Shown here: positions 1 through 64,000 of the stretch, in pieces | How the letters are laid out: every line of letters begins with the position of its first letter | Numbering within the stretch: the first letter of the stretch is position 1 | NCBI GenBank assembly: GCA_000002445.1 | Contig: AL929603.2 | Coordinates: 896,001-960,000 of the forward strand | Source: Trypanosoma brucei | Taxonomy: Eukaryota | Direction: 5' to 3' | Length of the DNA stretch: 64,000 nucleotides | Translations under genes and position numbers: made by a program | The notes under the pieces: model-generated | Told to the model about the DNA's origin: nothing | The model's database searches: none | The model's input: only the letters and a program-made list of their open reading frames with translations

Positions 1-425
1 TGAGCCAATGTATATATATATATATTAAACGTATTGATAACTCCGTTCTATGAGATGAAAGGGGTAAAAAAAAAAGAAAAAGAAAAGAAGAGAGGGAAAA
101 AAGAGTGACAGCGTGGCAGTGAATTATACATGCCATTCCGCACACATTTTCATTTTTTGTCACCCCAATGGGGTCTCTCTGTTGTTGCCTCCTTGTTGGA
201 AATGGCCGGCAGGCATTTTAAAGGCGACGGGGTTCATATATGAGTGTTGTTGTTGTTGTTTTTCTTGCTTTTCGCTTTAAAATGAAAATGAATAAAAAGT
301 GAGAGTGAAAGAGAAGGGAACGAAAAGAAGAAAAAAAAAGTAGATCAAACAGACAAACGGACTAAAACGAAAAAGGAAAAGAAAATAAATGAGAGGAAGC
401 GCGGCACTTCCATTTCCATTTCCAT

Positions 426-430
<5 letters not shown>

Positions 431-461
<31 letters not shown>
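431..461. repeat. (TA)n dinucleotide microsatellite, ~15 units
   Basis: Directly visible uninterrupted tatata run. Confidence 0.95.
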
Positions 462-464
<3 letters not shown>

Positions 465-2983
465 CCTCTTCACATTTGCGAAGCATGAAACAAATAAACA
501 AAGAGAAGAAGAAAAAAAAGATATGGGGTGAGTTGAGATCATAATAATTTACTACAATTACTGTTATGATGGTTATTTTTATTACTGTTGTCAAGTCAAC
601 ACAAGGAGAGGATTAGAGGCGTGAAAAGGAGAGAAAACAAATTTTGAAATATAAAGCACTTTTTTTTTTGTTGCTGTTGTTGATGTTGATGAATTTTGAT
701 GATGTTCCCTCCTTTTTTTAAAAAAATTTAACTACCTATTTATCTATTTATCTATTTATTTAGTTATCTTTCTTTCCTTCTTTGTTTTATTTTTATTTTG
801 TGTCCTACCGTTTTGATTTGACTCTTTCCGTTGCTATATTTCCATTTATTAGACGTAATGAAGTGTTTTGAAAGATACAAGAAAGACAAGAAAAGAAAAG
901 AGAAGGAAAAGAAAAAAGAAAACAACAACAACAACATTATTAAAAGAAGAAAAGAAAAGAAGAAGCAAATAAAACAAATAAAAGGGGAAATGAGGGAGTG
1001 TTCTCTCTATCCCTGCGTGGGACTGCAGGAGGTTCCAGCAGTTATGCACATGTAGTTCATATGTTATGTATTAATGTCGTGAGGGGAAAATGATGACACG
1101 TATTTATTTATTTGTGTGTGTTTTATTATTATTATTATTTAAAATAAATAAATAAACATAAAACAAAAACAAAAATATAAAAATGTTTATTTATGCCTGT
1201 GAGAAGAGACATGGAAAAGGAAAAGGGGAATACGGGAGAGGGAGAGTATGGGAAGAGGAATATATAGGGAAAAATAGAGCAAAAAGGAATGGAGGGTTCC
1301 GTTTGGTTTTCGATGGTAATATTCATAATAAATAATAAATAATAATAATGAGAAAAATAATGAGGTGAAATATGCGGGATTGTGTTTATATGGCGCGCAC
1401 ACATTTTTTCTTTTTTTTGTTTTTGCATCATCATTGCTTTGGCTACTTGTTTTCTTTTCTTTTCTTTTTTTTTGCATTATTTGTTTACTGGGAAGAATTT
1501 TTTTGTTTTGTGTGTTTGTGTGTGTGTGGGTTTTTTTTTTGCCACTGGATCAAATAAAATAGCGGCAACAATAATAAAAAGAAAAAAAAGAGAAAGACTA
1601 AGGGAAATTATAATTGTTGTGTTAAATGTTAAACAAAAGTGAGTAATGTAAACAAAAAGAAATTATATATATTTCTAATGGGAGCAGGAGAAAAAAAAAG
1701 GAAGAGAGGAGAAAATAAAAATAAAATAAAAATAAAATACAAGGAGGTTTGGAGGATTACGATATTTGGAGTTTATGAACATAAGGGGGTAAATAGTCAC
1801 CGTGAGATGAGAGTGAGGGTAAACGTGAAGATAAATAAATAAATTAATCGTATATGTAATAATGAAAAAAAAAAGGTGAATACTTGGAGAAAAGTATAAC
1901 AAAAAATAAACAAAAAGAAAAGAAAAGAGGAAAATGCAGGAGGAGAAAAAAGAGGGATGAAGTCCCATGCGACAGTGTCCCACCGTTTTCTAAGATTTTT
2001 TTTCGTTCCATTTACAATTTTGCCACTGAACACGTCACAGTTTCCTTTTTCCTTTTTTCCTTTTCCTCCTCTCCTCCGTCATTGCCCTTAAATTAAAGAA
2101 TATGCGAATGATATGGTAACGTTGGGGAAGAGAAATGTCTGGGGAAATTTACATATGTTTTATATACCTGTTGGTTCGCACTTTATATATATATATATTT
2201 ATTTATTTTCCAGTTGTGTTTGTTGAAACCCGTGAGTCTGAGAGAAAATAGAAGGAAGTGAAGTGCAGCGGGTTCGCGCTTCTTTTTTTTTTTTATAGAG
2301 TTTTTTTTTTACATTTTTACTCATCTCCGGTATGGTGGCGCACAGCAGTAATTCCTAATATTATTATTATTAATTATTAATTATTGTTTATTATTATTAT
2401 TATCATTTCCCTTTCCTTCCCTCTTTTCAGCTCCGAAGTTCCGTATGTGTCAAACTTCCACAAAAATGTCGAATGTAGAGGCTCCTGCCAGCGAAATGAA
2501 CAAAAAAGAAAGAAAAAAGGAAGAAAAGGAAAGAGAGCAGGGTAAAGTTTTAAAAAAAGAAAAAAATACTAAAAAGGAAAGTTTCTCCCTGTCTTTTTTT
2601 AAAAAAAATTTATTTACACTTTTATTTCATGAATTTTGGTTCTTTCTTTGTTTGTTTGTTTCTTTCTTCTCATTTCTTCTCTCATTTCCTCGTAATTCGG
2701 TGCCACTGTACGTTTATATCATGGCAACAGTGCCACAACCGTATGTCACCATCGCTACCACTGTTATTATATTATATATTTATATTTATATAGTAATAAT
2801 ACTAAAAATAATTACTTTCATTACGACTAGTACCTACGATTACTACCATTGCTAGAGGAGTGGTTGTAGTGAAATAGTTGGAAATATTATGTGATGTTGC
2901 TAACAATTATTGCGGTGCATACGAACATATACACATATGCTTATATATGCGTATGTGCGTGTGTCAGTGCCATGTCGTCTTTT

Positions 2984-3240
2984 ATTTATTTTCATTTTTA
3001 TTCCTCTTTCACCTGGTTCTCCCAACTTGTTGTTCGCGTATGTATTTTTCTCGTTTTCTTTTTTTCCTCTTCTTCTTTTCTTTTCCTTTTGTGAATGTTG
3101 AGTTGAGTTGAGTTTAGTTTAGTTTCTGTTTTACTTTTTGTTTTTTTTTCCTTTTTTATTTAGTTGCTGGCTCCCTGTCTTTGAATCTCTGCGGGGAGCC
3201 TCTGTTGTGGTATATTCTCGTTTCTTTTTTTTTTTTTGTG
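2984..3240 (+). promoter_or_regulatory. Polypyrimidine-rich tract upstream of first gene (candidate trans-splice/polyadenylation signal region)
   Basis: Long C/T-rich run with interspersed AG dinucleotides ending ~400 nt before ATG 3638. Trypanosomatid mRNAs are trans-spliced downstream of such tracts. Confidence 0.4.
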
Positions 3241-3637
3241 TTTGTGTGACTTTGCGGCAGTCCATCAACGAAACTTATAAAAGTGAAAAGGAAACAAAAA
3301 CAAAAGGAAAGGAACGTTGAAAAAAAAACCCCTAAGAGATATTAACTATCAACATTTACGAAGAAAGGATAGGGGGAATAGATATAACGGGAAGCCGCAT
3401 TGATACAAAAATATACACATACACACAAGGGAATAAATATATACTCATAAATATAGAAGGTAAGAGAGGGAAAGAAAAATAAAAAAAGAAAAAAAGAAAA
3501 GGAAAAGGAATAAGGGAATAAGGGAATAAGAGAACAGAAACCAGAGACACATACACACACGAAGAAGGACAAGTAGTCCATTGTCGAGCTGTTTTCTTTT
3601 TTTTGTCTGTTTACCGTAACGAAGTGAGCATTTTTCA

Positions 3638-5788
3638 ATGAGTAGTACTGAAAGCAGCGGTGGAGGGTCGAGTAACGCTTCCCCAAGGTCAGATGGTGAA
3701 GGCTCCACTTCCATTACTAGAGTCAGCAGCAGCAGCAGCAGCGATAGCAGTAAAAGCAGCAGCAAAAGTAGTACCAGCAGCAGCGGTAGCAGTAAAAGCA
3801 GCAGCGAAGATGAGAGAAAGAAAAACCCTGGAAAGAAAAAAGGAGTGTCTGTGCAGTCAAGTGACACGACGAGTTATAATATGCAGTCGTCTTCGTTCAA
3901 AGTTAGCGGATCTACTGAAAGAAAAGACAGCCGTAGCACAACAACGAAGTCCCAACTTGGGTCAGAAAGTAAAGCACAAACTAGTTTAGATTCAGAACTA
4001 GCGACAACAGAAGATAAATCGGGGTGCCGTGAGGAGTGGGCGGAGTTGCGCAACATGGTGTCGGATATCCGCTCGCGAATGAAGCAGTGCCACCTGCCAC
4101 CATTAGATGTGACAGTAATTGAAAAGTTTATACTCCGAGTAGTGGAGGAGAGCGAAGGGGGTAACAGCTCACCCGCAGTCGTCTCCGCTCCTCAGCGCCT
4201 CAGGAATTGCGGGAGGGTTCGCCCACTGCGATATTCTTTGCCTGGAGGGCCATATGTTAGAAACATACCGAGTCGCATTACTGTGACGAAGTCACTTGGG
4301 CGTGTGGTGCAGTTCAGAGCGCGGTCACGTCACGCCGATCATTATAATTCCGTGTACAATCAGTTGCAGGCCGCTGCTGATGTATGTGTGCCGGGACGCT
4401 TAAGCGCAACGGAAGGTGGCGATGGTGGTGGTAGTGCCGTTGGTGCGCATGGAAGTAAAATGCCAGGAGGATCTTCTCACGCTCCGTTGGTTTTCGTTGG
4501 GTACGATAACGGTAACGGTGATAAAGGCGGTGACATTGATATGGACCAGGATATAGACGTGCCAATGTTGTTTACTCCAGGTGTAATGGAGGTTATATGC
4601 CTAGACAACATTTTGCGCAGGCATGAGCAATCCATTCTCATCACGCTGGCTGCCATTAACAAACGGGAATCTGTTATGGAGAGACTTCGTGCCTTCTTGG
4701 TTATTGCTGCTAAAGATTTATCTATACCTTCAGCGGGTGGATATGACGTGGGGACGGATGGTTGTTCCAATAGTGCAGACGGCAATCCTGCATCTGCTAC
4801 TGCATCGTCTCTGGTTCTCCAGCGCTGTGGTGCACCGGTACCCCTTAGGCGTTACATGGATGTTAACGATGCGAGCTGGACTTCATTCCGTGCCAAAGCC
4901 AACAAGAAGAAGTGGGGTGTTCAAAGTTTGAAACAGCGGTGGGGCTCCGATGCACGACTGCGCGGCGGATATCCGGCCGTGTGGCAGCGCTATTATAAGT
5001 TGGGTGTGTTGTGCCTCTTATATCAGCTCCAGCAGGCATCGTTGGAGGTGGTGGAGGGCATTCGTGCATGGCGTGGGACTCTTACCGCCCCGTTTCCATT
5101 TGTTACCAAAGGGCACAATTATTTGCTTGCCATGGCGCAAAGTATGGCTGAACTCGCCAATGACCCCGTCATGCATTTCCTCTTCCCGCCACCTACCCCG
5201 AGGAAGAAGAGGCCTGGGGAACCAAAACCAAAGCCTGGCATCAGTTTCAAATTTAGTGATCCCGACCCGGCGAGTTTTGTATTGCCCATGTGCCTACAAT
5301 ATTACCCACTGCTTTCCAATATGCCGCATTTACCAGTGTACAAACAACCTCCTAATGCTTTGGTTGGGATTAACACTCCATTCGACTTTGGAGGTGCTGA
5401 CACCAAAGGAAATGAGGAGGGTCTGAGAGGAACAATTCCCATGCCATCTTCTTATGTTGGGGCATTGGTGGTGCATCAAGGCCGTATACGCCCTAACAGT
5501 AGCAGTGGCGGCAGCGGTTCCTCTCAGACCCTTTTAGATTTATCGTATGGCCGTCGGTTATTAAAGGCTGAACAGGTTGTACATAGTGAACTGCGTGTAC
5601 AGTTGCGGTTGATAGAATGGGAATTGACGTTGTGTGCGAAGGGGTGTTATCCCCTTCTGCTACGCGATGTGGGCCAAACGGAAGTAGTATATTTACGATC
5701 AACAAAGCGGCAAGAAGAATGGTACTTTCACCTGCGTGACAAACTCATTTGTCTTGAGGAGGGAAGTAGTGCCGTAGTGAGAGGTTAG
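3638..5788 (+). CDS. Hypothetical protein, 716 aa, Ser-rich N-terminus
   Basis: Long ATG-initiated ORF (atg confirmed at 3638). The first ~80 aa are a poly-Ser/Lys low-complexity region (SSSSSSDSSKSSSKSS). No domain recognised by eye. Preceded by a polypyrimidine tract. Confidence 0.6.
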   Translation: MSSTESSGGGSSNASPRSDGEGSTSITRVSSSSSSDSSKSSSKSSTSSSGSSKSSSEDERKKNPGKKKGVSVQSSDTTSYNMQSSSFKVSGSTERKDSRSTTTKSQLGSESKAQTSLDSELATTEDKSGCREEWAELRNMVSDIRSRMKQCHLPPLDVTVIEKFILRVVEESEGGNSSPAVVSAPQRLRNCGRVRPLRYSLPGGPYVRNIPSRITVTKSLGRVVQFRARSRHADHYNSVYNQLQAAADVCVPGRLSATEGGDGGGSAVGAHGSKMPGGSSHAPLVFVGYDNGNGDKGGDIDMDQDIDVPMLFTPGVMEVICLDNILRRHEQSILITLAAINKRESVMERLRAFLVIAAKDLSIPSAGGYDVGTDGCSNSADGNPASATASSLVLQRCGAPVPLRRYMDVNDASWTSFRAKANKKKWGVQSLKQRWGSDARLRGGYPAVWQRYYKLGVLCLLYQLQQASLEVVEGIRAWRGTLTAPFPFVTKGHNYLLAMAQSMAELANDPVMHFLFPPPTPRKKRPGEPKPKPGISFKFSDPDPASFVLPMCLQYYPLLSNMPHLPVYKQPPNALVGINTPFDFGGADTKGNEEGLRGTIPMPSSYVGALVVHQGRIRPNSSSGGSGSSQTLLDLSYGRRLLKAEQVVHSELRVQLRLIEWELTLCAKGCYPLLLRDVGQTEVVYLRSTKRQEEWYFHLRDKLICLEEGSSAVVRG

Positions 5789-6660
5789 AGGGGCTAATTT
5801 AATGTTTTAATTATTTTTGTTATTTTTACTTTTCGTTACTAGAAGGTACGCGTCCACGTCTCACCCAATTTTCCCCCCTCTCTTCATCCGTGACACGTGC
5901 ATGTATATATGCTTTTGCCTATGCTTGTGCTTATGCTTGTGTGTTTACATGTGTAACCACCGCCCTATATTCTTCTTTGTTCATCCCTGTTGCTCTTTTC
6001 ATTTCTCTCCCCCATTTGCTTTACTCCGCTTCCGCTTCCTCTCCTTCATTTTTTATTTTTCCGTATTTGCTTATTATAGCTTTAATTTTAATTTTAATTT
6101 TGTTGTTCGTCCTTATTTTCATTGGTTTTCATTTCTTTTTTTTTCTGTTTTGTGTGCACTTTTTTGTCACATTATTTGCATATACTTTTTAAAGAATTTG
6201 CACATGGTCATGAGGTCTCAGTTGTGTAGACGAGCGGGTAAGGAGAAAAGAAAAGAAAAGAAGAGAAGAGAAGAGAAGAGGAGATGAGAAGATGAGAGAA
6301 TAGAGAAGATAAAGTGACGATAACAAAGTCACAGAAACAAATAGATGAGTGAATGAGGAGACATGTGTGACGGGAAGGGGGAGAATTTTTTTTTTTAAAA
6401 GAAAAAGTGAATGCTTCTGATGTTTATTTAGGAAGAAGAAGAAGGGACGCCGGTACCTACCCGTGTATTTGTGTGCATGCCGATGCCGCAACTCCCTTTG
6501 AGAGAAGAAAGAGAGAAGAAAAAAAGAAGGAAGAGGAAAGTTTATATATATAAATATATATAAACATATGTCTGTGGGAGTGGGAGTGCGTACATAAAAG
6601 GGAATGATAGAAGCACATGAATGAGAGATAAAGAGAAAAGATCAGAGAGTGTCGGTCATT

Positions 6661-6830
6661 ATTATTATTATTTTTTTTTTTTGGCTGCAAAACTTTACAT
6701 TCCCTATATTATGTTCACAGCTGCCTTCATTTCTTTGCACTTTCTCTACTCCGTATAATCTTTTCTCCTCTTTTCTTTTTTTTCTTTTCTTTATATATTT
6801 TCCCATCCTACTTATGCAGTGCCCAAGGAA
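6661..6830 (+). promoter_or_regulatory. Polypyrimidine tract / candidate splice-acceptor region for SMP paralogue 1
   Basis: C/T-rich run (ttttctcctcttttcttttttttcttttc...) ending in cag, upstream of ATG 7224. Confidence 0.4.
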
Positions 6831-7223
6831 GAACATCTTATGTGAGCATTTCATAGGACAGAAGCGGAATCAACATCAGGTGGGACGCCACACAACACAT
6901 TTGTCAAAAACTTGAACGTGTGCTCTCCTGAAGGAAGAGAAACATAAAAAACACCACCACCACCACCACCACCACCAACAACAACAACTAAACAGAAAAC
7001 TAAACTAAAAAAAAGAATAGGGGGAAGGGTGTGGTACACTGACAACGCAAACGAAGGACAGATTAGCCTACTGTGAGGGTTGGAACTTTTAAAAAAAAAA
7101 TAATTAAAAAATCCGGAAAGGAAAAGTTTCAATAATAAAAGGAAAAAGAGAGAGAGAACGGGACAAAAGAGGAGGAAGTCTCTCTCTGTGTGTGTGTGTG
7201 TTTGTGTGTTTGTGTGAGACGTG

Positions 7224-9026
7224 ATGGATACTCTCTTTTATTTTCCTGTTGGATGCCTTATTGGCGCTGTTTGTGTAGTTATATGTTACCTCTTTGGCAT
7301 GGAGTGTCCGGTATTTGTTGGTTCCACCGTCAAGGGCGCCGCATGCTTTATGGTGCAGAAGCTTACTAACTGTGATGTTTCCCTTTTACGCAGCAGCACA
7401 TTATTCATACCATCTGATAGTTCCTCTTTTTCTTTTGTCCCGAATCATGGGATTGGATCAGCTGCCAGGAGGTCGCTGTATGGCAGGAATGATAATGAGA
7501 TTAAAAATCCACTGATGACACAACGATGCCAGAGTCCTCACTCGGCGGGATCGACTTTATCACCGGAACGGTTAACAGTCATGTGCCAACTGGCCATGTG
7601 CCATGAAGATGAGGAGGATTATGTTGTGAGGAACTGCCACCTGGTGATGTCGGAATCGTTTATGATGTTATACGAAGTGCTTTCTTCACATAGCGTTGGA
7701 AACCATGAACGTGCAATTACAAATGAACGTTTTATTGGCCGCATACAGATGGACCGAGTGGTATCCCGGGCGATTTATGTGAGCTCGGCGGATAAGCGCT
7801 CCCTTCGCACCGGTGGGTTGCATGGGCACATGTTGATGCTCACAACTCATTCGGGCGATGACGGTCTCTTCTTTGAGGCTGAAGATGGTGAATGTGGTAT
7901 AGAGGAGGAGGATCCATCATTGGGTGTGACGGTGCGTGGCAGTAAATGGTGGGATGCAAGTAGTAAAACCCTTCATGATGTAATGTTAGGGAGGAGGAGG
8001 AGCAGTGGGTTGGTAGGTGTCACTAAGAGGGATGAGTCAGTTGAAAAACTCAGCAACTCGGCTAGTCTTCGTGCATCTGTCGGCGGACATGGGGAGAATT
8101 CATGCAGTGACCACGTTGGTGGGGGGAGTCCATGGGATGAAGATAATGGTAGTGAAGAGCCCGACCCCGATGCCAAAGGAACATCACAGATGTATATATT
8201 TTTGAAGTTTCGCTACGCGCGGGAGCAAGAGCGGGTGCACAATCTCCTTGTGGGAATGCACGAAGCGGTGCATTGGCACGAGTACTTGCAGACAATCCCA
8301 ACACCTAATGCCTTCAATGTCTTTCTGTCACGCGTGATATTTCAAAGTCTGCGTAGTACGGCGCTCGCCAACTTTATTCGTGAGAAGATCCAAAAATCAT
8401 TGGACATCATGGCCGTCAAAAAGTTCCCGAGAGGGCTTGAAGGTCGGATTCTTCTCGATGACGTTGCCCTAAACTCTGAGGTTCCTGTCATTAGCAATGT
8501 AACGGATCCACTTATTTTGGCGAAGGGTGAAATGATGTTCGACCTCGACATATTGTACCGTGGTGGTGCCTCGCTTCTGTTTCGATCGTGTTTGACGTAT
8601 CGTGGTGTTCGCATTCCCCACGTTACACTTTATGTGAAACTCGTGCGGGCAGAGGCGCGGCTGCGAGTGAGCGTTGGTCCGCCACCCAGCAAAGTGTTTT
8701 GGGTTGGCTGCCTCGCTCCACCGGATGTGCAATTGGAGGTGAGTCAAGGCATGGAAAGCGGTCATGGCTTGCTTCATCGCCTCCTCACCTCACTGCCTAA
8801 TTTGAGCGGTATCGTAACGAAACTTCTCAAATTGTACCTCTTGCATGAGATGATGTTGCCACTGATGGATGACTTTCCACTGCCTAATGTTGAGGACACA
8901 CCTCCCGTTACACCGCGAGATGATGGCAAGAAGACGTGGAATGTTCCGTTTTGTAGAAGGGAGGCGATGAGGTACATTCAGGAGCATATGAACATACACT
9001 GGTTTCAGGAGGCGGGTGATCATTAG
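7224..9026 (+). CDS. SMP/TULIP-domain (synaptotagmin-like mitochondrial lipid-binding) protein, N-terminal TM anchor; paralogue 1
   Basis: The ORF-track start at 7221 is GTG and the first ATG is at 7224. The hydrophobic N-terminus (LFYFPVGCLIGAVCVVICYLF) looks like a TM anchor. The C-terminal ~170 aa (ILLDDVALNSEVPVISNVTDP...MFDLDILYRGGASLLFRS...VKLVRAEARLRVSVGPPPSKVFWVGCLAPP...LPNLSGIVTKLLKLYLLHEMMLPLMDDFPLP) follows the block order I recall for the extended-synaptotagmin/TEX2 SMP domain (DLG..P.I..V.V; I.LDL.ISF.G; RV.LEP; DIPGL...VLP..I.VPL). This is clearly paralogous to the next gene. Confidence 0.6.
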   Translation: MDTLFYFPVGCLIGAVCVVICYLFGMECPVFVGSTVKGAACFMVQKLTNCDVSLLRSSTLFIPSDSSSFSFVPNHGIGSAARRSLYGRNDNEIKNPLMTQRCQSPHSAGSTLSPERLTVMCQLAMCHEDEEDYVVRNCHLVMSESFMMLYEVLSSHSVGNHERAITNERFIGRIQMDRVVSRAIYVSSADKRSLRTGGLHGHMLMLTTHSGDDGLFFEAEDGECGIEEEDPSLGVTVRGSKWWDASSKTLHDVMLGRRRSSGLVGVTKRDESVEKLSNSASLRASVGGHGENSCSDHVGGGSPWDEDNGSEEPDPDAKGTSQMYIFLKFRYAREQERVHNLLVGMHEAVHWHEYLQTIPTPNAFNVFLSRVIFQSLRSTALANFIREKIQKSLDIMAVKKFPRGLEGRILLDDVALNSEVPVISNVTDPLILAKGEMMFDLDILYRGGASLLFRSCLTYRGVRIPHVTLYVKLVRAEARLRVSVGPPPSKVFWVGCLAPPDVQLEVSQGMESGHGLLHRLLTSLPNLSGIVTKLLKLYLLHEMMLPLMDDFPLPNVEDTPPVTPRDDGKKTWNVPFCRREAMRYIQEHMNIHWFQEAGDH

Positions 9027-9052
9027 GTTTTGGGTTTGCCCATTTTTGTCCA

Positions 9053-9064
9053 TGTGTGTGTGTG

Positions 9065-9096
<32 letters not shown>
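9053..9096. repeat. Compound (GT)n(TA)n microsatellite
   Basis: gtgtgtgtgtgtgtgtgcatatatatatatatatatatatata, visible directly. Confidence 0.9.
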
Positions 9097-9098
<2 letters not shown>

Positions 9099-9701
9099 TA
9101 TAGTGAAGGTCCCTGGACCACCCACTAAACAGTTTCTTTGACGCGATCTTCTGGCATCCTGCCAAAAATTTCCTGCTTCATCAACGACACTTATCGCTCG
9201 TACGTTGTTTGAGTTCTATTCAACTTGGGGGAGGATTTGAGATGTTTTTCTTTCTTCTTTTGATTGCTTCTGTTTATTGCTTTTCTTTTTCTTCTTTCTT
9301 TTTTTTAAAAACCCTTTTCGCGTGGTGTTGGAGCTTGTGAGCACGCGACACGCTGGAAATGGGGGGAGGGAGATGGGCGGCTCCTCAGGACATTTCGTCG
9401 CAAAAAAAAAAAAGAGGTGTCTGTAGTTATACGCTATACTAACGGACGTGCTTGACTAAAGTTAAGGAAGATAAGTTGTTGCGAGAGCATTATCTTATCT
9501 CTGTATATGCATACAAATATTTGCATATACAGATGTAAGAATATTCCTACGTGCAGATTGGTTGTTGATTACACTTGCGTCAGAAAACAACAACAACAAG
9601 CAAACATATCTATTGGAGCTTGTTGTACCTGATTTCTGCTTGTCATTATGTTGACCTCAATTTTCTCCTTTTTACAGTTCGCTTCCTTTCGTCTTTTATA
9701 T

Positions 9702-9736
<35 letters not shown>

Positions 9737-10009
9737 CATGTTATTTATTTAATCTTTTTCATCTTTTTTTTTCTCATCTTCTTCTCTCGCATTTCTCATC
9801 GTGAAACACCACGTAATTCCCTGCGCCGTAGCCCTCAGAGCCAAAGTGTAGAAGGAGAGGAGAGACATTTAAACGAAAGGGGTGGTGAAGGCGGAGGCCT
9901 CCACCAATCCGCTTCGAGTGCCCGTGCGGACGCTCACACACGCTGTAACGTTGAGCCAATAGCTTTTGTTGCGTTGCAGGAGGAAAGACGGGCGTGTCAG
10001 GTTTTGTGT

Positions 10010-11602
10010 ATGTTGAGTCTGCTGCTTCTACTGCTATGTGGTGTTGCCTGCGGGGCAGTGGCAACTGTCTTTAGCGTGTGGTTCGCTTTCATTAGGTTCG
10101 ATAACTTCCTTCAGCGCGTGTTGGAGCGTAATGAGGAAGCTGCTATCCGAGCATTGGAGGATACGCGTACGAGTGTGACGGTGCCGGCATCCAAAGTGGA
10201 GGGTATTTGTGAAATGGCATGTTTTGATGGTGATGTCGTATGGAAGACGATTCCTGTGCGGGCTGTGCTCTTTGGTTCTACCGTGTCCGTGTATCGATTA
10301 GTTACGCGGGAGATGTCAGATGACCTTAACAACACCGTTGTGTGTGGAGATCAGTTGATTGGGAAGATAAATACAGATTCTGTCATCAGTTCTGTGGTAA
10401 AGATATCTAAATATCATCGACATGTGAATATAGCGGAACGGTGTTCGCCAGTGTCGGGCCAATGTCTTCTGCTTCGTCATAAACCAGGCCTTCCTTTGTT
10501 TCTTGTAGATCCAGTCGTGCAACTGAAGCAAAGACTTCGTCGGAAGCAGAGGGAGCAAACCAGCAGGGGGACAGTTCATCATTCACCGCTTCAAGACGAT
10601 GACGAGGATTTCATCAACGCGAAGGACACGCATAGCGACCAAAGGAACAACAGCCAGAGTAATAACTTGTCCAGTTCTGCGCTTGACTCTTCATCTTCTG
10701 TGGATGGTAGCGGGGAAGACTATAGTAAGTGGACCGCGGTGCTGTTTAAGATGTGTACGAGAAGGGAGTTGGAGCGCTGGTACAATTTGCTCCAGGGTAA
10801 TTCTCAATCAGAGGAGTGGCGCAATTTCATCAAACGGTTAACACGCGCCGATGCTCTCAGTCTTGTAGTTGCACGTCTCTACTTTGCTAACACGGACACG
10901 AGTAGTCTACAAGATTTGCTCACCCGAAAGATCAGACGGAAGCTACGAAGGGTGTCGAGGAGGCTTCCTAATCACATGAAAGGGGAGATTATACTGGACC
11001 GCTTGGAGCTTGGTGAAGAGATTCCGCTTCTTGACTCGGTAAGCGATCCAGTTGTTTCACCCAATGGTGAGATAGAATTTGACTTTTATCTCCTGTATCG
11101 CGGCGGCCTCCACTTCAGCCTACGGTTCAGCATAACGTATCGCGGCATGCGTGTGCCAGACATTATTTTTAATGTGAAGGTGCTTCAGCTGTCGAACCGT
11201 GTGCGGCTCAATGTCGGTCCCCCTCCATCAGCAAAGATTTGGCTGAGCAGCCCACACACGCCGCATCTGCAGCTGGAGTTTACGCAGGAAGTTGCCACAA
11301 ATGATGGTTTCCTACACACCTTACTGAAGCTCCTTCCAGATATGAGTGCCATCATGACGACCATCGTGAAGGTGAAATTATTTGAGGATATGCTGCTTCC
11401 ATCCATGGATGACTTCCCATTGCCGTGCCTAAGTTACTCTCCATCCTCTTCGGAGGCGAGTGATGATGGTGAAGAGGATGTGGATGCAAAAGTGGAGTAC
11501 AGTTTTGCATCACCAGCAGAAGAGGAGTCGTCACCACCGCCACTCCGCAGCTTTGACGCCGTGAGCATGGGGTCATTGATCGAACGTCGACCACATAGGT
11601 GA
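10010..11602 (+). CDS. SMP/TULIP-domain protein, N-terminal TM anchor; paralogue 2
   Basis: The ORF extends upstream to 9575, but that part reads through a (TA)n/low-complexity intergenic tract (YIYIYIYVYIY). The first ATG after the polypyrimidine tract at ~9735-9800 is 10010 (MLSLLLLLLCGVACGAVATVF, a TM-like N-terminus). The C-terminus (IILDRLELGEEIPLLDSVSDP...FDFYLLYRGGLHFSLRFS...VKVLQLSNRVRLNVGPPPSAKIWLSS...LPDMSAIMTTIVKVKLFEDMLLPSMDDFPLP) is collinear with the previous gene at roughly 40-45% identity. Confidence 0.6.
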   Translation: MLSLLLLLLCGVACGAVATVFSVWFAFIRFDNFLQRVLERNEEAAIRALEDTRTSVTVPASKVEGICEMACFDGDVVWKTIPVRAVLFGSTVSVYRLVTREMSDDLNNTVVCGDQLIGKINTDSVISSVVKISKYHRHVNIAERCSPVSGQCLLLRHKPGLPLFLVDPVVQLKQRLRRKQREQTSRGTVHHSPLQDDDEDFINAKDTHSDQRNNSQSNNLSSSALDSSSSVDGSGEDYSKWTAVLFKMCTRRELERWYNLLQGNSQSEEWRNFIKRLTRADALSLVVARLYFANTDTSSLQDLLTRKIRRKLRRVSRRLPNHMKGEIILDRLELGEEIPLLDSVSDPVVSPNGEIEFDFYLLYRGGLHFSLRFSITYRGMRVPDIIFNVKVLQLSNRVRLNVGPPPSAKIWLSSPHTPHLQLEFTQEVATNDGFLHTLLKLLPDMSAIMTTIVKVKLFEDMLLPSMDDFPLPCLSYSPSSSEASDDGEEDVDAKVEYSFASPAEEESSPPPLRSFDAVSMGSLIERRPHR

Positions 11603-12099
11603 GGAGTGAATGGCATTTCGGCCCCCCCCCCAAAAAAAAAACATGTGCAGTGTGTGACGGTTTTCCTCCTTTTCAATTTGCTTTCCCTGAATATAAACAA
11701 GTATTACACATGTATATGTGTTTGCTTGTGTTATGTGCTGCCCCACAGACGCTTTAACTGAGCCTCGTGTCTTTTATCGTTTTTTTTTTGCGATCTTTTC
11801 ATCTCCTATTGAGTTATTTCCTGATCTGGATTCTGTTTCCCTTTTGTATTGTGTGGACATTTCCCCCCTTTTTTGAAAGGATGCGGCTTAGTGCCGAGGA
11901 CAACCGCACCAACACACATCATAGGGGTCGGAAGAATTTGTGACGAAGAAGTGCAGTTAACATATCTCTATCTATACATCTATCTATATATATTGTACGC
12001 ATATACATATATCTCACCGAAGGGAGAACGGGAAAGGAGTGGTGGTTGTGTTGGCACCGTAGAGTAACCAACAACCAAACGGGCAAATTGTAAATCCAC

Positions 12100-12966
12100 A
12101 TGCCCATCACTGGACCGTCACATTCGCTTCGGTTTGGACCCGATGATACCGGCAGGGAGGGATGCTCTCAAGGGCCATTATTGGGCACATCAACCGGGCA
12201 GTCCCGTCTCGATGGGAGCAGCGCATCACTGAATGCCATTGCTCGATTTCGTTCTTTGGATAGATCTTTTCCCGTTGCGCAAGCTCTACGACAGAGGGTG
12301 AGGGGACCAGAACCTGCCGCCCCAACATCCGCAATTCAGCGCGCCGCCCCTCTCAGTAATGAAAATTCCGGCATTAACCGATCGGGAATCAACAACACCC
12401 GCGGCTCGTCGGTGGTTTCACCATATGGCATAGGCCCAGCTGCTCTTGTCTACCCAACTCATTCACAAACATCAGCGGTGGAATCCATGTCCCGGTCATC
12501 ATCGTCATCGTCGTCATCGTCATTGCCTCCTCGGCAACTAAATGAGTTGTGGCAGATGGTACGAGATCTCAGGGCAGAAAATGCTGTACTGCAGCAGCGA
12601 GTTGGTATATTGATGGAGGGCGGTGATGAGAAATTTGAGGAGACACTGCAGGGCATTCCACTGCATGGGACTGAGCATGAAAAGAATACCACGGGAGTAT
12701 CTTCAAATAACACCACCACTACCACCAGTGCCGCACGTCCTAGCAGTGAGAAAGCTGGTGCAGTTTCCGATACTACACTTCTCAGCGAAGGAAGTGGAGG
12801 TAAGAATGGACATATGACACCATATCTATTTGCAGAGAGGGAAGCGATGCTAAAGCGAATACGGCGGTTGGAAGCGGCACTAAAGTTGGAGGCGATGGAA
12901 CGTGATGCGCTGGAACTGCGGTTGAGAGCTCAGGAACGTGTACTTGCCCGGTTTGTGCAACAATGA
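12100..12966 (+). CDS. Hypothetical protein, 288 aa, poly-Ser stretch and C-terminal coiled coil
   Basis: ATG confirmed at 12100, and it is the first in-frame ATG after an upstream polypyrimidine tract (11780-11880); a short out-of-frame uORF ATG lies at 11882. Heptad-like regions are LNELWQMVRDLRAENAVLQQRV and RIRRLEAALKLEAMERDALELRLRAQE. Confidence 0.5.
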   Translation: MPITGPSHSLRFGPDDTGREGCSQGPLLGTSTGQSRLDGSSASLNAIARFRSLDRSFPVAQALRQRVRGPEPAAPTSAIQRAAPLSNENSGINRSGINNTRGSSVVSPYGIGPAALVYPTHSQTSAVESMSRSSSSSSSSSLPPRQLNELWQMVRDLRAENAVLQQRVGILMEGGDEKFEETLQGIPLHGTEHEKNTTGVSSNNTTTTTSAARPSSEKAGAVSDTTLLSEGSGGKNGHMTPYLFAEREAMLKRIRRLEAALKLEAMERDALELRLRAQERVLARFVQQ

Positions 12967-13534
12967 GGTCTCATGGTCTTATCATACTGAAGCTGAGTCG
13001 GCGGATATCTGATCATGATTTGTAGGTGTACGAGGGGAAAAATGGAGAAGGAGAGGGGGAAGGGGGAGGGAGGGAGGGGAAAGTATAAAAGACGTGTCCA
13101 TGTGGAAAAAAAAAAAGGAAGGGGCTACTATGTTTTTATTCAAAAGCAGATTTAATAAGCGAATGCACATCTTGTTTTGCACTGTTTTTTTTTTTCGCCC
13201 GCTACTGGTTGTTCCTGGTGGTCTATATATCGAAACATCCGAGGTTCCACGTGGTATGTACGGGGGTACCATTCGCTTTCTCTGCCCACCCCCCACTCCC
13301 CTTGCCCCCGTTCCCTTATCGTGACTTTGCTACTGTTACCGTCAGTGCTATTATTATTTTTATTATTGTTACTTGTTGTTTCTTTCCACTTCACTAACTG
13401 CTAAAAAGGTGTGAGAAGGAGCGTGCCAGGGAACAGTCATCAGGTGCCACCACTTCTCTGGCTCCTATTTTCCCCCCCTCCGCGTTCCTCCGTCTATTTT
13501 ACGGAGTCATATTAGTTGAAAAGGGTTCAGAAAA

Positions 13535-15871
13535 ATGCAAAAAACCCCTCGATTAACGACGCGAAACCTCTTTGACGAGGTATTTGCCACTATTCCTGCA
13601 GATGTAGTTCTGAACACCGGGCCCGCCTCTCTGAGGGAGAAATACGCCCTGATGGAGAGTATTCAGGCTGAAAATGAAGAACAAAATACTGACGGCATTA
13701 CTTTTACCACTGAGGAAGGGGGCGACAACGGCTCTGCGGCAGACGACCCGGGCCCTAACGGTAATTTGACGGAAGAAGGCATTTTAGATTTCAGCGCGGT
13801 AATGCGCCATGCAGCCAAAAGGACAGAGGAGCAGCAGCATGGGGATCAAGAGCAGGGAGGGGAAGTTCACCGTACGATTGATCTGCAGCTCGACGCTGAG
13901 GACGAGGCGGTGCAGGAGGCTATGAAGTACGCTTCGTTGTTTGACGATGTTGAACAGCCGCAACGTCAGCAGTCCGTTGGGGTTGACGCTGATGGTAATG
14001 AAGGTGGGGATGGAATTGTTAATAACACTGGAGATGGCGGGCCAGGCGTTGGGGCTTCCAGTAAAGGTACAGCAGGAGGGATGTTTACTTCCTCGCACGG
14101 CACAAGACACCATACGATGCAACATCAACATCAACATCAACAGACAAGTGGTTCTGCACAAAACGCGCCACGCAGGCAGCTTACGGCGGAAGAGCAGATT
14201 GCGTTAATGTGCCCTGGGGACGGGAGACGTCATACAGGGCGTTGTGTGTTGTTCAGACAGAACAAAAATTTTGGTTTCATTGCGCCGGACATAGGAAACC
14301 CAGATGTGTATTTCACACGGGAAAGCATTGAATTCACTTTCACTCGCCGTGTACTGGAAGCGTTTTTTGGCATGCCGGTGAGCGCTAACGCGCAGCATAG
14401 AGAAGGAGGAAGAGATGACGGAGTGGATAGCCGCCAGTCCCATCGTCGCCAGCGCCGGCATGGAAGTGAGACAGTTTCTAACACGAGTGGCACCAACAAT
14501 TGCAACAACGAGGGAAGTGGAAATGAGGCCGTGCTTGACGGGTTTGCCATTGCAGAAAGGAATATTGAAAGTAGTTGCACGGGTGAAGTTATCAGGGAAG
14601 AGCAACCGGCTTTGCCTGTGGCTGAGACTAATGCGGGTGGGGAAGTCTCGCTAGAGCAACCTCCAGATTCCGATACGGTGACCTCAAGAGGGGATAAGAA
14701 GGGGAATGGAGTTAAGGCGATGACAACAGTTGGGGTTAGTGAAATAGTGCAGACTGAAGAGGTTAAGGAAAAACCCGATGATGGAAGTGCGGGAAGTGGG
14801 GATAATGGTGGAACTGTTGCCAATGCAGAAGCGAACGATATGATCCAGAGGGCTGCTGCACTCCTTACCCCCGAGGCAGCTCGACTGCTTGCGCTCTTCC
14901 TACAAGTTGGTCAACCCGTTTTGTTGGTGGGGGAACCCTTGACATTTACGGTGCGGTGGAACACTTCTGTTAACCGGACAAACAGACGGTTGCGAGCTGA
15001 CAACATCGGTGGTCTTCCAATAAATCATCACGCATTAGCGATTGAGCAATCTTGGTTTAGTTTCGTCTTTAATCCTGGAGCCGAGCGCGGGCGAGACGGA
15101 AGGGGGAATCGGAACCAAGGCGTGCCAACGGAAGGATCGCCATCAGCCTCAGCGGGGGAAAGTGTGCCCGAAGAAAAAAAAGGTGGTGCTGAAGAGAAGG
15201 TATCGGTTCCCGGGAAGGAAGGGGGCCCAGAGACCGGGGATGCGGTGCAGAAGCAAGGGGGAAATGGACTAATGGAAGGAGGGGATAGTGGAGGTGTGAC
15301 GGTAAAGGAAAATGAGGGGGGGAAGAAGGAGAAGCGGAGGGAACGGGACAAAGGTGGGACAGGAAGCGAACGACCGGTTTGTTCTGTTCTTCGGCGCTAT
15401 CGCGGGGTTATTTACGTTTACGATGCGGATGAGCACCGGGGTCACATTCGCCCTGAAGTGAACGGCTCCTCAACGGTACAATTTAGCAGTGATGCTTTCC
15501 TATGGGCGTCATGGATGGAGGCCGGCAGGCGTCGCCCCGCGGAAGGGCTCGTGGTGAATTACTCTCTTGGTGGCACAAATAAGGGTGGTAAACACATTGC
15601 GACATTAATCACTGCCACTGACGACACTGCTCTGAGTGATACAAACTTGGTGTGGGAGACGAAAGTGGCAAATGAGAGAGCACTCAATATCGGCAGGACA
15701 GCTAGTGGTAATGGCAGCAGAGTGGAGAACGGTGATGGGGACCGGCGTAACGGCGGTGCCGGTGGTGCTACGGGCGCTGGTGGAAATCGTGACGAAGGAG
15801 CAAAGGGGCGAAAGCGTGGACGTGATGAAGAGTTACCATTGCTGGAGGAGGACGACTACGGCATCATGTGA
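13535..15871 (+). CDS. Large cold-shock-domain protein (two CSDs) with Gly/Arg-rich C-terminal tail
   Basis: ATG at 13535 follows a polypyrimidine tract (13290-13500). CSD-1 at ~14236-14340 reads GRCVLFRQNKNFGFIAPDIGNPDVYFTRESIEF, matching the cold-shock consensus (G.V.WFN..KGFGFI..D.G.DVFVH.S.I). CSD-2 at ~15400-15510 reads RGVIYVYDADEHRGHIRPEVNGSSTVQFSSDAF. The C-terminus is RGG/GAG-like (NGGAGGATGAGGNRDEGAKGRKRGRDEE). Confidence 0.65.
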   Translation: MQKTPRLTTRNLFDEVFATIPADVVLNTGPASLREKYALMESIQAENEEQNTDGITFTTEEGGDNGSAADDPGPNGNLTEEGILDFSAVMRHAAKRTEEQQHGDQEQGGEVHRTIDLQLDAEDEAVQEAMKYASLFDDVEQPQRQQSVGVDADGNEGGDGIVNNTGDGGPGVGASSKGTAGGMFTSSHGTRHHTMQHQHQHQQTSGSAQNAPRRQLTAEEQIALMCPGDGRRHTGRCVLFRQNKNFGFIAPDIGNPDVYFTRESIEFTFTRRVLEAFFGMPVSANAQHREGGRDDGVDSRQSHRRQRRHGSETVSNTSGTNNCNNEGSGNEAVLDGFAIAERNIESSCTGEVIREEQPALPVAETNAGGEVSLEQPPDSDTVTSRGDKKGNGVKAMTTVGVSEIVQTEEVKEKPDDGSAGSGDNGGTVANAEANDMIQRAAALLTPEAARLLALFLQVGQPVLLVGEPLTFTVRWNTSVNRTNRRLRADNIGGLPINHHALAIEQSWFSFVFNPGAERGRDGRGNRNQGVPTEGSPSASAGESVPEEKKGGAEEKVSVPGKEGGPETGDAVQKQGGNGLMEGGDSGGVTVKENEGGKKEKRRERDKGGTGSERPVCSVLRRYRGVIYVYDADEHRGHIRPEVNGSSTVQFSSDAFLWASWMEAGRRRPAEGLVVNYSLGGTNKGGKHIATLITATDDTALSDTNLVWETKVANERALNIGRTASGNGSRVENGDGDRRNGGAGGATGAGGNRDEGAKGRKRGRDEELPLLEEDDYGIM

Positions 15872-16189
15872 GGGATATATTTTAGTGTCAAATCATCGCG
15901 GTTGAGAAAAAAAAAAGAAAAGGTCTCAGCGAGCAAGAACACGCATGCCGGAAAAAAAAAGAATTGGTCATTCTTACAGCCGGGTATACCCATGTGTATG
16001 TGTGTGTGGTGTTCTTCACCTCCAAAATAGTTTGGAGCTGGGGTGTCCATCTCATTTTTGTCGCAATGGTGTATACTTTCGGTTTTCACATCTGTCGCAA
16101 ATGTTATATTACGTTGCACCACGTACTTTCTTCTCACCCTCACTTTTTATGTCTTATGCGCATCAGATTATAGAAAGAGGACAAATAAA

Positions 16190-16265
16190 ACAAAGCGAAC
16201 TCTCTTATACTCCTTATTATTTACCTAACTTGGTTTTTATAGCTCTGTTTGTACCGTACCTTGCC
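16190..16265 (+). promoter_or_regulatory. Polypyrimidine tract / candidate splice-acceptor region upstream of ABC-like gene
   Basis: ctcttatactccttattatttacctaacttggtttttatagctctgtttgtaccgtacc then AG. Confidence 0.4.
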
Positions 16266-16323
16266 GGAGTGATTGTGGAGGGGAGTATTCGCTGTTCGAC
16301 AAACACCGAAACAGCCACGACGA

Positions 16324-19161
16324 ATGACGACAACTCAAGGTGAAGTAATCTCCACCACTTTTTTCAGCAGCAAGGCTCTACTGAAATCCCTGCAAGATGT
16401 GAGCCGCAGCCTCCACATAAGTGGTAATCAATTTCTGCCGCCCAACACCGTTTTGCTTTGTGCCGTCGGTTTAGGCTTTTTGGTTGATGGCGTTTATACT
16501 GCAACCGTGTGGTTTCGAAACCGACGGGCCCTTAATGTGGAACGTGCCGTCAACCATCATAATGGGCCGGTGAAGTTTGTGGTGACCGATGAGTTAGAGG
16601 ACCGCGACGAGGAAGCGAAAGCGTGTTTAGTGCAGCAGTACAGTGACGAGTTATGCAAAGCAATTCTTGGGGCGCCGCGGACGTCACCAGGCTCATGGGC
16701 CAGATCTCCCCCTGCAGACGCCGTCGCCGAGTACGAGACACTTCCTGAGCCGATTCGACTGCTGTGGGAGGACCGTGTGAGGTACACTTTGGACGCGCGT
16801 GAGGTCGTGGGTCTTCTGCGCAGGCGGCTGGAGCCTCACTTGGCCGGGTCGAGGTACGGGCCCAGTGCCGCTCTGATGGCATTATTGTGGCGTTTGCAGC
16901 TCCTGCGCACCGTTCACGAGTCTATAGTGATCGCCGGAGACGTGGGACGGTGCAATGCCGAGTTGACCGAACTTGGAAAGCACACAGGAGCTCTTTATCG
17001 AGAGTTTATTTCTACGTTACACGCACCGGTGCGGGTCCCCTTCGACTCTTGCTGGGAGTGTTTGTCCGCCGAAGACGACCGGTTGCGTGGGCAGGCAAGG
17101 GCGTTACAGCTGCGCAACCTTTGGAGTCTCACCAGATATGTGTTTGCAGGGGGGCTCGATAAGTTATGCACTTACGGTATGGTGGGACTGCTCACTGCTT
17201 TTGCTGCCCGTAGTGCGAGTGCGATTTGTACAATCAGGGTGGACGTGGAGCAACTTCTTCCTAATCTCTTTGGCACCGCTGCTTCCATCAATACTGGGGG
17301 AACCACCGGGGACGGTGCCATCGTCTCATGGACTGCCATGCACATCGTCGTAGCGCGTCTTCTCGTTTCCGAGTGGATGTTGCACATGTTGCGTCTGGGA
17401 ATCACACGGGTAACACAGGACTACACCCACGCCTCTGCTGCATGGCGCAGGGACACTGTGAAGCACCGACTATACGATGCACTCACGCGGACACCCTTAA
17501 GTTACTTCGACAAAACGGAACGTTACGCTGTTGAGGAGATTGTGTACTACGTTAATGACCTTGAGGGGGTTGATGTTTTTGTGCATGACTTCTTTACGCG
17601 GCTGGCACAGTCTGGCATTTCATTGTGTGTGGCATTAAGGGTGTTAGACATGCGGAGTGCGGTGACCGTTATGGGAGCGGTTGCTGGAGCAAGTCTTTTA
17701 AATGCTAGCCTGAGTTTTCTCAAGAAGACCTACTGCGCCCTCTCATATTGTAATGGGATTGGGTTTGAGGCGGTTGACAGCCCGTCGGATGCAGAGGAGG
17801 AGGAGAATCGGAAAGATACAACAGACCACCTGATGTTCTGTGGGATGGACATTATCGAGCACATCCCCGAGCTGCGCCCGTACGGCGCTGACACCAAACT
17901 GATGGAATGGTGGAACAACTACACCGCTCACTACCGACGGCGTTCCTGTGGCCTGCGTCGTGTTTTCCAATTAACCTATAACTCCCGCTACCTTTGGGCG
18001 ATTGACGCTCTTAAACCGGTCGCACGGTGGCTTCTTCCCGCTATTGTCGCTGCGAATGCTGCGGGCACGTGTCAAATACAAGTCTTTCTTCTTGAGGCAA
18101 TACGGGCCTCGCAGGATGTATTGGAGCGTGTGGTGGACGTTCAGCGTGTTGTGGACGTAGTGGGATATAATGCATACAAGGCTGGGGTGCTTGAACGTAT
18201 CCTCGACTCCAAGAATTGGGAGGATGGAGACACCGCGGAGAGGATCTGTGAGCATACGAATAAGGGCAATATCAGTGATACTACTGCACTTACTTGTGAT
18301 ATGAATGGCGGTACGTATAAGAAAAACAAGGAAGATGGAGAGTTGAGGCTTAAAGGAAACGACGTGGAGGTGCTGGCTGTTCGCGCGAACGGTTTGCAGT
18401 TTCGTTATCCAACAGCACCAACTGTTGATGCCTTTCTGAAGCCCGCTTCGTTTCAATTTGAGTTGAGGAATAGGACGACAGGTCTTGGGCGGCTTGTGTG
18501 CATCACGGGAGTTAGTGGCTGCGGCAAAACAACACTCCTGCGCCTTCTATTGGGGCTTTACGCGCCGGAGAACCCCAACACTCTCCTTCTTGAGTTTCGG
18601 TTGCGACGGCATCATGTGTCGGAATCCAACGGAGGGGGAACGGGTAATAGCGGTAATAAAGAGCAGTGGGCTCCAGTTGAGCTTATACCGCGAGCTCAGC
18701 TTCGGTCTACTTTTTTCAGCTACGTGCCACAGGCCCCAACTATATTTCCTGGCGCGACCATAGCCCAGAATGTCTCACTTCGGAACCGCGTTTCAATTAC
18801 GGATACGTTGGTCCTTGAGCGGGTGCGTGTCTGCACGGAGGCTGCGGGTTGCGGTCATTTCATTAAGCGCTTGCCAAATGGTATCATGACGCCACTGTGC
18901 GTGAATGTTGGTTGGGCGACGCCCGATGCCGTGCGACTGAGTTGTGGTCAGGGGCAGAGACTAATGTTAGCTCGTGCTCTATTCCACTGTTCCAGTGTAC
19001 TTTTGTTGGATGAACCCACAGCAGGGTTAGACAGTGAGACGAAGAAAGCAGTCATGTCACAGTGGCGTGAGTTGCTGTCTTCTGGACTCGTGGGTGGTAT
19101 CATATGCGTGTCGCATGACGCCGATGTGTTGCAAATGGCGGATGAGACCGTAACATTGTGA
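16324..19161 (+). CDS. ABC-type ATPase-like protein: hydrophobic N-terminal region plus single C-terminal nucleotide-binding domain
   Basis: The ORF-track start 16273 is a TTG codon; the first in-frame ATG is 16324 (MTTTQGEV). Walker A is GVSGCGKTT (~18505-18540), the ABC signature is LSCGQGQR (~18938-18961, a variant of LSGGQ), Walker B is VLLLDEPTAGLD (~18995-19030) and the H-loop is ICVSHD. Several hydrophobic segments N-terminal to the NBD suggest a half-transporter-like layout, but the N-terminal region (~700 aa) is longer than a typical transmembrane domain. Confidence 0.7.
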   Translation: MTTTQGEVISTTFFSSKALLKSLQDVSRSLHISGNQFLPPNTVLLCAVGLGFLVDGVYTATVWFRNRRALNVERAVNHHNGPVKFVVTDELEDRDEEAKACLVQQYSDELCKAILGAPRTSPGSWARSPPADAVAEYETLPEPIRLLWEDRVRYTLDAREVVGLLRRRLEPHLAGSRYGPSAALMALLWRLQLLRTVHESIVIAGDVGRCNAELTELGKHTGALYREFISTLHAPVRVPFDSCWECLSAEDDRLRGQARALQLRNLWSLTRYVFAGGLDKLCTYGMVGLLTAFAARSASAICTIRVDVEQLLPNLFGTAASINTGGTTGDGAIVSWTAMHIVVARLLVSEWMLHMLRLGITRVTQDYTHASAAWRRDTVKHRLYDALTRTPLSYFDKTERYAVEEIVYYVNDLEGVDVFVHDFFTRLAQSGISLCVALRVLDMRSAVTVMGAVAGASLLNASLSFLKKTYCALSYCNGIGFEAVDSPSDAEEEENRKDTTDHLMFCGMDIIEHIPELRPYGADTKLMEWWNNYTAHYRRRSCGLRRVFQLTYNSRYLWAIDALKPVARWLLPAIVAANAAGTCQIQVFLLEAIRASQDVLERVVDVQRVVDVVGYNAYKAGVLERILDSKNWEDGDTAERICEHTNKGNISDTTALTCDMNGGTYKKNKEDGELRLKGNDVEVLAVRANGLQFRYPTAPTVDAFLKPASFQFELRNRTTGLGRLVCITGVSGCGKTTLLRLLLGLYAPENPNTLLLEFRLRRHHVSESNGGGTGNSGNKEQWAPVELIPRAQLRSTFFSYVPQAPTIFPGATIAQNVSLRNRVSITDTLVLERVRVCTEAAGCGHFIKRLPNGIMTPLCVNVGWATPDAVRLSCGQGQRLMLARALFHCSSVLLLDEPTAGLDSETKKAVMSQWRELLSSGLVGGIICVSHDADVLQMADETVTL

Positions 19162-20154
19162 GCGACTCGCTGCTGCTGAAATTGCATTACTCGCAAAACT
19201 AATTGATGCCAATGTGTGGCAGTACATATGTGTGGAGGTAGTTGGGGTATGATGGCGGAAATTTAATACATGAAGCTGACAGCGGTATCGACATTCGTGG
19301 CGTGCTGTTATTTCCAGTTTTGTCATCTCCTTTTGTCTCGTTTTATTTTTATTTTCATGCACATGATCCATTTTCCCTCCGTAGTGTTATGCGCTCTCTT
19401 TGCGTGTCATAATGCCATTTGGTGCATGCACGAATTGTGCGGGTTGGCGTTAGAAGTGATGGGATCAACGTTGGTGGGTATGGGGGGGGGAGGTAAGGGA
19501 GTAACGAAGGCTTTTATGTTTCGTCGCCGTTCACATTAATATTTATCAACAGTTCTACGTGTGGAGCGTGAAGGAAATTTCATTTGGTTCCCTTCAACTT
19601 TTTCCAGCTTCCAGTATCTCCGCTTGTTCGTTGTTTGATTGTTTGTTTTTCCTTTTCATTTTCGTCCCTAAGATTGTTTGTGACATTTTAGTTTGTCTGA
19701 ATACCGCAGTTAGTGAACTTTTTGTCGTCGTATCGTCGTATTATTATTATTATCATTATTATTATTTTTTGGTCACTGGTCTGACTTTTTTAAAAAAGGA
19801 AAAGAAACAGTGGGGGAAGGAAATAGGCATAAATCTGTGTACGAGTGTTTTTCTTTTTTCGTATGTGTGTGTGTGTGTGTGTTCCCCCTTTCCGATTTTG
19901 TGTTAAACCCTTCGAGCTGTTTGGACGTGTCAGACAAACGTTCCGCTCGCTTATTCCATCGGTCTTCGTGATCCCATTTTCCTTTTTTTTTTTTGGGGGG
20001 GGACCAGTACGCGTGTGCGTTTACGCTAAATCACATTGGTTTTCCTTGGGTTTGATCTTCTTTTCCTTCTTCCCTTCTGTCCCATTTTTTTCTTTTTGGT
20101 TTATCGTATTGTACTTATGTGTTTGTGTGTGCCTACTACAAACGTATGCGTGCG

Positions 20155-20175
20155 TCTCTCTCTCTCTCTCTCTCT
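20155..20175. repeat. (TC)n microsatellite
   Basis: tctctctctctctctctctct, visible directly inside a pyrimidine-rich intergenic region. Confidence 0.9.
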
Positions 20176-20179
20176 GTGG

Positions 20180-20330
20180 GTTGTGTGTTTCCGTGTTCAA
20201 CATGTACTTCTTTTTCACCCCATTATTCGTGCATCTGCGTGTCAATTCTGTATTTTACCTTTCCTTCTTTCACTTTCTTACTTCTTTTCTCTCTCCATCT
20301 CCCTGCCCATTTTCATGTATTCATGCGCGT
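20180..20330 (+). promoter_or_regulatory. Polypyrimidine-rich region upstream of K+ channel gene
   Basis: Extended C/T-rich sequence (ttcaccccattattcgtgcatctgcgtgtcaattctgtattttacctttccttctttcactttcttacttcttttctctctccatctccctgcccattttc). Confidence 0.4.
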
Positions 20331-20552
20331 GGTATAAAATGTACACATGTGCATATATGCACAAACAATGACAATACGAAAACAAATGATGTAGTGGGAC
20401 TGGTACCCACATCATCCTCCCCTCGAACTTTTTCAAAAAACCAGAGGTTGAAACGGTTGTGTGGGTTCAGCGCGCGTGAGTGGGAAGGTAAACTGTAAGT
20501 AATTTTTCAAATCGAGGAGGCGGAAGTGAAGGAGGTGGGGAGGGAAGTGTGC

Positions 20553-23500
20553 ATGTACACGCTGTACCCCCGCTTTGATGCTCAACCCTCCGATCCAGCG
20601 CTTTTGGGGGAGGCTGCAGGAAATGAGTTACTGAAGGAAGTGACAGATCTGACGTCGAAGGGACACCGCATGGACGTTGGTGAATATATTCCCTTTAGGC
20701 GTTCACTGCGGTTCAACACACCTCAAAGCCGCCGCCCGGCCCGGCGCAGACGAGGCCTGCAGGACACGGCACCCGAGTACGAATCTGAGGGAAGCAGTGG
20801 CTTCTGTAGTGATGTATTGGCTACTTTTGCCAGCCAGTTGCGCTGCCTCTTCCCCTGCTGTGGTCCCAGGAGGGTGGAGGATGAGAAGCTTTGGTTTGGT
20901 TTCGCCATGACACGAGGAGTAAGAAATATATACTTGCGTGTGGTGCGGCAGCACCCAATCGTTTCCATGATTGTCTGGTCCGTCCTCTTCTTGTGCGAGA
21001 CAACGATGGTGGCCATTTATTTGTGGCAAGTGTCAGGTGTTGCAGAGGGCGCCACGTGGAATTCTTTCACTGAGGAGGAATTAGGCTTGTGCTTCTGCAT
21101 AAGCAGTGCCCTGTCCATTTTACTACTATCCCAACTGATCTTTGCGTACTCCTTTACGCCTTTTACCATCGTTGTGGTGCTCGTTACAACTATCTATCAG
21201 ATTGTCCTCCTTTTTATGGCCTTGGTTTTCGGCCTGACTTGGGCGAGTCGGATGTACGTTCCGATGTTTCTGCGGTGTTGGCCCATGCGGCAGTATTTTC
21301 TCTTTCTGCTGGACTCCGTGGCCATGTTGTCATCCAGTAGTGATAGGCTCGATGTTGTTCGTTTGGCAGCACCATCGCTTTCGTTGTTCTTAACCATGGT
21401 ATTCACAACTGCGTGCATCTTTCAAATTCAGCAAATTTTTTCCGGCACGATGATTGGCACAATAGATTCGCTGTACTTTGTCATGGCGACCGTATCAACG
21501 ACTGGGTTCGGTGACGTTCTTCCGCAGGGCAACATTGGCCGTATGTTGACGATTGGAATTATCTTTGTCTTTCTTGCGAAGATGCCTTCGTGGATTGTGG
21601 TTGTGGTAGGGATGGTGAAGATGCTGCGTGACTTTCCGAAGTACGGCGGTCCACCGCATCACTTCATCGTGTATGGTCACGTGAGCCAGGAGGACGCTGT
21701 GTCCATACTTGACGAGGTCTTCAAACTATACCCAACGAGATCTGTGTGCTTTTGCAATGCAAGTTTTCCGCGGGATGTTCTATCATTGGGTGGACACCCA
21801 AATTATAGGATGCGCAGTACATTTATGGTAGTGAAGGTACTCAACAAGGCTTCGCTGCATCGCATGCGGGTGAGTGAGGCGGATGCGGTTATCATTTCCC
21901 CAACTAGCGATGGGACGGCGAAGGCGCGGGACGATGACGTGTTTTTGTCCTCCGTTACGTTCCAGCGGCATGCACCTTTTGTTCAGCAGTACCTGCAACT
22001 CCGATTCGGTACCCACATCAAACTGCTGGAGGAGCGCGAAACGATGGTGGATCAGAATATGAGGAGCATTATGGCGAGTGCTCTTATTCTTCCCGGTATT
22101 GTTCCATTTTTGGTGAACCTTGTTCGTACTGCATCGTCAGGTGGAAGCTCTCCGGCTTCTCTGTGGTCTGAGGAGGGAATGGATAACTGGAAGGACCTGT
22201 ACGAATACAGTCGGCGCGCTACATTTCGCACATTTACGGTTCCACCTTATTTTGAGCGGCGGCCTCTGCGGGACGCAGTATACCTGTTGAAGACCTTTAA
22301 TGTATTAGTTGTTGGCGTGGAGGAAGGGAGGAATAGGATGATGATACTCGACCTTGATTATAAACTTGCGTTGAGTGACACTATCCTTGTACTACATGAA
22401 AGTGGTAGCGACAGTGTGGACCTGGCGCTAAGAGCGCTTGACCCAACAGAGGGCTCCCGTGGGAGCATGACGGGGTGTGATAGGAGTGAGCAATGGGAGG
22501 CGCGGATGGCTTCGCCCGCGGCTGATGCATCCGCACAAAGCGGCTCCCGTGGTGACGTGCCGGACGCTGAGGTGGAGGAGTTGGGCGCTGTTGGAATCGA
22601 CAGCGCGAGCCTCATTTACCCGTTCAACCCAAGCTTTGAGGTGCCTACTGGTAGTAATGAGGAGGTGCCATGTCTCGGTACAGAGTGTGACAATTCGCCT
22701 GGAAAGACTCCACCAGTGGCGATGCAGGGACATAAAGGGAAAGCAAATGTGCCATTGCCGAACAGTGTAGCTCTCTCCAAAGGTACCATCACCAGCGTGT
22801 TGGATATGCAGGTCGAAAGACTGCGGAGGAGGCTGTTGGGAGAGGACTTCGTGGTTAAATGTTTCGGTGATGTTTCACTCTCACGCCTTCCTCTAGGCGG
22901 TTCGTTGGCGGTGCTGACGCATTTGCTGAACTGGCGCCAGGCGGTTTGCACAAGGTCTGAGCCTGTGGAATCTTCGGTTGAACGAATAGAGCGGCAGATC
23001 AATGACATACTGAGACATGTAAGTAACGAGTACCAGTGCGGGAGGAGCGGGAAAGCCCCTGGGGAAAACTTTCTTTTTATTGACCATGTGTCCTCGTTCA
23101 AACAACCATTGCTAGAGTCCATGTATGACCATTACCTTAATGACCATGCTTCACGGTTTGAACTCGTACAAATGATGCGTTGCATCCGGGGCATTCACTC
23201 CCGCTCCCGCGTTACACTTCTCAGTTGGCAGAGTCTGAGCGATTCTTTCCTCCGGCAGTGGGACTCTTCATTTGAGTTTCCCCTACGACATATTCGGGGC
23301 TCGAGTACAATGGAGTCTCACTTAAACTATGCCATCAAGGAAAGTGGAGGGGCGGCTAACCTGCGTGGTATTCTCATATACTGCTCACAGCTTAGTCACT
23401 GGGACTTTAAGGACGTCCCGCTTGTTGCTGTGGAGAACAACATACGCGCTATCCTTGATTGCCATGCCACTTCGGAGAAGCAGCAACAGGGGGTGGGCGG

Positions 23501-24056
23501 TGGGTCGTCTCGCGGTGCAGAGGTGGAGCAGCAGGTTATGGTGGAGCTAAAATCCTTTAAGTCCTGCATTTCAGTTACACCTCACCACGCGGACACGGAA
23601 TGGCGACAGCGTGGTGAGGTCCATTTCCAGTACTCCCTGGCGTTCATGATGGGTCGTTGCTTCTCTGCCAACATGCTGCAAACAATTTTTATCCACGCTC
23701 ACCGGAATCGTTGTATTATGAAATTCCTTAACAACGTGTTGTGCCTGCATCGGCAGGGAAGTGTGTTTGATACAGGGGGGTGGAACAGCGGCGACAAGTC
23801 GGACACCACTCTTTTTAAGGTATGTGGGAACCAGCTTTTGCATTTTCAAACGTTCGGCGATTTGTTTGTGTTCCTCCTGAAACACCGTTCGTGGGTGGCC
23901 ATCGGTGTTTTCCGCCGATTCCCGACGTCTGAGGGGCTTCCAGGCGTTCCCCGCTATTTCATTACGAACCCCCCAATGAAAATGCCGTTAAGGGTTGATG
24001 ATGTGGTGTACGCCCTTTCTGGAGTCACGGGAGCACATAACAGAATGGGTTGCTAA
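20553..24056 (+). CDS. TbK1: Potassium channel subunit, Slo/MthK-like with RCK domains (Ca2+-activated-type K+ channel)
   Basis: The track start 20526 is GTG; the first ATG is 20553. Several TM helices are followed by a pore loop with the canonical K+ selectivity filter TVSTTGFGDV (~21496-21516). An S6-like helix (LTIGIIFVFLAKMPSWIVVVVGMV) comes next, then an RCK/Rossmann start HHFIVYGHVSQEDAVSILDEV, which resembles the HIVVCGH motif of BK/MthK channels, and a long cytoplasmic tail. The symbol TbK1 is assigned from memory: my recollection is that one of the two T. brucei K+ channel subunits lies on chr 1 a short distance upstream of the CFB1 array. This is unverified. Confidence 0.8.
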   Translation: MYTLYPRFDAQPSDPALLGEAAGNELLKEVTDLTSKGHRMDVGEYIPFRRSLRFNTPQSRRPARRRRGLQDTAPEYESEGSSGFCSDVLATFASQLRCLFPCCGPRRVEDEKLWFGFAMTRGVRNIYLRVVRQHPIVSMIVWSVLFLCETTMVAIYLWQVSGVAEGATWNSFTEEELGLCFCISSALSILLLSQLIFAYSFTPFTIVVVLVTTIYQIVLLFMALVFGLTWASRMYVPMFLRCWPMRQYFLFLLDSVAMLSSSSDRLDVVRLAAPSLSLFLTMVFTTACIFQIQQIFSGTMIGTIDSLYFVMATVSTTGFGDVLPQGNIGRMLTIGIIFVFLAKMPSWIVVVVGMVKMLRDFPKYGGPPHHFIVYGHVSQEDAVSILDEVFKLYPTRSVCFCNASFPRDVLSLGGHPNYRMRSTFMVVKVLNKASLHRMRVSEADAVIISPTSDGTAKARDDDVFLSSVTFQRHAPFVQQYLQLRFGTHIKLLEERETMVDQNMRSIMASALILPGIVPFLVNLVRTASSGGSSPASLWSEEGMDNWKDLYEYSRRATFRTFTVPPYFERRPLRDAVYLLKTFNVLVVGVEEGRNRMMILDLDYKLALSDTILVLHESGSDSVDLALRALDPTEGSRGSMTGCDRSEQWEARMASPAADASAQSGSRGDVPDAEVEELGAVGIDSASLIYPFNPSFEVPTGSNEEVPCLGTECDNSPGKTPPVAMQGHKGKANVPLPNSVALSKGTITSVLDMQVERLRRRLLGEDFVVKCFGDVSLSRLPLGGSLAVLTHLLNWRQAVCTRSEPVESSVERIERQINDILRHVSNEYQCGRSGKAPGENFLFIDHVSSFKQPLLESMYDHYLNDHASRFELVQMMRCIRGIHSRSRVTLLSWQSLSDSFLRQWDSSFEFPLRHIRGSSTMESHLNYAIKESGGAANLRGILIYCSQLSHWDFKDVPLVAVENNIRAILDCHATSEKQQQGVGGGSSRGAEVEQQVMVELKSFKSCISVTPHHADTEWRQRGEVHFQYSLAFMMGRCFSANMLQTIFIHAHRNRCIMKFLNNVLCLHRQGSVFDTGGWNSGDKSDTTLFKVCGNQLLHFQTFGDLFVFLLKHRSWVAIGVFRRFPTSEGLPGVPRYFITNPPMKMPLRVDDVVYALSGVTGAHNRMGC

Positions 24057-24196
24057 CGTTTACAAGAAGGGAGTGTTAAATTGTGACTAGGTAACCGTGG
24101 GGTTTAAGGGACATGGTTTGGTGTGCGTCATATATATATATATATATATATAATGCGTTTGTGAGAATGGTACTCACGCGCTGGTGCTGGGAGATG

Positions 24197-24199
<3 letters not shown>

Positions 24200-24270
<71 letters not shown>
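24200..24270. repeat. (GT)n microsatellite, ~35 units
   Basis: Uninterrupted tgtgtg run of 71 nt, 145 nt downstream of the K+ channel stop codon. Confidence 0.95.
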
Positions 24271-24272
<2 letters not shown>

Positions 24273-25099
24273 AGCCACGTTGGTTTCTTCTTCGATTAAC
24301 GTAACTTATTGTGTGTACATGCCTTTAGTCGTTCCCTTACCTCGTTTGCACAGGAATTGTGTGCTAACGTTGTTTTCCCTGCTTCTGTTCCCTCCCTTCA
24401 CAAGTGACGAGATGTGAACGCGCCGCTGTCAGCAATGTTGTTATTGCGGATTTCCCTTCTTTGTTTCTTTTTTCAGTTACCGTTTTCTCCATTATTCCCT
24501 TTATCCGCTTCTCTTTCCTTTCTGTTGGCACTGGAGTTAAGCCGTGAAGGGAAAGGAAGCCTGCGTTGTCGTTCTTTTTGCCAGCGTTTTGGCGTTCTTT
24601 CACTCTTTTTTTTTCCGTGCTTCACTCCCTTTTTTCGTGGCTGAGAGCGCGCAACTGAAAAGTGTTCATAAACGGCGAGATCGTGGTGGTGGTGGATGAT
24701 GAATGAGTTGTGGCAGTGTTTTTACCGTTCGCGTGTATAAGTGTTGTTCCAAGAGTGGTAATAGCAGTAAGAGTTGATAATGCTCGCAGCATTTTTTTAA
24801 AGTATATGGGTAAATGAAGAAAAATACATAAATATAAATTTATGTATGCGCGTGTGTAAACGTGCTTATAGCAATATGTGAAGGTATCTTACGATGCTGG
24901 TGTTGGTGCTTGCGTTGCGCGTCTATCTCTTTGGCCACATGCGCGCACCAAATGCGAAACTCTTTTTTGTCGCTGTAGATTTTTTTTATTTCGTTGCTTT
25001 CCCCGTCTGCTCCGTTGCTTATGGAGGGGAAGAGCTGTGTACTTGCTCCGACTCGTTAACCCTAGCCCTCTCCATTGTCCTTGTTCGGCAGGAGCAGGT

Positions 25100-25205
25100 T
25101 TTGTAGTTGAGTCTTTGCTCATATTCTTTCGTCATATTGTTTTTCTTTTCTTTTTTTTCCCCTCTCCTCTACCTCTCACTTGGAATTCATTGCCCCCCCT
25201 TTTGA
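25100..25205 (+). promoter_or_regulatory. Polypyrimidine tract upstream of hypothetical gene 25423
   Basis: gtctttgctcatattctttcgtcatattgtttttcttttcttttttttcccctctcctctacctctcacttgg. Confidence 0.35.
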
Positions 25206-25422
25206 AAAAAAATTGCGCCATCTTGTTTATTGTAAAAGAGGGTAATTGTTGCTCTGTCATCCAATTGGTGACGTGCATCTCTAGACGGTTGCAATAGCAA
25301 TCGTGTCAAAGGGGACCCGGAGGCCCGGCACAAATTGCAATAGAAAAAAAAAATAAGTGAACCCACGGAGAAATAACACTAATACCCAACGCCTGTGTGT
25401 GGAGCAGGGAGTTAAGCGTCTC

Positions 25423-26754
25423 ATGATAAAAAACGCGTCGCCACTGCATCCTTACAACATTGATGCACCAATGGGAACATCTCTGTGGAGAATAGGGCGC
25501 AGCTCGCAGCATCGACCCTCGCCAGAGTGCCACACCACCGTTCCAGATGTCGTGGCCACTGTTGCCACTGACTCGATGGATTCACACCATAATTCCACAG
25601 AAGAGAAGCCGTCGTGTTGCCCACGTCTGAGAACACCCGTGAGAGGTGATGACTACGATGGTTTGTTTTCACACGCGTGGTGGCGTTGTAGTAACTGCGT
25701 ACACGACCCGGGATTACTTGCCTACGGCCTCCATCGGACGGCTGCACTGTCATCCTTTCAGGCTGCTCAACAGCAAACCACATGCGCTGCACGGCTGAAT
25801 GGCTGTTCTCATCACGCCAATCTCGGTGGTAACGACTGCGGAGGGTCATATAATTTTGTTAGGGGTTGCTGCGGGAAATTCGGCTGTGGCCACCTTCCGT
25901 GTCGCGCAACCGCTCATGGCAGCGTGGCTGAAGGAGTCAACCCTATGCGGTATTGGCCACAGACAAACGAATACCACTCATATAACTACCCCCATGCCGC
26001 GGGGCGTGCGCACGAGGCGTCCGAATTAGCGCCGTCAGGAAAGCCAACGACGCGGGCGTGGTATCAAGTGCCCTGTGACACAAGTGAACTACATCCCCTT
26101 AGTCAGCCGTACAATATTTCGGAACGTCCGTCCACTCCACAGTGTGATGCCGCTACGGCTTCTGGGGGAGTGGAAGCACCCGACTGGTTAACCAGTCGCG
26201 CTCGGGCCCGGTATGAGCAGAGCAGGTCGCGATCGCCGGTGTGCACGCCATGTCGTTCCTCCCCTGTATTGGGCGGCGATGTGGAGGGAGCCCGAGGTGA
26301 AGCATTTGCCATTCATCGATTCAGTTGCCAGTTGGAGTCGTTGCAGCGGCGACTGGACGCATTGGAAGCGGAGTGTGTGGTGAAGTCTGGTGTTATGCAT
26401 GGAAGGCCACCACCGCATGGAGTGGGAGAAATGGGATCGGTATACACGGCGGATGAGTGTCCGAGCAACCGCAGCACTGCCGTAGCGCCGACTCCCTCAA
26501 CCCCAGCAACACCGCCGCCTTTGCCACCGGAGCCGAAGATGTCACCGATGGATTCTGCATCTCATGAAGGGACAACAATGAAGTCACCGCCCTATCGGCA
26601 AGTGTGGCCGCACTCGACACCATCGTCACCGACTGCAGGCGCGTCTGACAACGGCGGTGGGATTACACTTGAGCGTCTCATGCGGGCAGTGCGTTCGGCA
26701 AGGGAGCGGGCAAGGCAGCAGGACTGCCAAACTGCAGCCTCATCAAATGCATAG
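25423..26754 (+). CDS. Hypothetical protein, ~443 aa, Cys/His-rich central region
   Basis: The track ORF starts at a GTG at 25357; the first ATG is 25423. It contains CGGSYNFVRGCCGKFGCGHLPCR and other Cys/His clusters, with a Pro/Ser/Thr-rich tail. No family recognised. Its coding status rests on ORF length, strand co-orientation and the upstream polypyrimidine tract. Confidence 0.45.
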   Translation: MIKNASPLHPYNIDAPMGTSLWRIGRSSQHRPSPECHTTVPDVVATVATDSMDSHHNSTEEKPSCCPRLRTPVRGDDYDGLFSHAWWRCSNCVHDPGLLAYGLHRTAALSSFQAAQQQTTCAARLNGCSHHANLGGNDCGGSYNFVRGCCGKFGCGHLPCRATAHGSVAEGVNPMRYWPQTNEYHSYNYPHAAGRAHEASELAPSGKPTTRAWYQVPCDTSELHPLSQPYNISERPSTPQCDAATASGGVEAPDWLTSRARARYEQSRSRSPVCTPCRSSPVLGGDVEGARGEAFAIHRFSCQLESLQRRLDALEAECVVKSGVMHGRPPPHGVGEMGSVYTADECPSNRSTAVAPTPSTPATPPPLPPEPKMSPMDSASHEGTTMKSPPYRQVWPHSTPSSPTAGASDNGGGITLERLMRAVRSARERARQQDCQTAASSNA

Positions 26755-27434
26755 ACGGTGAGAAGGTGAAAGAAAACTGATGATCGAATTCCAAAAACTT
26801 GTTTGGATTCTTTTGCCCAGTGCATCCGAGTGTGTGAGGTGGGTGCAGTGATGGTGGTACGGAGGGCTGCTGAATGCTGCTGCGACTGGTGTGTCTTACT
26901 TGCACCTTAGGGGTAAGGAAAGAAAATATTATATCTTCATCTTCCTTCTACGCCTCTCTGTATTTTTCTGTTGAGCACTTGTAAACTTCATTTTTTTTGT
27001 TTGATCACGAAAGAATGTATCACTGTATGGCATGTGCCATATGCATGTTTGCTTTTACGGCAGTCGGTGGACACCCCTCAGAAATCGAGCCCAAGTACGA
27101 TTAGGCGTCCTCACCTCTCGTGCTTACTTACTTCCTTCGTTTTTTTTTTTGTACGGGCTCAACCGCTTCTAATTTATTTTCTTTTACTATTAATACCTCA
27201 GCCGTTTATATCTTCTCTTGGACCCTCATCTCATTATCCACTCTAAGCGGTTGACACCTTTTGGGTTTAACTGTTTACTCTTTGGTGTAAAGGACGGCTA
27301 GCGAGCCGCCACTATATTGGTGGTACTAAGCAAGTATCGAACACATACTGGTAGATAGATACACATTCAAACAGTTTGGTGAGTTACACCACATCATAGA
27401 AGCTAGACCGCATACATAATATTGTTATAATAAT

Positions 27435-27439
<5 letters not shown>

Positions 27440-27475
<36 letters not shown>
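27440..27475. repeat. (AT)n microsatellite, 18 units
   Basis: Visible directly, ~60 nt upstream of the WD40 gene start. Confidence 0.95.
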
Positions 27476-27478
<3 letters not shown>

Positions 27479-27538
27479 GTGCAAATCCCTAACTAACACT
27501 CTGACACGAATTATTTAAGGATCTGAGTGTGGCAAACC

Positions 27539-30500
27539 ATGGAACATCCCCATTTGCAGGTACACTCCCCCGGCCCCATTCGAGTGAGCATCGATGGGCA
27601 TTATGCCTTAAGTGGTGGGGCTGATGGAGTTGTGGCGCTTCACCCGCTCCGACGGTTCCCAACAGCTCAGCCGCTTTGGGCACGTCAATGCCATACGGGG
27701 GCCGTCACATGTGTGCGACTTCACACTGCCCTGCGTCTTGCCATCTCTTGTGGCCGTGACGGCACCGTCGTACTCCATGAAAATGTTATTAGCGACGTCA
27801 ACGCCACAAGCAACAATAACAGCAACACAAATGCTTCCACTGCTGGAACCGATGCTAACAGCGGGGAACATACGGTGCGCGTCATGTGTCGTGTAACTGG
27901 TGAATTGCGGACGGTACTGTTTGATTCAGAGAGACGGCGTGTCTTTATTGCGGGCGACTCGTTACGTTGCCTTCACATGTCACCAAGTGGCTGTGTGGTG
28001 CAAACTATTCCTATGTGTGTGCCATCCCCAGTTGTTTCTCTCGCTCTTTCACCGTGTGGGGGCGTGTTGGCAGTTGCGTCTGCTAGCTGTGCGCTAGGTG
28101 TTGTTTCAGTTTGCAGCTCGTCGTCAAATGATTCGGCATCGTCGCACTTCTCACGTGAAAACTCCCAAGAGTCACAGGAAAGGGCTAACCGGCTGAAGGA
28201 CTTGAAGATTGTTCTTCCAAATGTGTTAACACCGGTGGCTAAGCGAGAGGACGAAGTGGCCTATCGCCTCACCTGGTGCACCACTGGAAATGGTGCTTTG
28301 TTTCTGCTGGTTCCTCGAGTGACAGAGGCGCGTGTGCTGCGCTTTGAAGAGGCGACCACACCCCCATATACTCATCGGCTTCGACATGTTGGTAATATTG
28401 ATAGTCTTGGGCTCACGGATCTACTTGGTGTGGCATGTCACCCGTTGAGTGTGCACGTGATATCCGTGCTCCTGGTGAGCGGGGCAGGTACTGTTGTGGG
28501 AAAAGTGGATACACGCAAGTGGAATATTGTGCGAATCCGGTCACAAAATTACACGGGCTGTGCGGACGCCGAAGTGGACTCAACAAGTGGCGATGTGGTT
28601 GTGGGGACGCTGGACGGGAGGGTGACATATATGAAACGGGAGGCTCCAAAGGCTGTGGGAGCATCAACAAAAGGTGCCACGGAAGGTGAAGGCAAGACTA
28701 ACAGGGTGTCGGAAAGTGACTGTGGAGGAGCAAAGAAGAAGTTGAAGACGGAGCCATCTGTGAGGGACCGAAGCAGGGACGTGACGAATGGCGATAAGGC
28801 GGGGCAACGAAATAACCGGGAGGTGAGGGACGGTGGTGGTCGCGACGGTAGTGACGATGGGTTTATTGTTGATGACGACGATAGTGGTAGTAGCGGTGGT
28901 GTCAAGTCAGTTTCCTCAGGATCATCGGTTATGGCTGTGGAGGAGGATTTTAAACAAGTGGTTGCGGATCTGAAGCGGACGAATCCGACGTACGACGATG
29001 AGATCGATCAAAAGGAGCGACCATCCCGATGGCGGAGGGAAGATCCCCGTCGAGTAATACGTGACGTGGAGGATGGTGATGCTACGGGAACCCCCCGCCG
29101 GTCAGTTTTCCTCGATGACGAGGCAGAAGAGTCATCAGACGGTAACAGTGACGACGACGGTCGCGAGGAGGAGGATGAGGAGGGTGAGGATGATTATGAT
29201 GGAAACCATGTCGCCAGTACCGTGAGGGGACATGGTCGAAAGAAATTCAATGACGGTGGTGACAACGACTGTGACAGTGAAGCGGTGGACGTTGGAAGTA
29301 CATCAAGCTCCACACACTTGCCGAACGACGCAGCTGCCACACATTCGGGCGCAGCCATGGGTGGATCACCTGTCATGGATTACTTCTTTCAGATTGGCGC
29401 AACGCCCCCTGGGGAGGAGGGCAGTTGCTACCTTGCCTATAACTCCGTTGGGTACATTCACTGCACAGCCGAGGCGACCACAATTCACTTTCACGATATG
29501 TCCCTGCAAGCAGTACGGGTTCTGGAGCGTGGGACAATGCTTATGGCTTCTCTCAGTCCTGTTGGGGCTGCTTTTGTTATTGCGCAGGAGGCTACTGACA
29601 TGGAAAGTGTTGATGACCTCGTTCCACGTCTTACCATTTACTACCGCACCTTTGTTTCTATTGGCTTACAACCTGATTGGCGGTTGCGACTTCACACGGG
29701 TGAGGTGGTGCGTTGCATTGCCACCGGTGTGCGCTATACGGCCGTCGCAACGAGCCGTTACCTTCGTATTTTCTCACTCTCTGGATTGCAGCTCGCCGTA
29801 ATAAGCCTATTTCCTCGCATTGTAGCGATGGTGGGAACCAACAGCAAAAAAGTGATGCAGGGCTACGGGGCAGATTTTGACCCACTTGCTGTGTGTTACC
29901 TTGAGGGGGGTGGGGAGTTGCGGCTTCAGGTGCTCGATGTGGGCTCTAGAAGTGTGGTGGTGCCCGCTACCACTGTTCCAGTCACTACAACACATCAGCT
30001 GCAATGGATGGGTTGGTCAGAGGATGGTCCACTTCACATTGCCGACACCGCTGGTGTGTTGCAGATGTTCACACAGAATTGGGGTGGCAGTTGGGTTCCG
30101 GTCTATGATCCGCGGTGTATGAATGATCAAACTTACAACCTGTGGATTTGGGGTGTGTGTGATGAGTCCATGCTTGTCTATCGTTCATGCAAAGACGATC
30201 CACCCTATCCAGCTGCCGTTGCAAGTGGGTTACCAACTGAGCGGGTATCGTTGTTTCTTCCTCTGCTACACTCTGGCACAGAGCGGGATACGGTCATGTG
30301 GGATCATCTTATACGCCGTGAGGTCCGCACAGATGAGATAAAGCGACGTAGCGACTTTTATACGAGTAATATCGCGAAACACGATATGTTGCACGACAAG
30401 AAGATTATGGAGTTCTTTAATAAGGCACTAGGTGATCAGCAGACCTCGAGAGCGGTGGATCTTGCCACATTTCTTGAACTTCGAGACAATATTGAGGTAT

Positions 30501-31993
30501 GTGCAAAGGAGGCAAACGCAAAGGGACATGCGCAGCTTGTGCAGAAACTTCTCGCCTTGTTGGAGGTGCGCGTAAAGTCCAGGAAAAAGAGACGCTGCTC
30601 GTTACCTTTGGAGGGCTCCGTTGTGAGCGAGCGAGAGCGGGATATGCTGTTGAGGAAGATGCTCATGAAAGAAAAGTCTGAGATGAACAATAACAACGGC
30701 AGTGGGGATTCCACCAAAGTCCACAGCAGCCTCGGTGCCACCAGCAATGAATGTGGCCACGACAACACCAAAGGCGATGGTACCAACAGCAGCAACCCAA
30801 CTGCTGGAAGTCCGGACCGTTCTCTGAATCAGGTGGAAGATAAGCCCGAAACCGCTAACAGTTCTTGTGCAACTGCGAGTTTCCCCACACGGCGGCGTGT
30901 CACGTTTGCTGACGCTCCAAGCTCTTCTCCATCGCCAGGGAGATCTCTCCGAGCCTCGCCAGGAGGTGCTGGCGCCGTAAGCACCAAAACTCCCGCGGTT
31001 CTGGGACCATCATCAGCCTCAAAGGCAACGAACCCTTTTAGCAAGCGGCCCACGGGTGGAAAGGCTCCCACAACCGCTTCGACTGCAGCGACGGCAGTGC
31101 AGGCACCGCCGCAGCCCAAGAAACCGATAAACCCCTTCAACAAGTCGGTGAAGGCGGCAACAAGTTCGGTTGATTTGTCAGCTTTACAGAGTCGCTCGTT
31201 AACCCAGTCGCCTGAAAAAGGCGCACCACCCTCCACCACCATGCTTGTTCTCGGAGATTCGCAGTCGCAGGATACCTTTGAGACGGAGGGAAGTGAAGGA
31301 AGGACAAAGGACTTAGAAATGGGGAGGGATGTTGTGGGATCACCCCAGCAGCGCTTGTCATCAAACGCAAGTGCTGTGACTCCACTGTTGTCACCATCGT
31401 TAACAACTTCAGCTGCCGCTTCGGGGACACCGAAAAGAGGCGATGGTGCTGGCATGCAGTCACCAGAGGCTGCAGCACACGGCCCCGGGTGTAACAAAGG
31501 AAATGTTATGCATCCCCAAAAAGGGATTAGTACAGAAACCGTACACCCCGCCACGCAGAAGGATTCTACCAACGGCCTCTACACTGCAGGGGGTTTGGCA
31601 ACGACAACCACAGTTACCAGAACTCAGAATAATAGTGTAACGACGACTCACTTCGTCCCAAAGGTGGAGCCTTTTCTTTCACCACAGAATGCCGTGTCTT
31701 CATCGCTACCAGTGACTAATGAGGTTGCTGATCCGTTCCTCGATGTGAATGATGGTGGTCCCGTTTCGCTTGATTCACTTTTGCTCGATGTGGGCCACGA
31801 TTCATCGGCAACCTTCACTCCACGCAGCGCCTCTTTCGGGGCGGCTTTGCTGAAGCGCTACCGCGAAGAGGAAGAGGACAACAGTAATGGTAGCGTAGGA
31901 TTTGTGGTTGAGACCAAGTTGTCTGCGGCTGCGGCTGGTAATGATATCGACGGCAGTGGTAGTGGCGGAAGTCATGACAACGTTGGCTTGTAG
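27539..31993 (+). CDS. Ctf4/AND-1(WDHD1)-like protein: N-terminal WD40 repeats, acidic spacer, SepB-like beta-propeller/helical domain, long Ser/Thr/Ala/Pro-rich tail
   Basis: The track start 27527 is GTG; the ATG is 27539 (MEHPHLQ). N-terminal WD-like repeats are present (IDGHYALSGGADGVVALHPL; ISCGRDGTVVLHEN). A poly-acidic block follows (DDDDSGSSGG...EEDEEGEDDYDG). The segment FQIGATPPGEEGSCYLAYNSVGYIHCTAEATTIHFHDMS resembles the start of the Ctf4/AND-1 SepB domain as I recall it (FQPGSTP...WNS.GII...YND...I.VEFHDTS). The C-terminal ~450 aa are low-complexity with two NPF tripeptides (NPFSKRP, NPFNKSV). Confidence 0.6.
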   Translation: MEHPHLQVHSPGPIRVSIDGHYALSGGADGVVALHPLRRFPTAQPLWARQCHTGAVTCVRLHTALRLAISCGRDGTVVLHENVISDVNATSNNNSNTNASTAGTDANSGEHTVRVMCRVTGELRTVLFDSERRRVFIAGDSLRCLHMSPSGCVVQTIPMCVPSPVVSLALSPCGGVLAVASASCALGVVSVCSSSSNDSASSHFSRENSQESQERANRLKDLKIVLPNVLTPVAKREDEVAYRLTWCTTGNGALFLLVPRVTEARVLRFEEATTPPYTHRLRHVGNIDSLGLTDLLGVACHPLSVHVISVLLVSGAGTVVGKVDTRKWNIVRIRSQNYTGCADAEVDSTSGDVVVGTLDGRVTYMKREAPKAVGASTKGATEGEGKTNRVSESDCGGAKKKLKTEPSVRDRSRDVTNGDKAGQRNNREVRDGGGRDGSDDGFIVDDDDSGSSGGVKSVSSGSSVMAVEEDFKQVVADLKRTNPTYDDEIDQKERPSRWRREDPRRVIRDVEDGDATGTPRRSVFLDDEAEESSDGNSDDDGREEEDEEGEDDYDGNHVASTVRGHGRKKFNDGGDNDCDSEAVDVGSTSSSTHLPNDAAATHSGAAMGGSPVMDYFFQIGATPPGEEGSCYLAYNSVGYIHCTAEATTIHFHDMSLQAVRVLERGTMLMASLSPVGAAFVIAQEATDMESVDDLVPRLTIYYRTFVSIGLQPDWRLRLHTGEVVRCIATGVRYTAVATSRYLRIFSLSGLQLAVISLFPRIVAMVGTNSKKVMQGYGADFDPLAVCYLEGGGELRLQVLDVGSRSVVVPATTVPVTTTHQLQWMGWSEDGPLHIADTAGVLQMFTQNWGGSWVPVYDPRCMNDQTYNLWIWGVCDESMLVYRSCKDDPPYPAAVASGLPTERVSLFLPLLHSGTERDTVMWDHLIRREVRTDEIKRRSDFYTSNIAKHDMLHDKKIMEFFNKALGDQQTSRAVDLATFLELRDNIEVCAKEANAKGHAQLVQKLLALLEVRVKSRKKRRCSLPLEGSVVSERERDMLLRKMLMKEKSEMNNNNGSGDSTKVHSSLGATSNECGHDNTKGDGTNSSNPTAGSPDRSLNQVEDKPETANSSCATASFPTRRRVTFADAPSSSPSPGRSLRASPGGAGAVSTKTPAVLGPSSASKATNPFSKRPTGGKAPTTASTAATAVQAPPQPKKPINPFNKSVKAATSSVDLSALQSRSLTQSPEKGAPPSTTMLVLGDSQSQDTFETEGSEGRTKDLEMGRDVVGSPQQRLSSNASAVTPLLSPSLTTSAAASGTPKRGDGAGMQSPEAAAHGPGCNKGNVMHPQKGISTETVHPATQKDSTNGLYTAGGLATTTTVTRTQNNSVTTTHFVPKVEPFLSPQNAVSSSLPVTNEVADPFLDVNDGGPVSLDSLLLDVGHDSSATFTPRSASFGAALLKRYREEEEDNSNGSVGFVVETKLSAAAAGNDIDGSGSGGSHDNVGL

Positions 31994-32101
31994 GAAATCT
32001 TGAGCCACCAACTCAGAGTGGCGCAGCATCGCGCTTTCGTACCATAGAATTTTGTGGTGGATCGGGAATGTGCGTATACACGTACATGTACACGTACACA
32101 T

Positions 32102-32108
<7 letters not shown>

Positions 32109-32140
<32 letters not shown>
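32109..32140. repeat. (TA)n microsatellite
   Basis: Visible directly, downstream of the WD40 gene stop. Confidence 0.95.
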
Positions 32141-32143
<3 letters not shown>

Positions 32144-32857
32144 GATGCTTGAGGCAAATGTAACTTAAGCTCAGCGTGCCTCGTGAGGGGTGATGGATGA
32201 GGACTCGGATCGAACGAGAACATGCGTGACAATGGATAGAAGGGAAGGGAAGGGAAGAGAGGGAGAGAAGTCTCTGTCTGTGTCTGTGTGTGTGTGTATT
32301 TGTGTGTTGTGCGGGATGGGGTACATAGAGACATTGTTTGTTTCCAATGTGCGCATAGAAATCGGTGTTGGCAGGATGAAATCATAGGAACAACGGCTAT
32401 TTATTTGGCTCACTGTGTGCAAGGGGTGTGGAGAGAGAGAGAGTATGTTTGGGCAGGCAAGAAAGAAAAAAAAAAAACTGTCAGGCGCGTGTGTAAAAGG
32501 GAGGTTAGGCGAAAGGTAAAGTATTCCAGTTATAGTGTGGCAACAGTATCAAGGCTGATCTCCCTCTATTTGCAGTACATACTGCTTTTTTGCTGCCTGA
32601 TGTGTTAATTTTCACTAAGATGTGCTCTTCTTTCTATTTATTCGTCAATCTGGCGCCAATTCTTTTTCATCTTTCATCTTACGTTTGTTTGTTTTCTTGT
32701 TTCTATTAACCCGCACTGATGAGGATACGGAAAGCATGTGGTCCCAACTTGCCTGCTTTGTGCGTCAACATTTTCTTCTTTGTTATCCATTTTTCATTTT
32801 AATTTCCCTCTGTAAAGTGACATATTGACTAGTAAGGGATAACATCTCATCACAGGC

Positions 32858-33376
32858 ATGACTTCCGCGTACCGCATTCGTGACGCCGCCCCTGCTGACG
32901 CTGGGATTATGGTTCGGATGCTCATGTCTCTGGCTTCCGAGACGGAAAACGTGGAGCTTGACGAGGGCGAAGTTCGCCGGGGCGTCACAACTCTGTTCGA
33001 GCAAGGGAGCCTCGGTCGACTTTATGTTGCCGAAGAGGTCCCGAAAGGTGACACGAACATCAAAGGGCCATCCGATGGCAACCGGTCCTCTCCACAAATT
33101 GTTGGAGTGATGACCGTAACTTATGAATGGTCCGATTGGCGCGGCAAACTGTTCCTTTGGATTCAATCCGTCTACATTATTCCTTCGAAGCGCAAACAGG
33201 GTATTTTTCAAAAGTTTTATGATCATTTAATACGCATCATGGCTGAGGACCCCAAATACTGCGGATTGCGTTTGGCCGTAAATAGTAAGAACGAAAAAGC
33301 AATCAGGGCGTACAAGCAAGTGGGAATGAAGAGGGAGAAATACCAGTTGATGGGTCGCATGAAAAGCAAATATTGA
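32858..33376 (+). CDS. GNAT-family N-acetyltransferase, 172 aa
   Basis: ATG confirmed at 32858. Motif A-like acetyl-CoA-binding region: IQSVYIIPSKRKQGIFQKFYDHLIRIMAED...GLRLAVNSKNEKAIRAYKQVGMKRE (Q/R-x-x-G-x-G/A followed by the typical LxVxxxNxxAxxxYxxxGF ending). Confidence 0.7.
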   Translation: MTSAYRIRDAAPADAGIMVRMLMSLASETENVELDEGEVRRGVTTLFEQGSLGRLYVAEEVPKGDTNIKGPSDGNRSSPQIVGVMTVTYEWSDWRGKLFLWIQSVYIIPSKRKQGIFQKFYDHLIRIMAEDPKYCGLRLAVNSKNEKAIRAYKQVGMKREKYQLMGRMKSKY

Positions 33377-36300
33377 AGGGGAACTGTGTTTATATGCTTA
33401 CCTATTTTTGTGTTTTTTTTTCTTTTTTTTTCTTTTTGATTACTGTGGAGAAAAGAGAAGTTTGAGAAGGAAAAGAGGGAGAAAAGAGAAGGGGAACACT
33501 AAGCACAAATGGAAAAAGAGCCGTGTCGGCATAAGATGAATTATGCATGCGTAAGTGTGCGACAGACTGGGGGTTTTACTTGGTGGAAACTCCTTGGCTG
33601 CGTTATGATTATTACTGTTATTATTTTATTTACTGTTCCCTTTCTATTTCTCCTCTTGTGACCGGTGAAGCTCACAACCGCCATGTTTCCTTGGGTATGT
33701 TGGTATTGGCGGGCTGCTTTTTTTTTTCTTTCCATGGTGCGGGTTCCTCGTTTTGTTTTGTTTTGTTTATGTTTATGTTTATGTTTGTTTGTTTGTTTTT
33801 CCATCTCTGCCGATAATTCCCTCCCTTTTCCCTTCCATTCGCGTTTTGTACTCCTTCCATTTACTTTTCCCTTTCTTCTTTCCTTTAGTTTTGCCTTTTT
33901 TTTTTGTTTGGTCAAACGCTAATGCTTTCACTCTTTTATGTAATTTTCTTTTGGTAATGATTCTACCGTGTACCGTATAAGCATAAGAAAAAATGAGGAA
34001 ATCAGCACCGCAGAAAATGATTTTTTTTTTTCAAAAAGAAAAGAACTATTTTCCTTCTTTCCTATATTTCTAGCTATATATATATATATATATATATTAG
34101 TGCTCATATTTGAATCCGTCATATAAATTGTACAGATACGAAAGAATTACAACGTGCCGCGCGCTGCCGTCCGCCCCCCTCCTTCCCCATAAACGTCGTT
34201 TTTTCCTTTACTTTTTTGTATCCGAAAATAATTAAAGAAAAAAAAGTAAAGAAAGCGAAGAGAAAAAGTAAATAAATGAAGTAAAAGAACGCTCAAATAC
34301 CGAAAAAGAAATACATGTATGGGTAAATGCATACACGTATTTCTTATGAGGTTGAAACGCGCTATTGCTCAATTTGCTCATTTTTTTTTGTTTGTTTCTT
34401 TTTTTACTTTTTTTTTCTTTTAATTGTTCTTCTCTCATTTTCCTGAAGTGATGTCAATTCATTTGACCCACTGAGAAACGTAAATATAAAAAAAAAAAAG
34501 GAAAAGAAGTGATTGAGAGGAGGGGACATGAAAAAAAAGCAAAAAGCAAAAAGCAAAAAGCGAAAAGCAAAAAAAAAAAAGAGGAGGAGGAGAAAATAAA
34601 AGTACGTTTTGTCATTTTTTCTTTTTTTTTTTCAACACCTGAGGGAGGGAGAGGGGGAGGGAGAAGCGCGTGGTAGTAATTAGTTGTAAGCGCATGTGCG
34701 TTATTTTGCATGTGTGTTCAAAGAAAGCAAATCGTTAAATAAATATGTGTGTGTGTGTGTGTTTTTTTTTTTTTTAAAAAGACGAATAAATTATAAATGC
34801 GCTTTGTTTGTGCCCCCGACCAGGCCTTCGCGGAGTTTTTATTTTCCTTTTTTCCTTTTCTTTTTTTCCTTTTTTGAGAGCAATTTAATTTGTTTTTAGA
34901 AGGAGAGGGAACTTTTTGTTACTCTTTTTTTTTTCCTTTTTCCTTTTTCCTTTCCATTACTGTTCACCTCCACAATTTTTTTTTATTTTTACTTTTACTT
35001 TTGTGATTACAATATAATAAAAATATTACTTTACTTTATTTTCCTTTCCTTTCCTTTCCTCTTGTTTTTTATTGTTTTTTTTTTGTCACTACTGACTTCG
35101 CGGTGACCTCAGCAAGAGAAAAGGAAATAAATACATTCTTATATACATATACATATATATACATATGTATACGTACGTATATGTATTTCCATTATCATTT
35201 TTTATCATCATAGTTAATTGCTTTCAAGTGGTGTAACTTTATGGGATAAAAAAATAAAATAAAAATATAAAAAAATGATAAATTTTTTATATATTAACGT
35301 TTATAAATAAATAAATAGATAAATGAATATAAATAAATATTAATATTTATTAATTTGTGTAGATTTGTATAAATTAACCCGAAATTGCTTGTAATAAAAA
35401 GGAGGGAAGTGAAGATGTGAGAAGAGGTGGAAAGAAGGAAGATGAAGAAGAAAAAAAAAAGAAAAAGAAAAAGAAAAAAAGGAAAAGGAAAAGGAGTGAA
35501 GGGAGCGAAAGGAGTTTATTTTCCTCTTGTTTTTTTTATTTTGATTGAAAATTTAACTTTTAATACAAATTTTAAATATTTTAAATATTTTAAATATTTT
35601 ATTCTCCTTTTTTCCCTTTTTCCTTTTTTAAAAAAAAAATACTATTAGTGTTTTAAGGGAAAATTTCTGATAGAAAAAAAGAGAAAAGAAGGACGCAAGT
35701 AAAAGTAAAACAAATCGAAAAGAGCGACGAGGAAGTGTTTATAAAAGGAGAGAAGACACAAAACTGAAGAAGTAAATTAGTAAGTTAGTAGCTTGAGAGA
35801 GTGGCGGGTTTCAATGAACGGTTCAAAGGGAGCAAAAAAAAAAAAGAAAAAATAAACAAACAAGCGAAAAACCAAAAAAAAAAAGGCGTAAAAAAAAAAA
35901 GTAAACTGAAAGGCAGCGAAAACAAAAGAAAAGAAAAAGAAAAAGAAGAGGGAAGGGGGAAGGGGGAAGGGAAGAGGAGGGGAGGGGGATTAAAAAACAA
36001 AAAAAAAATCCAAAATTAAAGCACAATAAAAAATAAACTATGCTTTAAGTTATTAACAACACAACTCTATGAAATTATATGCGTATATAACTTTTTCTTA
36101 TATGTTGTTCATTCACTTTGATCTGTGACTACTTTATAATTCTCTACATTTTTCACATTATTTTTTGAATCTTTTTTTTTCTTTCTTTCTTTCATTTTTT
36201 GTTTTTTCTTTAATTCTTTTCAGTCATACAAAAAGAAAAATTGGTTAATAAATATTTTTTTTTTTTAAAAAGAAAGAAAACACACAAAGGCGCTGTAGTG

Positions 36301-36706
36301 AAAAAGACGGAAGGTTTTTTTTTTTTAAAAAAAGAAGGTGGAGAAGGGGGGAGGGGCATTTCATCGGTGTAAGTTTTCGCAGCGGAAGGGAAGGGAAGAA
36401 AATTATTGTGTGTGTGTGTGTCTGTGGAATTTCAACCAGCAAATAAATAAATAAATAATAGTAATAAAAAAGTAATAAGGAGAAGATTATTTACTTATTT
36501 ATTAATATACTATTATTACTACCGTTATTATTACCGTTACCACAATAGAAGTAACACCAACACCAACAGCAACGGCGTCAAAACAGCAAAACAGATATAT
36601 AAATATATAGAAGCAAAACTTTTCAAAAAATAATATAACAATATATATATATATATATAAAGGAATAAAAAGGGGTCGGGGAATAAAAAAAGAAAGAGAA
36701 GGGGCC
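33377..36706. repeat. 3.3-kb AT-rich low-complexity intergenic region made of many short simple-sequence repeats
   Basis: No ORF over ~90 aa in any frame. Contains (TA)n at 34076-34098, (AGCAAAA)n at ~34538-34575, (TTCCT)n at ~35041-35062, (TAAATATTT)n at ~35575-35605, (AAATAAAT)n at ~36446-36470 and long A/G-rich and T/C-rich strand-biased blocks. Confidence 0.8.
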
Positions 36707-37594
36707 ATGAAGGGTGCCGTGCCATCCACATGGGCGTCGCTTGCATCCGTATGGAAGAAAACAGTAGGAGAATTTGAACTGTCAACTCTTCTCATGGCGC
36801 AGGCGGTTGCGATGTTGGCACTTTATAAAGTAACTAATGGATTTCAAATGCCATTCCGCTCCCTCTTCTTTTTCATACTTGTGATTTATGTCATTTTACT
36901 CGCCCTGCACCTCGTCGGCGCTGTTCCCCTCCTTTTCGAGGTTTATGACATTATTGTACGGAATTATACCTCAACACAAGAGGGCGACAGTATGATTCAC
37001 CTTTGCAGGGATCTTCATGAGCTGGCTGAAACGGAGCGTGCGCGTGTGATGTTTGTTCTCACTCTTGTGTATGTTTTCCTTCAATCTTTTTGTCTACCGG
37101 GATCTGCACTCATCAACGCGGCGATTGGTGCCGTCATTGGCCTTCCATTAGGTGTGCCGTATTGTGTTTTAATGGGTACTGCTGGAGCCTCCAGTTGTTA
37201 CACAATTTCTCACATTATTGCGGGGAGATGTAATGGTCATAACAACCGTCTCGTGCAGAAACTCCGCAAACAAGTGGAGGAGCGAACTCCTAGTGATTTA
37301 TTTGCTTATTTTCTGTTGCTCCGACTTACGCCCGTCGTGCCAAATTGGCTACTTAACATGGCTTCCCCCGTTGCAGGCGTGCCGTTACCGACTTATGCTG
37401 CCGGTACGCTTATTGGAATTATTCCACAAACGTACATTTCTGTGAGATTTGGAGAGGCAGCACTCACTACGCTGTCAGGTGAGGAATTAATGATGACACC
37501 TTGGGATATGATGTGGATTGGAATTCTCTGCATTGTTGTGTTTGCCGGATGTATGCTCAAGAGACGTTATGGGAAAGTGGATTGCAACACGTAA
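36707..37594 (+). CDS. TVP38/TMEM64/DedA-family (SNARE-associated Golgi protein-like) membrane protein, 295 aa
   Basis: ATG confirmed at 36707. Multiple TM helices. VTT/DedA-type motif: LQSFCLPGSALINAAIGAVIGLPLGVPYCVLMGTAGASSCYTISHIIAG, then LLRLTPVVPNWLLNMASPVAGVPLPTYAAGTLIGIIPQTYI. Confidence 0.7.
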   Translation: MKGAVPSTWASLASVWKKTVGEFELSTLLMAQAVAMLALYKVTNGFQMPFRSLFFFILVIYVILLALHLVGAVPLLFEVYDIIVRNYTSTQEGDSMIHLCRDLHELAETERARVMFVLTLVYVFLQSFCLPGSALINAAIGAVIGLPLGVPYCVLMGTAGASSCYTISHIIAGRCNGHNNRLVQKLRKQVEERTPSDLFAYFLLLRLTPVVPNWLLNMASPVAGVPLPTYAAGTLIGIIPQTYISVRFGEAALTTLSGEELMMTPWDMMWIGILCIVVFAGCMLKRRYGKVDCNT

Positions 37595-38353
37595 TGGAGA
37601 GTGTGGAGCAGTAAATGTGAGAAGTACCATACGACACGATACGGTACCATACCATGCTGTGCCCTGCCATGTGATATAATTTAAGCATTAGTGTTGTTGT
37701 TGTTTTTGTTACTGTTGTTATTGGTGGGAGAAAAGAAAGATTGCATAGAAGGTTGGATGTGGTGTGAAGGGGAGGGGAGAAAAGAAGAATGGAATGAGAG
37801 GGAGTGGAATTGAAGTTAAAACACTCACACACAAAAGCAAGGGCCGTGTGCGTGTATGTGTGATGGAAGACTGGGAGACAGAAAAGGGTAATGAAGAAGC
37901 AATAGAAGGGAGTGAAATGTTTCGCGAGTTGCAAAAGTTTAAGACGGTCGCGGCTCCACAGAAGTGTTTTGTGAAGTCGCATATTTGCTTCTCGCCTCTC
38001 CTGTTTTTGCTTTTATATCCTTCGGTATGTTGGAAGGTATTTATCCCATTATTTTATTTTTCATTGTTGCTATTATTGTCGTTGCATTGGCGTATTTAAT
38101 CCATTTCTCTCCGTGTATCCTCCTCTTCCTCTTCCCCTTTCCCTTCCTCATTTCATTTCATTTCCCTTCCTTTTCTGTTTCGCTTTCTTTTTTCTTAGCA
38201 TCTTTTGTTTGTTTGTTTGTTGCGGTTGTTTAACGTTTCTCCCCCCCTTTTTCACGAATTGCGAGGGCCACTTGACCCCTTAAACTTGCTACTTGTACTG
38301 GTGTTGCTGTTTCCACGCAACTTCTCCTTCTTACTCCTTTCCTCTTCCCCTGT

Positions 38354-38386
38354 TTCATTTCATTTCATTTCATTTCATTTCATTTG
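38354..38386. repeat. (TTCAT)n pentanucleotide repeat, ~6.5 units
   Basis: tttcatttcatttcatttcatttcatttcattt, visible directly. Confidence 0.9.
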
Positions 38387-38544
38387 ATTGACTGATTAAT
38401 ATATTAGCGTGCATATTTGTACACGTATTTGCATTGAAAAATATTATTGCAGTGGCAATTATAGTAATTGAGGGCGAGACGTACAAGCGCAAATATTATA
38501 CATAAATAACAGACAAAAAAGTAAATACAAGAACTATACGTACA

Positions 38545-38569
38545 TATATATATATATATATATATATAT
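38545..38569. repeat. (TA)n microsatellite
   Basis: Visible directly. Confidence 0.9.
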
Positions 38570-38942
38570 CCCTAGTTTAGTTGAATTCTCGATTCTGCTC
38601 GCCGTCGCAGGCTATTTTGTAGTTTTTTTAAAAAAAAACCCTTTCCCCCCTTACATCTTTCCGCGCATAACGACGCGAGATCAGCCGCTGAGGCACTCCC
38701 CATCACTGCCGCCACCGCGGCTGAATGGTGGTGGAGTGAGTTCCCTTCCATCATTGGTAAATCGTTCGGTCGCTCATTCCGGCACCAGTGCCGTGAGTCC
38801 CATTTCAAACCAACAGCTCCCGCACCAACGGGGCCCAACCGTTTCGGAGTTGTTGCAGACCGTAGCAACTCAAAAGCAAGAAATAGAGAGACTTACGGAT
38901 AGTGTCAATGCTGTTCAGCGTAACTTTGAGCGGCTGAGTGAG

Positions 38943-41138
38943 ATGTACAGCGGGGATCGTGCGGAGTTGCAGAGGTTGCGTGCGCGTGAGGCTGAGTTAG
39001 AAGAGGAGCGAAAAGCCTTGGCGGCCATGCGTGCAGAACTTGAGTCTCGTATTGGTGGGAGGATGAATGAGATTCATGAGATGGAGGAGAAGGTGAAGGG
39101 TATGTGGGAATTAGAGGATGTGAACGCAAAACTACGGGAAGAGTTGGACGAGCTTCGGGAGGTTCATGAGCAACAATGTGAGAAGGCAGAGGAAAAGCTG
39201 CGGAACGCAATGTGGGAGTTGACTGAGACGCAGCGCAAGGTGCAGAAGTTCGCCATGGAGGTACGCAACCGTTCAAATTCCATCAGTATATGCATTGACT
39301 CCAAACCCTCCGCTTCCGGGGCCAGTGGAGGTGATGGAAAGAGCTCGGATGGAAAGGCGAGTGGTAGTGACCCAAGTGGGCAACAGAGCGGATTTTCAAT
39401 AGAAGCGGAGCTGTGCGAGGCGTGGAATTGTGTAGACAAGTTATGTGTTGCTTGTTTAGAGGCACGTGTGGCATTGGAGGCTAAGCAGCAGCGTCGGGTG
39501 GCGTCGGCGGAAGGGAGGGCCGCAACTAAAGTCAATGCGGTAATGGAATTGCTGCCGGCGCTTATGGCAGAGCTGGAAGACGCCCGTCGACAGACGCTTA
39601 GTGAAGGGGAGCGCATGGAACGTCAGGCTATTTGCGGGAGTTGGGGCGATATGTCAGCGAGGGCAGTGGAGAACTGCCGCTTGTCTCATGAAAGGTTAGC
39701 AGCGGAGGAGGGGCGATATCGCATTGCATTTGAATGTTCTGAGTGGCAGGAGCGCTGCCAGATCTGCGAAGCGGCAGCTATGTCATCCTTTCGTTACTTG
39801 GCGGGTGCTCAGGATCAATTGAAGGCAACTCGTATCGCTGACGACGCTCAGCAGAAACAGCACGACATGGAGCTGAATCGACTCCGCGCGCAGATGAAAG
39901 AGGCAGAAGATATGTGGAACCGTGAGGTAAACGCGCGTCAGCGTGCACATGAGTGTGCTTTACTTGAGCAACAGAAGTGGCACGACTTGGCGATGAGGGA
40001 GGCACAAAATCGTCTCATGAAGGAATGGGAGGCCGAGAAGGAATCCTTTCAACAGCGTATAAATGCCTTAGATGAGGAAAGGTCTCACCATGCATTTTCC
40101 GTACTTTCTGAGGCGCAAAAGCGCGAGGAAGAGCTGCGCAAGGCTGCTGTGGAAATGCGTGAGGCGTTTGAAAAAAGTATTGCTGCGGCTTTGGAAACTA
40201 GTAGCGCAATGCTCGAACGTTACGAGTTTGAGACACGAGCAGGGCTCCTCAAGCTAGAACATGCGGAGCGCAGTATGTTGCGTGATCAGGAGCGTGAGGA
40301 TCGCGAGTCCAAGTGCACATCCACTCAGCACCTTAACATCCACCGAACAACGATAGAATTTTCGGCGGATATCCTGAATGCTGCCGCGGATTTCCGGTTA
40401 GACTTTCCATCAATGATGCTAGAGAGGACGAAAATTGTTGTGGACAATATGAAAGTCCTGCACGATCAGCGACTACGTGAGGTGCGGCGCCGGTATGACA
40501 ACGAGATGCGTGTTGCCGCTTCTGTGCCGCGAGAGCTTGCGAAGAAGCTTGAGCAGGAGTTAGAGGAAACAAAATGTTCCCTGCGGCAGGCTGCGGCAAC
40601 GAGTGAGCATTGTGAGGATGAGAATCGGCGGCTGACTGAGCAAATTCGCTCTCTACAGACGCAATTTGATGAACGGCCAGTCGCGCAAGAGATCCGTGTG
40701 GATGTGAAGAATTCCCTCTTGACAGCCATGCATCGTCTCATTGTAGCAGAGGAGGCAACTGAGTGTATTTTCTCCTGTGGGTTATGCATGCAGCCGCTGA
40801 AATCCCCACTTACATGTGTGCCATGCGGTCACACGTTCTGTGAAGAGTGCCTGTTGAAGCACCCTCGCAACATTACTAGCCTGCAAGCTGCGTCACAAAT
40901 GGATAGCAACAAGAGGGCACATCTCAAGGCTGGAAGTCCATTAGATGACAGCATGCCCGGAAATAAGTCCCGCAACCCCGTGCCATTAATTGTGCGGTAC
41001 TGCCCAGATTGTGCGCCCATGAACTGCAGCTCCGCTGTGCGTGTTCAGGTTCTAGACTCCCTCTCTGGAAATCTCCGGTACCGAAAGGGGGATATTGGTT
41101 TCTTACGGTCTGTCATGGCGGAAGTAGAGAAGTCGTGA
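38943..41138 (+). CDS. Coiled-coil protein with C-terminal C3HC4 RING finger (putative E3 ubiquitin ligase)
   Basis: The track ORF begins at a GTG (38736); the first in-frame ATG is 38943, and short out-of-frame uORF ATGs lie at 38725 and 38908. About 600 aa are heptad-rich and E/R/K/L/A-dominated. RING motif CGLCMQPLKSPLTCVPCGHTFCEECL at ~40775-40850. The true start could be the upstream non-ATG codon only if non-canonical initiation applies. Confidence 0.65.
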   Translation: MYSGDRAELQRLRAREAELEEERKALAAMRAELESRIGGRMNEIHEMEEKVKGMWELEDVNAKLREELDELREVHEQQCEKAEEKLRNAMWELTETQRKVQKFAMEVRNRSNSISICIDSKPSASGASGGDGKSSDGKASGSDPSGQQSGFSIEAELCEAWNCVDKLCVACLEARVALEAKQQRRVASAEGRAATKVNAVMELLPALMAELEDARRQTLSEGERMERQAICGSWGDMSARAVENCRLSHERLAAEEGRYRIAFECSEWQERCQICEAAAMSSFRYLAGAQDQLKATRIADDAQQKQHDMELNRLRAQMKEAEDMWNREVNARQRAHECALLEQQKWHDLAMREAQNRLMKEWEAEKESFQQRINALDEERSHHAFSVLSEAQKREEELRKAAVEMREAFEKSIAAALETSSAMLERYEFETRAGLLKLEHAERSMLRDQEREDRESKCTSTQHLNIHRTTIEFSADILNAAADFRLDFPSMMLERTKIVVDNMKVLHDQRLREVRRRYDNEMRVAASVPRELAKKLEQELEETKCSLRQAAATSEHCEDENRRLTEQIRSLQTQFDERPVAQEIRVDVKNSLLTAMHRLIVAEEATECIFSCGLCMQPLKSPLTCVPCGHTFCEECLLKHPRNITSLQAASQMDSNKRAHLKAGSPLDDSMPGNKSRNPVPLIVRYCPDCAPMNCSSAVRVQVLDSLSGNLRYRKGDIGFLRSVMAEVEKS

Positions 41139-43161
41139 TGGATGTGTTCAAATAATGATAATGATAATAGTAACAATGGTAATAGTAATAAAAATATTGT
41201 TATGATTACAATTATGATGCTTATAGGTGAATATAGTTTATGTATATATACACACGTCTGGCGTCTATTTACTGTCCAAAAGGTATTAGACATTGGAACC
41301 TGAAGGTGCGTTCGTAGTTTCATTTTTTTTCTCTTTCGTTTTTTGTTTTGTTTTTGTTCTACTCCTTGCTTTTACCTTCTCAGTTTTTACCTCTATACAT
41401 CATTTTCATGATATATGTATATTTATTTATGTCCTTGTGAAAGAAAAAATGAGCGACCAACTTCCACGACATCAACGAAGAACTAGGAGTGGAGGTAAAG
41501 GATAAATGGGGATAAATGTATTCCTTCCTCTTGTATATTATATTATTTTTGTTATTATTGTGTGCTGTATTAATCAGTGAAAGCTGCAGTTATTTGGTGC
41601 TAACAACGGTGGAGACAAAGACTTTCGCGTCGATGTGACCCGCAGGATTGAGGAAAGGACCAATAAGCGAGGATCAATAAAGGGGGAAAATAAAGGCGAT
41701 AAGCGGATCATCTCTTTTTTTTTTTCTTAAGGTCATTGCTATCATTTCTTTATGGGGAATCACTCACAACTGTAAATGTAATCGCGTACAAGTAATTGCA
41801 TTAGTTCATATACCTTTGTTTTTTTCTATACTTAACGTGTGCAGTAATGCACACATCTGTGCGGACTGACGTTTCTCCGTGGGTAACCGAATTACGGAAG
41901 GCAATTCAAATAAATGAGGGAGTTGGACTCTTTGGAGTTTGCTACACGGTGCCTGTTTGCTTTTTTATTCCTTTTTAACTTAGTGATGCTAATTAGTGTA
42001 CAAGTCACGAAGGAAAGTAAAATGCAGCCGGCACATATGGATATTATATATATATATATATATATATTCATATTACTTTATACGTCTTAATATATGATTG
42101 TTCTTTACTTTCCAGAAGTTGGGTGATCCAAAATGGGAGTGTGTTCACAAAAGGGGGGGGGGAAAAACGTAGTTCCAGAAGAGGAACAGCACAACTCATC
42201 TCATCAGGTCGGTAGGAAGAGGGTTTGCGTATATTATATATATATATATATAAATGTTTATTTCCATACACAAATGTTCTAATATATGTAAATAAATATA
42301 TTTATGTGTGTACACCTGTACAGATAATTGAGTTCTCCCACTCTGGCCGGACATCATTTTTGTTCCACAACTACACTACAGTTTTGTTCATATTCTTTCT
42401 ATTTGCAAAGGATAGTCGATCCAATATAGAATCAGTTGAATTATAGCTTATAAAGTCTAAATTTGCGTTCCCTGCTACACTTACCGTTTAGGACGACGGT
42501 AGTGCATGTGAAGAGACAAGTGTGTGTGTAAGAAAAGTACAACAATTTAAGCATCTGTGAAACAAATAGGAACCCGTCCTGGTTGTCCATCTACCATTGA
42601 AAAATTGGAATGACACATTTACAACAATTCACAAAGAAATCATCAACGCCTCACACCAGCAAAGAGTCAACATATAAGAACACAACAATTATATCAACTA
42701 GGGACAAGCTACCTTAAAAAAATTAAGAAAATAACGGAAGAGGGAAAAAAGCACAGCAACGCCGGACGAAAATTAATTTAAACAAGACAAAAAAGTTAAA
42801 GCAAGTCAACCATTCTTCACAGCAACTGTTAACGCGAAATAATATATTTCCAAAAAAAAAAGAAATCCAAAAAGCGCAAAAGAGAGTAAAAGAATATTAA
42901 AGATGTGCCATCACAACGATAACTACAAAAAAAAGATCGAAAGTACGAATTTGCTTTGCACTGTCGATTCGTTTCTATGACGGTATGCTTTATGTTATCA
43001 TTGCTGTGCAGCAGATCTTATGACAAGTGTTTATTGTAATTGTGGTGTTGTGTGATGCAGCGGTAGATTGGACGTGTGTGTACACTTGCAGCAGTGCCTC
43101 GCACAAATCGTATCTCCTCCCGGGACTTGTGCATGCAAGTTCCCCAATTTTTAACCCGTGG

Positions 43162-43242
43162 CCTTGTCACCCGTTACGCTGTGTCTGCTTTTCGTTTGTT
43201 TTGTCTCTTTCTCCCAAATTCCTTTTTGCTTCTACCTTCTGT
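43162..43242 (+). promoter_or_regulatory. Polypyrimidine tract 140-220 nt upstream of each array CDS (candidate trans-splice signal; repeated in every unit)
   Basis: gttacgctgtgtctgcttttcgtttgttttgtctctttctcccaaattcctttttgcttctaccttctgtttattg, present identically ahead of all six array genes. Confidence 0.45.
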
Positions 43243-43393
43243 TTATTGATGCGTGTGATAGTGTTTTCCGCTATCGGGACCAGAAGACCATAAGCAAGGT
43301 AACATCTGAGGCCAACCCAATTGCCATCATTTTCTTTGTCGTGAATTGTGAAGCAAACCTTTACCAAGCGTTATTTGAATAGCGGTGTACACG

Positions 43394-44977
43394 ATGTTTT
43401 TGAAGGAGGGAAACAGTGAAATGCGGTTGAGCGGAGCTACGTTCTTGAAGGGCGCTGTTGATGATTTCAATGCATGTGAGTCCCCTGTTTTATCATCCGG
43501 AAGCAGTTTGGTTCTTACAAGTCCTGCTCTGAGCACCTCAGACACGTGCCGATCTGCGATGCGTGAAACCATCCCTTCCGTTTGTGCTGGCGCAGGCCTC
43601 AGCAGTCGCTGCTCAACTGATTGCACTGTGCTGAAGTGTGTGAACCCGCTGCATGTTAAGTTCCAGGAGCCGTCAGGGTTGTCAGGGGCTGATTCAGTGG
43701 ACTCGTTTGACTCGTTGGGTGACCTTTCCGAGTTGCATGAGGAACATCAACATGTTTCTTCTGTTGCCTCTGAAAAGCCTTTGACCCTTCACGATGTGCC
43801 GGAATCCGTCCTGTATGGTGCCATTCCATACCTTTCCCTTCCAGACGTCATTGCCTTATCACGGACATGTAAGAAGTTTCACAAACTGGTGCAGGGATAC
43901 TTTGCAGTGAATGAGCATGGCGTGATGAGCATCCCCGCCTTTGACACCCGCAGCTTCATGCAGTACCGTCCAGAGAGGAAACCTCCGGTAACGAAGGCGT
44001 CATCTATGGAACCCGCAACGAAAGCTTCGGACGTGAAACCCATCCGTCTGTTTTTTGGCCAGCAACGACGGGACCCACACCCCTCAGCTCTACGGCGTCT
44101 GCTGCGCTTCATTGCACCTGACCTTGTGATTGCTCACATGGAGGCTCACACGAACCCAGTTAACGGTCGTGGCAAAGGCTGCGCGTGGGTGTTCGCCCTG
44201 TCACAATTGGATGCGGAGCGACTGTTACGACTCAGTGGGCGTATCTTCCTTGACATAAATTCTAATGGTGAGGAGGTATACCTGTTCGCTCCCCCTAACT
44301 GCCGAGAGTGGTTGAATGAGCACGCGGAGTGTGCAGTCGCTTCCGCAGTTCGTCCAAGTCACTTGCCACGACAGCCGATGGTTGTGGAAGCCCCCAGGAA
44401 GTCGAGTGCCAAAGTGGAGAAGGGGTTGGAACAATGTGTGCGTCCCCATCCACAACATCGCGGTGTTACGGAGCAGCAGGCACCCGTCGCGGCGGCCCAG
44501 CAGATGCCCGACTCTGTGGAACCATTGGTACGAGTTGGGTCTCCACAGGATGAGGGCCTGCAGCAGCAGGAGCGGCCGTCCGAGGCGTGGACGACCAGCA
44601 ATCATTCGCAAGGCGACTCAACACACGGAAGGCGCAGGTCAGGGGAGGCTCTGCAGTCGGGTGAGTCCACACCTGAGCGTTTGCAAGCAAGGCGCCGCCC
44701 ATGGTTGGTTGCGGCGGATGCTTCAGCCACTCAGCGTGCCAGGGAACTTCGGTTTTGCAGCAATTCCTCAACTTCTCTTCATCATGAAATGTGGGGATTC
44801 CACCCGGGAGCACGCCTTGGCTCTGGGGTAGGCGGTGACAGATTTATTGCGTGTCCCGAGACGACAACACGCACTGTGCCCCACAACGTGTACACAAGCA
44901 CTATATGGACAGGCCCTAGGCGGTTCCGGCACGACCCGTACGTGTACGGCCCACTGTGCGTACTAGCGGCATCTTAG
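43394..44977 (+). CDS. CFB1: F-box protein with RRM-like domain and C-terminal RxxHDPY (MKT1-binding-type) motif, copy 1 (CFB1-like)
   Basis: The track start 43385 is GTG; the first ATG is 43394 (MFLKEGNSEMRL). F-box reads LTLHDVPESVLYGAIPYLSLPDVIALSRTCKKFHKLV (~43780-43890). The RRM-like segment has an RNP2-like IRLFFGQ and an RNP1-like GKGCAWVF. The C-terminal RFRHDPYVYGPL has HDPY at ~44921-44932. Copy 1 carries the private variant NHSQGDS where the other copies have NHLQGDS. The symbol is assigned from memory of the T. brucei cyclin-F-box CFB1 tandem array followed by CFB2, and is unverified. Confidence 0.8.
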   Translation: MFLKEGNSEMRLSGATFLKGAVDDFNACESPVLSSGSSLVLTSPALSTSDTCRSAMRETIPSVCAGAGLSSRCSTDCTVLKCVNPLHVKFQEPSGLSGADSVDSFDSLGDLSELHEEHQHVSSVASEKPLTLHDVPESVLYGAIPYLSLPDVIALSRTCKKFHKLVQGYFAVNEHGVMSIPAFDTRSFMQYRPERKPPVTKASSMEPATKASDVKPIRLFFGQQRRDPHPSALRRLLRFIAPDLVIAHMEAHTNPVNGRGKGCAWVFALSQLDAERLLRLSGRIFLDINSNGEEVYLFAPPNCREWLNEHAECAVASAVRPSHLPRQPMVVEAPRKSSAKVEKGLEQCVRPHPQHRGVTEQQAPVAAAQQMPDSVEPLVRVGSPQDEGLQQQERPSEAWTTSNHSQGDSTHGRRRSGEALQSGESTPERLQARRRPWLVAADASATQRARELRFCSNSSTSLHHEMWGFHPGARLGSGVGGDRFIACPETTTRTVPHNVYTSTIWTGPRRFRHDPYVYGPLCVLAAS

Positions 44978-45835
44978 CGGTCCAACTGAGTGGTGAGCAC
45001 TCCATCGAGTCTGTGTGGTGATGCTGTGGACGGCGTGTCCCCACTGGTTGGACTGTAGTTTCTTCCCTCCCTTTTTTTATATTACGTTATGTTTTTTTTT
45101 TTTCATTTTCCACTCCCTTTCTTTGCCGTTTGCACTTTGCTCGCTTGCATTAAGGATGTCTTGGGGGTCTCTGGACCGAGTGCTGTAAGGAGGAGGGGGC
45201 AATCCTTCCCTATACAAATTACCACATATACTCATTTACACTTATACACATATACGCTTTCTATCAATCCCCACTATTTATATATACCGATTCAATTATA
45301 TGACCATGGAAAAAACATATATACAACTTCCTCCGTATGTAACAGCTTCCCCCGGTACGGCACATAGACCGTCACGGGCCTCCCATTGACATAACTTGTG
45401 CAAGACTCCTGTTCCCTGCTAATTGCAGGGAAGAGACGGCTAATTGGAACTACACCTTCCTCACCCTCATTGTTTTCATTGTTTTCTTTTGTATTTCTAT
45501 TAACCTAAGATAATTTCACTCGCTGTACTTTCTTCCCTCCCTACATCTATATGTTCCCTTATATAACTTTTATACACATGTTTTTTCCTCTCTTTTTCAT
45601 CCTATACAAACATATAAGCATACCTATATACACGTATATACATACATATATATGTTTGTTTTTATATGCCGTGACTTTGTTTCTTTTTTCCCCTTTTTAT
45701 CTCTTTTTATCCCTTTCTTTCTTTTTTTACTTTTTCATTTTGAATGCCCTTATGTAAGTAAATGCTTCTTACTAATAGAGGATTGTCCTTGGCAATTTCT
45801 CTCTTATCATTTTATTTTCCTCTCCCTTGTTCTTT

Positions 45836-46014
45836 TCGTTTTATATCATTTTTCATTTCGTTTCATTTTATATCATTTTTCATTTCGTTTCATTTTATAT
45901 CATTTTTCATTTCGTTTCATTTACTATTTTATTTTACTTTCGTTTCATTTACTATTTTATTTTACTTTTGTTTCTATTTTTGTTTCCGCTGCTCACACAC
46001 ACACACACACACAC
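45836..46014. repeat. Array-spacer minisatellites: 27-nt repeat x3, 25-nt repeat x2, then (CA)~10 (long spacer class)
   Basis: ATTTTATATCATTTTTCATTTCGTTTC x3, then ATTTACTATTTTATTTTACTTT(C/T)GTTTC x2, then cacacacacacacacacacac at 45994-46014. The short-class spacers (after copies 2 and 5) carry one 27-mer copy and (CA)~5, at ~48966-49076 and ~58285-58395. Confidence 0.85.
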
Positions 46015-46521
46015 CCTGCTCTTCCAGTTGCATGACATCATTACACACTAATTGCAGTGGTGCTCCATTTGCTGTTTGCTGAAACGTTTGATTTATTTCT
46101 TGTCCCTTTCCTCAAGCATCTCTTCGTTTAGGCAACACACCATCTTTATGACAAGTGTTTATTGTAATTGTGGTGTTGTGTGATGCAGCGGTAGATTGGA
46201 CGTGTGTGTACACTTGCAGCAGTGCCTCGCACAAATCGTATCTCCTCCCGGGACTTGTGCATGCAAGTTCCCCAATTTTTAACCCGTGGCCTTGTCACCC
46301 GTTACGCTGTGTCTGCTTTTCGTTTGTTTTGTCTCTTTCTCCCAAATTCCTTTTTGCTTCTACCTTCTGTTTATTGATGCGTGTGATAGTGTTTTCCGCT
46401 ATCGGGACCAGAAGACCATAAGCAAGGTAACATCTGAGGCCAACCCAATTGCCATCATTTTCTTTGTCGTGAATTGTGAAGCAAACCTTTACCAAGCGTT
46501 ATTTGAATAGCGGTGTACACG

Positions 46522-48105
46522 ATGTTTTTGAAGGAGGGAAACAGTGAAATGCGGTTGAGCGGAGCAGCGTTCTTGAAGGGCGCTGTTGATGATATCAATG
46601 CATGTGAGTCCCCTGTTTTATCATCCGGAAGCAGTTTGGTTCTTACAAGTCCTGCTCTGAGCACCTCAGACACGTGCCGATCTGCGATGCGTGAAACCAT
46701 CCCTTCCGTTTGTGCTGGCGCAGGCCTCAGCAGTCGCTGCTCAACTGATTGCACTGTGCTGAAGTGTGTGAACCCGCTGCATGTTAAGTTCCAGGAGCCG
46801 TCAGGGTTGTCAGGGGCTGATTCAGTGGACTCGTTTGACTCGTTGGGTGACCTTTCCGAGTTGCATGAGGAACATCAACATGTTTCTTCTGTTGCCTCTG
46901 AAAAGCCTTTGACCCTTCACGATGTGCCGGAATCCGTCCTGTATGGTGCCATTCCATACCTTTCCCTTCCAGACGTCATTGCCTTATCACGGACATGTAA
47001 GAAGTTTCACAAACTGGTGCAGGGATACTTTGCAGTGAATGAGCATGGCGTGATGAGCATCCCCGCCTTTGACACCCGCAGCTTCATGCAGTACCGTCCA
47101 GAGAGGAAACCTCCGGTAACGAAGGCGTCATCTATGGAACCCGCAACGAAAGCTTCGGACGTGAAACCCATCCGTCTGTTTTTTGGCCAGCAACGACGGG
47201 ACCCACACCCCTCAGCTCTACGGCGTCTGCTGCGTTTCATTGCACCTGACCTTGTGATTGCTCACATGGAGGCTCACACGAACCCGGTTAACGGTCGTGG
47301 CAAAGGCTGCGCGTGGGTGTTCGCCCTGTCACAATTGGATGCGGAGCGACTGTTACGACTCAGTGGGCGTATCTTCCTTGACATAAATTCTAATGGTGAG
47401 GAGGTATACCTGTTCGCTCCCCCTAACTGCCGAGAGTGGTTGAATGAGCACGCGGAGTGTGCAGTCGCTTCCGCAGTTCGTCCAAGTCACTTGCCACGAC
47501 AGCCGATGGTTGTGGAAGCCCCCAGGAAGTCGAGTGCCAAAGTGGAGAAGGGGTTGGAACAATGTGTGCGTCCCCATCCACAACATCGCGGTGTTACGGA
47601 GCAGCAGGCACCCGTCGCGGCGGCCCAGCAGATGCCCGACTCTGTGGAACCATTGGTACGAGTTGGGTCTCCACAGGATGAGGGCCTGCAGCAGCAGGAG
47701 CGGCCGTCCGAGGCGTGGACGACCAGCAATCATTTGCAAGGCGACTCAACACACGGAAGGCGCAGGTCAGGGGAGGCTCTGCAGTCGGGTGAGTCCACAC
47801 CTGAGCGTTTGCAAGCAAGGCGCCGCCCATGGTTGGTTGCGGCGGATGCTTCAGCCACTCAGCGTGCCAGGGAGCTTCGGTTTTGCAGCAATTCCTCAAC
47901 TTCTCTTCATCATGAAATGTGGGGATTCCACCCGGGAGCACGCCTTGGCTCTGGGGTAGGCGGTGACAGATTTATTGCGTGTCCCGAGACGACAACACGC
48001 ACTGTGCCCCACAACGTGTACACAAGCACTATATGGACAGGCCCTAGGCGGTTCCGGCACGACCCGTACGTGTACGGCCCACTGTGCGTACTAGCGGCAT
48101 CTTAG
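46522..48105 (+). CDS. CFB1: F-box/RRM-like protein, array copy 2 (CFB1-like), variant haplotype B
   Basis: More than 99% identical to copy 1. Diagnostic substitutions are AAFLKGAVDDINACE (haplotype B) versus ATFLKGAVDDFNACE (haplotype A, copies 1, 3 and 5). Confidence 0.8.
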   Translation: MFLKEGNSEMRLSGAAFLKGAVDDINACESPVLSSGSSLVLTSPALSTSDTCRSAMRETIPSVCAGAGLSSRCSTDCTVLKCVNPLHVKFQEPSGLSGADSVDSFDSLGDLSELHEEHQHVSSVASEKPLTLHDVPESVLYGAIPYLSLPDVIALSRTCKKFHKLVQGYFAVNEHGVMSIPAFDTRSFMQYRPERKPPVTKASSMEPATKASDVKPIRLFFGQQRRDPHPSALRRLLRFIAPDLVIAHMEAHTNPVNGRGKGCAWVFALSQLDAERLLRLSGRIFLDINSNGEEVYLFAPPNCREWLNEHAECAVASAVRPSHLPRQPMVVEAPRKSSAKVEKGLEQCVRPHPQHRGVTEQQAPVAAAQQMPDSVEPLVRVGSPQDEGLQQQERPSEAWTTSNHLQGDSTHGRRRSGEALQSGESTPERLQARRRPWLVAADASATQRARELRFCSNSSTSLHHEMWGFHPGARLGSGVGGDRFIACPETTTRTVPHNVYTSTIWTGPRRFRHDPYVYGPLCVLAAS

Positions 48106-49584
48106 CGGTCCAACTGAGTGGTGAGCACTCCATCGAGTCTGTGTGGTGATGCTGTGGACGGCGTGTCCCCACTGGTTGGACTGTAGTTTCTTCCCTCCCT
48201 TTTTTTATATTACGTTATGTTTTTTTTTTTCATTTTCCACTCCCTTTCTTTGCCGTTTGCACTTTGCTCGCTTGCATTAAGGATGTCTTGGGGGTCTCTG
48301 GACCGAGTGCTGTAAGGAGGAGGGGGCAATCCTTCCCTATACAAATTACCACATATACTCATTTACACTTATACACATATACGCTTTCTATCAATCCCCA
48401 CTATTTATATATACCGATTCAATTATATGACCATGGAAAAAACATATATACAACTTCCTCCGTATGTAACAGCTTCCCCCGGTACGGCACATAGACCGTC
48501 ACGGGCCTCCCATTGACATAACTTGTGCAAGACTCCTGTTCCCTGCTAATTGCAGGGAAGAGACGGCTAATTGGAACTACACCTTCCTCACCCTCATTGT
48601 TTTCATTGTTTTCTTTTGTATTTCTATTAACCTAAGATAATTTCACTCGCTGTACTTTCTTCCCTCCCTACATCTATATGTTCCCTTATATAACTTTTAT
48701 ACACATGTTTTTTCCTCTCTTTTTCATCCTATACAAACATATAAGCATATCTATATACACGTATATACATACATATATATGTTTGTTTTTATATGCCGTG
48801 ACTTTGTTTCTTTTTCCCCCTTTTTATCTCTTTTTATCCCTTTCTTTCTTTTTTTACTTTTTCATTTTGAATGCCCTTATGTAAGTAAACGCTTCTTACT
48901 AATAGAGGATTGTCCTTGGCAATTTCTCTCTTATCATTTTATTTTCCTCTCCCTTGTTCTTTTCGTTTTATATCATTTTTCATTTCGTTTCATTTACTAT
49001 TTTATTTTACTTTTGTTTCATTTACTATTTTATTTTACTTTTGTTTCTATTTTTGTTTCCGCTGCTCACACACACACCCTGCTCTTCCAGTTGCATGACA
49101 TCATTACACACTAATTGCAGTGGTGCTCCATTTGCTGTTTGCTGAAACGTTTGATTTATTTCTTGTCCCTTTCCTCAAGCATCTCTTCGTTTAGGCAACA
49201 CACCATCTTTATGACAAGTGTTTATTGTAATTGTGGTGTTGTGTGATGCAGCGGTAGATTGGACGTGTGTGTACACTTGCAGCAGTGCCTCGCACAAATC
49301 GTATCTCCTCCCGGGACTTGTGCATGCAAGTTCCCCAATTTTTAACCCGTGGCCTTGTCACCCGTTACGCTGTGTCTGCTTTTCGTTTGTTTTGTCTCTT
49401 TCTCCCAAATTCCTTTTTGCTTCTACCTTCTGTTTATTGATGCGTGTGATAGTGTTTTCCGCTATCGGGACCAGAAGACCATAAGCAAGGTAACATCTGA
49501 GGCCAACCCAATTGCCATCATTTTCTTTGTCGTGAATTGTGAAGCAAACCTCTACCAAGCGTTATTTGAATAGCGGTGTACACG

Positions 49585-51168
49585 ATGTTTTTGAAGGAGG
49601 GAAACAGTGAAATGCGGTTGAGCGGAGCTACGTTCTTGAAGGGCGCTGTTGATGATTTCAATGCATGTGAGTCCCCTGTTTTATCATCCGGAAGCAGTTT
49701 GGTTCTCACAAGTCCTGCTCTGAGCACCTCAGACACGTGCCGATCTGCGATGCGTGAAACCATCCCTTCCGTTTGTGCTGGCGCAGGCCTCAGCAGTCGC
49801 TGCTCAACTGATTGCACTGTGCTGAAGTGTGTGAACCCGCTGCATGTTAAGTTCCAGGAGCCGTCAGGGTTGTCAGGGGCTGATTCAGTGGACTCGTTTG
49901 ACTCGTTGGGTGACCTTTCCGAGTTGCATGAGGAACATCAACATGTTTCTTCTGTTGCCTCTGAAAAGCCTTTGACCCTTCACGATGTGCCGGAATCCGT
50001 CCTGTATGGTGCCATTCCATACCTTTCCCTTCCAGACGTCATTGCCTTATCACGGACATGTAAGAAGTTTCACAAACTGGTGCAGGGATACTTTGCAGTG
50101 AATGAGCATGGCGTGATGAGCATCCCCGCCTTTGACACCCGCAGCTTCATGCAGTACCGTCCAGAGAGGAAACCTCCGGTAACGAAGGCGTCATCTATGG
50201 AACCCGCAACGAAAGCTTCGGACGTGAAACCCATCCGTCTGTTTTTTGGCCAGCAACGACGGGACCCACACCCCTCAGCTCTACGGCGTCTGCTGCGCTT
50301 CATTGCACCTGACCTTGTGATTGCTCACATGGAGGCTCACACGAACCCAGTTAACGGTCGTGGCAAAGGCTGCGCGTGGGTGTTCGCCCTGTCACAATTG
50401 GATGCGGAGCGACTGTTACGACTCAGTGGGCGTATCTTCCTTGACATAAATTCTAATGGTGAGGAGGTATACCTGTTCGCTCCCCCTAACTGCCGAGAGT
50501 GGTTGAATGAGCACGCGGAGTGTGCAGTCGCTTCTGCAGTTCGTCCAAGTCACTTGCCACGACAGCCGATGGTTGTGGAAGCCCCCAGGAAGTCGAGTGC
50601 CAAAGTGGAGAAGGGGTTGGAACAATGTGTGCGTCCCCATCCACAACATCGCGGTGTTACGGAGCAGCAGGCACCCGTCGCGGCGGCCCAGCAGATGCCC
50701 GACTCTGTGGAACCATTGGTACGAGTTGGGTCTCCACAGGATGAGGGCCTGCAGCAGCAGGAGCGGCCGTCCGAGGCGTGGACGACCAGCAATCATTTGC
50801 AAGGCGACTCAACACACGGAAGGCGCAGGTCAGGGGAGGCTCTGCAGTCGGGTGAGTCCACACCTGAGCGTTTGCAAGCAAGGCGCCGCCCATGGTTGGT
50901 TGCGGCGGATGCTTCAGCCACTCAGCGTGCCAGGGAGCTTCGGTTTTGCAGCAATTCCTCAACTTCTCTTCATCATGAAATGTGGGGATTCCACCCGGGA
51001 GCACGCCTTGGCTCTGGGGTAGGCGGTGACAGATTTATTGCGTGTCCCGAGACGACAACACGCACTGTGCCCCACAACGTGTACACAAGCACTATATGGA
51101 CAGGCCCTAGGCGGTTCCGGCACGACCCGTACGTGTACGGCCCACTGTGCGTACTAGCGGCATCTTAG
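49585..51168 (+). CDS. CFB1: F-box/RRM-like protein, array copy 3 (CFB1-like), haplotype A
   Basis: Identical in protein to copy 5 and differs from copy 1 at one residue (NHLQ versus NHSQ). Confidence 0.8.
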   Translation: MFLKEGNSEMRLSGATFLKGAVDDFNACESPVLSSGSSLVLTSPALSTSDTCRSAMRETIPSVCAGAGLSSRCSTDCTVLKCVNPLHVKFQEPSGLSGADSVDSFDSLGDLSELHEEHQHVSSVASEKPLTLHDVPESVLYGAIPYLSLPDVIALSRTCKKFHKLVQGYFAVNEHGVMSIPAFDTRSFMQYRPERKPPVTKASSMEPATKASDVKPIRLFFGQQRRDPHPSALRRLLRFIAPDLVIAHMEAHTNPVNGRGKGCAWVFALSQLDAERLLRLSGRIFLDINSNGEEVYLFAPPNCREWLNEHAECAVASAVRPSHLPRQPMVVEAPRKSSAKVEKGLEQCVRPHPQHRGVTEQQAPVAAAQQMPDSVEPLVRVGSPQDEGLQQQERPSEAWTTSNHLQGDSTHGRRRSGEALQSGESTPERLQARRRPWLVAADASATQRARELRFCSNSSTSLHHEMWGFHPGARLGSGVGGDRFIACPETTTRTVPHNVYTSTIWTGPRRFRHDPYVYGPLCVLAAS

Positions 51169-52711
51169 CGGTCCAACTGAGTGGTGAGCACTCCATCGAG
51201 TCTGTGTGGTGATGCTGTGGACGGCGTGTCCCCACTGGTTGGACTGTAGTTTCTTCCCTCCCTTTTTTTATATTACGTTATGTTTTTTTTTTTCATTTTC
51301 CACTCCCTTTCTTTGCCGTTTGCACTTTGCTCGCTTGCATTAAGGATGTCTTGGGGGTCTCTGGACCGAGTGCTGTAAGGAGGAGGGGGCAATCCTTCCC
51401 TATACAAATTACCACATATACTCATTTACACTTATACACATATACGCTTTCTATCAATCCCCACTATTTATATATACCGATTCAATTATATGACCATGGA
51501 AAAAACATATATACAGCTTCCTCCGTATGTAACAGCTTCCCCCGGTACGGCACATAGACCGTCACGGGCCTCCCATTGACATAACTTGTGCAAGACTCCT
51601 GTTCCCTGCTAATTGCAGGGAAGAGACGGCTAATTGGAACTACACCTTCCTCACCCTCATTGTTTTCATTGTTTTCTTTTGTATTTCTATTAACCTAAGA
51701 TAATTTCACTCGCTGTACTTTCTTCCCTCCCTACATCTATATGTTCCCTTATATAACTTTTATACACATGTTTTTTCCTCTCTTTTTCATCCTATACAAA
51801 CATATAAGCATACCTATATACACGTATATACATACATATATATGTTTGTTTTTATATGCCGTGACTTTGTTTCTTTTTTCCCCTTTTTATCTCTTTTTAT
51901 CCCTTTCTTTCTTTTTTTACTTTTTCATTTTGAATGCCCTTATGTAAGTAAATGCTTCTTACTAATAGAGGATTGTCCTTGGCAATTTCTCTCTTATCAT
52001 TTTATTTTCCTCTCCCTTGTTCTTTTCGTTTTATATCATTTTTCATTTCGTTTCATTTTATATCATTTTTCATTTCGTTTCATTTTATATCATTTTTCAT
52101 TTCGTTTCATTTACTATTTTATTTTACTTTCGTTTCATTTACTATTTTATTTTACTTTTGTTTCTATTTTTGTTTCCGCTGCTCACACACACACACACAC
52201 ACACCCTGCTCTTCCAGTTGCATGACATCATTACACACTAATTGCAGTGGTGCTCCATTTGCTGTTTGCTGAAACGTTTGATTTATTTCTTGTCCCTTTC
52301 CTCAAGCATCTCTTCGTTTAGGCAACACACCATCTTTATGACAAGTGTTTATTGTAATTGTGGTGTTGTGTGATGCAGCGGTAGATTGGACGTGTGTGTA
52401 CACTTGCAGCAGTGCCTCGCACAAATCGTATCTCCTCCCGGGACTTGTGCATGCAAGTTCCCCAATTTTTAACCCGTGGCCTTGTCACCCGTTACGCTGT
52501 GTCTGCTTTTCGTTTGTTTTGTCTCTTTCTCCCAAATTCCTTTTTGCTTCTACCTTCTGTTTATTGATGCGTGTGATAGTGTTTTCCGCTATCGGGACCA
52601 GAAGACCATAAGCAAGGTAACATCTGAGGCCAACCCAATTGCCATCATTTTCTTTGTCGTGAATTGTGAAGCAAACCTTTACCAAGCGTTATTTGAATAG
52701 CGGTGTACACG

Positions 52712-54295
52712 ATGTTTTTGAAGGAGGGAAACAGTGAAATGCGGTTGAGCGGAGCAGCGTTCTTGAAGGGCGCTGTTGATGATATCAATGCATGTGAGTC
52801 CCCTGTTTTATCATCCGGAAGCAGTTTGGTTCTTACAAGTCCTGCTCTGAGCACCTCAGACACGTGCCGATCTGCGATGCGTGAAACCATCCCTTCCGTT
52901 TGTGCTGGCGCAGGCCTCAGCAGTCGCTGCTCAACTGATTGCACTGTGCTGAAGTGTGTGAACCCGCTGCATGTTAAGTTCCAGGAGCCGTCAGGGTTGT
53001 CAGGGGCTGATTCAGTGGACTCGTTTGACTCGTTGGGTGACCTTTCCGAGTTGCATGAGGAACATCAACATGTTTCTTCTGTTGCCTCTGAAAAGCCTTT
53101 GACCCTTCACGATGTGCCGGAATCCGTCCTGTATGGTGCCATTCCATACCTTTCCCTTCCAGACGTCATTGCCTTATCACGGACATGTAAGAAGTTTCAC
53201 AAACTGGTGCAGGGATACTTTGCAGTGAATGAGCATGGCGTGATGAGCATCCCCGCCTTTGACACCCGCAGCTTCATGCAGTACCGTCCGGAGAGGAAAC
53301 CTCCGGTAACGAAGGCGTCATCTATGGAACCCGCAACGAAAGCTTCGGACGTGAAGCCCATCCGTCTGTTTTTTGGCCAGCAACGACGGGACCCACACCC
53401 CTCAGCTCTACGGCGTCTGCTGCGCTTCATTGCACCTGACCTTGTGATTGCTCACATGGAGGCTCACACGAACCCAGTTAACGGTCGTGGCAAAGGCTGC
53501 GCGTGGGTGTTCGCCCTGTCACAATTGGATGCGGAGCGACTGTTACGACTCAGTGGGCGTATCTTCCTTGACATAAATTCTAATGGTGAGGAGGTATACC
53601 TGTTCGCTCCCCCTAACTGCCGAGAGTGGTTGAATGAGCACGCGGAGTGTGCAGTCGCTTCCGCAGTTCGTCCAAGTCACTTGCCACGACAGCCGATGGT
53701 TGTGGAAGCCCCCAGGAAGTCGAGTGCCAAAGTGGAGAAGGGGTTGGAACAATGTGTGCGTCCCCATCCACAACATCGCGGTGTTACGGAGCAGCAGGCA
53801 CCCGTCGCGGCGGCCCAGCAGATGCCCGACTCTGTGGAACCATTGGTACGAGTTGGGTCTCCACAGGATGAGGGCCTGCAGCAGCAGGAGCGGCCGTCCG
53901 AGGCGTGGACGACCAGCAATCATTTGCAAGGCGACTCAACACACGGAAGGCGCAGGTCAGGGGAGGCTCTGCAGTCGGGTGAGTCCACACCTGAGCGTTT
54001 GCAAGCAAGGCGCCGCCCATGGTTGGTTGCGGCGGATGCTTCAGCCACTCAGCGTGCCAGGGAGCTTCGGTTTTGCAGCAATTCCTCAACTTCTCTTCAT
54101 CATGAAATGTGGGGATTCCACCCGGGAGCACGCCTTGGCTCTGGGGTAGGCGGTGACAGATTTATTGCGTGTCCCGAGACGACAACACGCACTGTGCCCC
54201 ACAACGTGTACACAAGCACTATATGGACAGGCCCTAGGCGGTTCCGGCACGACCCGTACGTGTACGGCCCACTGTGCGTACTAGCGGCATCTTAG
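52712..54295 (+). CDS. CFB1: F-box/RRM-like protein, array copy 4 (CFB1-like), haplotype B
   Basis: Protein identical to copy 2. Confidence 0.8.
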   Translation: MFLKEGNSEMRLSGAAFLKGAVDDINACESPVLSSGSSLVLTSPALSTSDTCRSAMRETIPSVCAGAGLSSRCSTDCTVLKCVNPLHVKFQEPSGLSGADSVDSFDSLGDLSELHEEHQHVSSVASEKPLTLHDVPESVLYGAIPYLSLPDVIALSRTCKKFHKLVQGYFAVNEHGVMSIPAFDTRSFMQYRPERKPPVTKASSMEPATKASDVKPIRLFFGQQRRDPHPSALRRLLRFIAPDLVIAHMEAHTNPVNGRGKGCAWVFALSQLDAERLLRLSGRIFLDINSNGEEVYLFAPPNCREWLNEHAECAVASAVRPSHLPRQPMVVEAPRKSSAKVEKGLEQCVRPHPQHRGVTEQQAPVAAAQQMPDSVEPLVRVGSPQDEGLQQQERPSEAWTTSNHLQGDSTHGRRRSGEALQSGESTPERLQARRRPWLVAADASATQRARELRFCSNSSTSLHHEMWGFHPGARLGSGVGGDRFIACPETTTRTVPHNVYTSTIWTGPRRFRHDPYVYGPLCVLAAS

Positions 54296-55840
54296 CGGTC
54301 CAACTGAGTGGTGAGCACTCCATCGAGTCTGTGTGGTGATGCTGTGGACGGCGTGTCCCCACTGGTTGGACTGTAGTTTCTTCCCTCCCTTTTTTTATAT
54401 TACGTTATGTTTTTTTTTTTCATTTTCCACTCCCTTTCTTTGCCGTTTGCACTTTGCTCGCTTGCATTAAGGATGTCTTGGGGGTCTCTGGACCGAGTGC
54501 TGTAAGGAGGAGGGGGCAATCCTTCCCTATACAAATTACCACATATACTCATTTACACTTATACACATATACGCTTTCTATCAATCCCCACTATTTATAT
54601 ATACCGATTCAATTATATGACCATGGAAAAAACATATATACAACTTCCTCCGTATGTAACAGCTTCCCCCGGTACGGCACATAGACCGTCACGGGCCTCC
54701 CATTGACATAACTTGTGCAAGACTCCTGTTCCCTGCTAATTGCAGGGAAGAGACGGCTAATTGGAACTACACCTTCCTCACCCTCATTGTTTTCATTGTT
54801 TTCTTTTGTATTTCTATTAACCTAAGATAATTTCACTCGCTGTACTTTCTTCCCTCCCTACATCTATATGTTCCCTTATATAACTTTTATACACATGTTT
54901 TTTCCTCTCTTTTTCATCCTATACAAACATATAAGCATACCTATATACACGTATATACATACATATATATGTTTGTTTTTATATGCCGTGACTTTGTTTC
55001 TTTTTTCCCCTTTTTATCTCTTTTTATCCCTTTCTTTCTTTTTTTACTTTTTCATTTTGAATGCCCTTATGTAAGTAAATGCTTCTTACTAATAGAGGAT
55101 TGTCCTTGGCAATTTCTCTCTTATCATTTTATTTTCCTCTCCCTTGTTCTTTTCGTTTTATATCATTTTTCATTTCGTTTCATTTTATATCATTTTTCAT
55201 TTCGTTTCATTTTATATCATTTTTCATTTCGTTTCATTTACTATTTTATTTTACTTTCGTTTCATTTACTATTTTATTTTACTTTTGTTTCTATTTTTGT
55301 TTCCGCTGCTCACACACACACACACACACACACCCTGCTCTTCCAGTTGCATGACATCATTACACACTAATTGCAGTGGTGCTCCATTTGCTGTTTGCTG
55401 AAACGTTTGATTTATTTCTTGTCCCTTTCCTCAAGCATCTCTTCGTTTAGGCAACACACCATCTTTATGACAAGTGTTTATTGTAATTGTGGTGTTGTGT
55501 GATGCAGCGGTAGATTGGACGTGTGTGTACACTTGCAGCAGTGCCTCGCACAAATCGTATCTCCTCCCGGGACTTGTGCATGCAAGTTCCCCAATTTTTA
55601 ACCCGTGGCCTTGTCACCCGTTACGCTGTGTCTGCTTTTCGTTTGTTTTGTCTCTTTCTCCCAAATTCCTTTTTGCTTCTACCTTCTGTTTATTGATGCG
55701 TGTGATAGTGTTTTCCGCTATCGGGACCAGAAGACCATAAGCAAGGTAACATCTGAGGCCAACCCAATTGCCATCATTTTCTTTGTCGTGAATTGTGAAG
55801 CAAACCTTTACCAAGCGTTATTTGAATAGCGGTGTACACG

Positions 55841-57424
55841 ATGTTTTTGAAGGAGGGAAACAGTGAAATGCGGTTGAGCGGAGCTACGTTCTTGAAGGGC
55901 GCTGTTGATGATTTCAATGCATGTGAGTCCCCTGTTTTATCATCCGGAAGCAGTTTGGTTCTTACAAGTCCTGCTCTGAGCACCTCAGACACGTGCCGAT
56001 CTGCGATGCGTGAAACCATCCCTTCCGTTTGTGCTGGCGCAGGCCTCAGCAGTCGCTGCTCAACTGATTGCACTGTGCTGAAGTGTGTGAACCCGCTGCA
56101 TGTTAAGTTCCAGGAGCCGTCAGGGTTGTCAGGGGCTGATTCAGTGGACTCGTTTGACTCGTTGGGTGACCTTTCCGAGTTGCATGAGGAACATCAACAT
56201 GTTTCTTCTGTTGCCTCTGAAAAGCCTTTGACCCTTCACGATGTGCCGGAATCCGTCCTGTATGGTGCCATTCCATACCTTTCCCTTCCAGACGTCATTG
56301 CCTTATCACGGACATGTAAGAAGTTTCACAAACTGGTGCAGGGATACTTTGCAGTGAATGAGCATGGCGTGATGAGCATCCCCGCCTTTGACACCCGCAG
56401 CTTCATGCAGTACCGTCCAGAGAGGAAACCTCCGGTAACGAAGGCGTCATCTATGGAACCCGCAACGAAAGCTTCGGACGTGAAACCCATCCGTCTGTTT
56501 TTTGGCCAGCAACGACGGGACCCACACCCCTCAGCTCTACGGCGTCTGCTGCGCTTCATTGCACCTGACCTTGTGATTGCTCACATGGAGGCTCACACGA
56601 ACCCAGTTAACGGTCGTGGCAAAGGCTGCGCGTGGGTGTTCGCCCTGTCACAATTGGATGCGGAGCGACTGTTACGACTCAGTGGGCGTATCTTCCTTGA
56701 CATAAATTCTAATGGTGAGGAGGTATACCTGTTCGCTCCCCCTAACTGCCGAGAGTGGTTGAATGAGCACGCGGAGTGTGCAGTCGCTTCCGCAGTTCGT
56801 CCAAGTCACTTGCCACGACAGCCGATGGTTGTGGAAGCCCCCAGGAAGTCGAGTGCCAAAGTGGAGAAGGGGTTGGAACAATGTGTGCGTCCCCATCCAC
56901 AACATCGCGGTGTTACGGAGCAGCAGGCACCCGTCGCGGCGGCCCAGCAGATGCCCGACTCTGTGGAACCATTGGTACGAGTTGGGTCTCCACAGGATGA
57001 GGGCCTGCAGCAGCAGGAGCGGCCGTCCGAGGCGTGGACGACCAGCAATCATTTGCAAGGCGACTCAACACACGGAAGGCGCAGGTCAGGGGAGGCTCTG
57101 CAGTCGGGTGAGTCCACACCTGAGCGTTTGCAAGCAAGGCGCCGCCCATGGTTGGTTGCGGCGGATGCTTCAGCCACTCAGCGTGCCAGGGAACTTCGGT
57201 TTTGCAGCAATTCCTCAACTTCTCTTCATCATGAAATGTGGGGATTCCACCCGGGAGCACGCCTTGGCTCTGGGGTAGGCGGTGACAGATTTATTGCGTG
57301 TCCCGAGACGACAACACGCACTGTGCCCCACAACGTGTACACAAGCACTATATGGACAGGCCCTAGGCGGTTCCGGCACGACCCGTACGTGTACGGCCCA
57401 CTGTGCGTACTAGCGGCATCTTAG
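55841..57424 (+). CDS. CFB1: F-box/RRM-like protein, array copy 5 (CFB1-like), haplotype A
   Basis: Protein identical to copy 3. Confidence 0.8.
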   Translation: MFLKEGNSEMRLSGATFLKGAVDDFNACESPVLSSGSSLVLTSPALSTSDTCRSAMRETIPSVCAGAGLSSRCSTDCTVLKCVNPLHVKFQEPSGLSGADSVDSFDSLGDLSELHEEHQHVSSVASEKPLTLHDVPESVLYGAIPYLSLPDVIALSRTCKKFHKLVQGYFAVNEHGVMSIPAFDTRSFMQYRPERKPPVTKASSMEPATKASDVKPIRLFFGQQRRDPHPSALRRLLRFIAPDLVIAHMEAHTNPVNGRGKGCAWVFALSQLDAERLLRLSGRIFLDINSNGEEVYLFAPPNCREWLNEHAECAVASAVRPSHLPRQPMVVEAPRKSSAKVEKGLEQCVRPHPQHRGVTEQQAPVAAAQQMPDSVEPLVRVGSPQDEGLQQQERPSEAWTTSNHLQGDSTHGRRRSGEALQSGESTPERLQARRRPWLVAADASATQRARELRFCSNSSTSLHHEMWGFHPGARLGSGVGGDRFIACPETTTRTVPHNVYTSTIWTGPRRFRHDPYVYGPLCVLAAS

Positions 57425-58903
57425 CGGTCCAACTGAGTGGTGAGCACTCCATCGAGTCTGTGTGGTGATGCTGTGGACGGCGTGTCCCCACTGGTTGGAC
57501 TGTAGTTTCTTCCCTCCCTTTTTTTATATTACGTTATGTTTTTTTTTTTCATTTTCCACTCCCTTTCTTTGCCGTTTGCACTTTGCTCGCTTGCATTAAG
57601 GATGTCTTGGGGGTCTCTGGACCGAGTGCTGTAAGGAGGAGGGGGCAATCCTTCCCTATACAAATTACCACATATACTCATTTACACTTATACACATATA
57701 CGCTTTCTATCAATCCCCACTATTTATATATACCGATTCAATTATATGACCATGGAAAAAACATATATACAACTTCCTCCGTATGTAACAGCTTCCCCCG
57801 GTACGGCACATAGACCGTCACGGGCCTCCCATTGACATAACTTGTGCAAGACTCCTGTTCCCTGCTAATTGCAGGGAAGAGACGGCTAATTGGAACTACA
57901 CCTTCCTCACCCTCATTGTTTTCATTGTTTTCTTTTGTATTTCTATTAACCTAAGATAATTTCACTCGCTGTACTTTCTTCCCTCCCTACATCTATATGT
58001 TCCCTTATATAACTTTTATACACATGTTTTTTCCTCTCTTTTTCATCCTATACAAACATATAAGCATATCTATATACACGTATATACATACATATATATG
58101 TTTGTTTTTATATGCCGTGACTTTGTTTCTTTTTCCCCCTTTTTATCTCTTTTTATCCCTTTCTTTCTTTTTTTACTTTTTCATTTTGAATGCCCTTATG
58201 TAAGTAAACGCTTCTTACTAATAGAGGATTGTCCTTGGCAATTTCTCTCTTATCATTTTATTTTCCTCTCCCTTGTTCTTTTCGTTTTATATCATTTTTC
58301 ATTTCGTTTCATTTACTATTTTATTTTACTTTTGTTTCATTTACTATTTTATTTTACTTTTGTTTCTATTTTTGTTTCCGCTGCTCACACACACACCCTG
58401 CTCTTCCAGTTGCATGACATCATTACACACTAATTGCAGTGGTGCTCCATTTGCTGTTTGCTGAAACGTTTGATTTATTTCTTGTCCCTTTCCTCAAGCA
58501 TCTCTTCGTTTAGGCAACACACCATCTTTATGACAAGTGTTTATTGTAATTGTGGTGTTGTGTGATGCAGCGGTAGATTGGACGTGTGTGTACACTTGCA
58601 GCAGTGCCTCGCACAAATCGTATCTCCTCCCGGGACTTGTGCATGCAAGTTCCCCAATTTTTAACCCGTGGCCTTGTCACCCGTTACGCTGTGTCTGCTT
58701 TTCGTTTGTTTTGTCTCTTTCTCCCAAATTCCTTTTTGCTTCTACCTTCTGTTTATTGATGCGTGTGATAGTGTTTTCCGCTATCGGAACCAGAAGACCA
58801 TAAGCAAGGTAACATCTGAGGCCAACCCAATTGCCATCATTTTCTTTGTCGTGAATTGTGAAGCAAACCTCTACCAAGCGTTATTTGAATAGCGGTGTAC
58901 ACG

Positions 58904-60334
58904 ATGTCCTTGGAGGAGGGAAGCAGTGAAATGCGGTTGAGCGGAGCAGCGTTCTTGAAGGGCGCTGTTGATGATTTCCATGCGGGTAAATCTTCTGCTT
59001 TGTCATCTGGTAGCAGTCCTGCGCTTACTGTGTCTGTTTTTAGTACGCCGGCGTTCGGTTGTTCGACATTTGGTAACTCATCGCCGGTTTGTGGCGGCCA
59101 TGAAGCCAACTACGAAGCTGTTGCGCTCCGTGATGCCCCCTTGAGCAGTCGAGGTATCGTTGCTTGGGATAGGATGAAGTGTGAGAGCTCACTTTTTGTG
59201 AAACTTCAGGCGTCTTCAGGGTTGTCCGGAACCGACTCAGAGGACATAGCTAACCCGTTAGTGGATCTTTCGGATGCTTGCGGAACAGATGCCCTTTCCG
59301 AGTTGCGTGAGGAACATCAACATATTTCTTCTGTTGCCTCTGAAAAGCCTTTGACCCTTCACGATGTGCCGGAATCCGTCCTGTATGGTGCCATTCCATA
59401 CCTTTCCCTTCCAGACGTCATTGCCTTATCACGGACATGTAAGAAGTTTCACAAACTGGTGCAGGGATACTTTGCAGTGAATGAGCATGGCGTGATGAGC
59501 ATCCCCGCCTTTGACACCCGCAGCTTCATGCAGTACCGTCCAGAGAGGAAACCTCCGGTAACGAAGGTCACAGCCGCGGGACCCGCCCCTAAAATTCCTG
59601 GTGTGAAACCCATCCGTCTGTTTTTTGGCCAGCAACGACGGGACGTTTATCCCTCAGCTCTACGGCGTCTGCTGCGCTTCATTGCACCTGACCTTGTTAT
59701 CACTCACATGGAGGCTCACGTGAATGAGGCAACTGGTCGGGGCAAAGGCTGCGCATGGGTTATTGTTCCTTCAGTGTTGGAGGCGAAACGACTGTTACGA
59801 CTCAGTGGGCGTATCTTCCTTGACATAAATTCTAATGGTGAGGAGGTATACCTGTTCGCTCCCCCTAACTGCCGAGAGTGGTTAAGTGAGTACGCCGACT
59901 ACGTTGTCTCCTCAACAACTCGTGCAAGCCATCTTCCGTACTTACCAATGGTTGTTGGAGTACCGAAGAAGGAGTGTATATATGTACGTGAGCTTTTGGC
60001 ACCTTATATTTATGATCCCAATCGCGGTGACTGTCCGCCATATGCCGACGCGGTTTCGGAGTTTAAGGGCTTATTGGAGGATCATGCGTTACTTCCAGTA
60101 TCTTCCGCCGTATCGGGCATTATTCCTCCTTTTGCTTCTGTTCCTCCTATGGTGCAGACTTGCATGTTTTCTTCCTCTTTTGATCGTAGAGAATACTTTG
60201 AAGCCCCCAACGTTTATACCAGCACGGTGTGGACTGGCTTCAGTCGGTACCGCCATGATCCGTATGTGTTTGATCCACTACGGGAGCCAACGAACATGTT
60301 ACCGCTGCATGAAGTGGATTACGCTGAGATGTAG
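58904..60334 (+). CDS. CFB2: Divergent terminal array member: F-box/RRM-like protein with C-terminal RYRHDPY motif (CFB2-like)
   Basis: The track start 58895 is GTG; the ATG is 58904 (MSLEEGSSEMRL). The N-terminal ~110 aa and the C-terminal ~150 aa are diverged from CFB1. The central F-box and RRM-like core (EKPLTLHDVPESVLYG...QYRPERKPPVTK; PIRLFFGQQRRD; LRLSGRIFLDINSNGEEVYLFAPPNCREWL) is nucleotide-identical to CFB1 over long tracts. HDPY at 60254-60265 (cgc cat gat ccg tat) sits inside RYRHDPYVFDPL. The spacer upstream of it is of the short array class, and the sequence downstream of the stop is unique. Symbol assigned from memory, unverified. Confidence 0.75.
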   Translation: MSLEEGSSEMRLSGAAFLKGAVDDFHAGKSSALSSGSSPALTVSVFSTPAFGCSTFGNSSPVCGGHEANYEAVALRDAPLSSRGIVAWDRMKCESSLFVKLQASSGLSGTDSEDIANPLVDLSDACGTDALSELREEHQHISSVASEKPLTLHDVPESVLYGAIPYLSLPDVIALSRTCKKFHKLVQGYFAVNEHGVMSIPAFDTRSFMQYRPERKPPVTKVTAAGPAPKIPGVKPIRLFFGQQRRDVYPSALRRLLRFIAPDLVITHMEAHVNEATGRGKGCAWVIVPSVLEAKRLLRLSGRIFLDINSNGEEVYLFAPPNCREWLSEYADYVVSSTTRASHLPYLPMVVGVPKKECIYVRELLAPYIYDPNRGDCPPYADAVSEFKGLLEDHALLPVSSAVSGIIPPFASVPPMVQTCMFSSSFDRREYFEAPNVYTSTVWTGFSRYRHDPYVFDPLREPTNMLPLHEVDYAEM

Positions 60335-63300
60335 TGACTTCTCTTTTTGTTGATTCGCTGCGAAAATTTTCATATATTAGTGTTTCTTATGCTTCGGTAT
60401 GAAAGTTTTTTCTCTGTCGTAATGATTCGTTACGACCATTGCAGCTGAGTCATTGAGTTTGTTCTCGGTGCGCGTGCCTTTGTGTGTTTTATATCTTCTT
60501 GTTTTACTTATGCTCGGAAGTGCATCTTTCTTTCATGTATGACGGAGTGTTCGTCTCTCTGTACGGTACTTTCTTGCTGGATGGAATGCAGTCTTTCCCT
60601 CCTTTTCCTTCTTTTTTTTTAATTTTTTTTTCTCTTCATTTATATTTTGTGTGTGTGTGTGTTTTTTTTTTATTATTTATATTATTTGATTGGAATGAAA
60701 GAGGCGCTCGCTTGGATGGGATAGTGTTGGGAGAGGTGTTTTGCTGTTCCCTTTCTCTTCTTTTTTTTTTGTTCGTGGGGCTGTTTGGAAGGCGGGAAAT
60801 AATATAATGATGAAAATTGTATAATGATGCAGTTTTATACCAGTTTATGAAAAAAAAAAAGAGGAAGAAAAGTCGGGGAATGGAAGTGAAAAAGAAAAAA
60901 TATAACAAAAGCAAAAGCATGCGCACATTTGTGTATGTATGATGATGTCTTATTATTGCTATTATTTTGTGTCTACCATCTTTGCTCGATTTTCTTTTCT
61001 CATCTTTGCTTTCGCTACATTTACTGAACTGTTTTTCTCTTATACACAAATATAAGTAAATATTTAAATATACCTTCATGAGAAAAGAGAAAAGAGAAAA
61101 GGGAAAAGAGAAAAAAGAAAAAGAAGCGAAAGAAACCGAAGCGAAAAAATGTTTCGGCTCCGCTTTCATTTTTCTGCATCCTCCTTTCTCTCTGTTTTTA
61201 TATCTTTTTGATATATATTTATTTATTTATTTATGTGTGTACGATGCAGCAGTCGGATACGTTTTGCTAATGTAGAACTGAGAGAGCAGGTTCCATTATT
61301 ATTATTATTAATATTCTTATTATTAATGATTTTAGTGGGAAACTCTTCTTTCTTTTTTTTTTTGTTCCCGTCGCAAGAGAAACAGGGAAATAATTGTGTG
61401 AAAAGGAAAAATAAATAAATAAATGAATAGTTGGAAGTGCATGGCCTTCTGTTTTCCTCACTGGAATTCATTTGTTCACCTAATGCAAAACTCAAAAAAA
61501 AAAAAAGCAAGAAATGAACAGAAGAGAGGGGGAAAAAAATGAGGGAAAAATAACTTGTTTTTGGGAGCAATTGGGACGTGTGCGACGGGGAGCTGAGCTG
61601 TTGGAATTTCATTTTATATTTGATTTTTCCAATTCACTTGACTTCATGTTAAGTCGGATTTCGGTTGCAGCAGTTTTATTTCATTTCATCTTTTTTGTGT
61701 GCTTTTTTTTTTCTTCTCCCCTCCTTTTCACCCTTCCATTCTTTCATCTTTTATTATTTTCATTATTACTTTGAGTGTAATTCTGCATCATATGTATATA
61801 TATATATATAAATATATTTATATATATAAATATATTTACATACATATATTTGTTATTTCATTTTATTCTCCCGCTTTCCAAACAGTTTTTTTTGTTTGCG
61901 CGTGTTCTTGCGAGTTTTATTATCAGTTTTATTATTATTATTATTGATGGTGTTTTCGTTTTTTTGTACTAAGTTTATAGAGTTATGGGAGGGAAAATGA
62001 AGGCACAAAAAGCAGAAAGAAAGAGGAAAAAAAAAGAAAAAAAATGAAGCTGAAATGATTTCGAGTGAAATTTTTTCTTTTCTTTTCTTTTTTTGCTCGT
62101 TTTTATTTCGTTTTGTTGGGTATTAATAAAATATTTGTTGCTATTATCTACAGAGAAGCAAACAAATATTTATTATTAATCTGTTCTTTCTTCTTTTTTT
62201 TCTTTTTGTGCCTTTTGAGTGGGCTTATATTATTCTTAATATCACTTCTCCCGATTATTATTATTATTATTAATATATTATTATTATTATCCGCCAGTGA
62301 GTCGCCATCATTATTCATTTTTCATCCATCTCAAGAAGATAAAACAAAACAAGACAACAGTAATAAAATCAATTTAGCAAAAAAAAAAGTGAAAATCGAA
62401 AAAAAATCGAAACATAAAAGAATATGGAAAAAAAAAAGAAGAGAAAATAATTATTAAAAAAAAAAGAAGGAAGGGAGAGGAGGTATTTGCTCCTTTTTGT
62501 TTTTGTTTTTGTTTTTTTTTCCACCCACACACGCTTAAAAGTTTGTATGACGTGCAGTCGTATGGCTGTAATTTTTCTGTTGTGCATTCTTTTGGTTTGT
62601 CTTTTTTTTTTTTCCTCCTCCCCCCCCCAATAATCTTCGTATTCTAGTTGTTTCTAATTATTCTCATATAAAATATATAAATATATAAATGAATATATAA
62701 ATGAAAGGTTAAATATATTTATATATATAAATATATATTTAATCAGATGTACAGATGTATGATTGCGTGTTGCTGATGAGTAGCCGCATATTTAATGTGT
62801 GGCGGGAGAGGTGATGAATCACTATTTGGCACGTGCGAAAGCGAAATGACGGTTTTCTTTTTATTATTATTATTATTGATGTTTTTTGTTTTGTTGCCTC
62901 TCTGATGTATTTCACCGTCATACCACCTTGTTCATTTTTTATATTTGTTTATTTATTAGTGTTTGTATATGCGTTTGTTTGTTTGTGTTTGTTTTTGTTT
63001 TTGTGTTTGTATTTGTGTTTGTGTAGTGAAGAAGATTATGATGATGATGATGATTATTATTATTATTATTATTATGAAAATGATGATGATAGCAAATGAA
63101 TTAGATAATTATATGGATATGAAAGTGTGTGAAACGGTACACGTGATTTGAAATGAATCGATGTAAATGAATTGCTAGTTTCCTTCTACATGAGGGTTCA
63201 ATTTATTTCATTTCATTTATGCATTTAAATATCTATTTGTTTAGTTAAAAACTTGCAAAAAAGAAAAAGAAAAAAAAAGGAAAGAAAAAAAAAAGGAAAA

Positions 63301-64000
63301 GAAAAAGAAAAATTAAAAATTAAAAAAAATGTGAAAAAAAAAAGAGTCAGACAGGCACAAAAACACAAACACGCAAACACACGCATATGCGCACACATAT
63401 AAATACACATATAGATAAATACAAATAATGATGGGAAAAAAAATGTAAATAGCTATTACTATTATTACTATTATTATTATTATTACTATTATTATTATTG
63501 TTATTAGTTCGTCATTATTATGAGTTTTCGCTTTTTGTTCATTCCCCATTTGCACAAAACATATGAAACACACACATGTATGCATATTCGCGTCCATTCG
63601 CTCATAGAAAGCAGAAAAGAAGAAACAAAAACAACAACAACAGCAACAACAACAGAAAAAAGATTCAAATGACAAAAATCATCAGAAGAAAAAAAAAGAA
63701 AAAAGAGAAAACGTTTATGTAAATATAATTAAGAAAAGTTACGTTAGCGTTTGGATGCGGGCGCATATTTATGTGTTTTGTGTGTTTTATGTGTGTGGAA
63801 TAAATGTTTGAGGAATGAAATAATGAGCTGGCAGAAGCTGACGGTACGAAATGACAGCAAAAAACAATAACAACACCCCTCATCTTTTTCTTTTTCTTCT
63901 TTTTTTTTTTTCATCATTTTCTGAATGGGAAATTTCCCTTCTTTTTCTTTTTTTTCTTTTTTTCTTCTTTTTTTTCCACTCATGAGTTTCATTTATTTAT

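What the first reader, a model, noticed from the sequence alone, without database searches (positions are those of the whole stretch)
7224..11602. Tandem pair of diverged paralogues encoding TM-anchored SMP/TULIP-like lipid-transfer proteins
Two adjacent genes share a collinear C-terminal ~170-aa domain (LNVGPPPS, YRGG, LP[ND][LM]S[GA]I, MDDFPLP) and hydrophobic N-termini. The domain's block order matches my recollection of the E-Syt/TEX2/Nvj2 SMP domain found at membrane contact sites. A duplicated pair at ~40% identity points to sub-functionalisation, for example different contact sites. SMP proteins are poorly characterised in kinetoplastids.
Basis: partly seen in the sequence, partly recalled or inferred. 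Interest (0 to 1): 0.6.

Follow-up and report, generated by a model that had tools for sequence, protein, structure and literature searches.

The report
Tandem Nvj2/TEX2-like SMP lipid-transfer genes
Two neighbouring Trypanosoma brucei genes encode membrane-anchored proteins with a PH-like domain followed by an SMP lipid-transfer domain, the layout of yeast Nvj2 and human TEX2; databases already tag them as SMP proteins, but nobody has studied them.

Summary
Gene 1 (7224..9026, 600 aa) and gene 2 (true ATG 10010..11602, 530 aa) are real paralogues. They align over 467 aa (E 2e-52, 27% identity) and share 34.6% identity over the C-terminal 237 columns, with every quoted motif present.

The pair is ancient. 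The same tandem order occurs in T. conorhini and Leishmania mexicana, and the two orthologue groups separate in 200/200 bootstraps.

Both proteins are identical to T. brucei TREU927 entries that UniRef already names "SMP-LTD domain-containing protein", and other strains carry the label "DUF2404". The domain call is therefore not new. The PH domain, the subfamily assignment and the conserved tandem pairing are modest additions. Function, presumably ER-anchored lipid transfer at contact sites, is inferred and untested.

The parts
7224..9026 (+). Gene 1 (600 aa). Identical to T. brucei brucei TREU927 CAJ16643.1 / UniRef100_Q4GYE1, named 'SMP-LTD domain-containing protein'. This is the faster-evolving paralogue.
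   Evidence: ORF. Exact identity to P0173. Orthologues.
7224..7367 (+). Gene 1 N-terminal hydrophobic anchor, residues 1-48. The model shows helices 2-27 and 29-48. The Kyte-Doolittle >=1.6 windows together span residues 1-36.
   Evidence: Hydropathy. AF2 secondary structure.
7572..7847 (+). Gene 1 PH-like beta-sandwich, first six strands (residues 117-208).
   Evidence: AF2 model, block pLDDT mostly ~80-86. Foldseek matches to PH domains of Trio, TBC1D23 and Dbs at E 0.02-0.05.
7884..8180 (+). Gene 1 insert that splits the PH-like domain, residues 221-319. Low confidence, probably disordered, and poorly conserved.
   Evidence: pLDDT <50. Gappy and variable in alignment A1.
8190..8294 (+). Gene 1 last PH strand and C-terminal helix, residues 323-357. 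It contains ERVHNLL, in which the usual PH-helix Trp is replaced by Val.
   Evidence: This segment falls inside the significant hhalign alignment to the PH helix consensus 'ekEdWY..L'.
8310..8885 (+). Gene 1 SMP/TULIP domain, residues 363-554. It carries YRGG, VGPPPS, LPNLSGI and MDDFPLP.
   Evidence: Foldseek: Mmm1 5yk7 E 3e-5, Mdm12, TMEM24. hhalign E 6.5e-37 to the wider PH+SMP family. Motif positions.
9027..10009 (+). Intergenic region. It holds (TG)n/(TA)n microsatellites and long polypyrimidine tracts upstream of the gene 2 ATG. The mechanical TTG-started ORF from 9575 is not coding here.
   Evidence: Sequence printed. The annotated 530-aa protein starts at 10010.
10010..11602 (+). Gene 2 (530 aa). 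Identical to T. brucei brucei TREU927 CAJ16644.1 / UniRef100_Q4GYE0, named 'SMP-LTD domain-containing protein'. T. equiperdum and another T. brucei strain label it 'DUF2404'. This is the slower-evolving paralogue.
10010..10099 (+). Gene 2 N-terminal hydrophobic anchor, residues 1-30. The model continues it as one long helix, 2-54.
10193..10480 (+). Gene 2 PH-fold beta-sandwich, residues 62-157.
10511..10714 (+). Gene 2 insert within the PH-like domain: helix 168-187 followed by a low-confidence stretch 188-235.
10736..10795 (+). Gene 2 last PH strand and C-terminal helix, residues 243-262. It contains ERWYNLL, with the Trp retained.
10847..11425 (+). Gene 2 SMP/TULIP domain, residues 280-472. 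It carries YRGG, VGPPPS, LPDMSAI and MDDFPLP.

Best explanation

Shown by prediction or sequence analysis:
- Each protein has an N-terminal hydrophobic membrane anchor.
- Each has a PH-fold domain split by a disordered insert.
- Each has a C-terminal SMP (TULIP-fold) domain.

Inferred from Nvj2, TEX2 and E-Syt:
- The anchor holds the protein in the ER with the rest in the cytosol.
- The PH-like domain binds the membrane or a protein of a partner organelle, so the protein sits at an ER contact site.
- The SMP domain, probably as a dimer, shields lipid acyl chains in its hydrophobic groove and moves glycerolipids or ceramide between the two membranes.

Both copies have been kept side by side since before Trypanosoma and Leishmania diverged, and they are only about 35% identical. 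They are therefore most likely non-redundant, differing in partner organelle, lipid or regulation.
For: Paralogy: E 2e-52 over 467 aa, and a Smith-Waterman score about 80 SD above shuffles.

Sequence chain:
- The kinetoplastid profile finds 679 proteins at E<=1e-3.
- Of 59 distant hits, 46 carry Pfam MMM1/PF10296, 12 PH, 10 PH_SMPa ('PH domain associated with SMP domain') and 5 PH_11.
- hhalign of the kinetoplastid profile against these hits gives probability 99.9%, E 6.5e-37 over 226 columns. The alignment covers the PH C-helix and the whole SMP domain, with shared motifs W.N..l.R.f, Y.GG, PPPS..W and LP.MDD.P.
- The profile of the distant set hits solved Mmm1 (E 6.7e-12), Mdm12 (2.4e-6) and PH domains such as Bem3 (1.2e-6).

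Database labels: 'SMP-LTD domain-containing protein', 'DUF2404', and a precomputed PF26547:PDZD8_N tag.

Antiquity of the pair: the same gene order occurs in T. conorhini. In L. mexicana the upstream 943-aa gene is 51% identical to g1 against 41% to g2. The g1 and g2 groups split in 200/200 NJ bootstraps. In L. infantum, adjacent genes LINF_120015800/900 are both labelled DUF2404 (PMC9323391).

[quoted passage not shown] Its SMP domain is needed for ceramide transport and its PH domain for Golgi binding (PMC5223604). TEX2 has the same layout (PMC11320393).
Against: Direct searches are negative. Pfam finds nothing for either window protein, and orthologues fall below the MMM1 cut-off. The kinetoplastid profile hits no solved SMP sequence directly.

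The N-terminal part of the PH-like domain shows no significant sequence similarity to the PH region of the wider family (hhalign E 0.085). The PH call therefore rests on predicted structure from only 19 sequences.

In gene 1 of T. brucei and T. congolense, the Trp of the PH C-terminal helix, which is present in every other aligned sequence, is Val. That PH domain may be degenerate.

I could not compare directly with named Nvj2 or TEX2 sequences.

Nothing here tests localisation, topology, dimerisation, a hydrophobic cavity, lipid binding or lipid transfer.
Confidence: 0.75

Rival explanations
1. They are divergent ERMES-type SMP proteins (Mmm1- or Mdm12-like) that link the ER to the mitochondrion, not Nvj2/TEX2-type proteins.
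For: The best solved structural matches are Mmm1 and Mdm12. The only weak direct Pfam hits are to the family named MMM1.
Against: No TEX2 or Nvj2 structure appeared among the solved-structure matches, so Mmm1 and Mdm12 may simply be the nearest solved SMP domains. Both proteins have a PH-fold domain between the anchor and the SMP domain. The reviewed descriptions attach that feature to Nvj2/TEX2 and not to Mmm1, Mdm12 or Mdm34 (PMC11320393). Many of their nearest non-kinetoplastid relatives carry PH or PH_SMPa domains. From my own knowledge, the Pfam MMM1 model (formerly DUF2404) also covers Nvj2/TEX2.
Confidence: 0.05
2. One or both proteins act mainly as tethers or regulators rather than lipid carriers. 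In particular, gene 1 could be a degenerate partner that only heterodimerises with gene 2.
For: Gene 1 evolves faster. Its SMP region is 57.8% identical to the T. cruzi orthologue, against 68.8% for gene 2. It has lost the PH-helix Trp in African trypanosomes and carries a longer disordered insert. Nvj2 itself tethers membranes (PMC5223604).
Against: The SMP core motifs (YRGG, GPPPS, LP.MDDFP) are invariant or nearly invariant in both clades. That argues for a conserved activity in both. The g1 clade has been retained from Trypanosoma to Leishmania.
Confidence: 0.12
3. The hydrophobic N-terminus is a cleaved signal peptide, and the proteins are lumenal or secreted TULIPs like BPI, LBP or SPLUNC.
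For: Secreted TULIPs (SPLUNC1, LBP, Der p 7) appear among the weaker fold matches. The N-termini are hydrophobic from residue 1.
Against: The hydrophobic stretch is 30-36 residues long, which fits a membrane anchor better than a signal-peptide core. The best matches are cytosolic SMP domains. A PH-fold domain is typical of the cytosolic face. Sequence homology is to the intracellular PH+SMP family.
Confidence: 0.03

Closest known systems
Nvj2 (yeast) / TEX2 = HT008 (human) / AT1G73200 (Arabidopsis)
   Same: Same domain order: N-terminal membrane anchor, PH domain, then a C-terminal SMP domain (PMC5223604; PMC11320393). The kinetoplastid profile aligns at E 6.5e-37 with a eukaryote-wide family. 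Many of its members carry Pfam PH or PH_SMPa domains together with the MMM1/DUF2404 model.
   Different: Sequences are very diverged, so no curated model detects the window proteins directly. The PH-like domain is split by a 50-100 residue disordered insert before its last strand. There is no long disordered N-terminal region before the anchor, unlike TEX2 as described in PMC11320393. Trypanosomatids have two copies in a conserved tandem. I did not test direct orthology to named Nvj2 or TEX2.
Mmm1 / Mdm12 (ERMES SMP subunits)
   Different: No PH domain is described for them, and they work as a hetero-oligomer with Mdm34 and Mdm10 (PMC11320393). Identity over the structurally aligned residues is only 9-17%.
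TbE-Syt (Tb927.10.13740), the one SMP protein studied in T. brucei
   Same: An ER-anchored SMP protein in the same organism, proposed to transfer lipids at contact sites (PMC8093936).
   Different: It is a different gene and has two C2 domains after the SMP domain. The window proteins have no C2 hit and only short disordered tails.
PDZD8
   Same: N-terminal anchor plus an SMP domain. The protein database carries a precomputed PF26547 'PDZD8_N' tag on all the homologues returned by the two protein searches.
   Different: No PDZ, C1 or coiled-coil region was detected. A PH-fold domain precedes the SMP domain. The PF26547 hit could not be reproduced with the local Pfam copy.

Membership tests
SMP / TULIP superfamily | TULIP fold: a long helix packed against a strongly curved antiparallel beta-sheet, forming a tube. 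| tested here: met
SMP / TULIP superfamily | Significant direct match to a curated SMP sequence model (Pfam MMM1/PF10296, SMP_LBD/PF17047 or similar). | tested here: not met
   No Pfam hit at E<=10 for either window protein. Orthologues score E 0.07-0.26 against MMM1, below the cut-off. The kinetoplastid profile hits no solved SMP sequence.
SMP / TULIP superfamily | Sequence homology to SMP domains by profile methods, with one intermediate step allowed. | tested here: met
   Kinetoplastid profile against the distant set: hhalign probability 99.9%, E 6.5e-37. 46 of 59 members of that set carry Pfam MMM1. That set's profile hits the Mmm1 chain at E 6.7e-12 and Mdm12 at 2.4e-6.
SMP / TULIP superfamily | A hydrophobic cavity that binds lipid, and lipid transfer between membranes. 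| not testable with these tools
Nvj2 / TEX2 subfamily | N-terminal transmembrane anchor. | tested here: met
   The only strongly hydrophobic segment lies at residues 1-36 (g1) and 1-30 (g2). Both are modelled as helices with pLDDT 77-88. Topology was not tested.
Nvj2 / TEX2 subfamily | PH domain between the anchor and the SMP domain. | tested here: met
Nvj2 / TEX2 subfamily | Nearest relatives outside the lineage are PH+SMP proteins. | tested here: met
   Among the 59 distant hits, Pfam finds PH in 12, PH_SMPa in 10 and PH_11 in 5, alongside MMM1 in 46. In the one hit whose domain positions were printed (P0070), the PH domain is N-terminal to the SMP domain. Named examples are dictyostelid 'PH domain-containing protein' and S. 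octosporus SOCG_02512.
Nvj2 / TEX2 subfamily | Reciprocal best match or phylogenetic grouping with named Nvj2, TEX2 or AT1G73200. | not tested
   Those sequences could not be fetched. The protein searches return few names, and the AlphaFold database fold library was unavailable.
E-Syt / tricalbin | C2 domains C-terminal to the SMP domain. | tested here: not met
   No C2 hit at E<=10. Only 46-58 mostly low-confidence residues follow the SMP domain.
Mmm1 (ERMES) | Anchor followed directly by the SMP domain, with no PH domain. | tested here: not met
   A PH-fold domain plus insert, about 200-250 residues, separates the anchor from the SMP domain.
PDZD8 | PDZ and C1 domains after the SMP domain. 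| tested here: not met
   No PDZ or C1 hit. The only link is a precomputed PDZD8_N tag.

The most novel reading that the evidence does not exclude
The two co-transcribed paralogues could form an obligate heterodimeric SMP tube, as Mmm1 and Mdm12 do. This would give trypanosomatids, generally reported to lack ERMES (my own knowledge), a lineage-specific ER contact-site lipid conduit. The partner could be the single mitochondrion or a parasite-specific organelle such as the acidocalcisome or glycosome. The two different PH-like domains would give the complex two-sided or switchable targeting.
Probability: 0.08. Interest if true: 0.65.

Novelty: new member of a known kind. Interest (0 to 1): 0.3.

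Why it matters
Non-vesicular lipid traffic in trypanosomatids is barely mapped. In the searched literature the only SMP protein I found described is TbE-Syt, and a 2023 review states that Leishmania donovani has no SMP proteins at all (PMC10341546).

These two genes, with their Leishmania orthologues, contradict that statement for the genus (shown here in L. mexicana and L. infantum). They provide two concrete Nvj2/TEX2-like candidates for ER-Golgi or ER-endolysosome lipid transfer, possibly of ceramide, in parasites whose sphingolipid metabolism is a drug-target area.

The scientific surprise is limited. The family is widespread in eukaryotes, and databases already tag these exact proteins as SMP-LTD/DUF2404.

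Tried and rejected
- The default protein comparison BLASTP showed only fragments at E>1. Repeating it without composition-based statistics, and with Smith-Waterman plus shuffles, recovered the full alignment. I rejected the first result as an artefact.
- Direct Pfam scans of the window proteins and their orthologues found nothing significant. The precomputed PF26547 tag could not be reproduced locally.
- The kinetoplastid profile against PDB sequences gave only chance hits such as CheR and a peroxiredoxin.
- The third homologous-protein search, run with the alignment as query, returned only the five gene 1 orthologues. It added nothing.
- The afdb50 fold library was not available, so named AlphaFold models of TEX2 and Nvj2 could not be matched.
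- hhalign of the first six PH strands against the wider family was not significant (E 0.085).
- A first Biopython bootstrap timed out and was replaced by a numpy NJ bootstrap.
- Literature searches for DUF2404, SMP-LTD or TEX2 together with Trypanosoma found no paper on these genes.
- I considered E-Syt, Mmm1/ERMES, PDZD8 and secreted-TULIP identities and rejected each. The reasons are in the membership tests and the rival explanations.


Full report
**What is in the sequence**

The region holds two complete + strand ORFs. Gene 1 runs 7224..9026 (600 aa). Gene 2 ends at 11602. The ORF lister starts gene 2 at a TTG at 9575, but that stretch is low-complexity 5' UTR with (TA)n repeats and polypyrimidine tracts. 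The first ATG is at 10010 and gives 530 aa.

Both translations are identical, residue for residue, to T. brucei brucei TREU927 proteins CAJ16643.1 (UniRef100_Q4GYE1) and CAJ16644.1 (UniRef100_Q4GYE0). These sit on a 1,064,672-bp record. That size fits chromosome 1, which is my own knowledge.

All large ORFs in the window are on the + strand, as expected for a polycistronic unit.

Yes. Each protein has exactly one strongly hydrophobic segment, at the extreme N-terminus.

The default BLASTP comparison showed only fragments. Without composition-based statistics, the two proteins align collinearly over 467 aa (27% identity, 178 bits, E 2e-52). A Smith-Waterman score of 464 compares with 39.5 +/- 5.2 for shuffled sequence. 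Over 237 aligned columns of the C-terminal region, identity is 34.6%.

**What the proteins are: sequence evidence**

Direct searches are weak:
- Pfam finds nothing for either protein at E<=10.
- Orthologues reach only E 0.07-0.26 against MMM1/PF10296.
- A 19-sequence kinetoplastid profile (A1) hits no solved SMP sequence.

One further step is decisive:
- The same profile, searched without a word index against 1.84 billion representatives, finds 679 proteins at E<=1e-3 and 224 at E<=1e-10.
- Of 59 distant hits (E 1e-28 to 1e-13), 46 carry Pfam MMM1, 12 PH, 10 PH_SMPa ('PH domain associated with SMP domain') and 5 PH_11.
- Profile-profile alignment of the kinetoplastid set against these 59 gives probability 99.9% and E 6.5e-37 over 226 columns. 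It spans the last PH strand and helix and the whole SMP domain.
- The profile of the 59 hits the solved Mmm1 chain at E 6.7e-12, Mdm12 at 2.4e-6, and PH domains (Bem3, PLEKHA5/6 and others) down to 1.2e-6.

Public labels agree. UniRef names both proteins 'SMP-LTD domain-containing protein'. [quoted passage not shown] The database carries a precomputed PF26547:PDZD8_N tag.

**What the proteins are: fold evidence**

The AlphaFold2 models have moderate overall confidence (mean pLDDT 59.3 and 61.8) because of long disordered inserts. The structured blocks score 70-89. Both models show the same elements in the same order:
- an N-terminal helix or helices;
- six beta strands;
- an insert;
- a seventh strand plus helix;
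- two helices, long curved strands and C-terminal helices.

Foldseek against the PDB returns Mmm1 (E 3e-5 for g1, 6e-6 for g2), Mdm12 and the TMEM24 SMP domain. Other TULIPs follow: Der p 7/Der f 7, SPLUNC1/BPIFA1, LBP and, more weakly, JHBP.

**Which SMP subfamily**

The layout is anchor, PH, SMP. The literature describes that layout for Nvj2 and TEX2 (PMC5223604; PMC11320393).

The alternatives fit less well:
- No C2 domains follow the SMP domain, so these are not E-Syts. TbE-Syt is a different gene, Tb927.10.13740 (PMC8093936).
- There is no PDZ or C1 domain, so they are not PDZD8.
- A PH-fold domain is present, which argues against Mmm1.

Three caveats apply. The first six PH strands show no significant sequence similarity to the wider family (E 0.085). 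In gene 1 of T. brucei and T. congolense, the Trp of the PH C-helix is Val (ERVHNLL against ERWYNLL). I could not compare directly with named Nvj2 or TEX2 sequences, because the afdb50 library was unavailable.

**Age of the pair**

T. conorhini has the same local order: a 671-aa gene, the g1 orthologue, the g2 orthologue, two further genes, an ABC transporter and a BK-type channel.

In L. mexicana, the gene just upstream of the g2 orthologue encodes 943 aa and carried no precomputed Pfam tag. Its SMP region is 51% identical to g1 and 41% identical to g2, so it is the g1 orthologue.

A neighbour-joining analysis of the SMP region separates the g1 set (Trypanosoma plus Leishmania) from the g2 set (Trypanosoma, Leishmania, Novymonas, Angomonas) in 200/200 bootstraps.

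An L. infantum expression paper lists the adjacent genes LINF_120015800/900, both labelled DUF2404 (PMC9323391).

The duplication therefore predates the Trypanosoma/Leishmania split, and both copies have stayed adjacent. Gene 1 evolves faster: its SMP region is 57.8% identical to T. cruzi, against 68.8% for gene 2.

**How it most likely works**

Shown by prediction or sequence: the anchor, the PH fold, the SMP fold, the family relationship and the ancient tandem pair.

Inferred from Nvj2, TEX2 and E-Syt:
- ER anchoring with the bulk of the protein in the cytosol;
- targeting to a partner organelle through the PH-like domain;
- dimerisation of the SMP domain;
- carriage of glycerolipid or ceramide across a contact site.

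In yeast, Nvj2's SMP domain is required for non-vesicular ceramide transport and its PH domain for Golgi binding (PMC5223604). TEX2 acts at ER-late endosome/lysosome contacts (PMC11320393). By analogy, the two trypanosome paralogues probably serve different contacts or lipids. I put about 0.75 on this overall picture. The SMP identity itself is above 0.9 and the specific function is much lower.

**Novelty and interest**

I found no paper on these genes. One review says L. donovani lacks SMP proteins (PMC10341546), which the L. mexicana and L. infantum orthologues found here contradict for the genus.

The additions here are the PH-fold domain, the Nvj2/TEX2-type assignment, and the finding that the tandem pair is conserved across trypanosomatids. 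These proteins are members of a known kind and useful as candidates, but not surprising. Interest 0.3.

Noticed in passing
window 43385-60334 (+): A tandem array of five 530-aa ORFs with a period of about 3.1 kb (43385, 46513, 49576, 52703, 55832), followed by a 479-aa ORF (58895..60334). The first copy and the 479-aa ORF have no Pfam hit at E<=1e-3, and the first copy has no PDB sequence hit. The translation contains an F-box-like stretch (LHDVPESVLYGAIPYLSLPDVIALSRTCKKFHKLV). From my own knowledge this resembles the T. brucei chromosome 1 CFB1 (cyclin F-box) array followed by CFB2. I did not verify this.
   Followed up: partly
window 7224-11599 (tool behaviour): BLASTP with composition-based statistics dropped a 467-aa, E 2e-52 alignment between the two paralogues and reported only fragments at E>1. 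Turning the adjustment off recovered the alignment. A negative result from the default pairwise tool would have been misleading here.
   Followed up: yes
window 8229-8249 (gene 1 residues 336-342): In gene 1 of T. brucei and T. congolense, the Trp of the PH C-terminal helix is Val (ERVHNLL / ERVQNLL). The T. cruzi and T. conorhini gene 1 orthologues, one unnamed gene 1 orthologue (P0003) and every gene 2 orthologue keep Trp. This may indicate relaxed or changed PH function in these two African trypanosomes.
   Followed up: partly
L001 3066-5897 (L. mexicana FR799565.1): The Leishmania gene 1 orthologue (943 aa) carries no precomputed Pfam tag and was missed by the word-indexed homology search. 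Its SMP region is nevertheless 51% identical to gene 1. The review PMC10341546 states that L. donovani lacks SMP-domain proteins; the L. mexicana and L. infantum orthologues of both genes contradict this for the genus.
   Followed up: yes
homologues P0001-P0019; L001, L002: All homologues returned by the two protein searches carry a precomputed PF26547 (PDZD8_N) tag, unmarked where it is graded (that is, E<=1e-5). The local Pfam-A hmmscan never lists this family, even at E<=10. The local copy may lack the model or differ in version.
   Followed up: partly
window 9040-9100 and 9690-9760: There are (TG)n/(TA)n microsatellites just after the gene 1 stop and again about 250-300 bp upstream of the gene 2 ATG, plus long polypyrimidine tracts around 9250-9310 and 9780-9810. 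The second (TA)n run lies inside the spurious TTG-started ORF extension.
   Followed up: no
window 12100-24056 (+): The downstream neighbours are two ORFs without Pfam hits (288 aa and 778 aa), an ABC_tran protein (16273..19161) and a Slowpoke/BK-type K+ channel (20526..24056). The same order occurs in T. conorhini, and partly in L. mexicana.
   Followed up: partly
window 1-4000, 34000-36000, 60000-64000: These stretches are markedly AT-rich (GC 0.27-0.35, against about 0.5 in coding regions). They were not examined.
   Followed up: no
NJ tree of SMP regions: A third, deeper group of related sequences lies outside the g1 and g2 clades. It includes one from the parabodonid Cryptobia/Trypanoplasma borreli (P0056). 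Whether it represents the pre-duplication state in early-branching kinetoplastids or a third paralogue was not resolved.
   Followed up: partly

What the first reader, a model, noticed from the sequence alone, without database searches (positions are those of the whole stretch)
13535..15871. Unusually large protein carrying two cold-shock domains and a Gly/Arg-rich tail
The two CSDs (GRCVLFRQNKNFGFIAPDIGNPDVYFTRESI and GVIYVYDADEHRGHIRPEVNGSSTVQFSSDAF) are separated by ~380 aa of acidic and Gly-rich low complexity, inside a 778-aa protein. Kinetoplastid CSD proteins known to me, such as RBP16, are small. A large two-CSD protein is a candidate RNA chaperone or mRNP scaffold. It lies in the same transcription unit as the CFB array, though adjacency has no functional meaning in polycistronic units.
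Basis: partly seen in the sequence, partly recalled or inferred. Interest (0 to 1): 0.5.

Follow-up and report, generated by a model that had tools for sequence, protein, structure and literature searches.

The report
Trypanosome protein with split cold-shock domain
This is the uncharacterised Trypanosoma brucei gene Tb927.1.4410: a mostly disordered protein conserved across trypanosomatids, with one cold-shock domain that looks able to bind RNA but is split by a ~190-residue insert, and a second degenerate cold-shock-like barrel that has lost the RNA-binding residues. It is a modest refinement of a known protein type, not a new kind of system.

Summary
The 778-aa ORF at 13535-15871 (+) is real. 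It is 100% identical to T. brucei TREU927 Tb927.1.4410 (Q4GYD7, 83.1 kDa), which is detected by mass spectrometry, carries the GO term cytoplasm, and is not discussed in any paper searched. Orthologues occur across Trypanosomatidae.

The "two CSDs" claim holds at fold level, with corrections:
- CSD1 is below threshold in Pfam (18.4 vs 27 bits, profile 2-28/66) because it is split. Beta1-beta3 lie at aa 231-262 and beta4-beta5 at aa 459-493. All 17 members examined have a 100-226-aa insert, bordered by conserved helices. Splicing the halves adds 7-8 bits against bacterial CSPs (0-2 of 200 shuffles reach this). The AF2 model gives a single OB barrel.
- CSD1 keeps RNP1 (K, F, F) and one RNP2 aromatic in 23/23 sequences.
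- The tail is Gly-rich but acidic, with no RGG motif.
- Conserved N- and C-terminal linear motifs suggest partner docking.

The most likely role is an RNA-binding adaptor or scaffold. That role is inferred and has not been shown.

The parts
13535..15871 (+). Complete ORF of Tb927.1.4410 (778 aa plus stop; 83.1 kDa, pI 5.07)
   Evidence: ORF listing. 100% identity to XP_001219134.1 / Q4GYD7. ID, molecular weight and ORF length of 2337 nt match the published tables.
13265..13432 (+). Upstream polypyrimidine tracts followed by AG dinucleotides. This is the likely trans-splice acceptor region for this gene.
   Evidence: Read directly from the sequence. The role is inferred from general knowledge of trypanosome mRNA processing.
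13547..13654 (+). Conserved N-terminal linear motif, aa 5-40 (RLTSxNLFDxVFxTxPADxxxDxGPxxLxE)
   Evidence: Conserved block with mean conservation 0.76 in 23 sequences. It is also present in most deep-branching members. Function unknown.
13886..13939 (+). Conserved acidic helix, aa 118-135 (LDAEDEAVQEAxKYAxL)
   Evidence: Conserved block. Predicted helix H124-140 at low confidence.
14225..14320 (+). CSD1 N-terminal half, beta1-beta3, aa 231-262. Contains RNP1 (K244-N-F246-G-F248-I) and a partial RNP2 (V258-Y259-F260).
   Evidence: Pfam CSD 18.4 bits, profile positions 2-28. Half-only family profile against PDB CSPs reaches E down to 7e-9. RNP residue table. Strands in the AF2 models.
14336..14401 (+). 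Two conserved helices directly after beta3, aa 268-289 (FTRRVLEAFF...). This is the start of the insert.
   Evidence: H268-278 and H282-289 in model md51056bc3cb6, with block pLDDT up to 79. Conserved family-wide.
14402..14809 (+). Variable, acidic, Gly/Ser/Thr-rich disordered core of the insert, aa 290-425
   Evidence: pLDDT about 31-39. Not alignable between genera, and total insert length ranges from 100 to 226 aa. Composition: pI 4.6, 1% aromatic residues.
14810..14908 (+). Two conserved helices before beta4, aa 426-458 (AAALLTPEAARLLxLFLQVG). This is the end of the insert.
   Evidence: H426-443 and H446-458 with pLDDT about 75. Conserved block.
14909..15013 (+). CSD1 C-terminal half, beta4-beta5, aa 459-493 (GEPLTFTVRWN...RRLRADNIGG)
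15026..15070 (+). Conserved helix after beta5, aa 498-512 (ALxxEQxWFxxxF)
   Evidence: H498-509. E504, W507, F508 and F512 are invariant in 23 sequences.
15071..15385 (+). Gly-rich, highly charged disordered linker, aa 513-617. It is much longer in T. brucei and T. congolense than in other species.
   Evidence: 24% Gly, 0% aromatic residues. Largely absent from the T. cruzi, T. rangeli and T. conorhini orthologues. pLDDT below 35.
15386..15625 (+). CSD2, aa 618-697. A degenerate (non-canonical) cold-shock/S1-type OB barrel.
15635..15805 (+). Gly-rich but net acidic tail, aa 701-757. Not an RGG box.
   Evidence: Composition and motif count.
15806..15823 (+). Basic cluster GRKRGR, aa 758-763 (NLS-like). 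Conserved in Trypanosoma and Leishmaniinae but absent in the deepest members.
   Evidence: Alignments. The NLS role is inferred only; the GO annotation is cytoplasm.
15824..15868 (+). C-terminal acidic-hydrophobic motif, aa 764-778: [DE][DE]x[LMIV]LL[LFY]x[DE]DDYxx[MILV]-COOH. Probable partner-docking peptide.
   Evidence: Present at the extreme C-terminus of essentially all 23+17 family members. The motif class was not determined.

Best explanation
Tb927.1.4410 encodes a cytoplasmic, about 60% disordered, acidic protein that is conserved across trypanosomatids and built around two cold-shock-type OB barrels that probably arose by internal duplication. CSD1 is a split domain. Beta1-beta3 (aa 231-262) and beta4-beta5 (aa 459-493) assemble into one barrel. 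They are interrupted at the beta3-beta4 position, where classical OB folds carry a helix, by an insert made of four conserved helices around a variable disordered loop. CSD1 keeps an intact RNP1 motif and one RNP2 aromatic residue, so it most likely binds single-stranded RNA with modest affinity and low specificity. CSD2 (aa 618-697) has the fold but has replaced the stacking and basic residues. It most likely acts as a structural or protein-contact module, like the non-canonical CSDs of Unr/CSDE1. The strictly conserved N-terminal motif and C-terminal acidic-hydrophobic peptide most likely recruit partner proteins. The whole protein would then work as an RNA-binding adaptor or scaffold in cytoplasmic mRNPs. 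SHOWN: the gene and its expression, the family, the split-domain signal, the fold predictions and the residue pattern. INFERRED: RNA binding, the scaffolding role and motif function.
For: Identity and expression.

Family breadth.

Split CSD1:
- Pfam matches only profile positions 2-28.
- All 17 members examined carry a 100-226-aa insert.
- The spliced family profile hits solved CSPs at E 5e-8, with alignments running across the junction. Compared with the half-1-only profile, it gains about 8-10 bits for CspA and 3cam.
- The column-shuffle control reaches the real score in 0/200, 0/200, 2/200 and 1/200 trials, and a reversed second half gives no gain.
- AF2 places beta4-beta5 at 462-492.

RNA-binding competence of CSD1: K16->K in 22/23, F18->F in 23/23, F20->F in 23/23, F31->Y/F in 23/23.

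CSD2 degeneracy: K16->E/D in 23/23, F18->R in 23/23; in T. brucei the F20, F31, H33 and F34 equivalents are H, Q, S and S.

ncCSD precedent: PMC7383231.

Localisation: GO term cytoplasm.

Weak functional hint: fragments retained at 10x blasticidin in one tethering experiment, 150 reads against 8 in the no-boxB control.
Against: I found no direct evidence of RNA binding. The mRNA-bound-proteome paper is not held, and the gene is absent from the stored text of four other supplements.

Neither domain reaches the Pfam gathering score in any of 23 members.

CSD1 has lost the W11, H33 and F34 equivalents.

The whole protein is acidic (pI 5.07), which does not favour RNA binding.

The tethering signal did not replicate: experiment A gave 71 against 70 reads, and the 20x selection gave 2.

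Toh et al. 2023 count only four CSD proteins in T. brucei and do not include this one.
Confidence: 0.5

Rival explanations
1. It is a protein-interaction adaptor that does not bind nucleic acid. Both OB barrels serve as protein-binding modules. The conserved C-terminal peptide matches loose SUMO-interaction (aliphatic core plus acidic run), ATG8-interaction (acidic-Y-x-x-hydrophobic) and YxxPhi/acidic-dileucine patterns, and it couples the protein to a SUMO, autophagy or trafficking pathway.
For: The terminal motifs are the most strictly conserved linear features. CSD2 has lost its RNA-binding residues and CSD1 has lost three of about seven. The protein is acidic overall. No RNA-binding record was found. 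OB folds are widely used for protein binding (general knowledge).
Against: RNP1 K-x-F-G-F-I and the F31-equivalent aromatic residue are invariant or nearly so across 23-40 sequences spanning the trypanosomatids. That is hard to explain without selection for the canonical ligand surface. The motif-class matches are pattern resemblances recalled from memory and were not tested. The patterns are short and degenerate.
Confidence: 0.22
2. One reading: a tandem-CSD RNA chaperone in which both CSDs bind and melt RNA, assisted by a Gly/Arg-rich tail, as in RBP16 or Y-box proteins.
For: Two CSD-type folds are present, and there are Gly-rich segments.
Against: CSD2 lacks the RNP1 and RNP2 residues and shows a charge reversal at K16. 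The tail has no RGG motif, one RG dipeptide and pI 4.9. The two barrels are separated by a ~105-aa flexible linker in T. brucei.
Confidence: 0.12
3. It is a single-stranded-DNA-binding or nuclear protein. The OB barrels bind ssDNA, and the GRKRGR cluster acts as a nuclear localisation signal.
Against: The GO annotation is cytoplasm. The basic cluster is absent from the deepest family members. The sequence-level relatives are CSPs, CRHSP-24 and Unr, which are RNA-binding CSDs. The gene is absent from the stored DNA-damage phosphoproteome tables, although those files may be truncated, so this point is weak.
Confidence: 0.07

Closest known systems
Unr/CSDE1 (Drosophila and human): alternating canonical CSDs and non-canonical CSDs (Hollmann et al. 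2020, PMC7383231)
   Different: There are two domains here, not nine. They are joined by a long flexible Gly-rich linker, not held in fixed contact. There is no extended beta1-beta2 loop in CSD2. The canonical domain here is itself interrupted by a 100-226-aa insert. There is no detectable orthology, and the family is restricted to trypanosomatids and possibly other kinetoplastids.
T. brucei CSD1 (Tb927.8.7820) and CSD2 (Tb927.4.4520), RNA-binding triggers of metacyclogenesis (Toh et al. 2023, PMC10270622)
   Same: They are from the same organism. They are CSD proteins with long intrinsically disordered, acidic flanks and an insertion inside the CSD barrel. They are cytoplasmic.
   Different: Their insert is 40-41 aa and follows beta2. 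Here it is about 190 aa, follows beta3 and contains conserved helices. They have one CSD, whereas this protein has a second, degenerate one. They are about 500 aa against 778 aa. Their RNA binding and the requirement for their RNP residues were shown experimentally; nothing comparable exists here. This protein is not in that paper's list of four T. brucei CSD proteins.
Bacterial cold-shock proteins (CspA/CspB) and human CRHSP-24/CARHSP1
   Same: These are the best sequence-profile relatives of CSD1 (E 5e-8 to 7e-9). CSD1 shares K-G-F-G-F-I-x-P-D-x-G-x-x-D-[VI]-[FY] and the beta4 G-x-x-V-x-F motif.
   Different: In those proteins the domain is contiguous and about 70 aa. W11, H33 and F34 are present there and lost here.
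RBP16 (Tb927.11.7900), mitochondrial Y-box-type CSD + RGG protein
   Same: It is a kinetoplastid CSD protein with a Gly-containing C-terminal region.
   Different: RBP16 is small, mitochondrial and has an RGG domain (own knowledge; named). This protein has no RGG motif, is annotated as cytoplasmic and is five to six times larger.

Membership tests
Cold-shock domain (Pfam PF00313) | Scores at or above the Pfam gathering threshold (27 bits) | tested here: not met
   CSD1 scores 18.4 bits in T. brucei. 16 of 23 family members hit at E<=0.01 (best 7e-5), none at the gathering score. In-silico spliced CSD1 scores 21.5-25.9 bits. CSD2 gives no hit at E<=10 in four species.
Cold-shock domain (Pfam PF00313) | Significant profile similarity to solved CSD proteins | tested here: met
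   This applies to CSD1 only. The family profile scores E 5.3e-8 (3cam) and 5.8e-7 (CspA), and 25 CSP entries fall at E<0.01. For CSD2 all six top hits are CSPs but at E 0.27-1.8. CSD2 is linked through hhalign to CSD1 at 84% probability, E 7e-6.
Cold-shock domain (Pfam PF00313) | Five-stranded antiparallel beta-barrel of the CSD/S1 OB type | tested here: met
Cold-shock domain (Pfam PF00313) | RNP1 motif [KN]-G-[FY]-G-F-I | tested here: met
   CSD1 reads K244-N-F246-G-F248-I, with K in 22/23, F in 23/23 and F in 23/23. CSD2 does not meet this feature: E/D, R and Y/V/H/Q occupy the K16, F18 and F20 positions.
Cold-shock domain (Pfam PF00313) | RNP2 motif V-F-V-H-F | tested here: inconclusive
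   CSD1 reads V258-Y259-F260-T261-R262. The F31 equivalent is aromatic in 23/23, but H33 and F34 are lost. CSD2 reads V-Q-F-S-S in T. brucei.
Cold-shock domain (Pfam PF00313) | Contiguous domain of about 65-70 residues | tested here: not met
   CSD1 is interrupted between beta3 and beta4 by 100-226 residues in all 17 members examined. CSD2 is contiguous in Trypanosoma, but deep-branching members have long beta2-beta3 insertions.
Cold-shock domain (Pfam PF00313) | Binds single-stranded RNA or DNA | not testable with these tools
   This needs EMSA, NMR or CLIP. The mRNA-bound-proteome paper is not held.
Unr-type non-canonical CSD (pseudo-RBD), applied to CSD2 | Has the CSD fold but lacks the Y/FGF and FFHF RNA-binding motifs and is missed by PF00313 | tested here: met
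   The definition is taken from PMC7383231.
Unr-type non-canonical CSD (pseudo-RBD), applied to CSD2 | Extended beta1-beta2 loop | tested here: not met
   Beta1 spans 622-630 and beta2 spans 635-640, leaving a four-residue turn.
Unr-type non-canonical CSD (pseudo-RBD), applied to CSD2 | Packs against a neighbouring canonical CSD to fix its orientation | tested here: inconclusive
   A ~105-aa low-confidence linker separates it from CSD1.
Unr-type non-canonical CSD (pseudo-RBD), applied to CSD2 | Does not bind RNA in isolation | not testable with these tools
   This needs NMR titration or EMSA.
RBP16 / Y-box type (CSD + RGG) | Arg/Gly-rich (RGG) auxiliary RNA-binding region | tested here: not met
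   There is no RGG motif anywhere in the protein. The tail has one RG dipeptide, 21% Gly and pI 4.9.
T. brucei CSD1/CSD2 type (Toh et al. 2023) | Single central CSD with a ~40-aa acidic loop after beta2, flanked by disordered N- and C-terminal domains | tested here: not met
   Disordered flanks are present. However, the insert follows beta3, is about 190 aa and is bordered by helices, and a second barrel is present.

The most novel reading that the evidence does not exclude
The family could be a kinetoplastid-specific regulated RNA adaptor. In this reading the conserved helical module inserted at beta3-beta4 of CSD1 gates or extends the RNA-binding face. The invariant C-terminal acidic-hydrophobic peptide (SIM-like or ATG8-interaction-like) would couple bound mRNAs to a SUMO, autophagy or other effector pathway. 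That would be a mode of post-transcriptional control with no counterpart among described CSD proteins.
Probability: 0.08. Interest if true: 0.65.

Novelty: new variant of a known kind. Interest (0 to 1): 0.35.

Why it matters
Trypanosomes control gene expression almost entirely after transcription, so the inventory of RNA-binding proteins is central to their biology. The most recent published inventory lists four CSD proteins in T. brucei (PMC10270622), two of which drive development of the infective stage. Tb927.1.4410 is a fifth candidate, conserved across trypanosomatids. It escapes domain searches because its canonical CSD is split and its second CSD is degenerate.

The finding gives concrete construct boundaries and point mutants (F246, F248, Y259; deletion of the last 15 residues) for testing. 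It also adds an example outside animals of the pairing of a canonical CSD with a pseudo-CSD described for Unr.

It does not reveal a new mechanism, and it does not open a long-standing question.

Tried and rejected
(1) I first suspected the gene was Tb927.1.4400, a TbPLK-dependent phosphoprotein at the bilobe. This was rejected. The S40 phosphopeptide of Tb927.1.4400 (Q4GYD8) maps to the upstream 288-aa ORF. Q4GYD7 at 83.123 kDa is listed as Tb927.1.4410, and the ORF length of 2337 nt matches.

(2) Pfam on in-silico spliced CSD1 extended the alignment to profile positions 52-60 but gained only about 1 bit. The family-profile comparison and the shuffle control were needed to see the signal.

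(3) With the shallow, Trypanosoma-only profiles, hhalign of CSD2 against CSD1 gave 1.1% probability, and the PDB search gave unrelated hits. Only the 17-member family alignment gave 84%.

(4) Homologous-protein run with the 17-sequence alignment returned only the original nine proteins, because low-complexity words filled the candidate list.

(5) NCBIfam gave only far-sub-threshold CspA, CspG and CspE hits to the same half-domain.

(6) The bacterial-type promoter and terminator scan was near shuffle expectation and is irrelevant to a trypanosome.

(7) Literature: no main-text mention of Tb927.1.4410 or Q4GYD7. The gene is not in the stored supplement text of the EIF4E1, TrypTag, heat-shock or DNA-damage studies. 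Lueong 2016 is not held.

(8) Neighbouring genes carry no functional signal. They are an ABC transporter, a BK-type K+ channel, Ctf4/Mcl1, a VTT-domain protein and a RING finger.

(9) A transmembrane segment is excluded: the maximum Kyte-Doolittle 19-residue window is 1.56.
Full report
**Observation.** The window holds an ATG-initiated ORF at 13535..15871 on the + strand, encoding 778 aa. The region upstream carries long polypyrimidine tracts followed by AG dinucleotides about 100-130 nt before the ATG. This is the usual trypanosome trans-splice acceptor layout (interpretation from general knowledge). The N-terminus aligns from residue 1 with the orthologues, so the start codon is sound.

**Identity.** The protein is 100% identical to T. 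brucei brucei TREU927 XP_001219134.1 / UniProt Q4GYD7. NCBI calls it "hypothetical protein, conserved" and UniProt calls it "CSD domain-containing protein". The downstream ABC-transporter gene is Tb927.1.4420 = XP_001219135.1. I first considered that the gene might be Tb927.1.4400, a TbPLK-regulated bilobe protein. A published proteome table settles the question. It lists Tb927.1.4410 as Q4GYD7 at 83.123 kDa, with 8 peptides and the GO term cytoplasm. It lists Tb927.1.4400 as Q4GYD8, whose S40 phosphopeptide maps to the upstream 288-aa ORF at 12100..12966. The computed mass is 83.12 kDa, and the ORF length in the tethering-screen tables is 2337 nt; both match. No paper in the searchable library mentions Tb927.1.4410 or Q4GYD7 in its main text. 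The most recent inventory says T. brucei has four CSD proteins (CSD1, CSD2, CSD3 and RBP16), and this one is not among them.

**Family.** A word-indexed search found only Trypanosoma orthologues. An exhaustive profile search found about 20 proteins at E<1e-30. These include Novymonas, Lotmaria and Angomonas, plus unnamed assemblies. A further search returned Leishmania (several species), Leptomonas and Porcisia. Six blocks are conserved across all of them and make up about 39% of the T. brucei residues:
- an N-terminal motif (aa 5-40);
- an acidic helix (aa 118-135);
- aa 215-283;
- aa 436-516;
- aa 621-709;
- the C-terminal 20 residues.

Everything between these blocks is variable, acidic or Gly-rich, and predicted to be disordered.

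**CSD1 is a split domain.** Pfam PF00313 hits aa 234-260 at 18.4 bits (gathering score 27) and covers only profile positions 2-28 of 66. The block GEPLTFTVRWN...RRLRADNIGG, about 190 aa downstream, resembles CSD beta4-beta5. Every one of the 17 diverse members examined has a 100-226-aa insert at this point. Three tests followed.
1. Splicing the halves in silico extends the Pfam alignment to positions 52-60 but adds only about 1 bit.
2. A family profile of the spliced domain hits solved CSPs at E down to 5e-8, with alignments crossing the junction. The half-1-only profile scores lower: 3cam 26.2 against 35.9 bits, CspA 24.3 against 32.5, and 8tg0 27.8 against 34.4.
3. A column-shuffle control of the second half reaches the real score in 0/200 trials (CspA), 0/200 (B. 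subtilis CspB), 2/200 (CspE) and 1/200 (CspD). A reversed second half gives no gain. YB-1 is not significant, at 34/200. The CspA scores reproduce those of the PDB search exactly, which validates the CspA sequence.

**CSD2 is a cryptic, degenerate CSD.** No Pfam hit appears for aa 615-700 in four species, even at E<=10. The shallow profile found nothing relevant. With the 17-member profile, the six best PDB hits are all cold-shock proteins, aligned in register over beta1-beta2, but they are not significant (E 0.27-1.8). hhalign to the CSD1 profile gives 84% probability and E 7e-6 over beta1-beta3. In the full-length AF2 model this is the only confident region, with pLDDT 70-78 and five strands.
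- Foldseek's top hits are CspA (TM 0.66), CRHSP-24, RNase E S1 and YB-1, at probability 1.0.

**RNA-binding residues.** I mapped the canonical CspA positions onto the 23-sequence alignment.
- CSD1 keeps K16 (K in 22/23), F18 (F in 23/23), F20 (F in 23/23) and F31 (Y/F in 23/23). It has lost W11 (now L/M), H33 (now T/I/V) and F34 (variable).
- CSD2 has E/D at K16 (23/23) and R at F18 (23/23). At F20 it has Y, V, H or Q, with H637 in T. brucei. At F31, H33 and F34 the T. brucei residues are Q, S and S.

This is the pattern described for the non-canonical CSDs of Unr. Those domains have the CSD fold, lack the Y/FGF and FFHF motifs, are missed by PF00313, do not bind RNA alone, and act as scaffolds (PMC7383231).

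**Tail and termini.** The C-terminal 78 residues are 21% Gly but net acidic (pI 4.9), with no RGG motif and one RG dipeptide. This is not an RBP16-like RGG box. A basic GRKRGR cluster (aa 758-763) is conserved in Trypanosoma and Leishmaniinae but not in the deepest members. The terminal peptide [DE][DE]x[LMIV]LL[LFY]x[DE]DDYxx[MILV]-COOH is present essentially everywhere. It loosely fits SUMO-interaction, ATG8-interaction and YxxPhi/dileucine patterns. These are resemblances from memory and were not tested. No transmembrane segment is present.

**Context.** Apart from one 247-aa antisense ORF inside the Ctf4/Mcl1 gene, all ORFs of 200 aa or more from 3638 to 60334 are on the + strand, and the CFB array starts about 27.5 kb downstream. 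This is consistent with one polycistronic unit. The neighbours are functionally unrelated, as expected for kinetoplastids.

**Functional data.** The protein's abundance is essentially flat across the cell cycle, with a maximum log2 change of 0.456. In the shotgun tethering screen, fragments were retained at 10x blasticidin in experiment B: 150 reads, where most genes fall to 0-5, and only 8 reads in the no-boxB control. They were not retained in experiment A (71 against 70) or at 20x (2). I treat this as an equivocal hint and not as a hit.

**Interpretation.** The structural conclusions are well supported for a computational study: a split but RNP1-intact CSD, a degenerate CSD, disordered spacers, and conserved terminal motifs. 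I rate these at about 0.8. The functional conclusion is inference from residue conservation and analogy: an RNA-binding adaptor or scaffold in cytoplasmic mRNPs, in which CSD1 contacts ssRNA, CSD2 acts as a pseudo-RBD, and the termini recruit partners. I rate the combined statement at 0.5. The main rival is a purely protein-binding adaptor (0.22). An ssDNA-binding or nuclear role is unlikely given the cytoplasmic annotation (0.07).

**Comparison and novelty.** CSD proteins with disordered flanks and intra-domain loops are already known in T. brucei: CSD1 and CSD2 are about 500 aa with a 40-41-aa loop after beta2. Pairing of a canonical CSD with a pseudo-CSD is known from Unr. Three things differ here. 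The insert is larger, lies at a different position (beta3-beta4) and is partly helical. The family-specific terminal motifs are conserved. The protein has escaped the published CSD inventory. I classify it as a new variant of a known kind, of moderate-to-low general interest (0.35), though useful to people who work on kinetoplastid RNA-binding proteins.

Noticed in passing
window 12100..12966 (+): The 288-aa ORF immediately upstream is Tb927.1.4400 (Q4GYD8). It was reported as a TbPLK-dependent phosphoprotein localising to the bilobe/hook complex. Its S40 phosphosite changes across the cell cycle, and the published phosphopeptide matches this ORF exactly. It has no Pfam domain.
   Followed up: partly
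window 16273..19161 (+): ABC-transporter gene Tb927.1.4420 (Pfam ABC_tran, E 1.4e-16). The mechanical ORF is 962 aa from a TTG codon, whereas the literature lists 945 aa. The annotated start is therefore an internal ATG.
   Followed up: partly
window 20526..24056 (+) and 19845..20498 (+): BK/Slowpoke-type K+ channel (Ion_trans_2, BK_channel_a, Slowpoke_C), corresponding by ORF length to Tb927.1.4450. A separate 217-aa ORF lies just upstream; a 636-nt gene, Tb927.1.4440, is listed at that position in the tethering table.
   Followed up: no
window 27527..31993 (+), with a 247-aa antisense ORF at 30829..31572 (-): Ctf4/Mcl1-type replisome protein (Mcl1_mid E 3.6e-56, Ctf4_C). The antisense ORF inside it is most likely a chance ORF.
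   Followed up: no
window 43385..60334 (+): Five equally sized 530-aa ORFs spaced about 3.1 kb apart, plus a 479-aa ORF. GC skew turns negative across this stretch (from about 44 kb).
   Followed up: no
window 1..4000, 34001..36000 and 62001..64000: Three markedly AT-rich stretches (GC 0.27-0.35, against about 0.5 elsewhere) that contain no ORFs of 200 aa or more. Their nature was not examined.
   Followed up: no
window 13040..13085 (+): A 45-nt pure-purine G/A tract (ggagaaggagagggggaagggggagggagggaggggaaag) lies just downstream of the Tb927.1.4400 stop codon, and a poly(A)/poly(T)-rich segment follows.
   Followed up: no
Family members P0023-P0027 (unnamed assemblies), CSD2 region: In the deepest-branching relatives CSD2 also carries a long insertion (about 25-50 aa) in the beta2-beta3 loop. 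Both barrels of this family therefore tolerate large loop insertions. The basic RKR cluster before the C-terminal motif is missing in these members.
   Followed up: partly
window 15071..15385 (+), aa 513-617: The Gly-rich charged linker between CSD1 and CSD2 is about 70-80 residues longer in T. brucei and T. congolense than in T. cruzi, T. rangeli, T. conorhini and T. vivax. This is a lineage-specific expansion of low-complexity sequence.
   Followed up: no

What the first reader, a model, noticed from the sequence alone, without database searches (positions are those of the whole stretch)
43394..57424. Ordered alternation of two coding haplotypes and two spacer-length classes along the array
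The CDS haplotype alternates A-B-A-B-A. A is ...GATFLKGAVDDFNACE and B is ...GAAFLKGAVDDINACE, which differ by two linked amino-acid changes. The downstream spacers run long-short-long-long-short (3128/3063/3127/3129/3063). The length classes track the copy number of a 27-nt minisatellite (three versus one) and a (CA) run (~10 versus ~5). Copy 1 carries one private change, NHSQ versus NHLQ. Scattered synonymous differences (for example gaacttcgg versus gagcttcgg in copies 1 and 5 versus 2 to 4, and cgcttcatt versus cgtttcatt) do not co-segregate with the A/B marker. That points to short gene-conversion tracts shuffling variants between units, not a simple duplication of a two-unit block.
Basis: seen in the sequence. 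Interest (0 to 1): 0.55.

Follow-up and report, generated by a model that had tools for sequence, protein, structure and literature searches.

The report
Mosaic variants in trypanosome CFB1 array
The five near-identical CFB1 genes of the Trypanosoma brucei reference genome do carry the alternating protein variants and two spacer lengths described, but this is an ordinary, already-surveyed case of tandem gene copies swapping sequence, and the order of the copies rests on an old assembly that pooled both chromosome homologues.

Summary
The window is T. b. brucei TREU927 chromosome 1, 896,001-960,000. The array is CFB1A-E followed by CFB2 (Tb927.1.4540-4650).

Every sequence fact in the finding checks out: A-B-A-B-A, periods 3128/3063/3127/3129/3063, the 27-nt motif at three versus one copy, (CA)10/5/10/11/5, and the private and shared SNPs.

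The variants fall into three partitions that occupy separate blocks:
- {2,4}: 3 nt within 29 bp at the CDS 5' end.
- {2,3,4}: a single site.
- {2,5}: a spacer block of at least 803 bp.

These partitions fail the four-gamete test, and there is no two-unit higher-order repeat. So intra-locus exchange, not a dimer duplication, is supported.

"Short tracts" are shown only in two places: patches of at most ~55 bp shared between CFB1 and CFB2, including the B dinucleotide, and a breakpoint between sites 645 and 765.

B and the long spacer are seen only in TREU927 among the genomes I could fetch. The alternation has a chance probability of 0.1.

Unit order needs at least 1.6 kb of linkage to reconstruct. 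Chromosome 1 was shotgun-assembled from both homologues. Recombination in this array is already published (PHI p<0.001). The finding is real, ordinary and of low interest.

The parts
43018..43393 (+). Partial spacer copy upstream of CFB1A. It is 376 bp, identical to the last 376 bp of spacer 1, and presumably carries the 5' processing signals and 5' UTR.
43394..44977 (+). CFB1A (Tb927.1.4540), haplotype A (T16, F25). It has the private S405 (TCG at 44607) and GAA at codon 451 (44746).
44978..46521 (+). Spacer 1, long class (1544 bp). The 27-nt motif occurs 3 times (minisatellite 45830-45979) and the run is (CA)10 at 45994-46013. It has a private +T at 45092.
46522..48105 (+). CFB1B, haplotype B. 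The patch is at 46566, 46567 and 46594 (GCAGCG...ATC). It has private 714T and retains 765G, the state found in all other strains.
48106..49584 (+). Spacer 2, short class (1479 bp). The 27-nt motif occurs once and the run is (CA)5 at 49067-49076. The class-specific SNP block spans 48750-49552.
49585..51168 (+). CFB1C (Tb927.1.4580), haplotype A, with GAG at codon 451 and private 123C and 951T.
51169..52711 (+). Spacer 3, long class (1543 bp), with private 1933G and (CA)10 at 52184-52203.
52712..54295 (+). CFB1D, haplotype B. The patch is at 52756, 52757 and 52784. It has private 579G and retains 645G, the usual CFB1 state elsewhere.
54296..55840 (+). Spacer 4, long class (1545 bp), with (CA)11 at 55311-55332.
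55841..57424 (+). CFB1E, haplotype A, with GAA at codon 451. Its CDS differs from CFB1A at one site only.
57425..58903 (+). Spacer 5, short class (1479 bp). It has the same SNP block as spacer 2 (58069-58871) and (CA)5 at 58386-58395. It retains 3013A, the state found in other strains.
58904..60334 (+). CFB2 (Tb927.1.4650), the diverged terminal paralogue. At 58948-58949 it carries the same GCAGCG dinucleotide as the B copies, flanked by CFB2-specific bases at +20 and +76.

Best explanation
This is the CFB1A-E plus CFB2 cyclin-F-box gene array of T. b. brucei TREU927 chromosome 1.

**Shown.**
- The five 3.1-kb units are about 99.7% identical.
- Their few differences form a mosaic of three independently distributed blocks: a 29-bp patch at the CDS 5' end (copies 2 and 4), one synonymous site (copies 2-4), and a spacer haplotype of at least 803 bp that also carries the minisatellite and (CA)n length difference (units 2 and 5).

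**Inferred mechanism.**
- The units are kept alike, and variants are moved between them, by homologous exchange within the locus. This would be non-reciprocal gene conversion and/or unequal sister or homologue crossover.
- The tracts range from tens of bp to about 1 kb.
- Replication slippage in a compound 27-nt minisatellite and in (CA)n created the two lengths.

**Inferred origin of B.**
- B is most simply a CFB1 copy that took the adjacent-dinucleotide state GCAGCG from CFB2. The CFB2 genes of both TREU927 and T. b. gambiense carry that state.
- The transferred patch was 2-55 bp.
- B then gained F25I and was copied into a second unit.

**The alternation.** A-B-A-B-A is a TREU927-specific arrangement with no demonstrated meaning.
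For: - **Identity of the locus.** The proteins are exact matches to CAJ16660/62/64/66/69/71 of TREU927. The coordinates match array 6, Tb927.1.4540-4650, at chr1 939394-956334.
- **Mosaic structure.** The variant table is. The four-gamete and block-clustering test gave 28/55 incompatible pairs, p=0.007 and Rm=1.
- **Concerted evolution.** Sites 606, 777, 1488, 2543-4, 2577 and 2690 are fixed in all five TREU927 units and differ from every T. equiperdum and T. b. gambiense unit. The reverse holds for T. equiperdum-specific sites.
- **Partial sweeps.** The TREU927 majority alleles at 645, 765 and 3013 occupy 4 of 5 units, and a different unit retains the state seen in the other genomes each time. 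Sites 645 and 765 fail the four-gamete test within 120 bp when other strains are included.
- **Patches between paralogues.** TREU927 CFB1 B equals CFB2 at positions 45-46, bounded at 55 bp or less. The 645A state equals the CFB2 state, bounded at 38 bp or less. T. b. gambiense CFB2 is CFB1-like at +10 and +20 (11-38 bp). T. equiperdum IVM-t1 CFB2 is CFB1-like at 9 diagnostic sites within 15 bp, bounded at 58 bp or less.
- **Published survey.** PHI p<0.001 and at least 8 GARD breakpoints are reported for this array. CFB1/CFB2 copy number changes in culture.
Against: - Only five units and three informative partitions are available, and the minimum number of recombination events within TREU927 is 1.
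- The conflict between site 1353 and the spacer rests on one transition, which could be recurrent.
- The A/B-versus-spacer conflict and the unit order depend on linkage across 0.9-1.6 kb of sequence that is identical between units.
- Chromosome 1 was assembled from shotgun reads of both homologues. Their heterozygosity (pi 0.0022) is similar to the inter-unit diversity here (pi 0.0029).
- Jackson 2007 flagged no conversion event in this array.
- The direction of the CFB2-to-CFB1 transfer rests on parsimony over three strains.
- The IVM-t1 assembly is a hybrid with low PacBio read depth (7,508 reads), polished with short reads. Its CFB2 patch is absent from the T. equiperdum OVI fragment.
Confidence: 0.68

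Rival explanations
1. The pattern is an assembly or allelic composite. The order of the units, and possibly which CDS sits next to which spacer, is an artefact of assembling near-identical 3.1-kb repeats from capillary shotgun reads drawn from both chromosome-1 homologues. Some 'inter-unit' variants would then really be allelic.
For: - Enumeration of all reconstructions consistent with reads of length R gave these results.
  - The order is unique only at R of 1600 or more.
  - At 985-1500 bp, three orders fit equally: ABABA, ABAAB and AABAB.
  - At 800 bp or less, an arrangement with A always on long spacers and B always on short spacers fits. That arrangement needs no recombination.
- Chromosomes 1 and 9-11 of TREU927 hold data from two homologues, with pi=0.0022. 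Inter-unit pi is 0.0029.
- Jackson 2007 warns about the same problem.
Against: - The short-range haplotypes lie within one read length, so they exist in the DNA. These are the B patch with CFB1 flanks, 645/714/765, and spacer 3096 joined to the next CDS.
- Finished Sanger projects used 2-4 kb read pairs, which could supply the 1.6-kb linkage (my own knowledge, not checked here).
- For reads of 880 bp or more, every allowed reconstruction still contains aL, aS, gL and gS units.
- Five CFB1 copies plus CFB2 are also assembled in T. equiperdum IVM-t1.
Confidence: 0.25
2. The array is a two-unit higher-order repeat. An A-B dimer was duplicated to give (AB)(AB)A, and the remaining differences are later decay.
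For: The A/B marker alternates perfectly. With CFB2 included, the 45-46 dinucleotide alternates over six genes.
Against: - Units two apart share nothing beyond the 29-bp patch.
- Copies 2 and 4 differ at 4 CDS sites and carry different spacer classes.
- Units 2 and 5 share the spacer block, and copies 1 and 5 have the most similar CDSs.
- The alternation has a 0.1 probability by chance.
Confidence: 0.04
3. The heterogeneity is functional and maintained by selection. Two CFB1 protein isoforms and two 3' UTR classes would be kept because they are regulated or act differently.
For: - Two of the three B changes alter amino acids.
- The length difference probably lies in the distal 3' UTR. This is inferred from the polypyrimidine tract and AG sites at about 46310-46412.
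- CFB1 mRNA is developmentally regulated.
Against: - B and the long spacer are absent from the T. b. gambiense DAL972, T. equiperdum IVM-t1 and OVI, and ERR034315 sequences.
- The changes lie outside the F-box, the central conserved region and the HDPY motif.
- The minisatellite varies freely between strains and units.
- CFB1 function is unknown and it appears to be little expressed as protein compared with CFB2.
Confidence: 0.04
4. No exchange occurred. The shared variants arose by recurrent point mutation and recurrent slippage in independently evolving copies.
For: Site 1353 is a single transition. Minisatellite and CA lengths are prone to homoplasy.
Against: - The short class shares five SNPs as well as two indels over at least 803 bp.
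- B shares three linked changes.
- An identical adjacent dinucleotide appears in both CFB1 B and CFB2.
- Array-wide strain-specific fixed sites cannot arise without homogenisation.
Confidence: 0.02

Closest known systems
Concerted evolution and sequence mosaics in T. brucei tandem gene arrays (Jackson 2007, PMC1855330; Jackson et al. 2010, PMC2854126)
   Same: - It is the same genome and the same array (array 6, Tb927.1.4540-4650).
- Within-genome copies are more alike than orthologues.
- Coding and UTR segments give conflicting groupings.
- The array tests positive for recombination (PHI p<0.001).
   Different: - Those surveys give only summary statistics for this array, and the 2007 paper flagged no conversion event in it.
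- They do not describe the A/B patch, its identity with the CFB2 dinucleotide, the two spacer haplotypes or the per-site phasing.
Higher-order repeat organisation, such as alpha-satellite or multi-unit rDNA and snRNA arrays (my own knowledge)
   Same: One marker alternates with a period of two units.
   Different: The period-2 signal is confined to 3 nt. The rest of the unit shows no i/i+2 similarity, so the defining feature is not met.
Segmental (mosaic) gene conversion among VSG genes in T. brucei (my own knowledge; mentioned)
   Same: Short patches are copied between diverged paralogues in the same organism, as between CFB1 and CFB2 here.
   Different: - Here the exchange is between adjacent housekeeping or regulatory genes inside a chromosome-internal polycistron.
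- It is not selected by immunity.
- It is seen as a few fixed patches, not as an active diversification system.
Minisatellite and microsatellite length polymorphism by replication slippage or unequal exchange (my own knowledge)
   Same: The length classes differ by exactly two 27-nt units and five CA units. Other strains and units show further copy-number states.
   Different: In TREU927 the two lengths are embedded in a haplotype block of at least 803 bp with five linked SNPs. The class is therefore inherited or copied as a block, not regenerated by slippage each time.

Membership tests
CFB1/CFB2 gene array of T. brucei chromosome 1 | Encoded proteins are identical to the deposited TREU927 CFB1A-E and CFB2 proteins. 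| tested here: met
   - The cluster look-up lists CAJ16660 as unique, CAJ16662 = CAJ16666, and CAJ16664 = CAJ16669. This matches copy 1, copies 2 and 4, and copies 3 and 5.
- CFB2 matches CAJ16671.
CFB1/CFB2 gene array of T. brucei chromosome 1 | Chromosomal position and copy number: five CFB1 genes followed by CFB2. | tested here: met
   Jackson 2007 Table S3 places array 6, with 6 copies, at chr1 939394-956334. That equals window 43394-60334. CFB2 lying downstream of several CFB1 genes is stated.
CFB1/CFB2 gene array of T. brucei chromosome 1 | An F-box domain is present. | tested here: inconclusive
   Pfam F-box-like scored 18.6 bits (cut-off 24.3) and F-box 16.8 bits (cut-off 20.5) at residues 134-167, which is below threshold. 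The literature reports a CFB2-SKP1 interaction that depends on F-box residues.
CFB1/CFB2 gene array of T. brucei chromosome 1 | A C-terminal (F)RHDPY MKT1-interaction motif is present. | tested here: met
   RRFRHDPYV is present in all five CFB1 translations and RYRHDPYV in CFB2. The motif is defined in PMC3985637.
Two-unit higher-order repeat | Units i and i+2 are more similar to each other than to other units along the whole unit. | tested here: not met
   SNP differences are 5, 9 and 10 for i/i+2 pairs, against 7, 7 and 7 for i/i+3 and i/i+4 pairs. Only 3 nt alternate.
Concerted evolution by intra-locus gene conversion or unequal crossover | Substitutions are fixed across all copies of one genome and absent from all copies of another. 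| tested here: met
   Six or more TREU927-specific and seven or more T. equiperdum-specific array-wide sites were found.
Concerted evolution by intra-locus gene conversion or unequal crossover | Adjacent segments support incompatible groupings of the copies. | tested here: met
   - The four-gamete test gave 28/55 incompatible pairs, with blocks clustered at p=0.007.
- Rm is 1 in TREU927, 3 in T. equiperdum and 13 when pooled.
- Caveat: the long-range linkages depend on the assembly.
Concerted evolution by intra-locus gene conversion or unequal crossover | Donor-like patches are bounded by recipient-specific sequence, so tract limits can be set. | tested here: met
   Patches between CFB1 and CFB2 measure 2-55, 1-38, 11-38 and 15-58 bp. 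The IVM-t1 patch carries an assembly caveat.
Concerted evolution by intra-locus gene conversion or unequal crossover | The exchange is non-reciprocal, meaning conversion and not crossover. | not testable with these tools
   This needs pedigrees, experimental lines, or many phased arrays.
Repeat mis-assembly or allelic composite | Reads from two homologues were pooled, and the inter-repeat identical stretches are longer than a read. | tested here: met
   Pooling is stated in PMC2854126. Unique reconstruction needs at least 1.6 kb of linkage.
Repeat mis-assembly or allelic composite | Reads or read pairs contradict the published order. | not testable with these tools
   No TREU927 reads or alternative TREU927 assembly could be reached. 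Exact-protein look-ups for the TREU927 CFB1 and CFB2 proteins found nothing.

The most novel reading that the evidence does not exclude
The CFB1 array and CFB2 form one exchange pool. CFB2 is the essential stabiliser of VSG mRNA. Patches of about 55 bp or less would move in both directions between CFB2 and the five neighbouring CFB1 genes. In that case the apparently dispensable CFB1 array would act as a reservoir that alters, or repairs, CFB2 coding sequence differently in each strain. The two CFB1 3' UTR haplotypes would give differently regulated transcripts.
Probability: 0.1. Interest if true: 0.4.

Novelty: already known. Interest (0 to 1): 0.17.

Why it matters
The finding has little importance by itself. 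It is a worked example of how tandem genes in trypanosomes stay alike while carrying small mosaics, and this array has already tested positive for recombination in a published survey.

Practical points:
- Users of the TREU927 reference should not treat CFB1A-E as reliably ordered, distinct loci. Chromosome 1 is a two-homologue shotgun consensus, and the unit order needs at least 1.6 kb of linkage.
- CFB1 and CFB2 share patches that differ by strain. This matters when designing paralogue-specific RNAi, CRISPR or peptide reagents for CFB2, an essential VSG-mRNA-binding protein.
- The locus is known to change copy number in culture, which fits ongoing exchange.

Tried and rejected
- **TREU927 contigs.** I looked up contigs encoding the exact TREU927 CFB1A, B/D, C/E and CFB2 proteins, hoping for an independent TREU927 assembly or Logan contigs. 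Nothing was on record.
- **Other genomes as checks on unit order.** DAL972 proved unusable: it has N runs, truncated CFB1 ORFs, and CFB2 placed among CFB1 fragments. IVM-t1 is a hybrid assembly with few PacBio reads (7,508), short-read polishing and reference-guided chromosome building. I used its within-array mosaic only as weak support.
- **Chromosome I paper.** I tried to read Hall et al. 2003, but it is not held.
- **Other donors for the short-spacer SNPs.** I searched the rest of the window by BLAST. The spacer has no homologue outside the array except the 376-bp stub before CFB1A.
- **Second protein-database search with the B N-terminus.** I considered this and dropped it. The first search returned only one CFB1 cluster, and all 15 of its members were inspected.
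- **Two-unit duplication model.** Rejected on the per-site phasing.

Full report
**What the locus is.**
The region holds five almost identical + strand ORFs followed by a diverged sixth. Their translations from the ATG (527 aa) are exact matches to T. b. brucei TREU927 proteins. CAJ16660 matches copy 1. CAJ16662 and CAJ16666 match copies 2 and 4. CAJ16664 and CAJ16669 match copies 3 and 5. The sixth ORF matches CAJ16671.

Jackson's 2007 table places 'array 6, Tb927.1.4540-4650, 6 copies, F-box domain' at chr1 939394-956334. That is window 43394-60334, so the window is chr1 896,001-960,000. The genes are CFB1A-E and CFB2. CFB2 binds and stabilises VSG mRNA. The function of CFB1 is unknown. All large ORFs in the window are on the + strand.

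**Checking the observation.**
Start-to-start distances are 3128/3063/3127/3129/3063. These are periods. The true spacers are 1544/1479/1543/1545/1479.

A MAFFT alignment of the five units gives 11 variable CDS sites plus spacer variants.
- Haplotype B (copies 2 and 4) differs from A by three nucleotides within 29 bp: GCT ACG to GCA GCG, and TTC to ATC. These give T16A and F25I.
- S405 is private to copy 1.
- GAA/GAG at codon 451 splits copies {1,5} from {2,3,4}.
- CGT at codon 238 is private to copy 2.
- The 27-nt motif count is 3/1/3/3/1 and the CA run is 10/5/10/11/5.

These span at least 803 bp in the short units, or 867 bp in long-unit coordinates.

**Phasing.**
There are three partitions of the units, and each is confined to its own block.
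- {2,4} at positions 45-73.
- {2,3,4} at position 1353.
- {2,5} at positions 2230-3096.

The remaining variants are singletons. Of the 55 informative site pairs, 28 fail the four-gamete test. The like-partition sites are clustered (permutation p=0.007). The minimum number of recombination events is 1, placed between 1353 and 2230.

The A/B marker is compatible with site 1353, and with the spacer that precedes each CDS. The conflict is with the spacer that follows. There is no two-unit higher-order repeat. Whole-unit SNP differences for i/i+2 pairs are 5, 9 and 10, while i/i+3 and i/i+4 pairs are all 7. The most similar CDSs are copies 1 and 5. Perfect alternation of 2 B among 5 positions has a probability of 0.1.

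**Comparison with other genomes.**
I fetched the array from three sources.
- T. equiperdum IVM-t1, which has five CFB1 copies plus CFB2, with periods of 3060-3064.
- T. b. gambiense DAL972, which is gappy in this region.
- A collapsed 3064-bp Logan contig from run ERR034315.

None of these carries B or the 54-bp insertion. A/B and the long class are therefore seen only in TREU927 among the genomes available. Both TREU927 spacer classes carry features not seen in the other genomes.

Several sites are fixed in all five TREU927 units but differ from every unit elsewhere, and the reverse also holds. This is the mark of concerted evolution.

Three TREU927 'singletons' (645G in copy 4, 765G in copy 2, 3013A in unit 5) are the states found in the other strains. 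The TREU927 majority allele has therefore reached four of five units, leaving a different unit unconverted each time. Sites 645 and 765 lie 120 bp apart and so sit within one read. They fail the four-gamete test once the GG haplotype of other strains is included.

**CFB1/CFB2 patches.**
TREU927 CFB2 carries GCAGCG at +45/46, exactly the B dinucleotide, between CFB2-specific bases at +20 and +76. T. b. gambiense CFB2 also has it. IVM-t1 CFB2 has the CFB1-type GCTACG.

I scored 345 CFB1/CFB2 diagnostic sites. The switched patches and their bounds are as follows.
- 2-55 bp in TREU927 CFB1B and CFB1D.
- 1-38 bp for 645A in four TREU927 CFB1 copies and one T. b. gambiense copy.
- 11-38 bp in T. b. 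gambiense CFB2 ('KEGNS').
- 15-58 bp, covering nine sites, in IVM-t1 CFB2.

This is the only place where short tracts are actually bounded. By parsimony B is a CFB2-derived micro-patch plus a new F25I mutation, later copied to a second unit. The tract shared by copies 2 and 4 around B is only bounded to between 29 bp and ~1.8 kb.

**Caveats on the assembly.**
I enumerated every sequence with the same read-length-R spectrum as the published array.
- The order is unique only for R of 1600 or more.
- For R of 985-1500, three orders fit: ABABA, ABAAB and AABAB.
- For R of 800 or less, an arrangement with A always on long spacers and B always on short spacers fits. That arrangement needs no recombination.

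Jackson et al. 2010 state that chromosomes 1 and 9-11 of TREU927 came from shotgun data containing both homologues, with pi=0.0022. Inter-unit pi here is 0.0029. Some paralogous variants could therefore be allelic, and the alternation could be a finishing choice.

The short-range haplotypes are safe. The long-range linkages are not verifiable here. IVM-t1 is a hybrid assembly with few PacBio reads (7,508), short-read polishing and reference-guided chromosome building. Its CFB2 patch is absent from the T. equiperdum OVI fragment.

**What is already known.**
Jackson 2007 surveyed this array among 47, found concerted evolution, and flagged no conversion event in it. Jackson et al. 2010 list it in Table 2 with PHI p<0.001 and at least 8 GARD breakpoints. 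Mulindwa et al. 2021 saw the CFB1/CFB2 cluster gain copies in culture. The kind of phenomenon, and recombination in this very array, are therefore published. The per-site description and the CFB2-like origin of B are small additions.

**Verdict.**
Exchange occurred and there is no dimer duplication. However, short tracts are shown only for the CFB1/CFB2 patches, the singleton argument is invalid, conversion cannot be separated from unequal crossover, and the order depends on the assembly.
- The finding is ordinary and of low interest.

Noticed in passing
window 7221-9026 and 9575-11602 (+): Two adjacent large ORFs lie at the position of Jackson's tandem pair 5b, Tb927.1.4370-4380 (chr1 903224-907602). 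This is another duplicated locus in the window.
   Followed up: no
window 24200-24270: A perfect (GT)35 microsatellite, with a weak BLAST match to the (CA)n part of the CFB1 spacer.
   Followed up: no
window 38736-41138 (+): A coiled-coil RING-finger protein gene of 800 aa by the mechanical GTG start (called as 731 aa in T. equiperdum) lies immediately upstream of the array (zf-RING_UBOX, 5.6e-8). The same neighbour is present in T. equiperdum.
   Followed up: partly
L003 and L005 (T. b. gambiense DAL972, FN554964.1, 680719-712419): The DAL972 assembly of this locus has several N runs, truncated CFB1 ORFs (306, 279 and 309 aa), and CFB2 placed between CFB1 fragments. This is probably mis-assembly and not a real rearrangement.
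   Followed up: partly
window 57328 and equivalents (CFB1 position 1488); aligned base at about 60205 in CFB2: All five TREU927 CFB1 copies and TREU927 CFB2 have C at one aligned site just before the conserved NVYTS...RHDPY region. The other strains have A in CFB1 and T in CFB2. This is either a locus-wide micro-conversion or a coincidence.
   Followed up: partly
window 45652-46035, 48779-49114, 51842-52225, 54969-55370, 58098-58433: ORFs of 111-133 aa run through the T-rich minisatellite of each spacer, and alternative-frame and antisense ORFs lie inside each CFB1 CDS. They recur only because the unit is repeated and show no sign of being genes.
   Followed up: no
L002 3878-19189 (T. equiperdum IVM-t1 array): The T. 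equiperdum array has its own internal mosaic. Partitions {1,4}, {4,5}, {2,3} and {1,2} are interleaved, and the minimum number of recombination events is 3. All of its spacers are about 3060-3064 bp.
   Followed up: partly
window 43385 versus 43394: The mechanical ORF call starts at a GTG 9 nt upstream of the annotated ATG. The finding's start coordinate (43394) is the annotated ATG.
   Followed up: yes

What the first reader, a model, noticed from the sequence alone, without database searches (positions are those of the whole stretch)
43394..44977. Unannotated RRM-like fold between the F-box and the MKT1-type motif
Between the F-box and the C-terminus the protein reads PIRLFFGQQRRD...(~30 aa)...GRGKGCAWVFALSQLDAERLLRLSGRIFLD...GEEVYLFAPP. 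IRLFFG is RNP2-like (compare LFVGNL) and KGCAWVF is RNP1-like (compare KGFGFVxF), with spacing that matches a beta1-alpha1-beta2-beta3-alpha2-beta4 RRM. If this fold is real, it is a structural candidate for the RNA-contact surface of these F-box proteins. It is fully conserved between the CFB1 copies and the CFB2-like gene.
Basis: inference. Interest (0 to 1): 0.6.

Follow-up and report, generated by a model that had tools for sequence, protein, structure and literature searches.

The report
Hidden RRM domain in trypanosome CFB proteins
The conserved middle part of the trypanosome F-box proteins CFB1 and CFB2, described in the literature as lacking any known RNA-binding domain, is a divergent RNA recognition motif (RRM), which gives a concrete, testable candidate for how CFB2 holds the VSG coat-protein mRNA.

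Summary
The quoted motifs lie in a 527-aa ORF (43394-44977), the first of five near-identical CFB1 copies, followed by CFB2 (58904-60334).

The RRM interpretation is supported by three independent tests.
- A profile of 85 relatives hits solved RRMs almost exclusively: CELF1 RRM1/2 at E=1.2e-7 and CELF2 at 1.4e-6.
- Profile-profile comparison with 26 canonical RRMs gives 93.6% probability (P=2e-7). RLFFGQ aligns on RNP2 and KGCAWV on RNP1.

Single-sequence Pfam and PDB searches find nothing, which explains the missing annotation.

- The domain is 216-337 and carries a conserved 40-residue C-terminal extension (helix plus LPRQPxVVExP).
- It is not fully conserved between CFB1 and CFB2 (70/83 core residues).
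- The F of KGCAWVF is variable. The conserved aromatics are F220 and W265.

At least 117 relatives share the domain, mostly as F-box, often a zinc ribbon, RRM, then a C-terminal H(N/D)PY motif. RNA contact through this domain is inferred, not shown.

The parts
43394..44977 (+). CFB1 copy 1, complete ORF (527 aa from the ATG; the ORF lister starts at the GTG at 43385)
   Evidence: 99% identical to a 527-aa database protein, P0002.
43778..43903 (+). F-box (residues 129-170, PLTLHDVPESVLYGAIPYLSLPDVIALSRTCKKFHKLVQGYF)
   Evidence: Weak Pfam F-box-like and F-box matches, below the cut-offs. SKP1 binding of the CFB2 F-box is published (PMC8051951). This block is 257/258 nt identical between CFB1 and CFB2.
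44039..44287 (+). RRM core, residues 216-298. Strands and helices: b1 217-222, a1 231-240, b2 246-253, b3 260-268, a2 271-278, hairpin strand 284-288, b4 294-298.
44048..44065 (+). RNP2-like hexamer LFFGQQ (residues 219-224). F220 is the position-2 aromatic.
   Evidence: Aligned to RNP2 of CELF1 (MFVGQV) and of the canonical RRM profile. F is 99%, G 100% and Q 100% conserved in 85 relatives.
44174..44197 (+). RNP1-like octamer KGCAWVFA (residues 261-268). K261, C263 and W265 are predicted to lie on the sheet face.
   Evidence: Aligned to CELF1 KGCCFVTF / RGCAFVTF. K/R 100%, G 100%, C 94%, W 92%. Position 7 is variable: Y 68%, F in CFB1, I in CFB2.
44288..44404 (+). Family-specific C-terminal extension (residues 299-337): helix a3 301-315, then the RPxxLPRQPxVVExP motif with a short strand at 330-332
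   Evidence: Block-mean pLDDT 95-98 in the model. R320 84%, L324 82%, P325 94%, R326 84%, V330 89%, E332 96%, P334 84% conserved. How it packs on the core could not be inspected.
44930..44941 (+). HDPY, the MKT1-binding motif (residues 513-516)
   Evidence: Sequence. The nonapeptide PRRFRHDPY binds MKT1 in yeast two-hybrid (PMC3985637).
47167..47532 (+). RRM domain of CFB1 copy 2
   Evidence: Protein identical to copy 1 over residues 216-337.
50230..50595 (+). RRM domain of CFB1 copy 3
   Evidence: Protein identical to copy 1.
53357..53722 (+). RRM domain of CFB1 copy 4
   Evidence: Protein identical to copy 1.
56486..56851 (+). RRM domain of CFB1 copy 5
   Evidence: Protein identical to copy 1.
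59609..59974 (+). RRM domain of CFB2 (residues 236-357 of the 476-aa protein starting at the ATG at 58904). RNP2 is at 59618-59635 and RNP1 (KGCAWVIV) at 59744-59767.
   Evidence: 70/83 core residues are identical to CFB1.

Best explanation
Residues 216-337 of CFB1 (236-357 of CFB2) fold as a divergent RNA recognition motif. It has a b1-a1-b2-b3-a2-b4 core and a family-specific C-terminal helix-plus-strand extension.

It most likely is the module through which these F-box proteins contact single-stranded RNA. Contact would be on the four-stranded sheet, using the conserved RNP2 aromatic (F220; F240 in CFB2), the RNP1 Lys and Trp (K261 and W265; K281 and W285 in CFB2) and neighbouring conserved polar residues.

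The C-terminal HDPY then recruits MKT1-PBP1 to stabilise the mRNA, and the N-terminal F-box binds SKP1 and limits CFB2 abundance.

Shown here: the fold, its homology to RRMs, the conservation pattern and the family architecture.
Shown in the literature: CFB2 association with VSG mRNA, dependence on the 16-mer, and the MKT1 and SKP1 interactions.
Inferred: that the RRM sheet is the RNA-contact surface, and that it reads the 16-mer.
For: Homology to RRMs
- A profile of 85 relatives hits PDB RRMs almost exclusively: CELF1 1.2e-7, CELF2 1.4e-6, BRUNOL4 2e-3, hnRNP A1 0.03. All but three of the 39 hits at E<=10 are RRM proteins.
- hhalign against 26 canonical RRMs, with CELF left out and all 26 validated as Pfam RRM_1, gives 93.6% probability, P=2.1e-7 over 67 columns.
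- My own run with CELF1 included gives 95.2%, while reversed and shuffled controls give at most 1.8%.

Fold
- AF2: pLDDT 90.8, pTM 0.82, RRM topology.
- Foldseek: top 50 all RRMs.

Conservation on the predicted RNA face
- The near-invariant residues lie on the predicted RNA-facing side of the sheet: R218 92%, F220 99%, Q223 100%, E250 93%, H252 96%, K/R261 100%, C263 94%, W265 92%.
- RNP motifs are not degenerate, unlike in protein-binding RRM variants.

Architecture
- The domain co-occurs with a C-terminal [HNY][NDEQT]PY motif in 62 of 94 relatives that have at least 40 residues downstream. Shuffled tails give 2.1. This fits an RNA-binding adaptor for MKT1.

Literature
- CFB2 was purified with UV-cross-linked VSG mRNA, and its action needs the 16-mer.
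- It is described as lacking known RNA-binding domains, with the mode of binding left open (PMC8051951; bioRxiv 10.1101/2020.10.08.331769).
Against: - No experiment or computation here shows RNA binding by the isolated domain.
- RNP1 is atypical. It has Cys at position 3 (as in CELF RRM1/2), Trp instead of Phe/Tyr at position 5, and Ala/Val at position 8.
- In F-box proteins the domain after the F-box is normally a protein-substrate receptor.
- Pfam RRM_1 does not reach its threshold on CFB1 or CFB2 and matches only 3 of 85 relatives weakly.
- CFB2 departs from the family consensus in the extension (R346Y, Q347L, E352G in CFB2 numbering).
Confidence: 0.7

Rival explanations
1. The domain has an RRM fold but works as a protein-interaction module: the substrate receptor of an SCF(CFB) ubiquitin ligase, or a UHM-like peptide binder. 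RNA association of CFB2 would then be mediated elsewhere or indirectly.
For: - It sits where F-box proteins carry their substrate-binding domain.
- An R-x-F tripeptide (R283-I-F285; R 87%, F 76% conserved) lies at the a2/b4 junction, the place of the UHM R-X-F motif.
- Several top structural hits are RRMs solved in protein complexes: RBM39-DCAF15, Hsh49-Cus1, Y14.
- The 40-residue extension could cover the sheet (not inspected).
Against: - RNP2 and RNP1 are not degenerate. F220, K261 and W265 are 92-100% conserved.
- Helix a1 is basic in CFB1 and CFB2 (SALRRLLRFI), not acidic as in UHMs.
- The closest sequence and structure relatives are RNA-bound CELF RRMs.
- Per PMC8051951, all but three of the VSG-mRNP-enriched proteins, a set that includes CFB2, were detected in the poly(A)+ mRNP proteome, and CFB2 was purified with UV-cross-linked VSG mRNA.
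Confidence: 0.18
2. The RRM binds RNA, but its target is not the 16-mer. It would read another feature of VSG mRNA, such as the m6A-modified poly(A) tail, which also depends on the 16-mer, using the conserved aromatic residues.
For: - PMC8051951 states that CFB2 could in principle recognise either the 16-mer or m6A.
- The family has Trp at RNP1 position 5, Tyr or Phe at position 7 in most members, and Phe on b1. That is three neighbouring aromatics.
Against: - m6A is present on many mRNAs, whereas CFB2 loss affects VSG mRNA specifically (the argument made in PMC8051951).
- In CFB2 itself RNP1 position 7 is Ile, so only two aromatics remain.
- No similarity to YTH or other m6A readers was seen.
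Confidence: 0.08
3. The RNP-like motifs are chance resemblances and the region is not an RRM.
For: - Single-sequence Pfam and PDB searches find nothing.
- AF2 with only 3 sequences was low-confidence, pLDDT 48.
Against: - Profile E=1.2e-7 to RRMs.
- hhalign 93.6-95.2% against at most 1.8% for controls.
- Even the low-confidence model had the same order of secondary-structure elements.
Confidence: 0.02

Closest known systems
CELF/Bruno-like (CUGBP1, ETR-3, BRUNOL4-6) RRM1 and RRM2
   Same: - Shared RNP2 'xFVGQ(V/I/L)' with a basic residue before it.
- Shared RNP1 '(K/R)GC(C/A)(F/W)V' with Cys at position 3.
   Different: - CFB proteins have one RRM, not three.
- RNP1 position 5 is Trp.
- b2 carries a conserved H-x-E-x-H-T signature.
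- There is a conserved 40-residue C-terminal extension (a3 plus LPRQPxVVExP).
- Identity is only about 20%.
- The flanking F-box and H(N/D)PY motifs are absent from CELF proteins.
Canonical RRM (Pfam PF00076 RRM_1; e.g. hnRNP A1, HuR, PABP, U1A)
   Same: - b-a-b-b-a-b sandwich.
- RNP2 on b1 and RNP1 on b3 in the expected register and spacing.
- hhalign 93.6%.
   Different: - Does not reach the Pfam gathering score.
- Atypical RNP1, KGCAWV(Y/F/I)V.
- Extra C-terminal elements.
Extended or variant RRMs (xRRM of LARP7/Pof8, PTB RRMs with a fifth strand, U1A helix C, occluded RRMs)
   Different: - xRRMs lack RNP1 and RNP2, whereas here both are conserved.
- The geometry of the CFB extension relative to the sheet is unknown.
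Proteins that combine an RNA-binding domain with an E3-ligase module (e.g. Roquin). PMC8051951 cites at least 15 human proteins of this kind; the further examples CNOT4, MEX3 and MKRN are from general knowledge.
   Same: An RNA-binding domain and a ubiquitin-ligase-recruiting element in one polypeptide. Auto-ubiquitination has been proposed for them.
   Different: - Those use RING domains. CFB proteins use an F-box (an SCF adaptor).
- CFB proteins add an MKT1-recruiting motif.
Trypanosome MKT1-recruiting RNA-binding proteins (ZC3H11, ZC3H20/21, PUF and DRBD proteins with H(N/D)PY)
   Same: A sequence-specific RNA-binding domain plus an H(N/D)PY motif that recruits MKT1-PBP1 to stabilise the bound mRNA (PMC3985637).
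   Different: - Their RNA-binding domains (CCCH, PUF, annotated RRMs) were recognised. The CFB one was not.
- CFB proteins also carry an F-box.

Membership tests
RRM superfamily (RNA recognition motif) | b1-a1-b2-b3-a2-b4 alpha/beta sandwich with a four-stranded antiparallel sheet | tested here: met
   [not shown]
RRM superfamily (RNA recognition motif) | RNP2 hexamer on b1, [ILV]-[FY]-[ILV]-x-N-L, with the position-2 aromatic | tested here: met
   LFFGQQ in CFB1 and CFB2; family consensus (L/V)F(L/F/V)GQL. F is 99% conserved. Q replaces N, as in CELF RRMs.
RRM superfamily (RNA recognition motif) | RNP1 octamer on b3, [RK]-G-[FY]-[GA]-[FY]-[ILV]-x-[FY] | tested here: inconclusive
   KGCAWVFA. 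Positions 1, 2, 4 and 6 conform. Position 5 is aromatic but Trp. Position 3 is Cys, as in CELF RRM1/2. Position 8 is Ala/Val.
RRM superfamily (RNA recognition motif) | Statistically significant sequence similarity to known RRMs | tested here: met
   Profile against PDB sequences: E=1.2e-7. hhalign 93.6% with P=2.1e-7, and 95.2% against at most 1.8% for controls.
RRM superfamily (RNA recognition motif) | Pfam RRM_1 gathering score (20.7 bits) on the single sequence | tested here: not met
   No RRM match at E<=10 for CFB1 or CFB2. Only 3 of 85 relatives match, best E=0.005. This is a database-sensitivity criterion, not a structural one.
RRM superfamily (RNA recognition motif) | Binding of single-stranded RNA by the domain | not testable with these tools
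   Only full-length CFB2 association with VSG mRNA is published (PMC8051951).
UHM (U2AF homology motif, protein-binding RRM variant) | Degenerate RNP motifs, an acidic helix a1, and an R-X-F motif in the a2-b4 loop | tested here: not met
   RNP residues are 92-100% conserved. Helix a1 is basic and hydrophobic (SALRRLLRFI). Only an R-I-F tripeptide at 283-285 resembles the R-X-F motif.
CELF/Bruno family | Three RRMs (two N-terminal, one C-terminal) separated by a divergent linker | tested here: not met
   One RRM-like domain per CFB protein. The similarity is at domain level only.
F-box proteins (SCF adaptors) | F-box motif that binds SKP1 | tested here: inconclusive
   Pfam F-box-like 18.6 bits (cut-off 24.3) and F-box 16.8 bits (cut-off 20.5) at residues 134-167. 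Relatives P0017 and P0021 pass the F-box cut-off. SKP1 binding by CFB2 in yeast two-hybrid is published (PMC8051951).
MKT1-binding H(N/D)PY proteins | (H/N)(D/E/N/Q)PY motif that binds MKT1 | tested here: met
   HDPY at residues 513-516. PRRFRHDPY is sufficient for the MKT1 two-hybrid interaction (PMC3985637). The motif is present downstream of the RRM in 62 of 94 relatives, against 2.1 expected.

The most novel reading that the evidence does not exclude
The CFB RRM founds a previously unrecognised, widespread family of F-box / (zinc ribbon) / RRM / H(N/D)PY proteins. At least 117 cluster representatives were found. Only the Trypanosoma members are named; the rest come from unnamed eukaryotic and environmental assemblies.

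In this family an RNA-reading domain occupies the substrate-receptor position of an SCF ubiquitin ligase. RNA sequence, rather than a protein degron, would then choose where the ligase and the MKT1 stabilising complex act. That amounts to RNA-guided ubiquitination of mRNP components coupled to mRNA stabilisation.

A conserved His-x-Glu-x-His (b2) plus Cys/Trp (b3) cluster on the sheet may add an unusual recognition chemistry, such as a metal site or a modified base.
Probability: 0.15. Interest if true: 0.8.

Novelty: new variant of a known kind. Interest (0 to 1): 0.6.

Why it matters
CFB2 is essential for bloodstream-form Trypanosoma brucei because it stabilises VSG mRNA, the transcript behind antigenic variation. 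[quoted passage not shown] They state that its mode of mRNA binding needs further investigation (PMC8051951; bioRxiv 10.1101/2020.10.08.331769). None of the 13 papers in the searched library that mention CFB2 together with RRM terms, 'RNA-binding domain', AlphaFold or F-box/MKT1 links the CFB central region to an RRM; three were read for this point and three others only where they mention CFB2.

Assigning the conserved central region to a divergent RRM turns that open question into defined experiments:
- point mutants F240A, W285A and K281A in CFB2;
- an isolated domain (236-357) for binding and structural work with the 16-mer.

It also points to the substitutions between CFB1 and CFB2 as candidates for their different targets. 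These lie in the b2-b3 loop, at the end of b3 and in a2.

Finally, it shows that the F-box + RRM + MKT1-motif architecture extends well beyond the Trypanosoma CFB genes.

Tried and rejected
- Single-sequence searches were negative. Pfam hmmscan of CFB1 and CFB2 at E<=10 found only weak F-box hits. phmmer of residues 200-345 against PDB sequences found nothing meaningful.
- The search for homologous proteins returned one T. vivax fragment with the single sequence and one EukProt fragment with the profile. It was not useful for depth or taxonomy.
- AF2 with a 3-sequence alignment that included the F-box gave pLDDT 47.9. It had the same element order but was too uncertain to use.
- The afdb50 fold library was unavailable. 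I therefore could not see whether AlphaFold DB or other resources already show this fold for CFB entries.
- Model coordinates are not exposed, so the packing of the a3/b6 extension against the sheet could not be inspected.
- A mutual-information (APC) covariation analysis on 94 sequences, meant to place the extension, was dominated by subfamily signal and was uninformative.
- Cluster and contig look-ups gave organism names only for T. rangeli and T. congolense. The distant relatives come from unnamed ENA, JGI, Logan and EukProt assemblies, so the taxonomic range is not established.
- A UHM-type reading was considered and rejected, because helix a1 is basic and the RNPs are conserved.
Full report
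**What is in the sequence**

The finding's coordinates (43394-44977, + strand) are one complete ORF of 527 aa from the ATG. The mechanical ORF list starts it at a GTG at 43385. It is the first of five tandem copies, with ATGs at 43394, 46522, 49585, 52712 and 55841. The copies are 99-100% identical in protein. A related 476-aa gene follows at 58904-60334.

Database matches and the literature identify these as Trypanosoma brucei CFB1 (five copies) and CFB2 (PMC8051951).

- PIRLFFGQQRRD at residues 216-227;
- GRGKGCAWVFALSQLDAERLLRLSGRIFLD at 258-287;
- GEEVYLFAPP at 292-301.

They lie between a weak F-box match (residues 134-167, below Pfam cut-offs) and RFRHDPY at 510-516.

**Why it was not annotated**

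Single-sequence methods see nothing.
- Pfam gives no RRM match at E<=10 for CFB1 or CFB2.
- phmmer against all PDB sequences gives only noise.

[quoted passage not shown] Full-text searches combining CFB2 with 'RRM', 'RNA recognition', 'RNA-binding domain', 'AlphaFold' or 'F-box'/'MKT1' returned 13 papers. I read three for this point and three others only where they mention CFB2; judged by that text and the listed titles and abstracts, none makes the link. UniRef names the T. rangeli orthologue only 'F-box domain-containing protein'.

**Building a family**

An exhaustive HMMER search with CFB1 residues 200-345 against 1.84 billion cluster representatives found 119 proteins at E<=1e-3, of which 46 are at E<=1e-10. 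The match always covered query positions of about 18-138, i.e. CFB1 residues 217-337.

I extracted the domain from the 94 full-coverage members and aligned 85 of them with CFB1 first (alignment A3). The family consensus is:

R(L/V)FxGQLR(K/R)(E/D)xT ... W(L)L ... P ... H(I/V)ExHT ... GRGKGCAWVYV ... A..LL.LH(K/R)RvFxDvd..G.EGvW ... L...A..R ... RP..LPRQPLVVExP

**Sequence-level tests of the RRM idea**

- A profile of A3 searched against all PDB sequences gave 39 hits at E<=10, and all but three are RRM proteins. The leaders are CELF1 RRM1-2 (E=1.2e-7), another CELF1 construct (3.6e-7), CELF2 (1.4e-6), BRUNOL4 (1.9e-3) and hnRNP A1 (0.03).
- The printed alignments put RlFlGQl on CELF1's kMFVGQv (RNP2). 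They put gKGCawvyv on sKGCCFVTF and sRGCAFVTF (RNP1).
- Profile-profile comparison (hhalign) of A3 with 26 canonical RRMs, from which I left out CELF, gave 93.6% probability and P=2.1e-7 over 67 columns. The 26 sequences were written from memory and then verified: all 26 hit Pfam RRM_1.
- My own hhalign run with CELF1 included gave 95.2% and P=2.5e-8. A reversed RRM alignment and 20 column-shuffled RRM alignments gave at most 1.8%.
- Scanned individually, only 3 of 85 family members touch Pfam RRM_1, best E=0.005. This is a genuinely divergent branch.

**Structure-level tests**

- AF2 with a 3-sequence alignment (F-box to domain) was low-confidence at pLDDT 47.9, although the order of elements was already b-a-b-b-a-b.
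- With A3 as the alignment the domain model is confident: mean pLDDT 90.8, pTM 0.82, and 120 of 139 residues at or above 90.
- The elements, in CFB1 numbering, are b1 217-222, a1 231-240, b2 246-253, b3 260-268, a2 271-278, a hairpin strand 284-288, b4 294-298, a3 301-315 and a short strand 330-332.
- Foldseek against the PDB returns only RRMs in the top 50, including RBM39 RRM2, BRUNOL6, HuR, eIF3g, CFIm68 and PABP. E-values start at 8e-5 and target-normalised TM-scores reach 0.78.

The fold assignment is secure.

**Anatomy and conservation**

- RNP2 is L219-F220-F221-G222-Q223-Q224. F is 99%, G 100% and Q 100% conserved. Position 6 is Leu in 78% of the family but Gln in the Trypanosoma CFBs. 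R218, just before it, is 92% conserved; CELF1 has Lys there.
- RNP1 is K261-G262-C263-A264-W265-V266-F267-A268. K/R is 100%, G 100%, C 94%, A 80% and W 92% conserved. Position 7 is Tyr in 68% of members, Phe in CFB1, Ile in CFB2 and Thr in T. vivax.

Two of the three classical stacking positions are therefore aromatic and nearly invariant: RNP2 position 2 and RNP1 position 5. The third, RNP1 position 3, is Cys, as in CELF RRM1/2.

Strand b2 carries a family signature H248-x-E250-x-H252-T, conserved at 60%, 93%, 96% and 60%. By strand alternation its side chains should share the sheet face with K261, C263 and W265. That is my inference from the secondary structure, not from coordinates.

F220, W265, K261 and R218 are the better targets.

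After b4 comes an extension that is as conserved as the RNPs: R320 84%, L324 82%, P325 94%, R326 84%, V330 89%, E332 96% and P334 84%. It is modelled with block-mean pLDDT of 95-98. Because coordinates are not exposed, I could not tell whether it adds a strand to the sheet or covers it. A covariation attempt was uninformative.

**CFB1 versus CFB2**

The claim of full conservation is wrong.
- In the RRM core, 70 of 83 residues are identical; in the extension, 24 of 39.
- The differences cluster at 228-229 (b1-a1 loop), 253-257 (b2-b3 loop), 267-269 (end of RNP1) and 271-275 (a2). The loop and RNP1-end positions commonly tune RRM specificity. The idea that they explain CFB2's VSG-specific role is an inference.
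- The nucleotide identity between the two genes is mosaic. It is 257/258 nt over residues 116-201 (the F-box block), and 30/30 nt per 10 codons at residues 231-240 and 281-300. It drops to about 60-80% in between.

Part of the paralogue 'conservation' is therefore gene conversion. The real evidence for constraint is the cross-species family alignment.

**Family architecture**

- Among the relatives, 75 of 100 with at least 60 upstream residues have an F-box-like segment. This was found by an iterative HMM seeded with the CFB1 F-box. Two of ten scanned in Pfam pass the F-box cut-off.
- 55 of 117 have a CxxC...CxxC zinc ribbon immediately before the RRM, with weak RanBP-type or zinc-ribbon Pfam hits. 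It is absent from the Trypanosoma CFBs.
- 62 of 94 with at least 40 downstream residues carry [HNY][NDEQT]PY, mostly 7-40 residues from the C-terminus. Shuffled tails give 2.1.

The module F-box / (zinc ribbon) / RRM / MKT1 motif is thus conserved well beyond the named Trypanosoma genes. Apart from T. vivax, T. congolense and T. rangeli, the sources are unnamed ENA, JGI, Logan and EukProt assemblies. The taxonomic range is not established.

**Mechanism**

*Published:* CFB2 co-purifies with UV-cross-linked VSG mRNA and is needed for its stability. Its action needs the 3'-UTR 16-mer. HDPY binds MKT1, which brings PBP1, PABP2 and EIF4E6/G5. The F-box binds SKP1 and lowers CFB2 abundance (PMC8051951; PMC3985637).

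*Added here:* the only folded, conserved region between these two motifs is an RRM with intact RNP aromatics. Its closest relatives are RNA-bound CELF RRMs.

*Best explanation (confidence 0.7):* this RRM is the RNA-contact module, and in CFB2 it reads the 16-mer region.

*Rivals:*
- An RRM fold used for protein recognition, as SCF substrate receptor or UHM-like binder (0.18). It is disfavoured by the conserved RNPs and the basic a1 helix, but not excluded, because the extension might occlude the sheet.
- RNA binding, but to another feature such as m6A poly(A) (0.08).
- Chance resemblance (0.02).

**Novelty and score**

The fold is a known kind (RRM). This branch is divergent enough to escape Pfam. 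It has its own signatures (GQLRK, HxExHT, GRGKGCAWVYV, LPRQPLVVExP), a conserved C-terminal extension, and an unusual context of F-box plus MKT1 motif. I file it as a new variant of a known kind.

I could not check AlphaFold DB or InterPro, where the fold may already be visible to anyone who looks.

Interest is 0.6. The result is not astonishing for an RNA-associated protein. It does directly answer a question the field has stated as open, for an essential virulence-linked factor, and it makes that question testable with a few point mutants.

Noticed in passing
43739-43996 (CFB1 copy 1, residues 116-201) versus 59309-59566 (CFB2); also CFB1 residues 231-240 and 281-300: Nucleotide identity between CFB1 and CFB2 is mosaic. 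It is 257/258 nt in the F-box block and 30/30 nt per 10 codons in two tracts inside the RRM. Elsewhere it is about 60-80%. This pattern fits gene conversion between the paralogues, with the divergent patches (b2-b3 loop, end of b3, a2) escaping it.
   Followed up: partly
[not shown]
   Followed up: partly
44135-44152 (H248-T253) and 44180-44188 (C263-W265) in CFB1 copy 1: Strand b2 carries a conserved H-x-E-x-H-T signature (E 93%, H252 96%). By strand register it should face the same side as C263 (94%) and W265 (92%). A His/Glu/His/Cys cluster on an RRM sheet is unusual and could be a metal site or a base-specific pocket.
   Followed up: no
59879-59959 (CFB2 residues 326-352): CFB2 departs from the otherwise highly conserved extension motif LPRQPxVVE. 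It reads LPYLPMVVG: R to Y, Q to L, and E to G at a position that is 96% Glu in the family. One T. vivax protein (P0001) also has Gly at the Glu position.
   Followed up: no
44063-44065 and equivalents (RNP2 position 6): The Trypanosoma CFBs read GQQRRD where 78% of the family reads GQLR(K/R)(E/D). That is a clade-specific change of the buried or edge RNP2 position 6.
   Followed up: no
43394-57424: The five CFB1 copies form a tandem array with ATG-to-ATG spacing of 3128, 3063, 3127 and 3129 bp. The domain DNA differs by only 0-2 nt between copies.
   Followed up: partly
45652-46082 (+), intergenic after CFB1 copy 1: Overlapping low-complexity ORFs of 127 and 106 aa have repeated 'ILYHFSFRF'/'FISFHF' units and an 'HTHTHT' run. 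These are most likely translated simple repeats in the intergenic/UTR region, not genes.
   Followed up: no
16273-19161, 20526-24056, 27527-31993, 38736-41138 (all + strand): The upstream genes on the same strand encode an ABC-transporter domain protein, a BK/Slowpoke-type K+ channel, a Ctf4/Mcl1 homologue with WD40, and a RING-finger protein. Six other long ORFs have no Pfam match. All long ORFs but one (30829-31572, minus strand, lying inside the 27527-31993 ORF) are on the + strand, which fits a kinetoplastid polycistronic unit.
   Followed up: partly
L001 3001-4650 (ENA metagenome scaffold carrying relative P0008): A 549-aa relative sits in a dense run of genes, all but one short ORF on the same strand, next to an M17 leucyl aminopeptidase, on an environmental metagenome scaffold. 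This suggests a free-living or uncharacterised kinetoplastid-like source. The organism was not identified.
   Followed up: no
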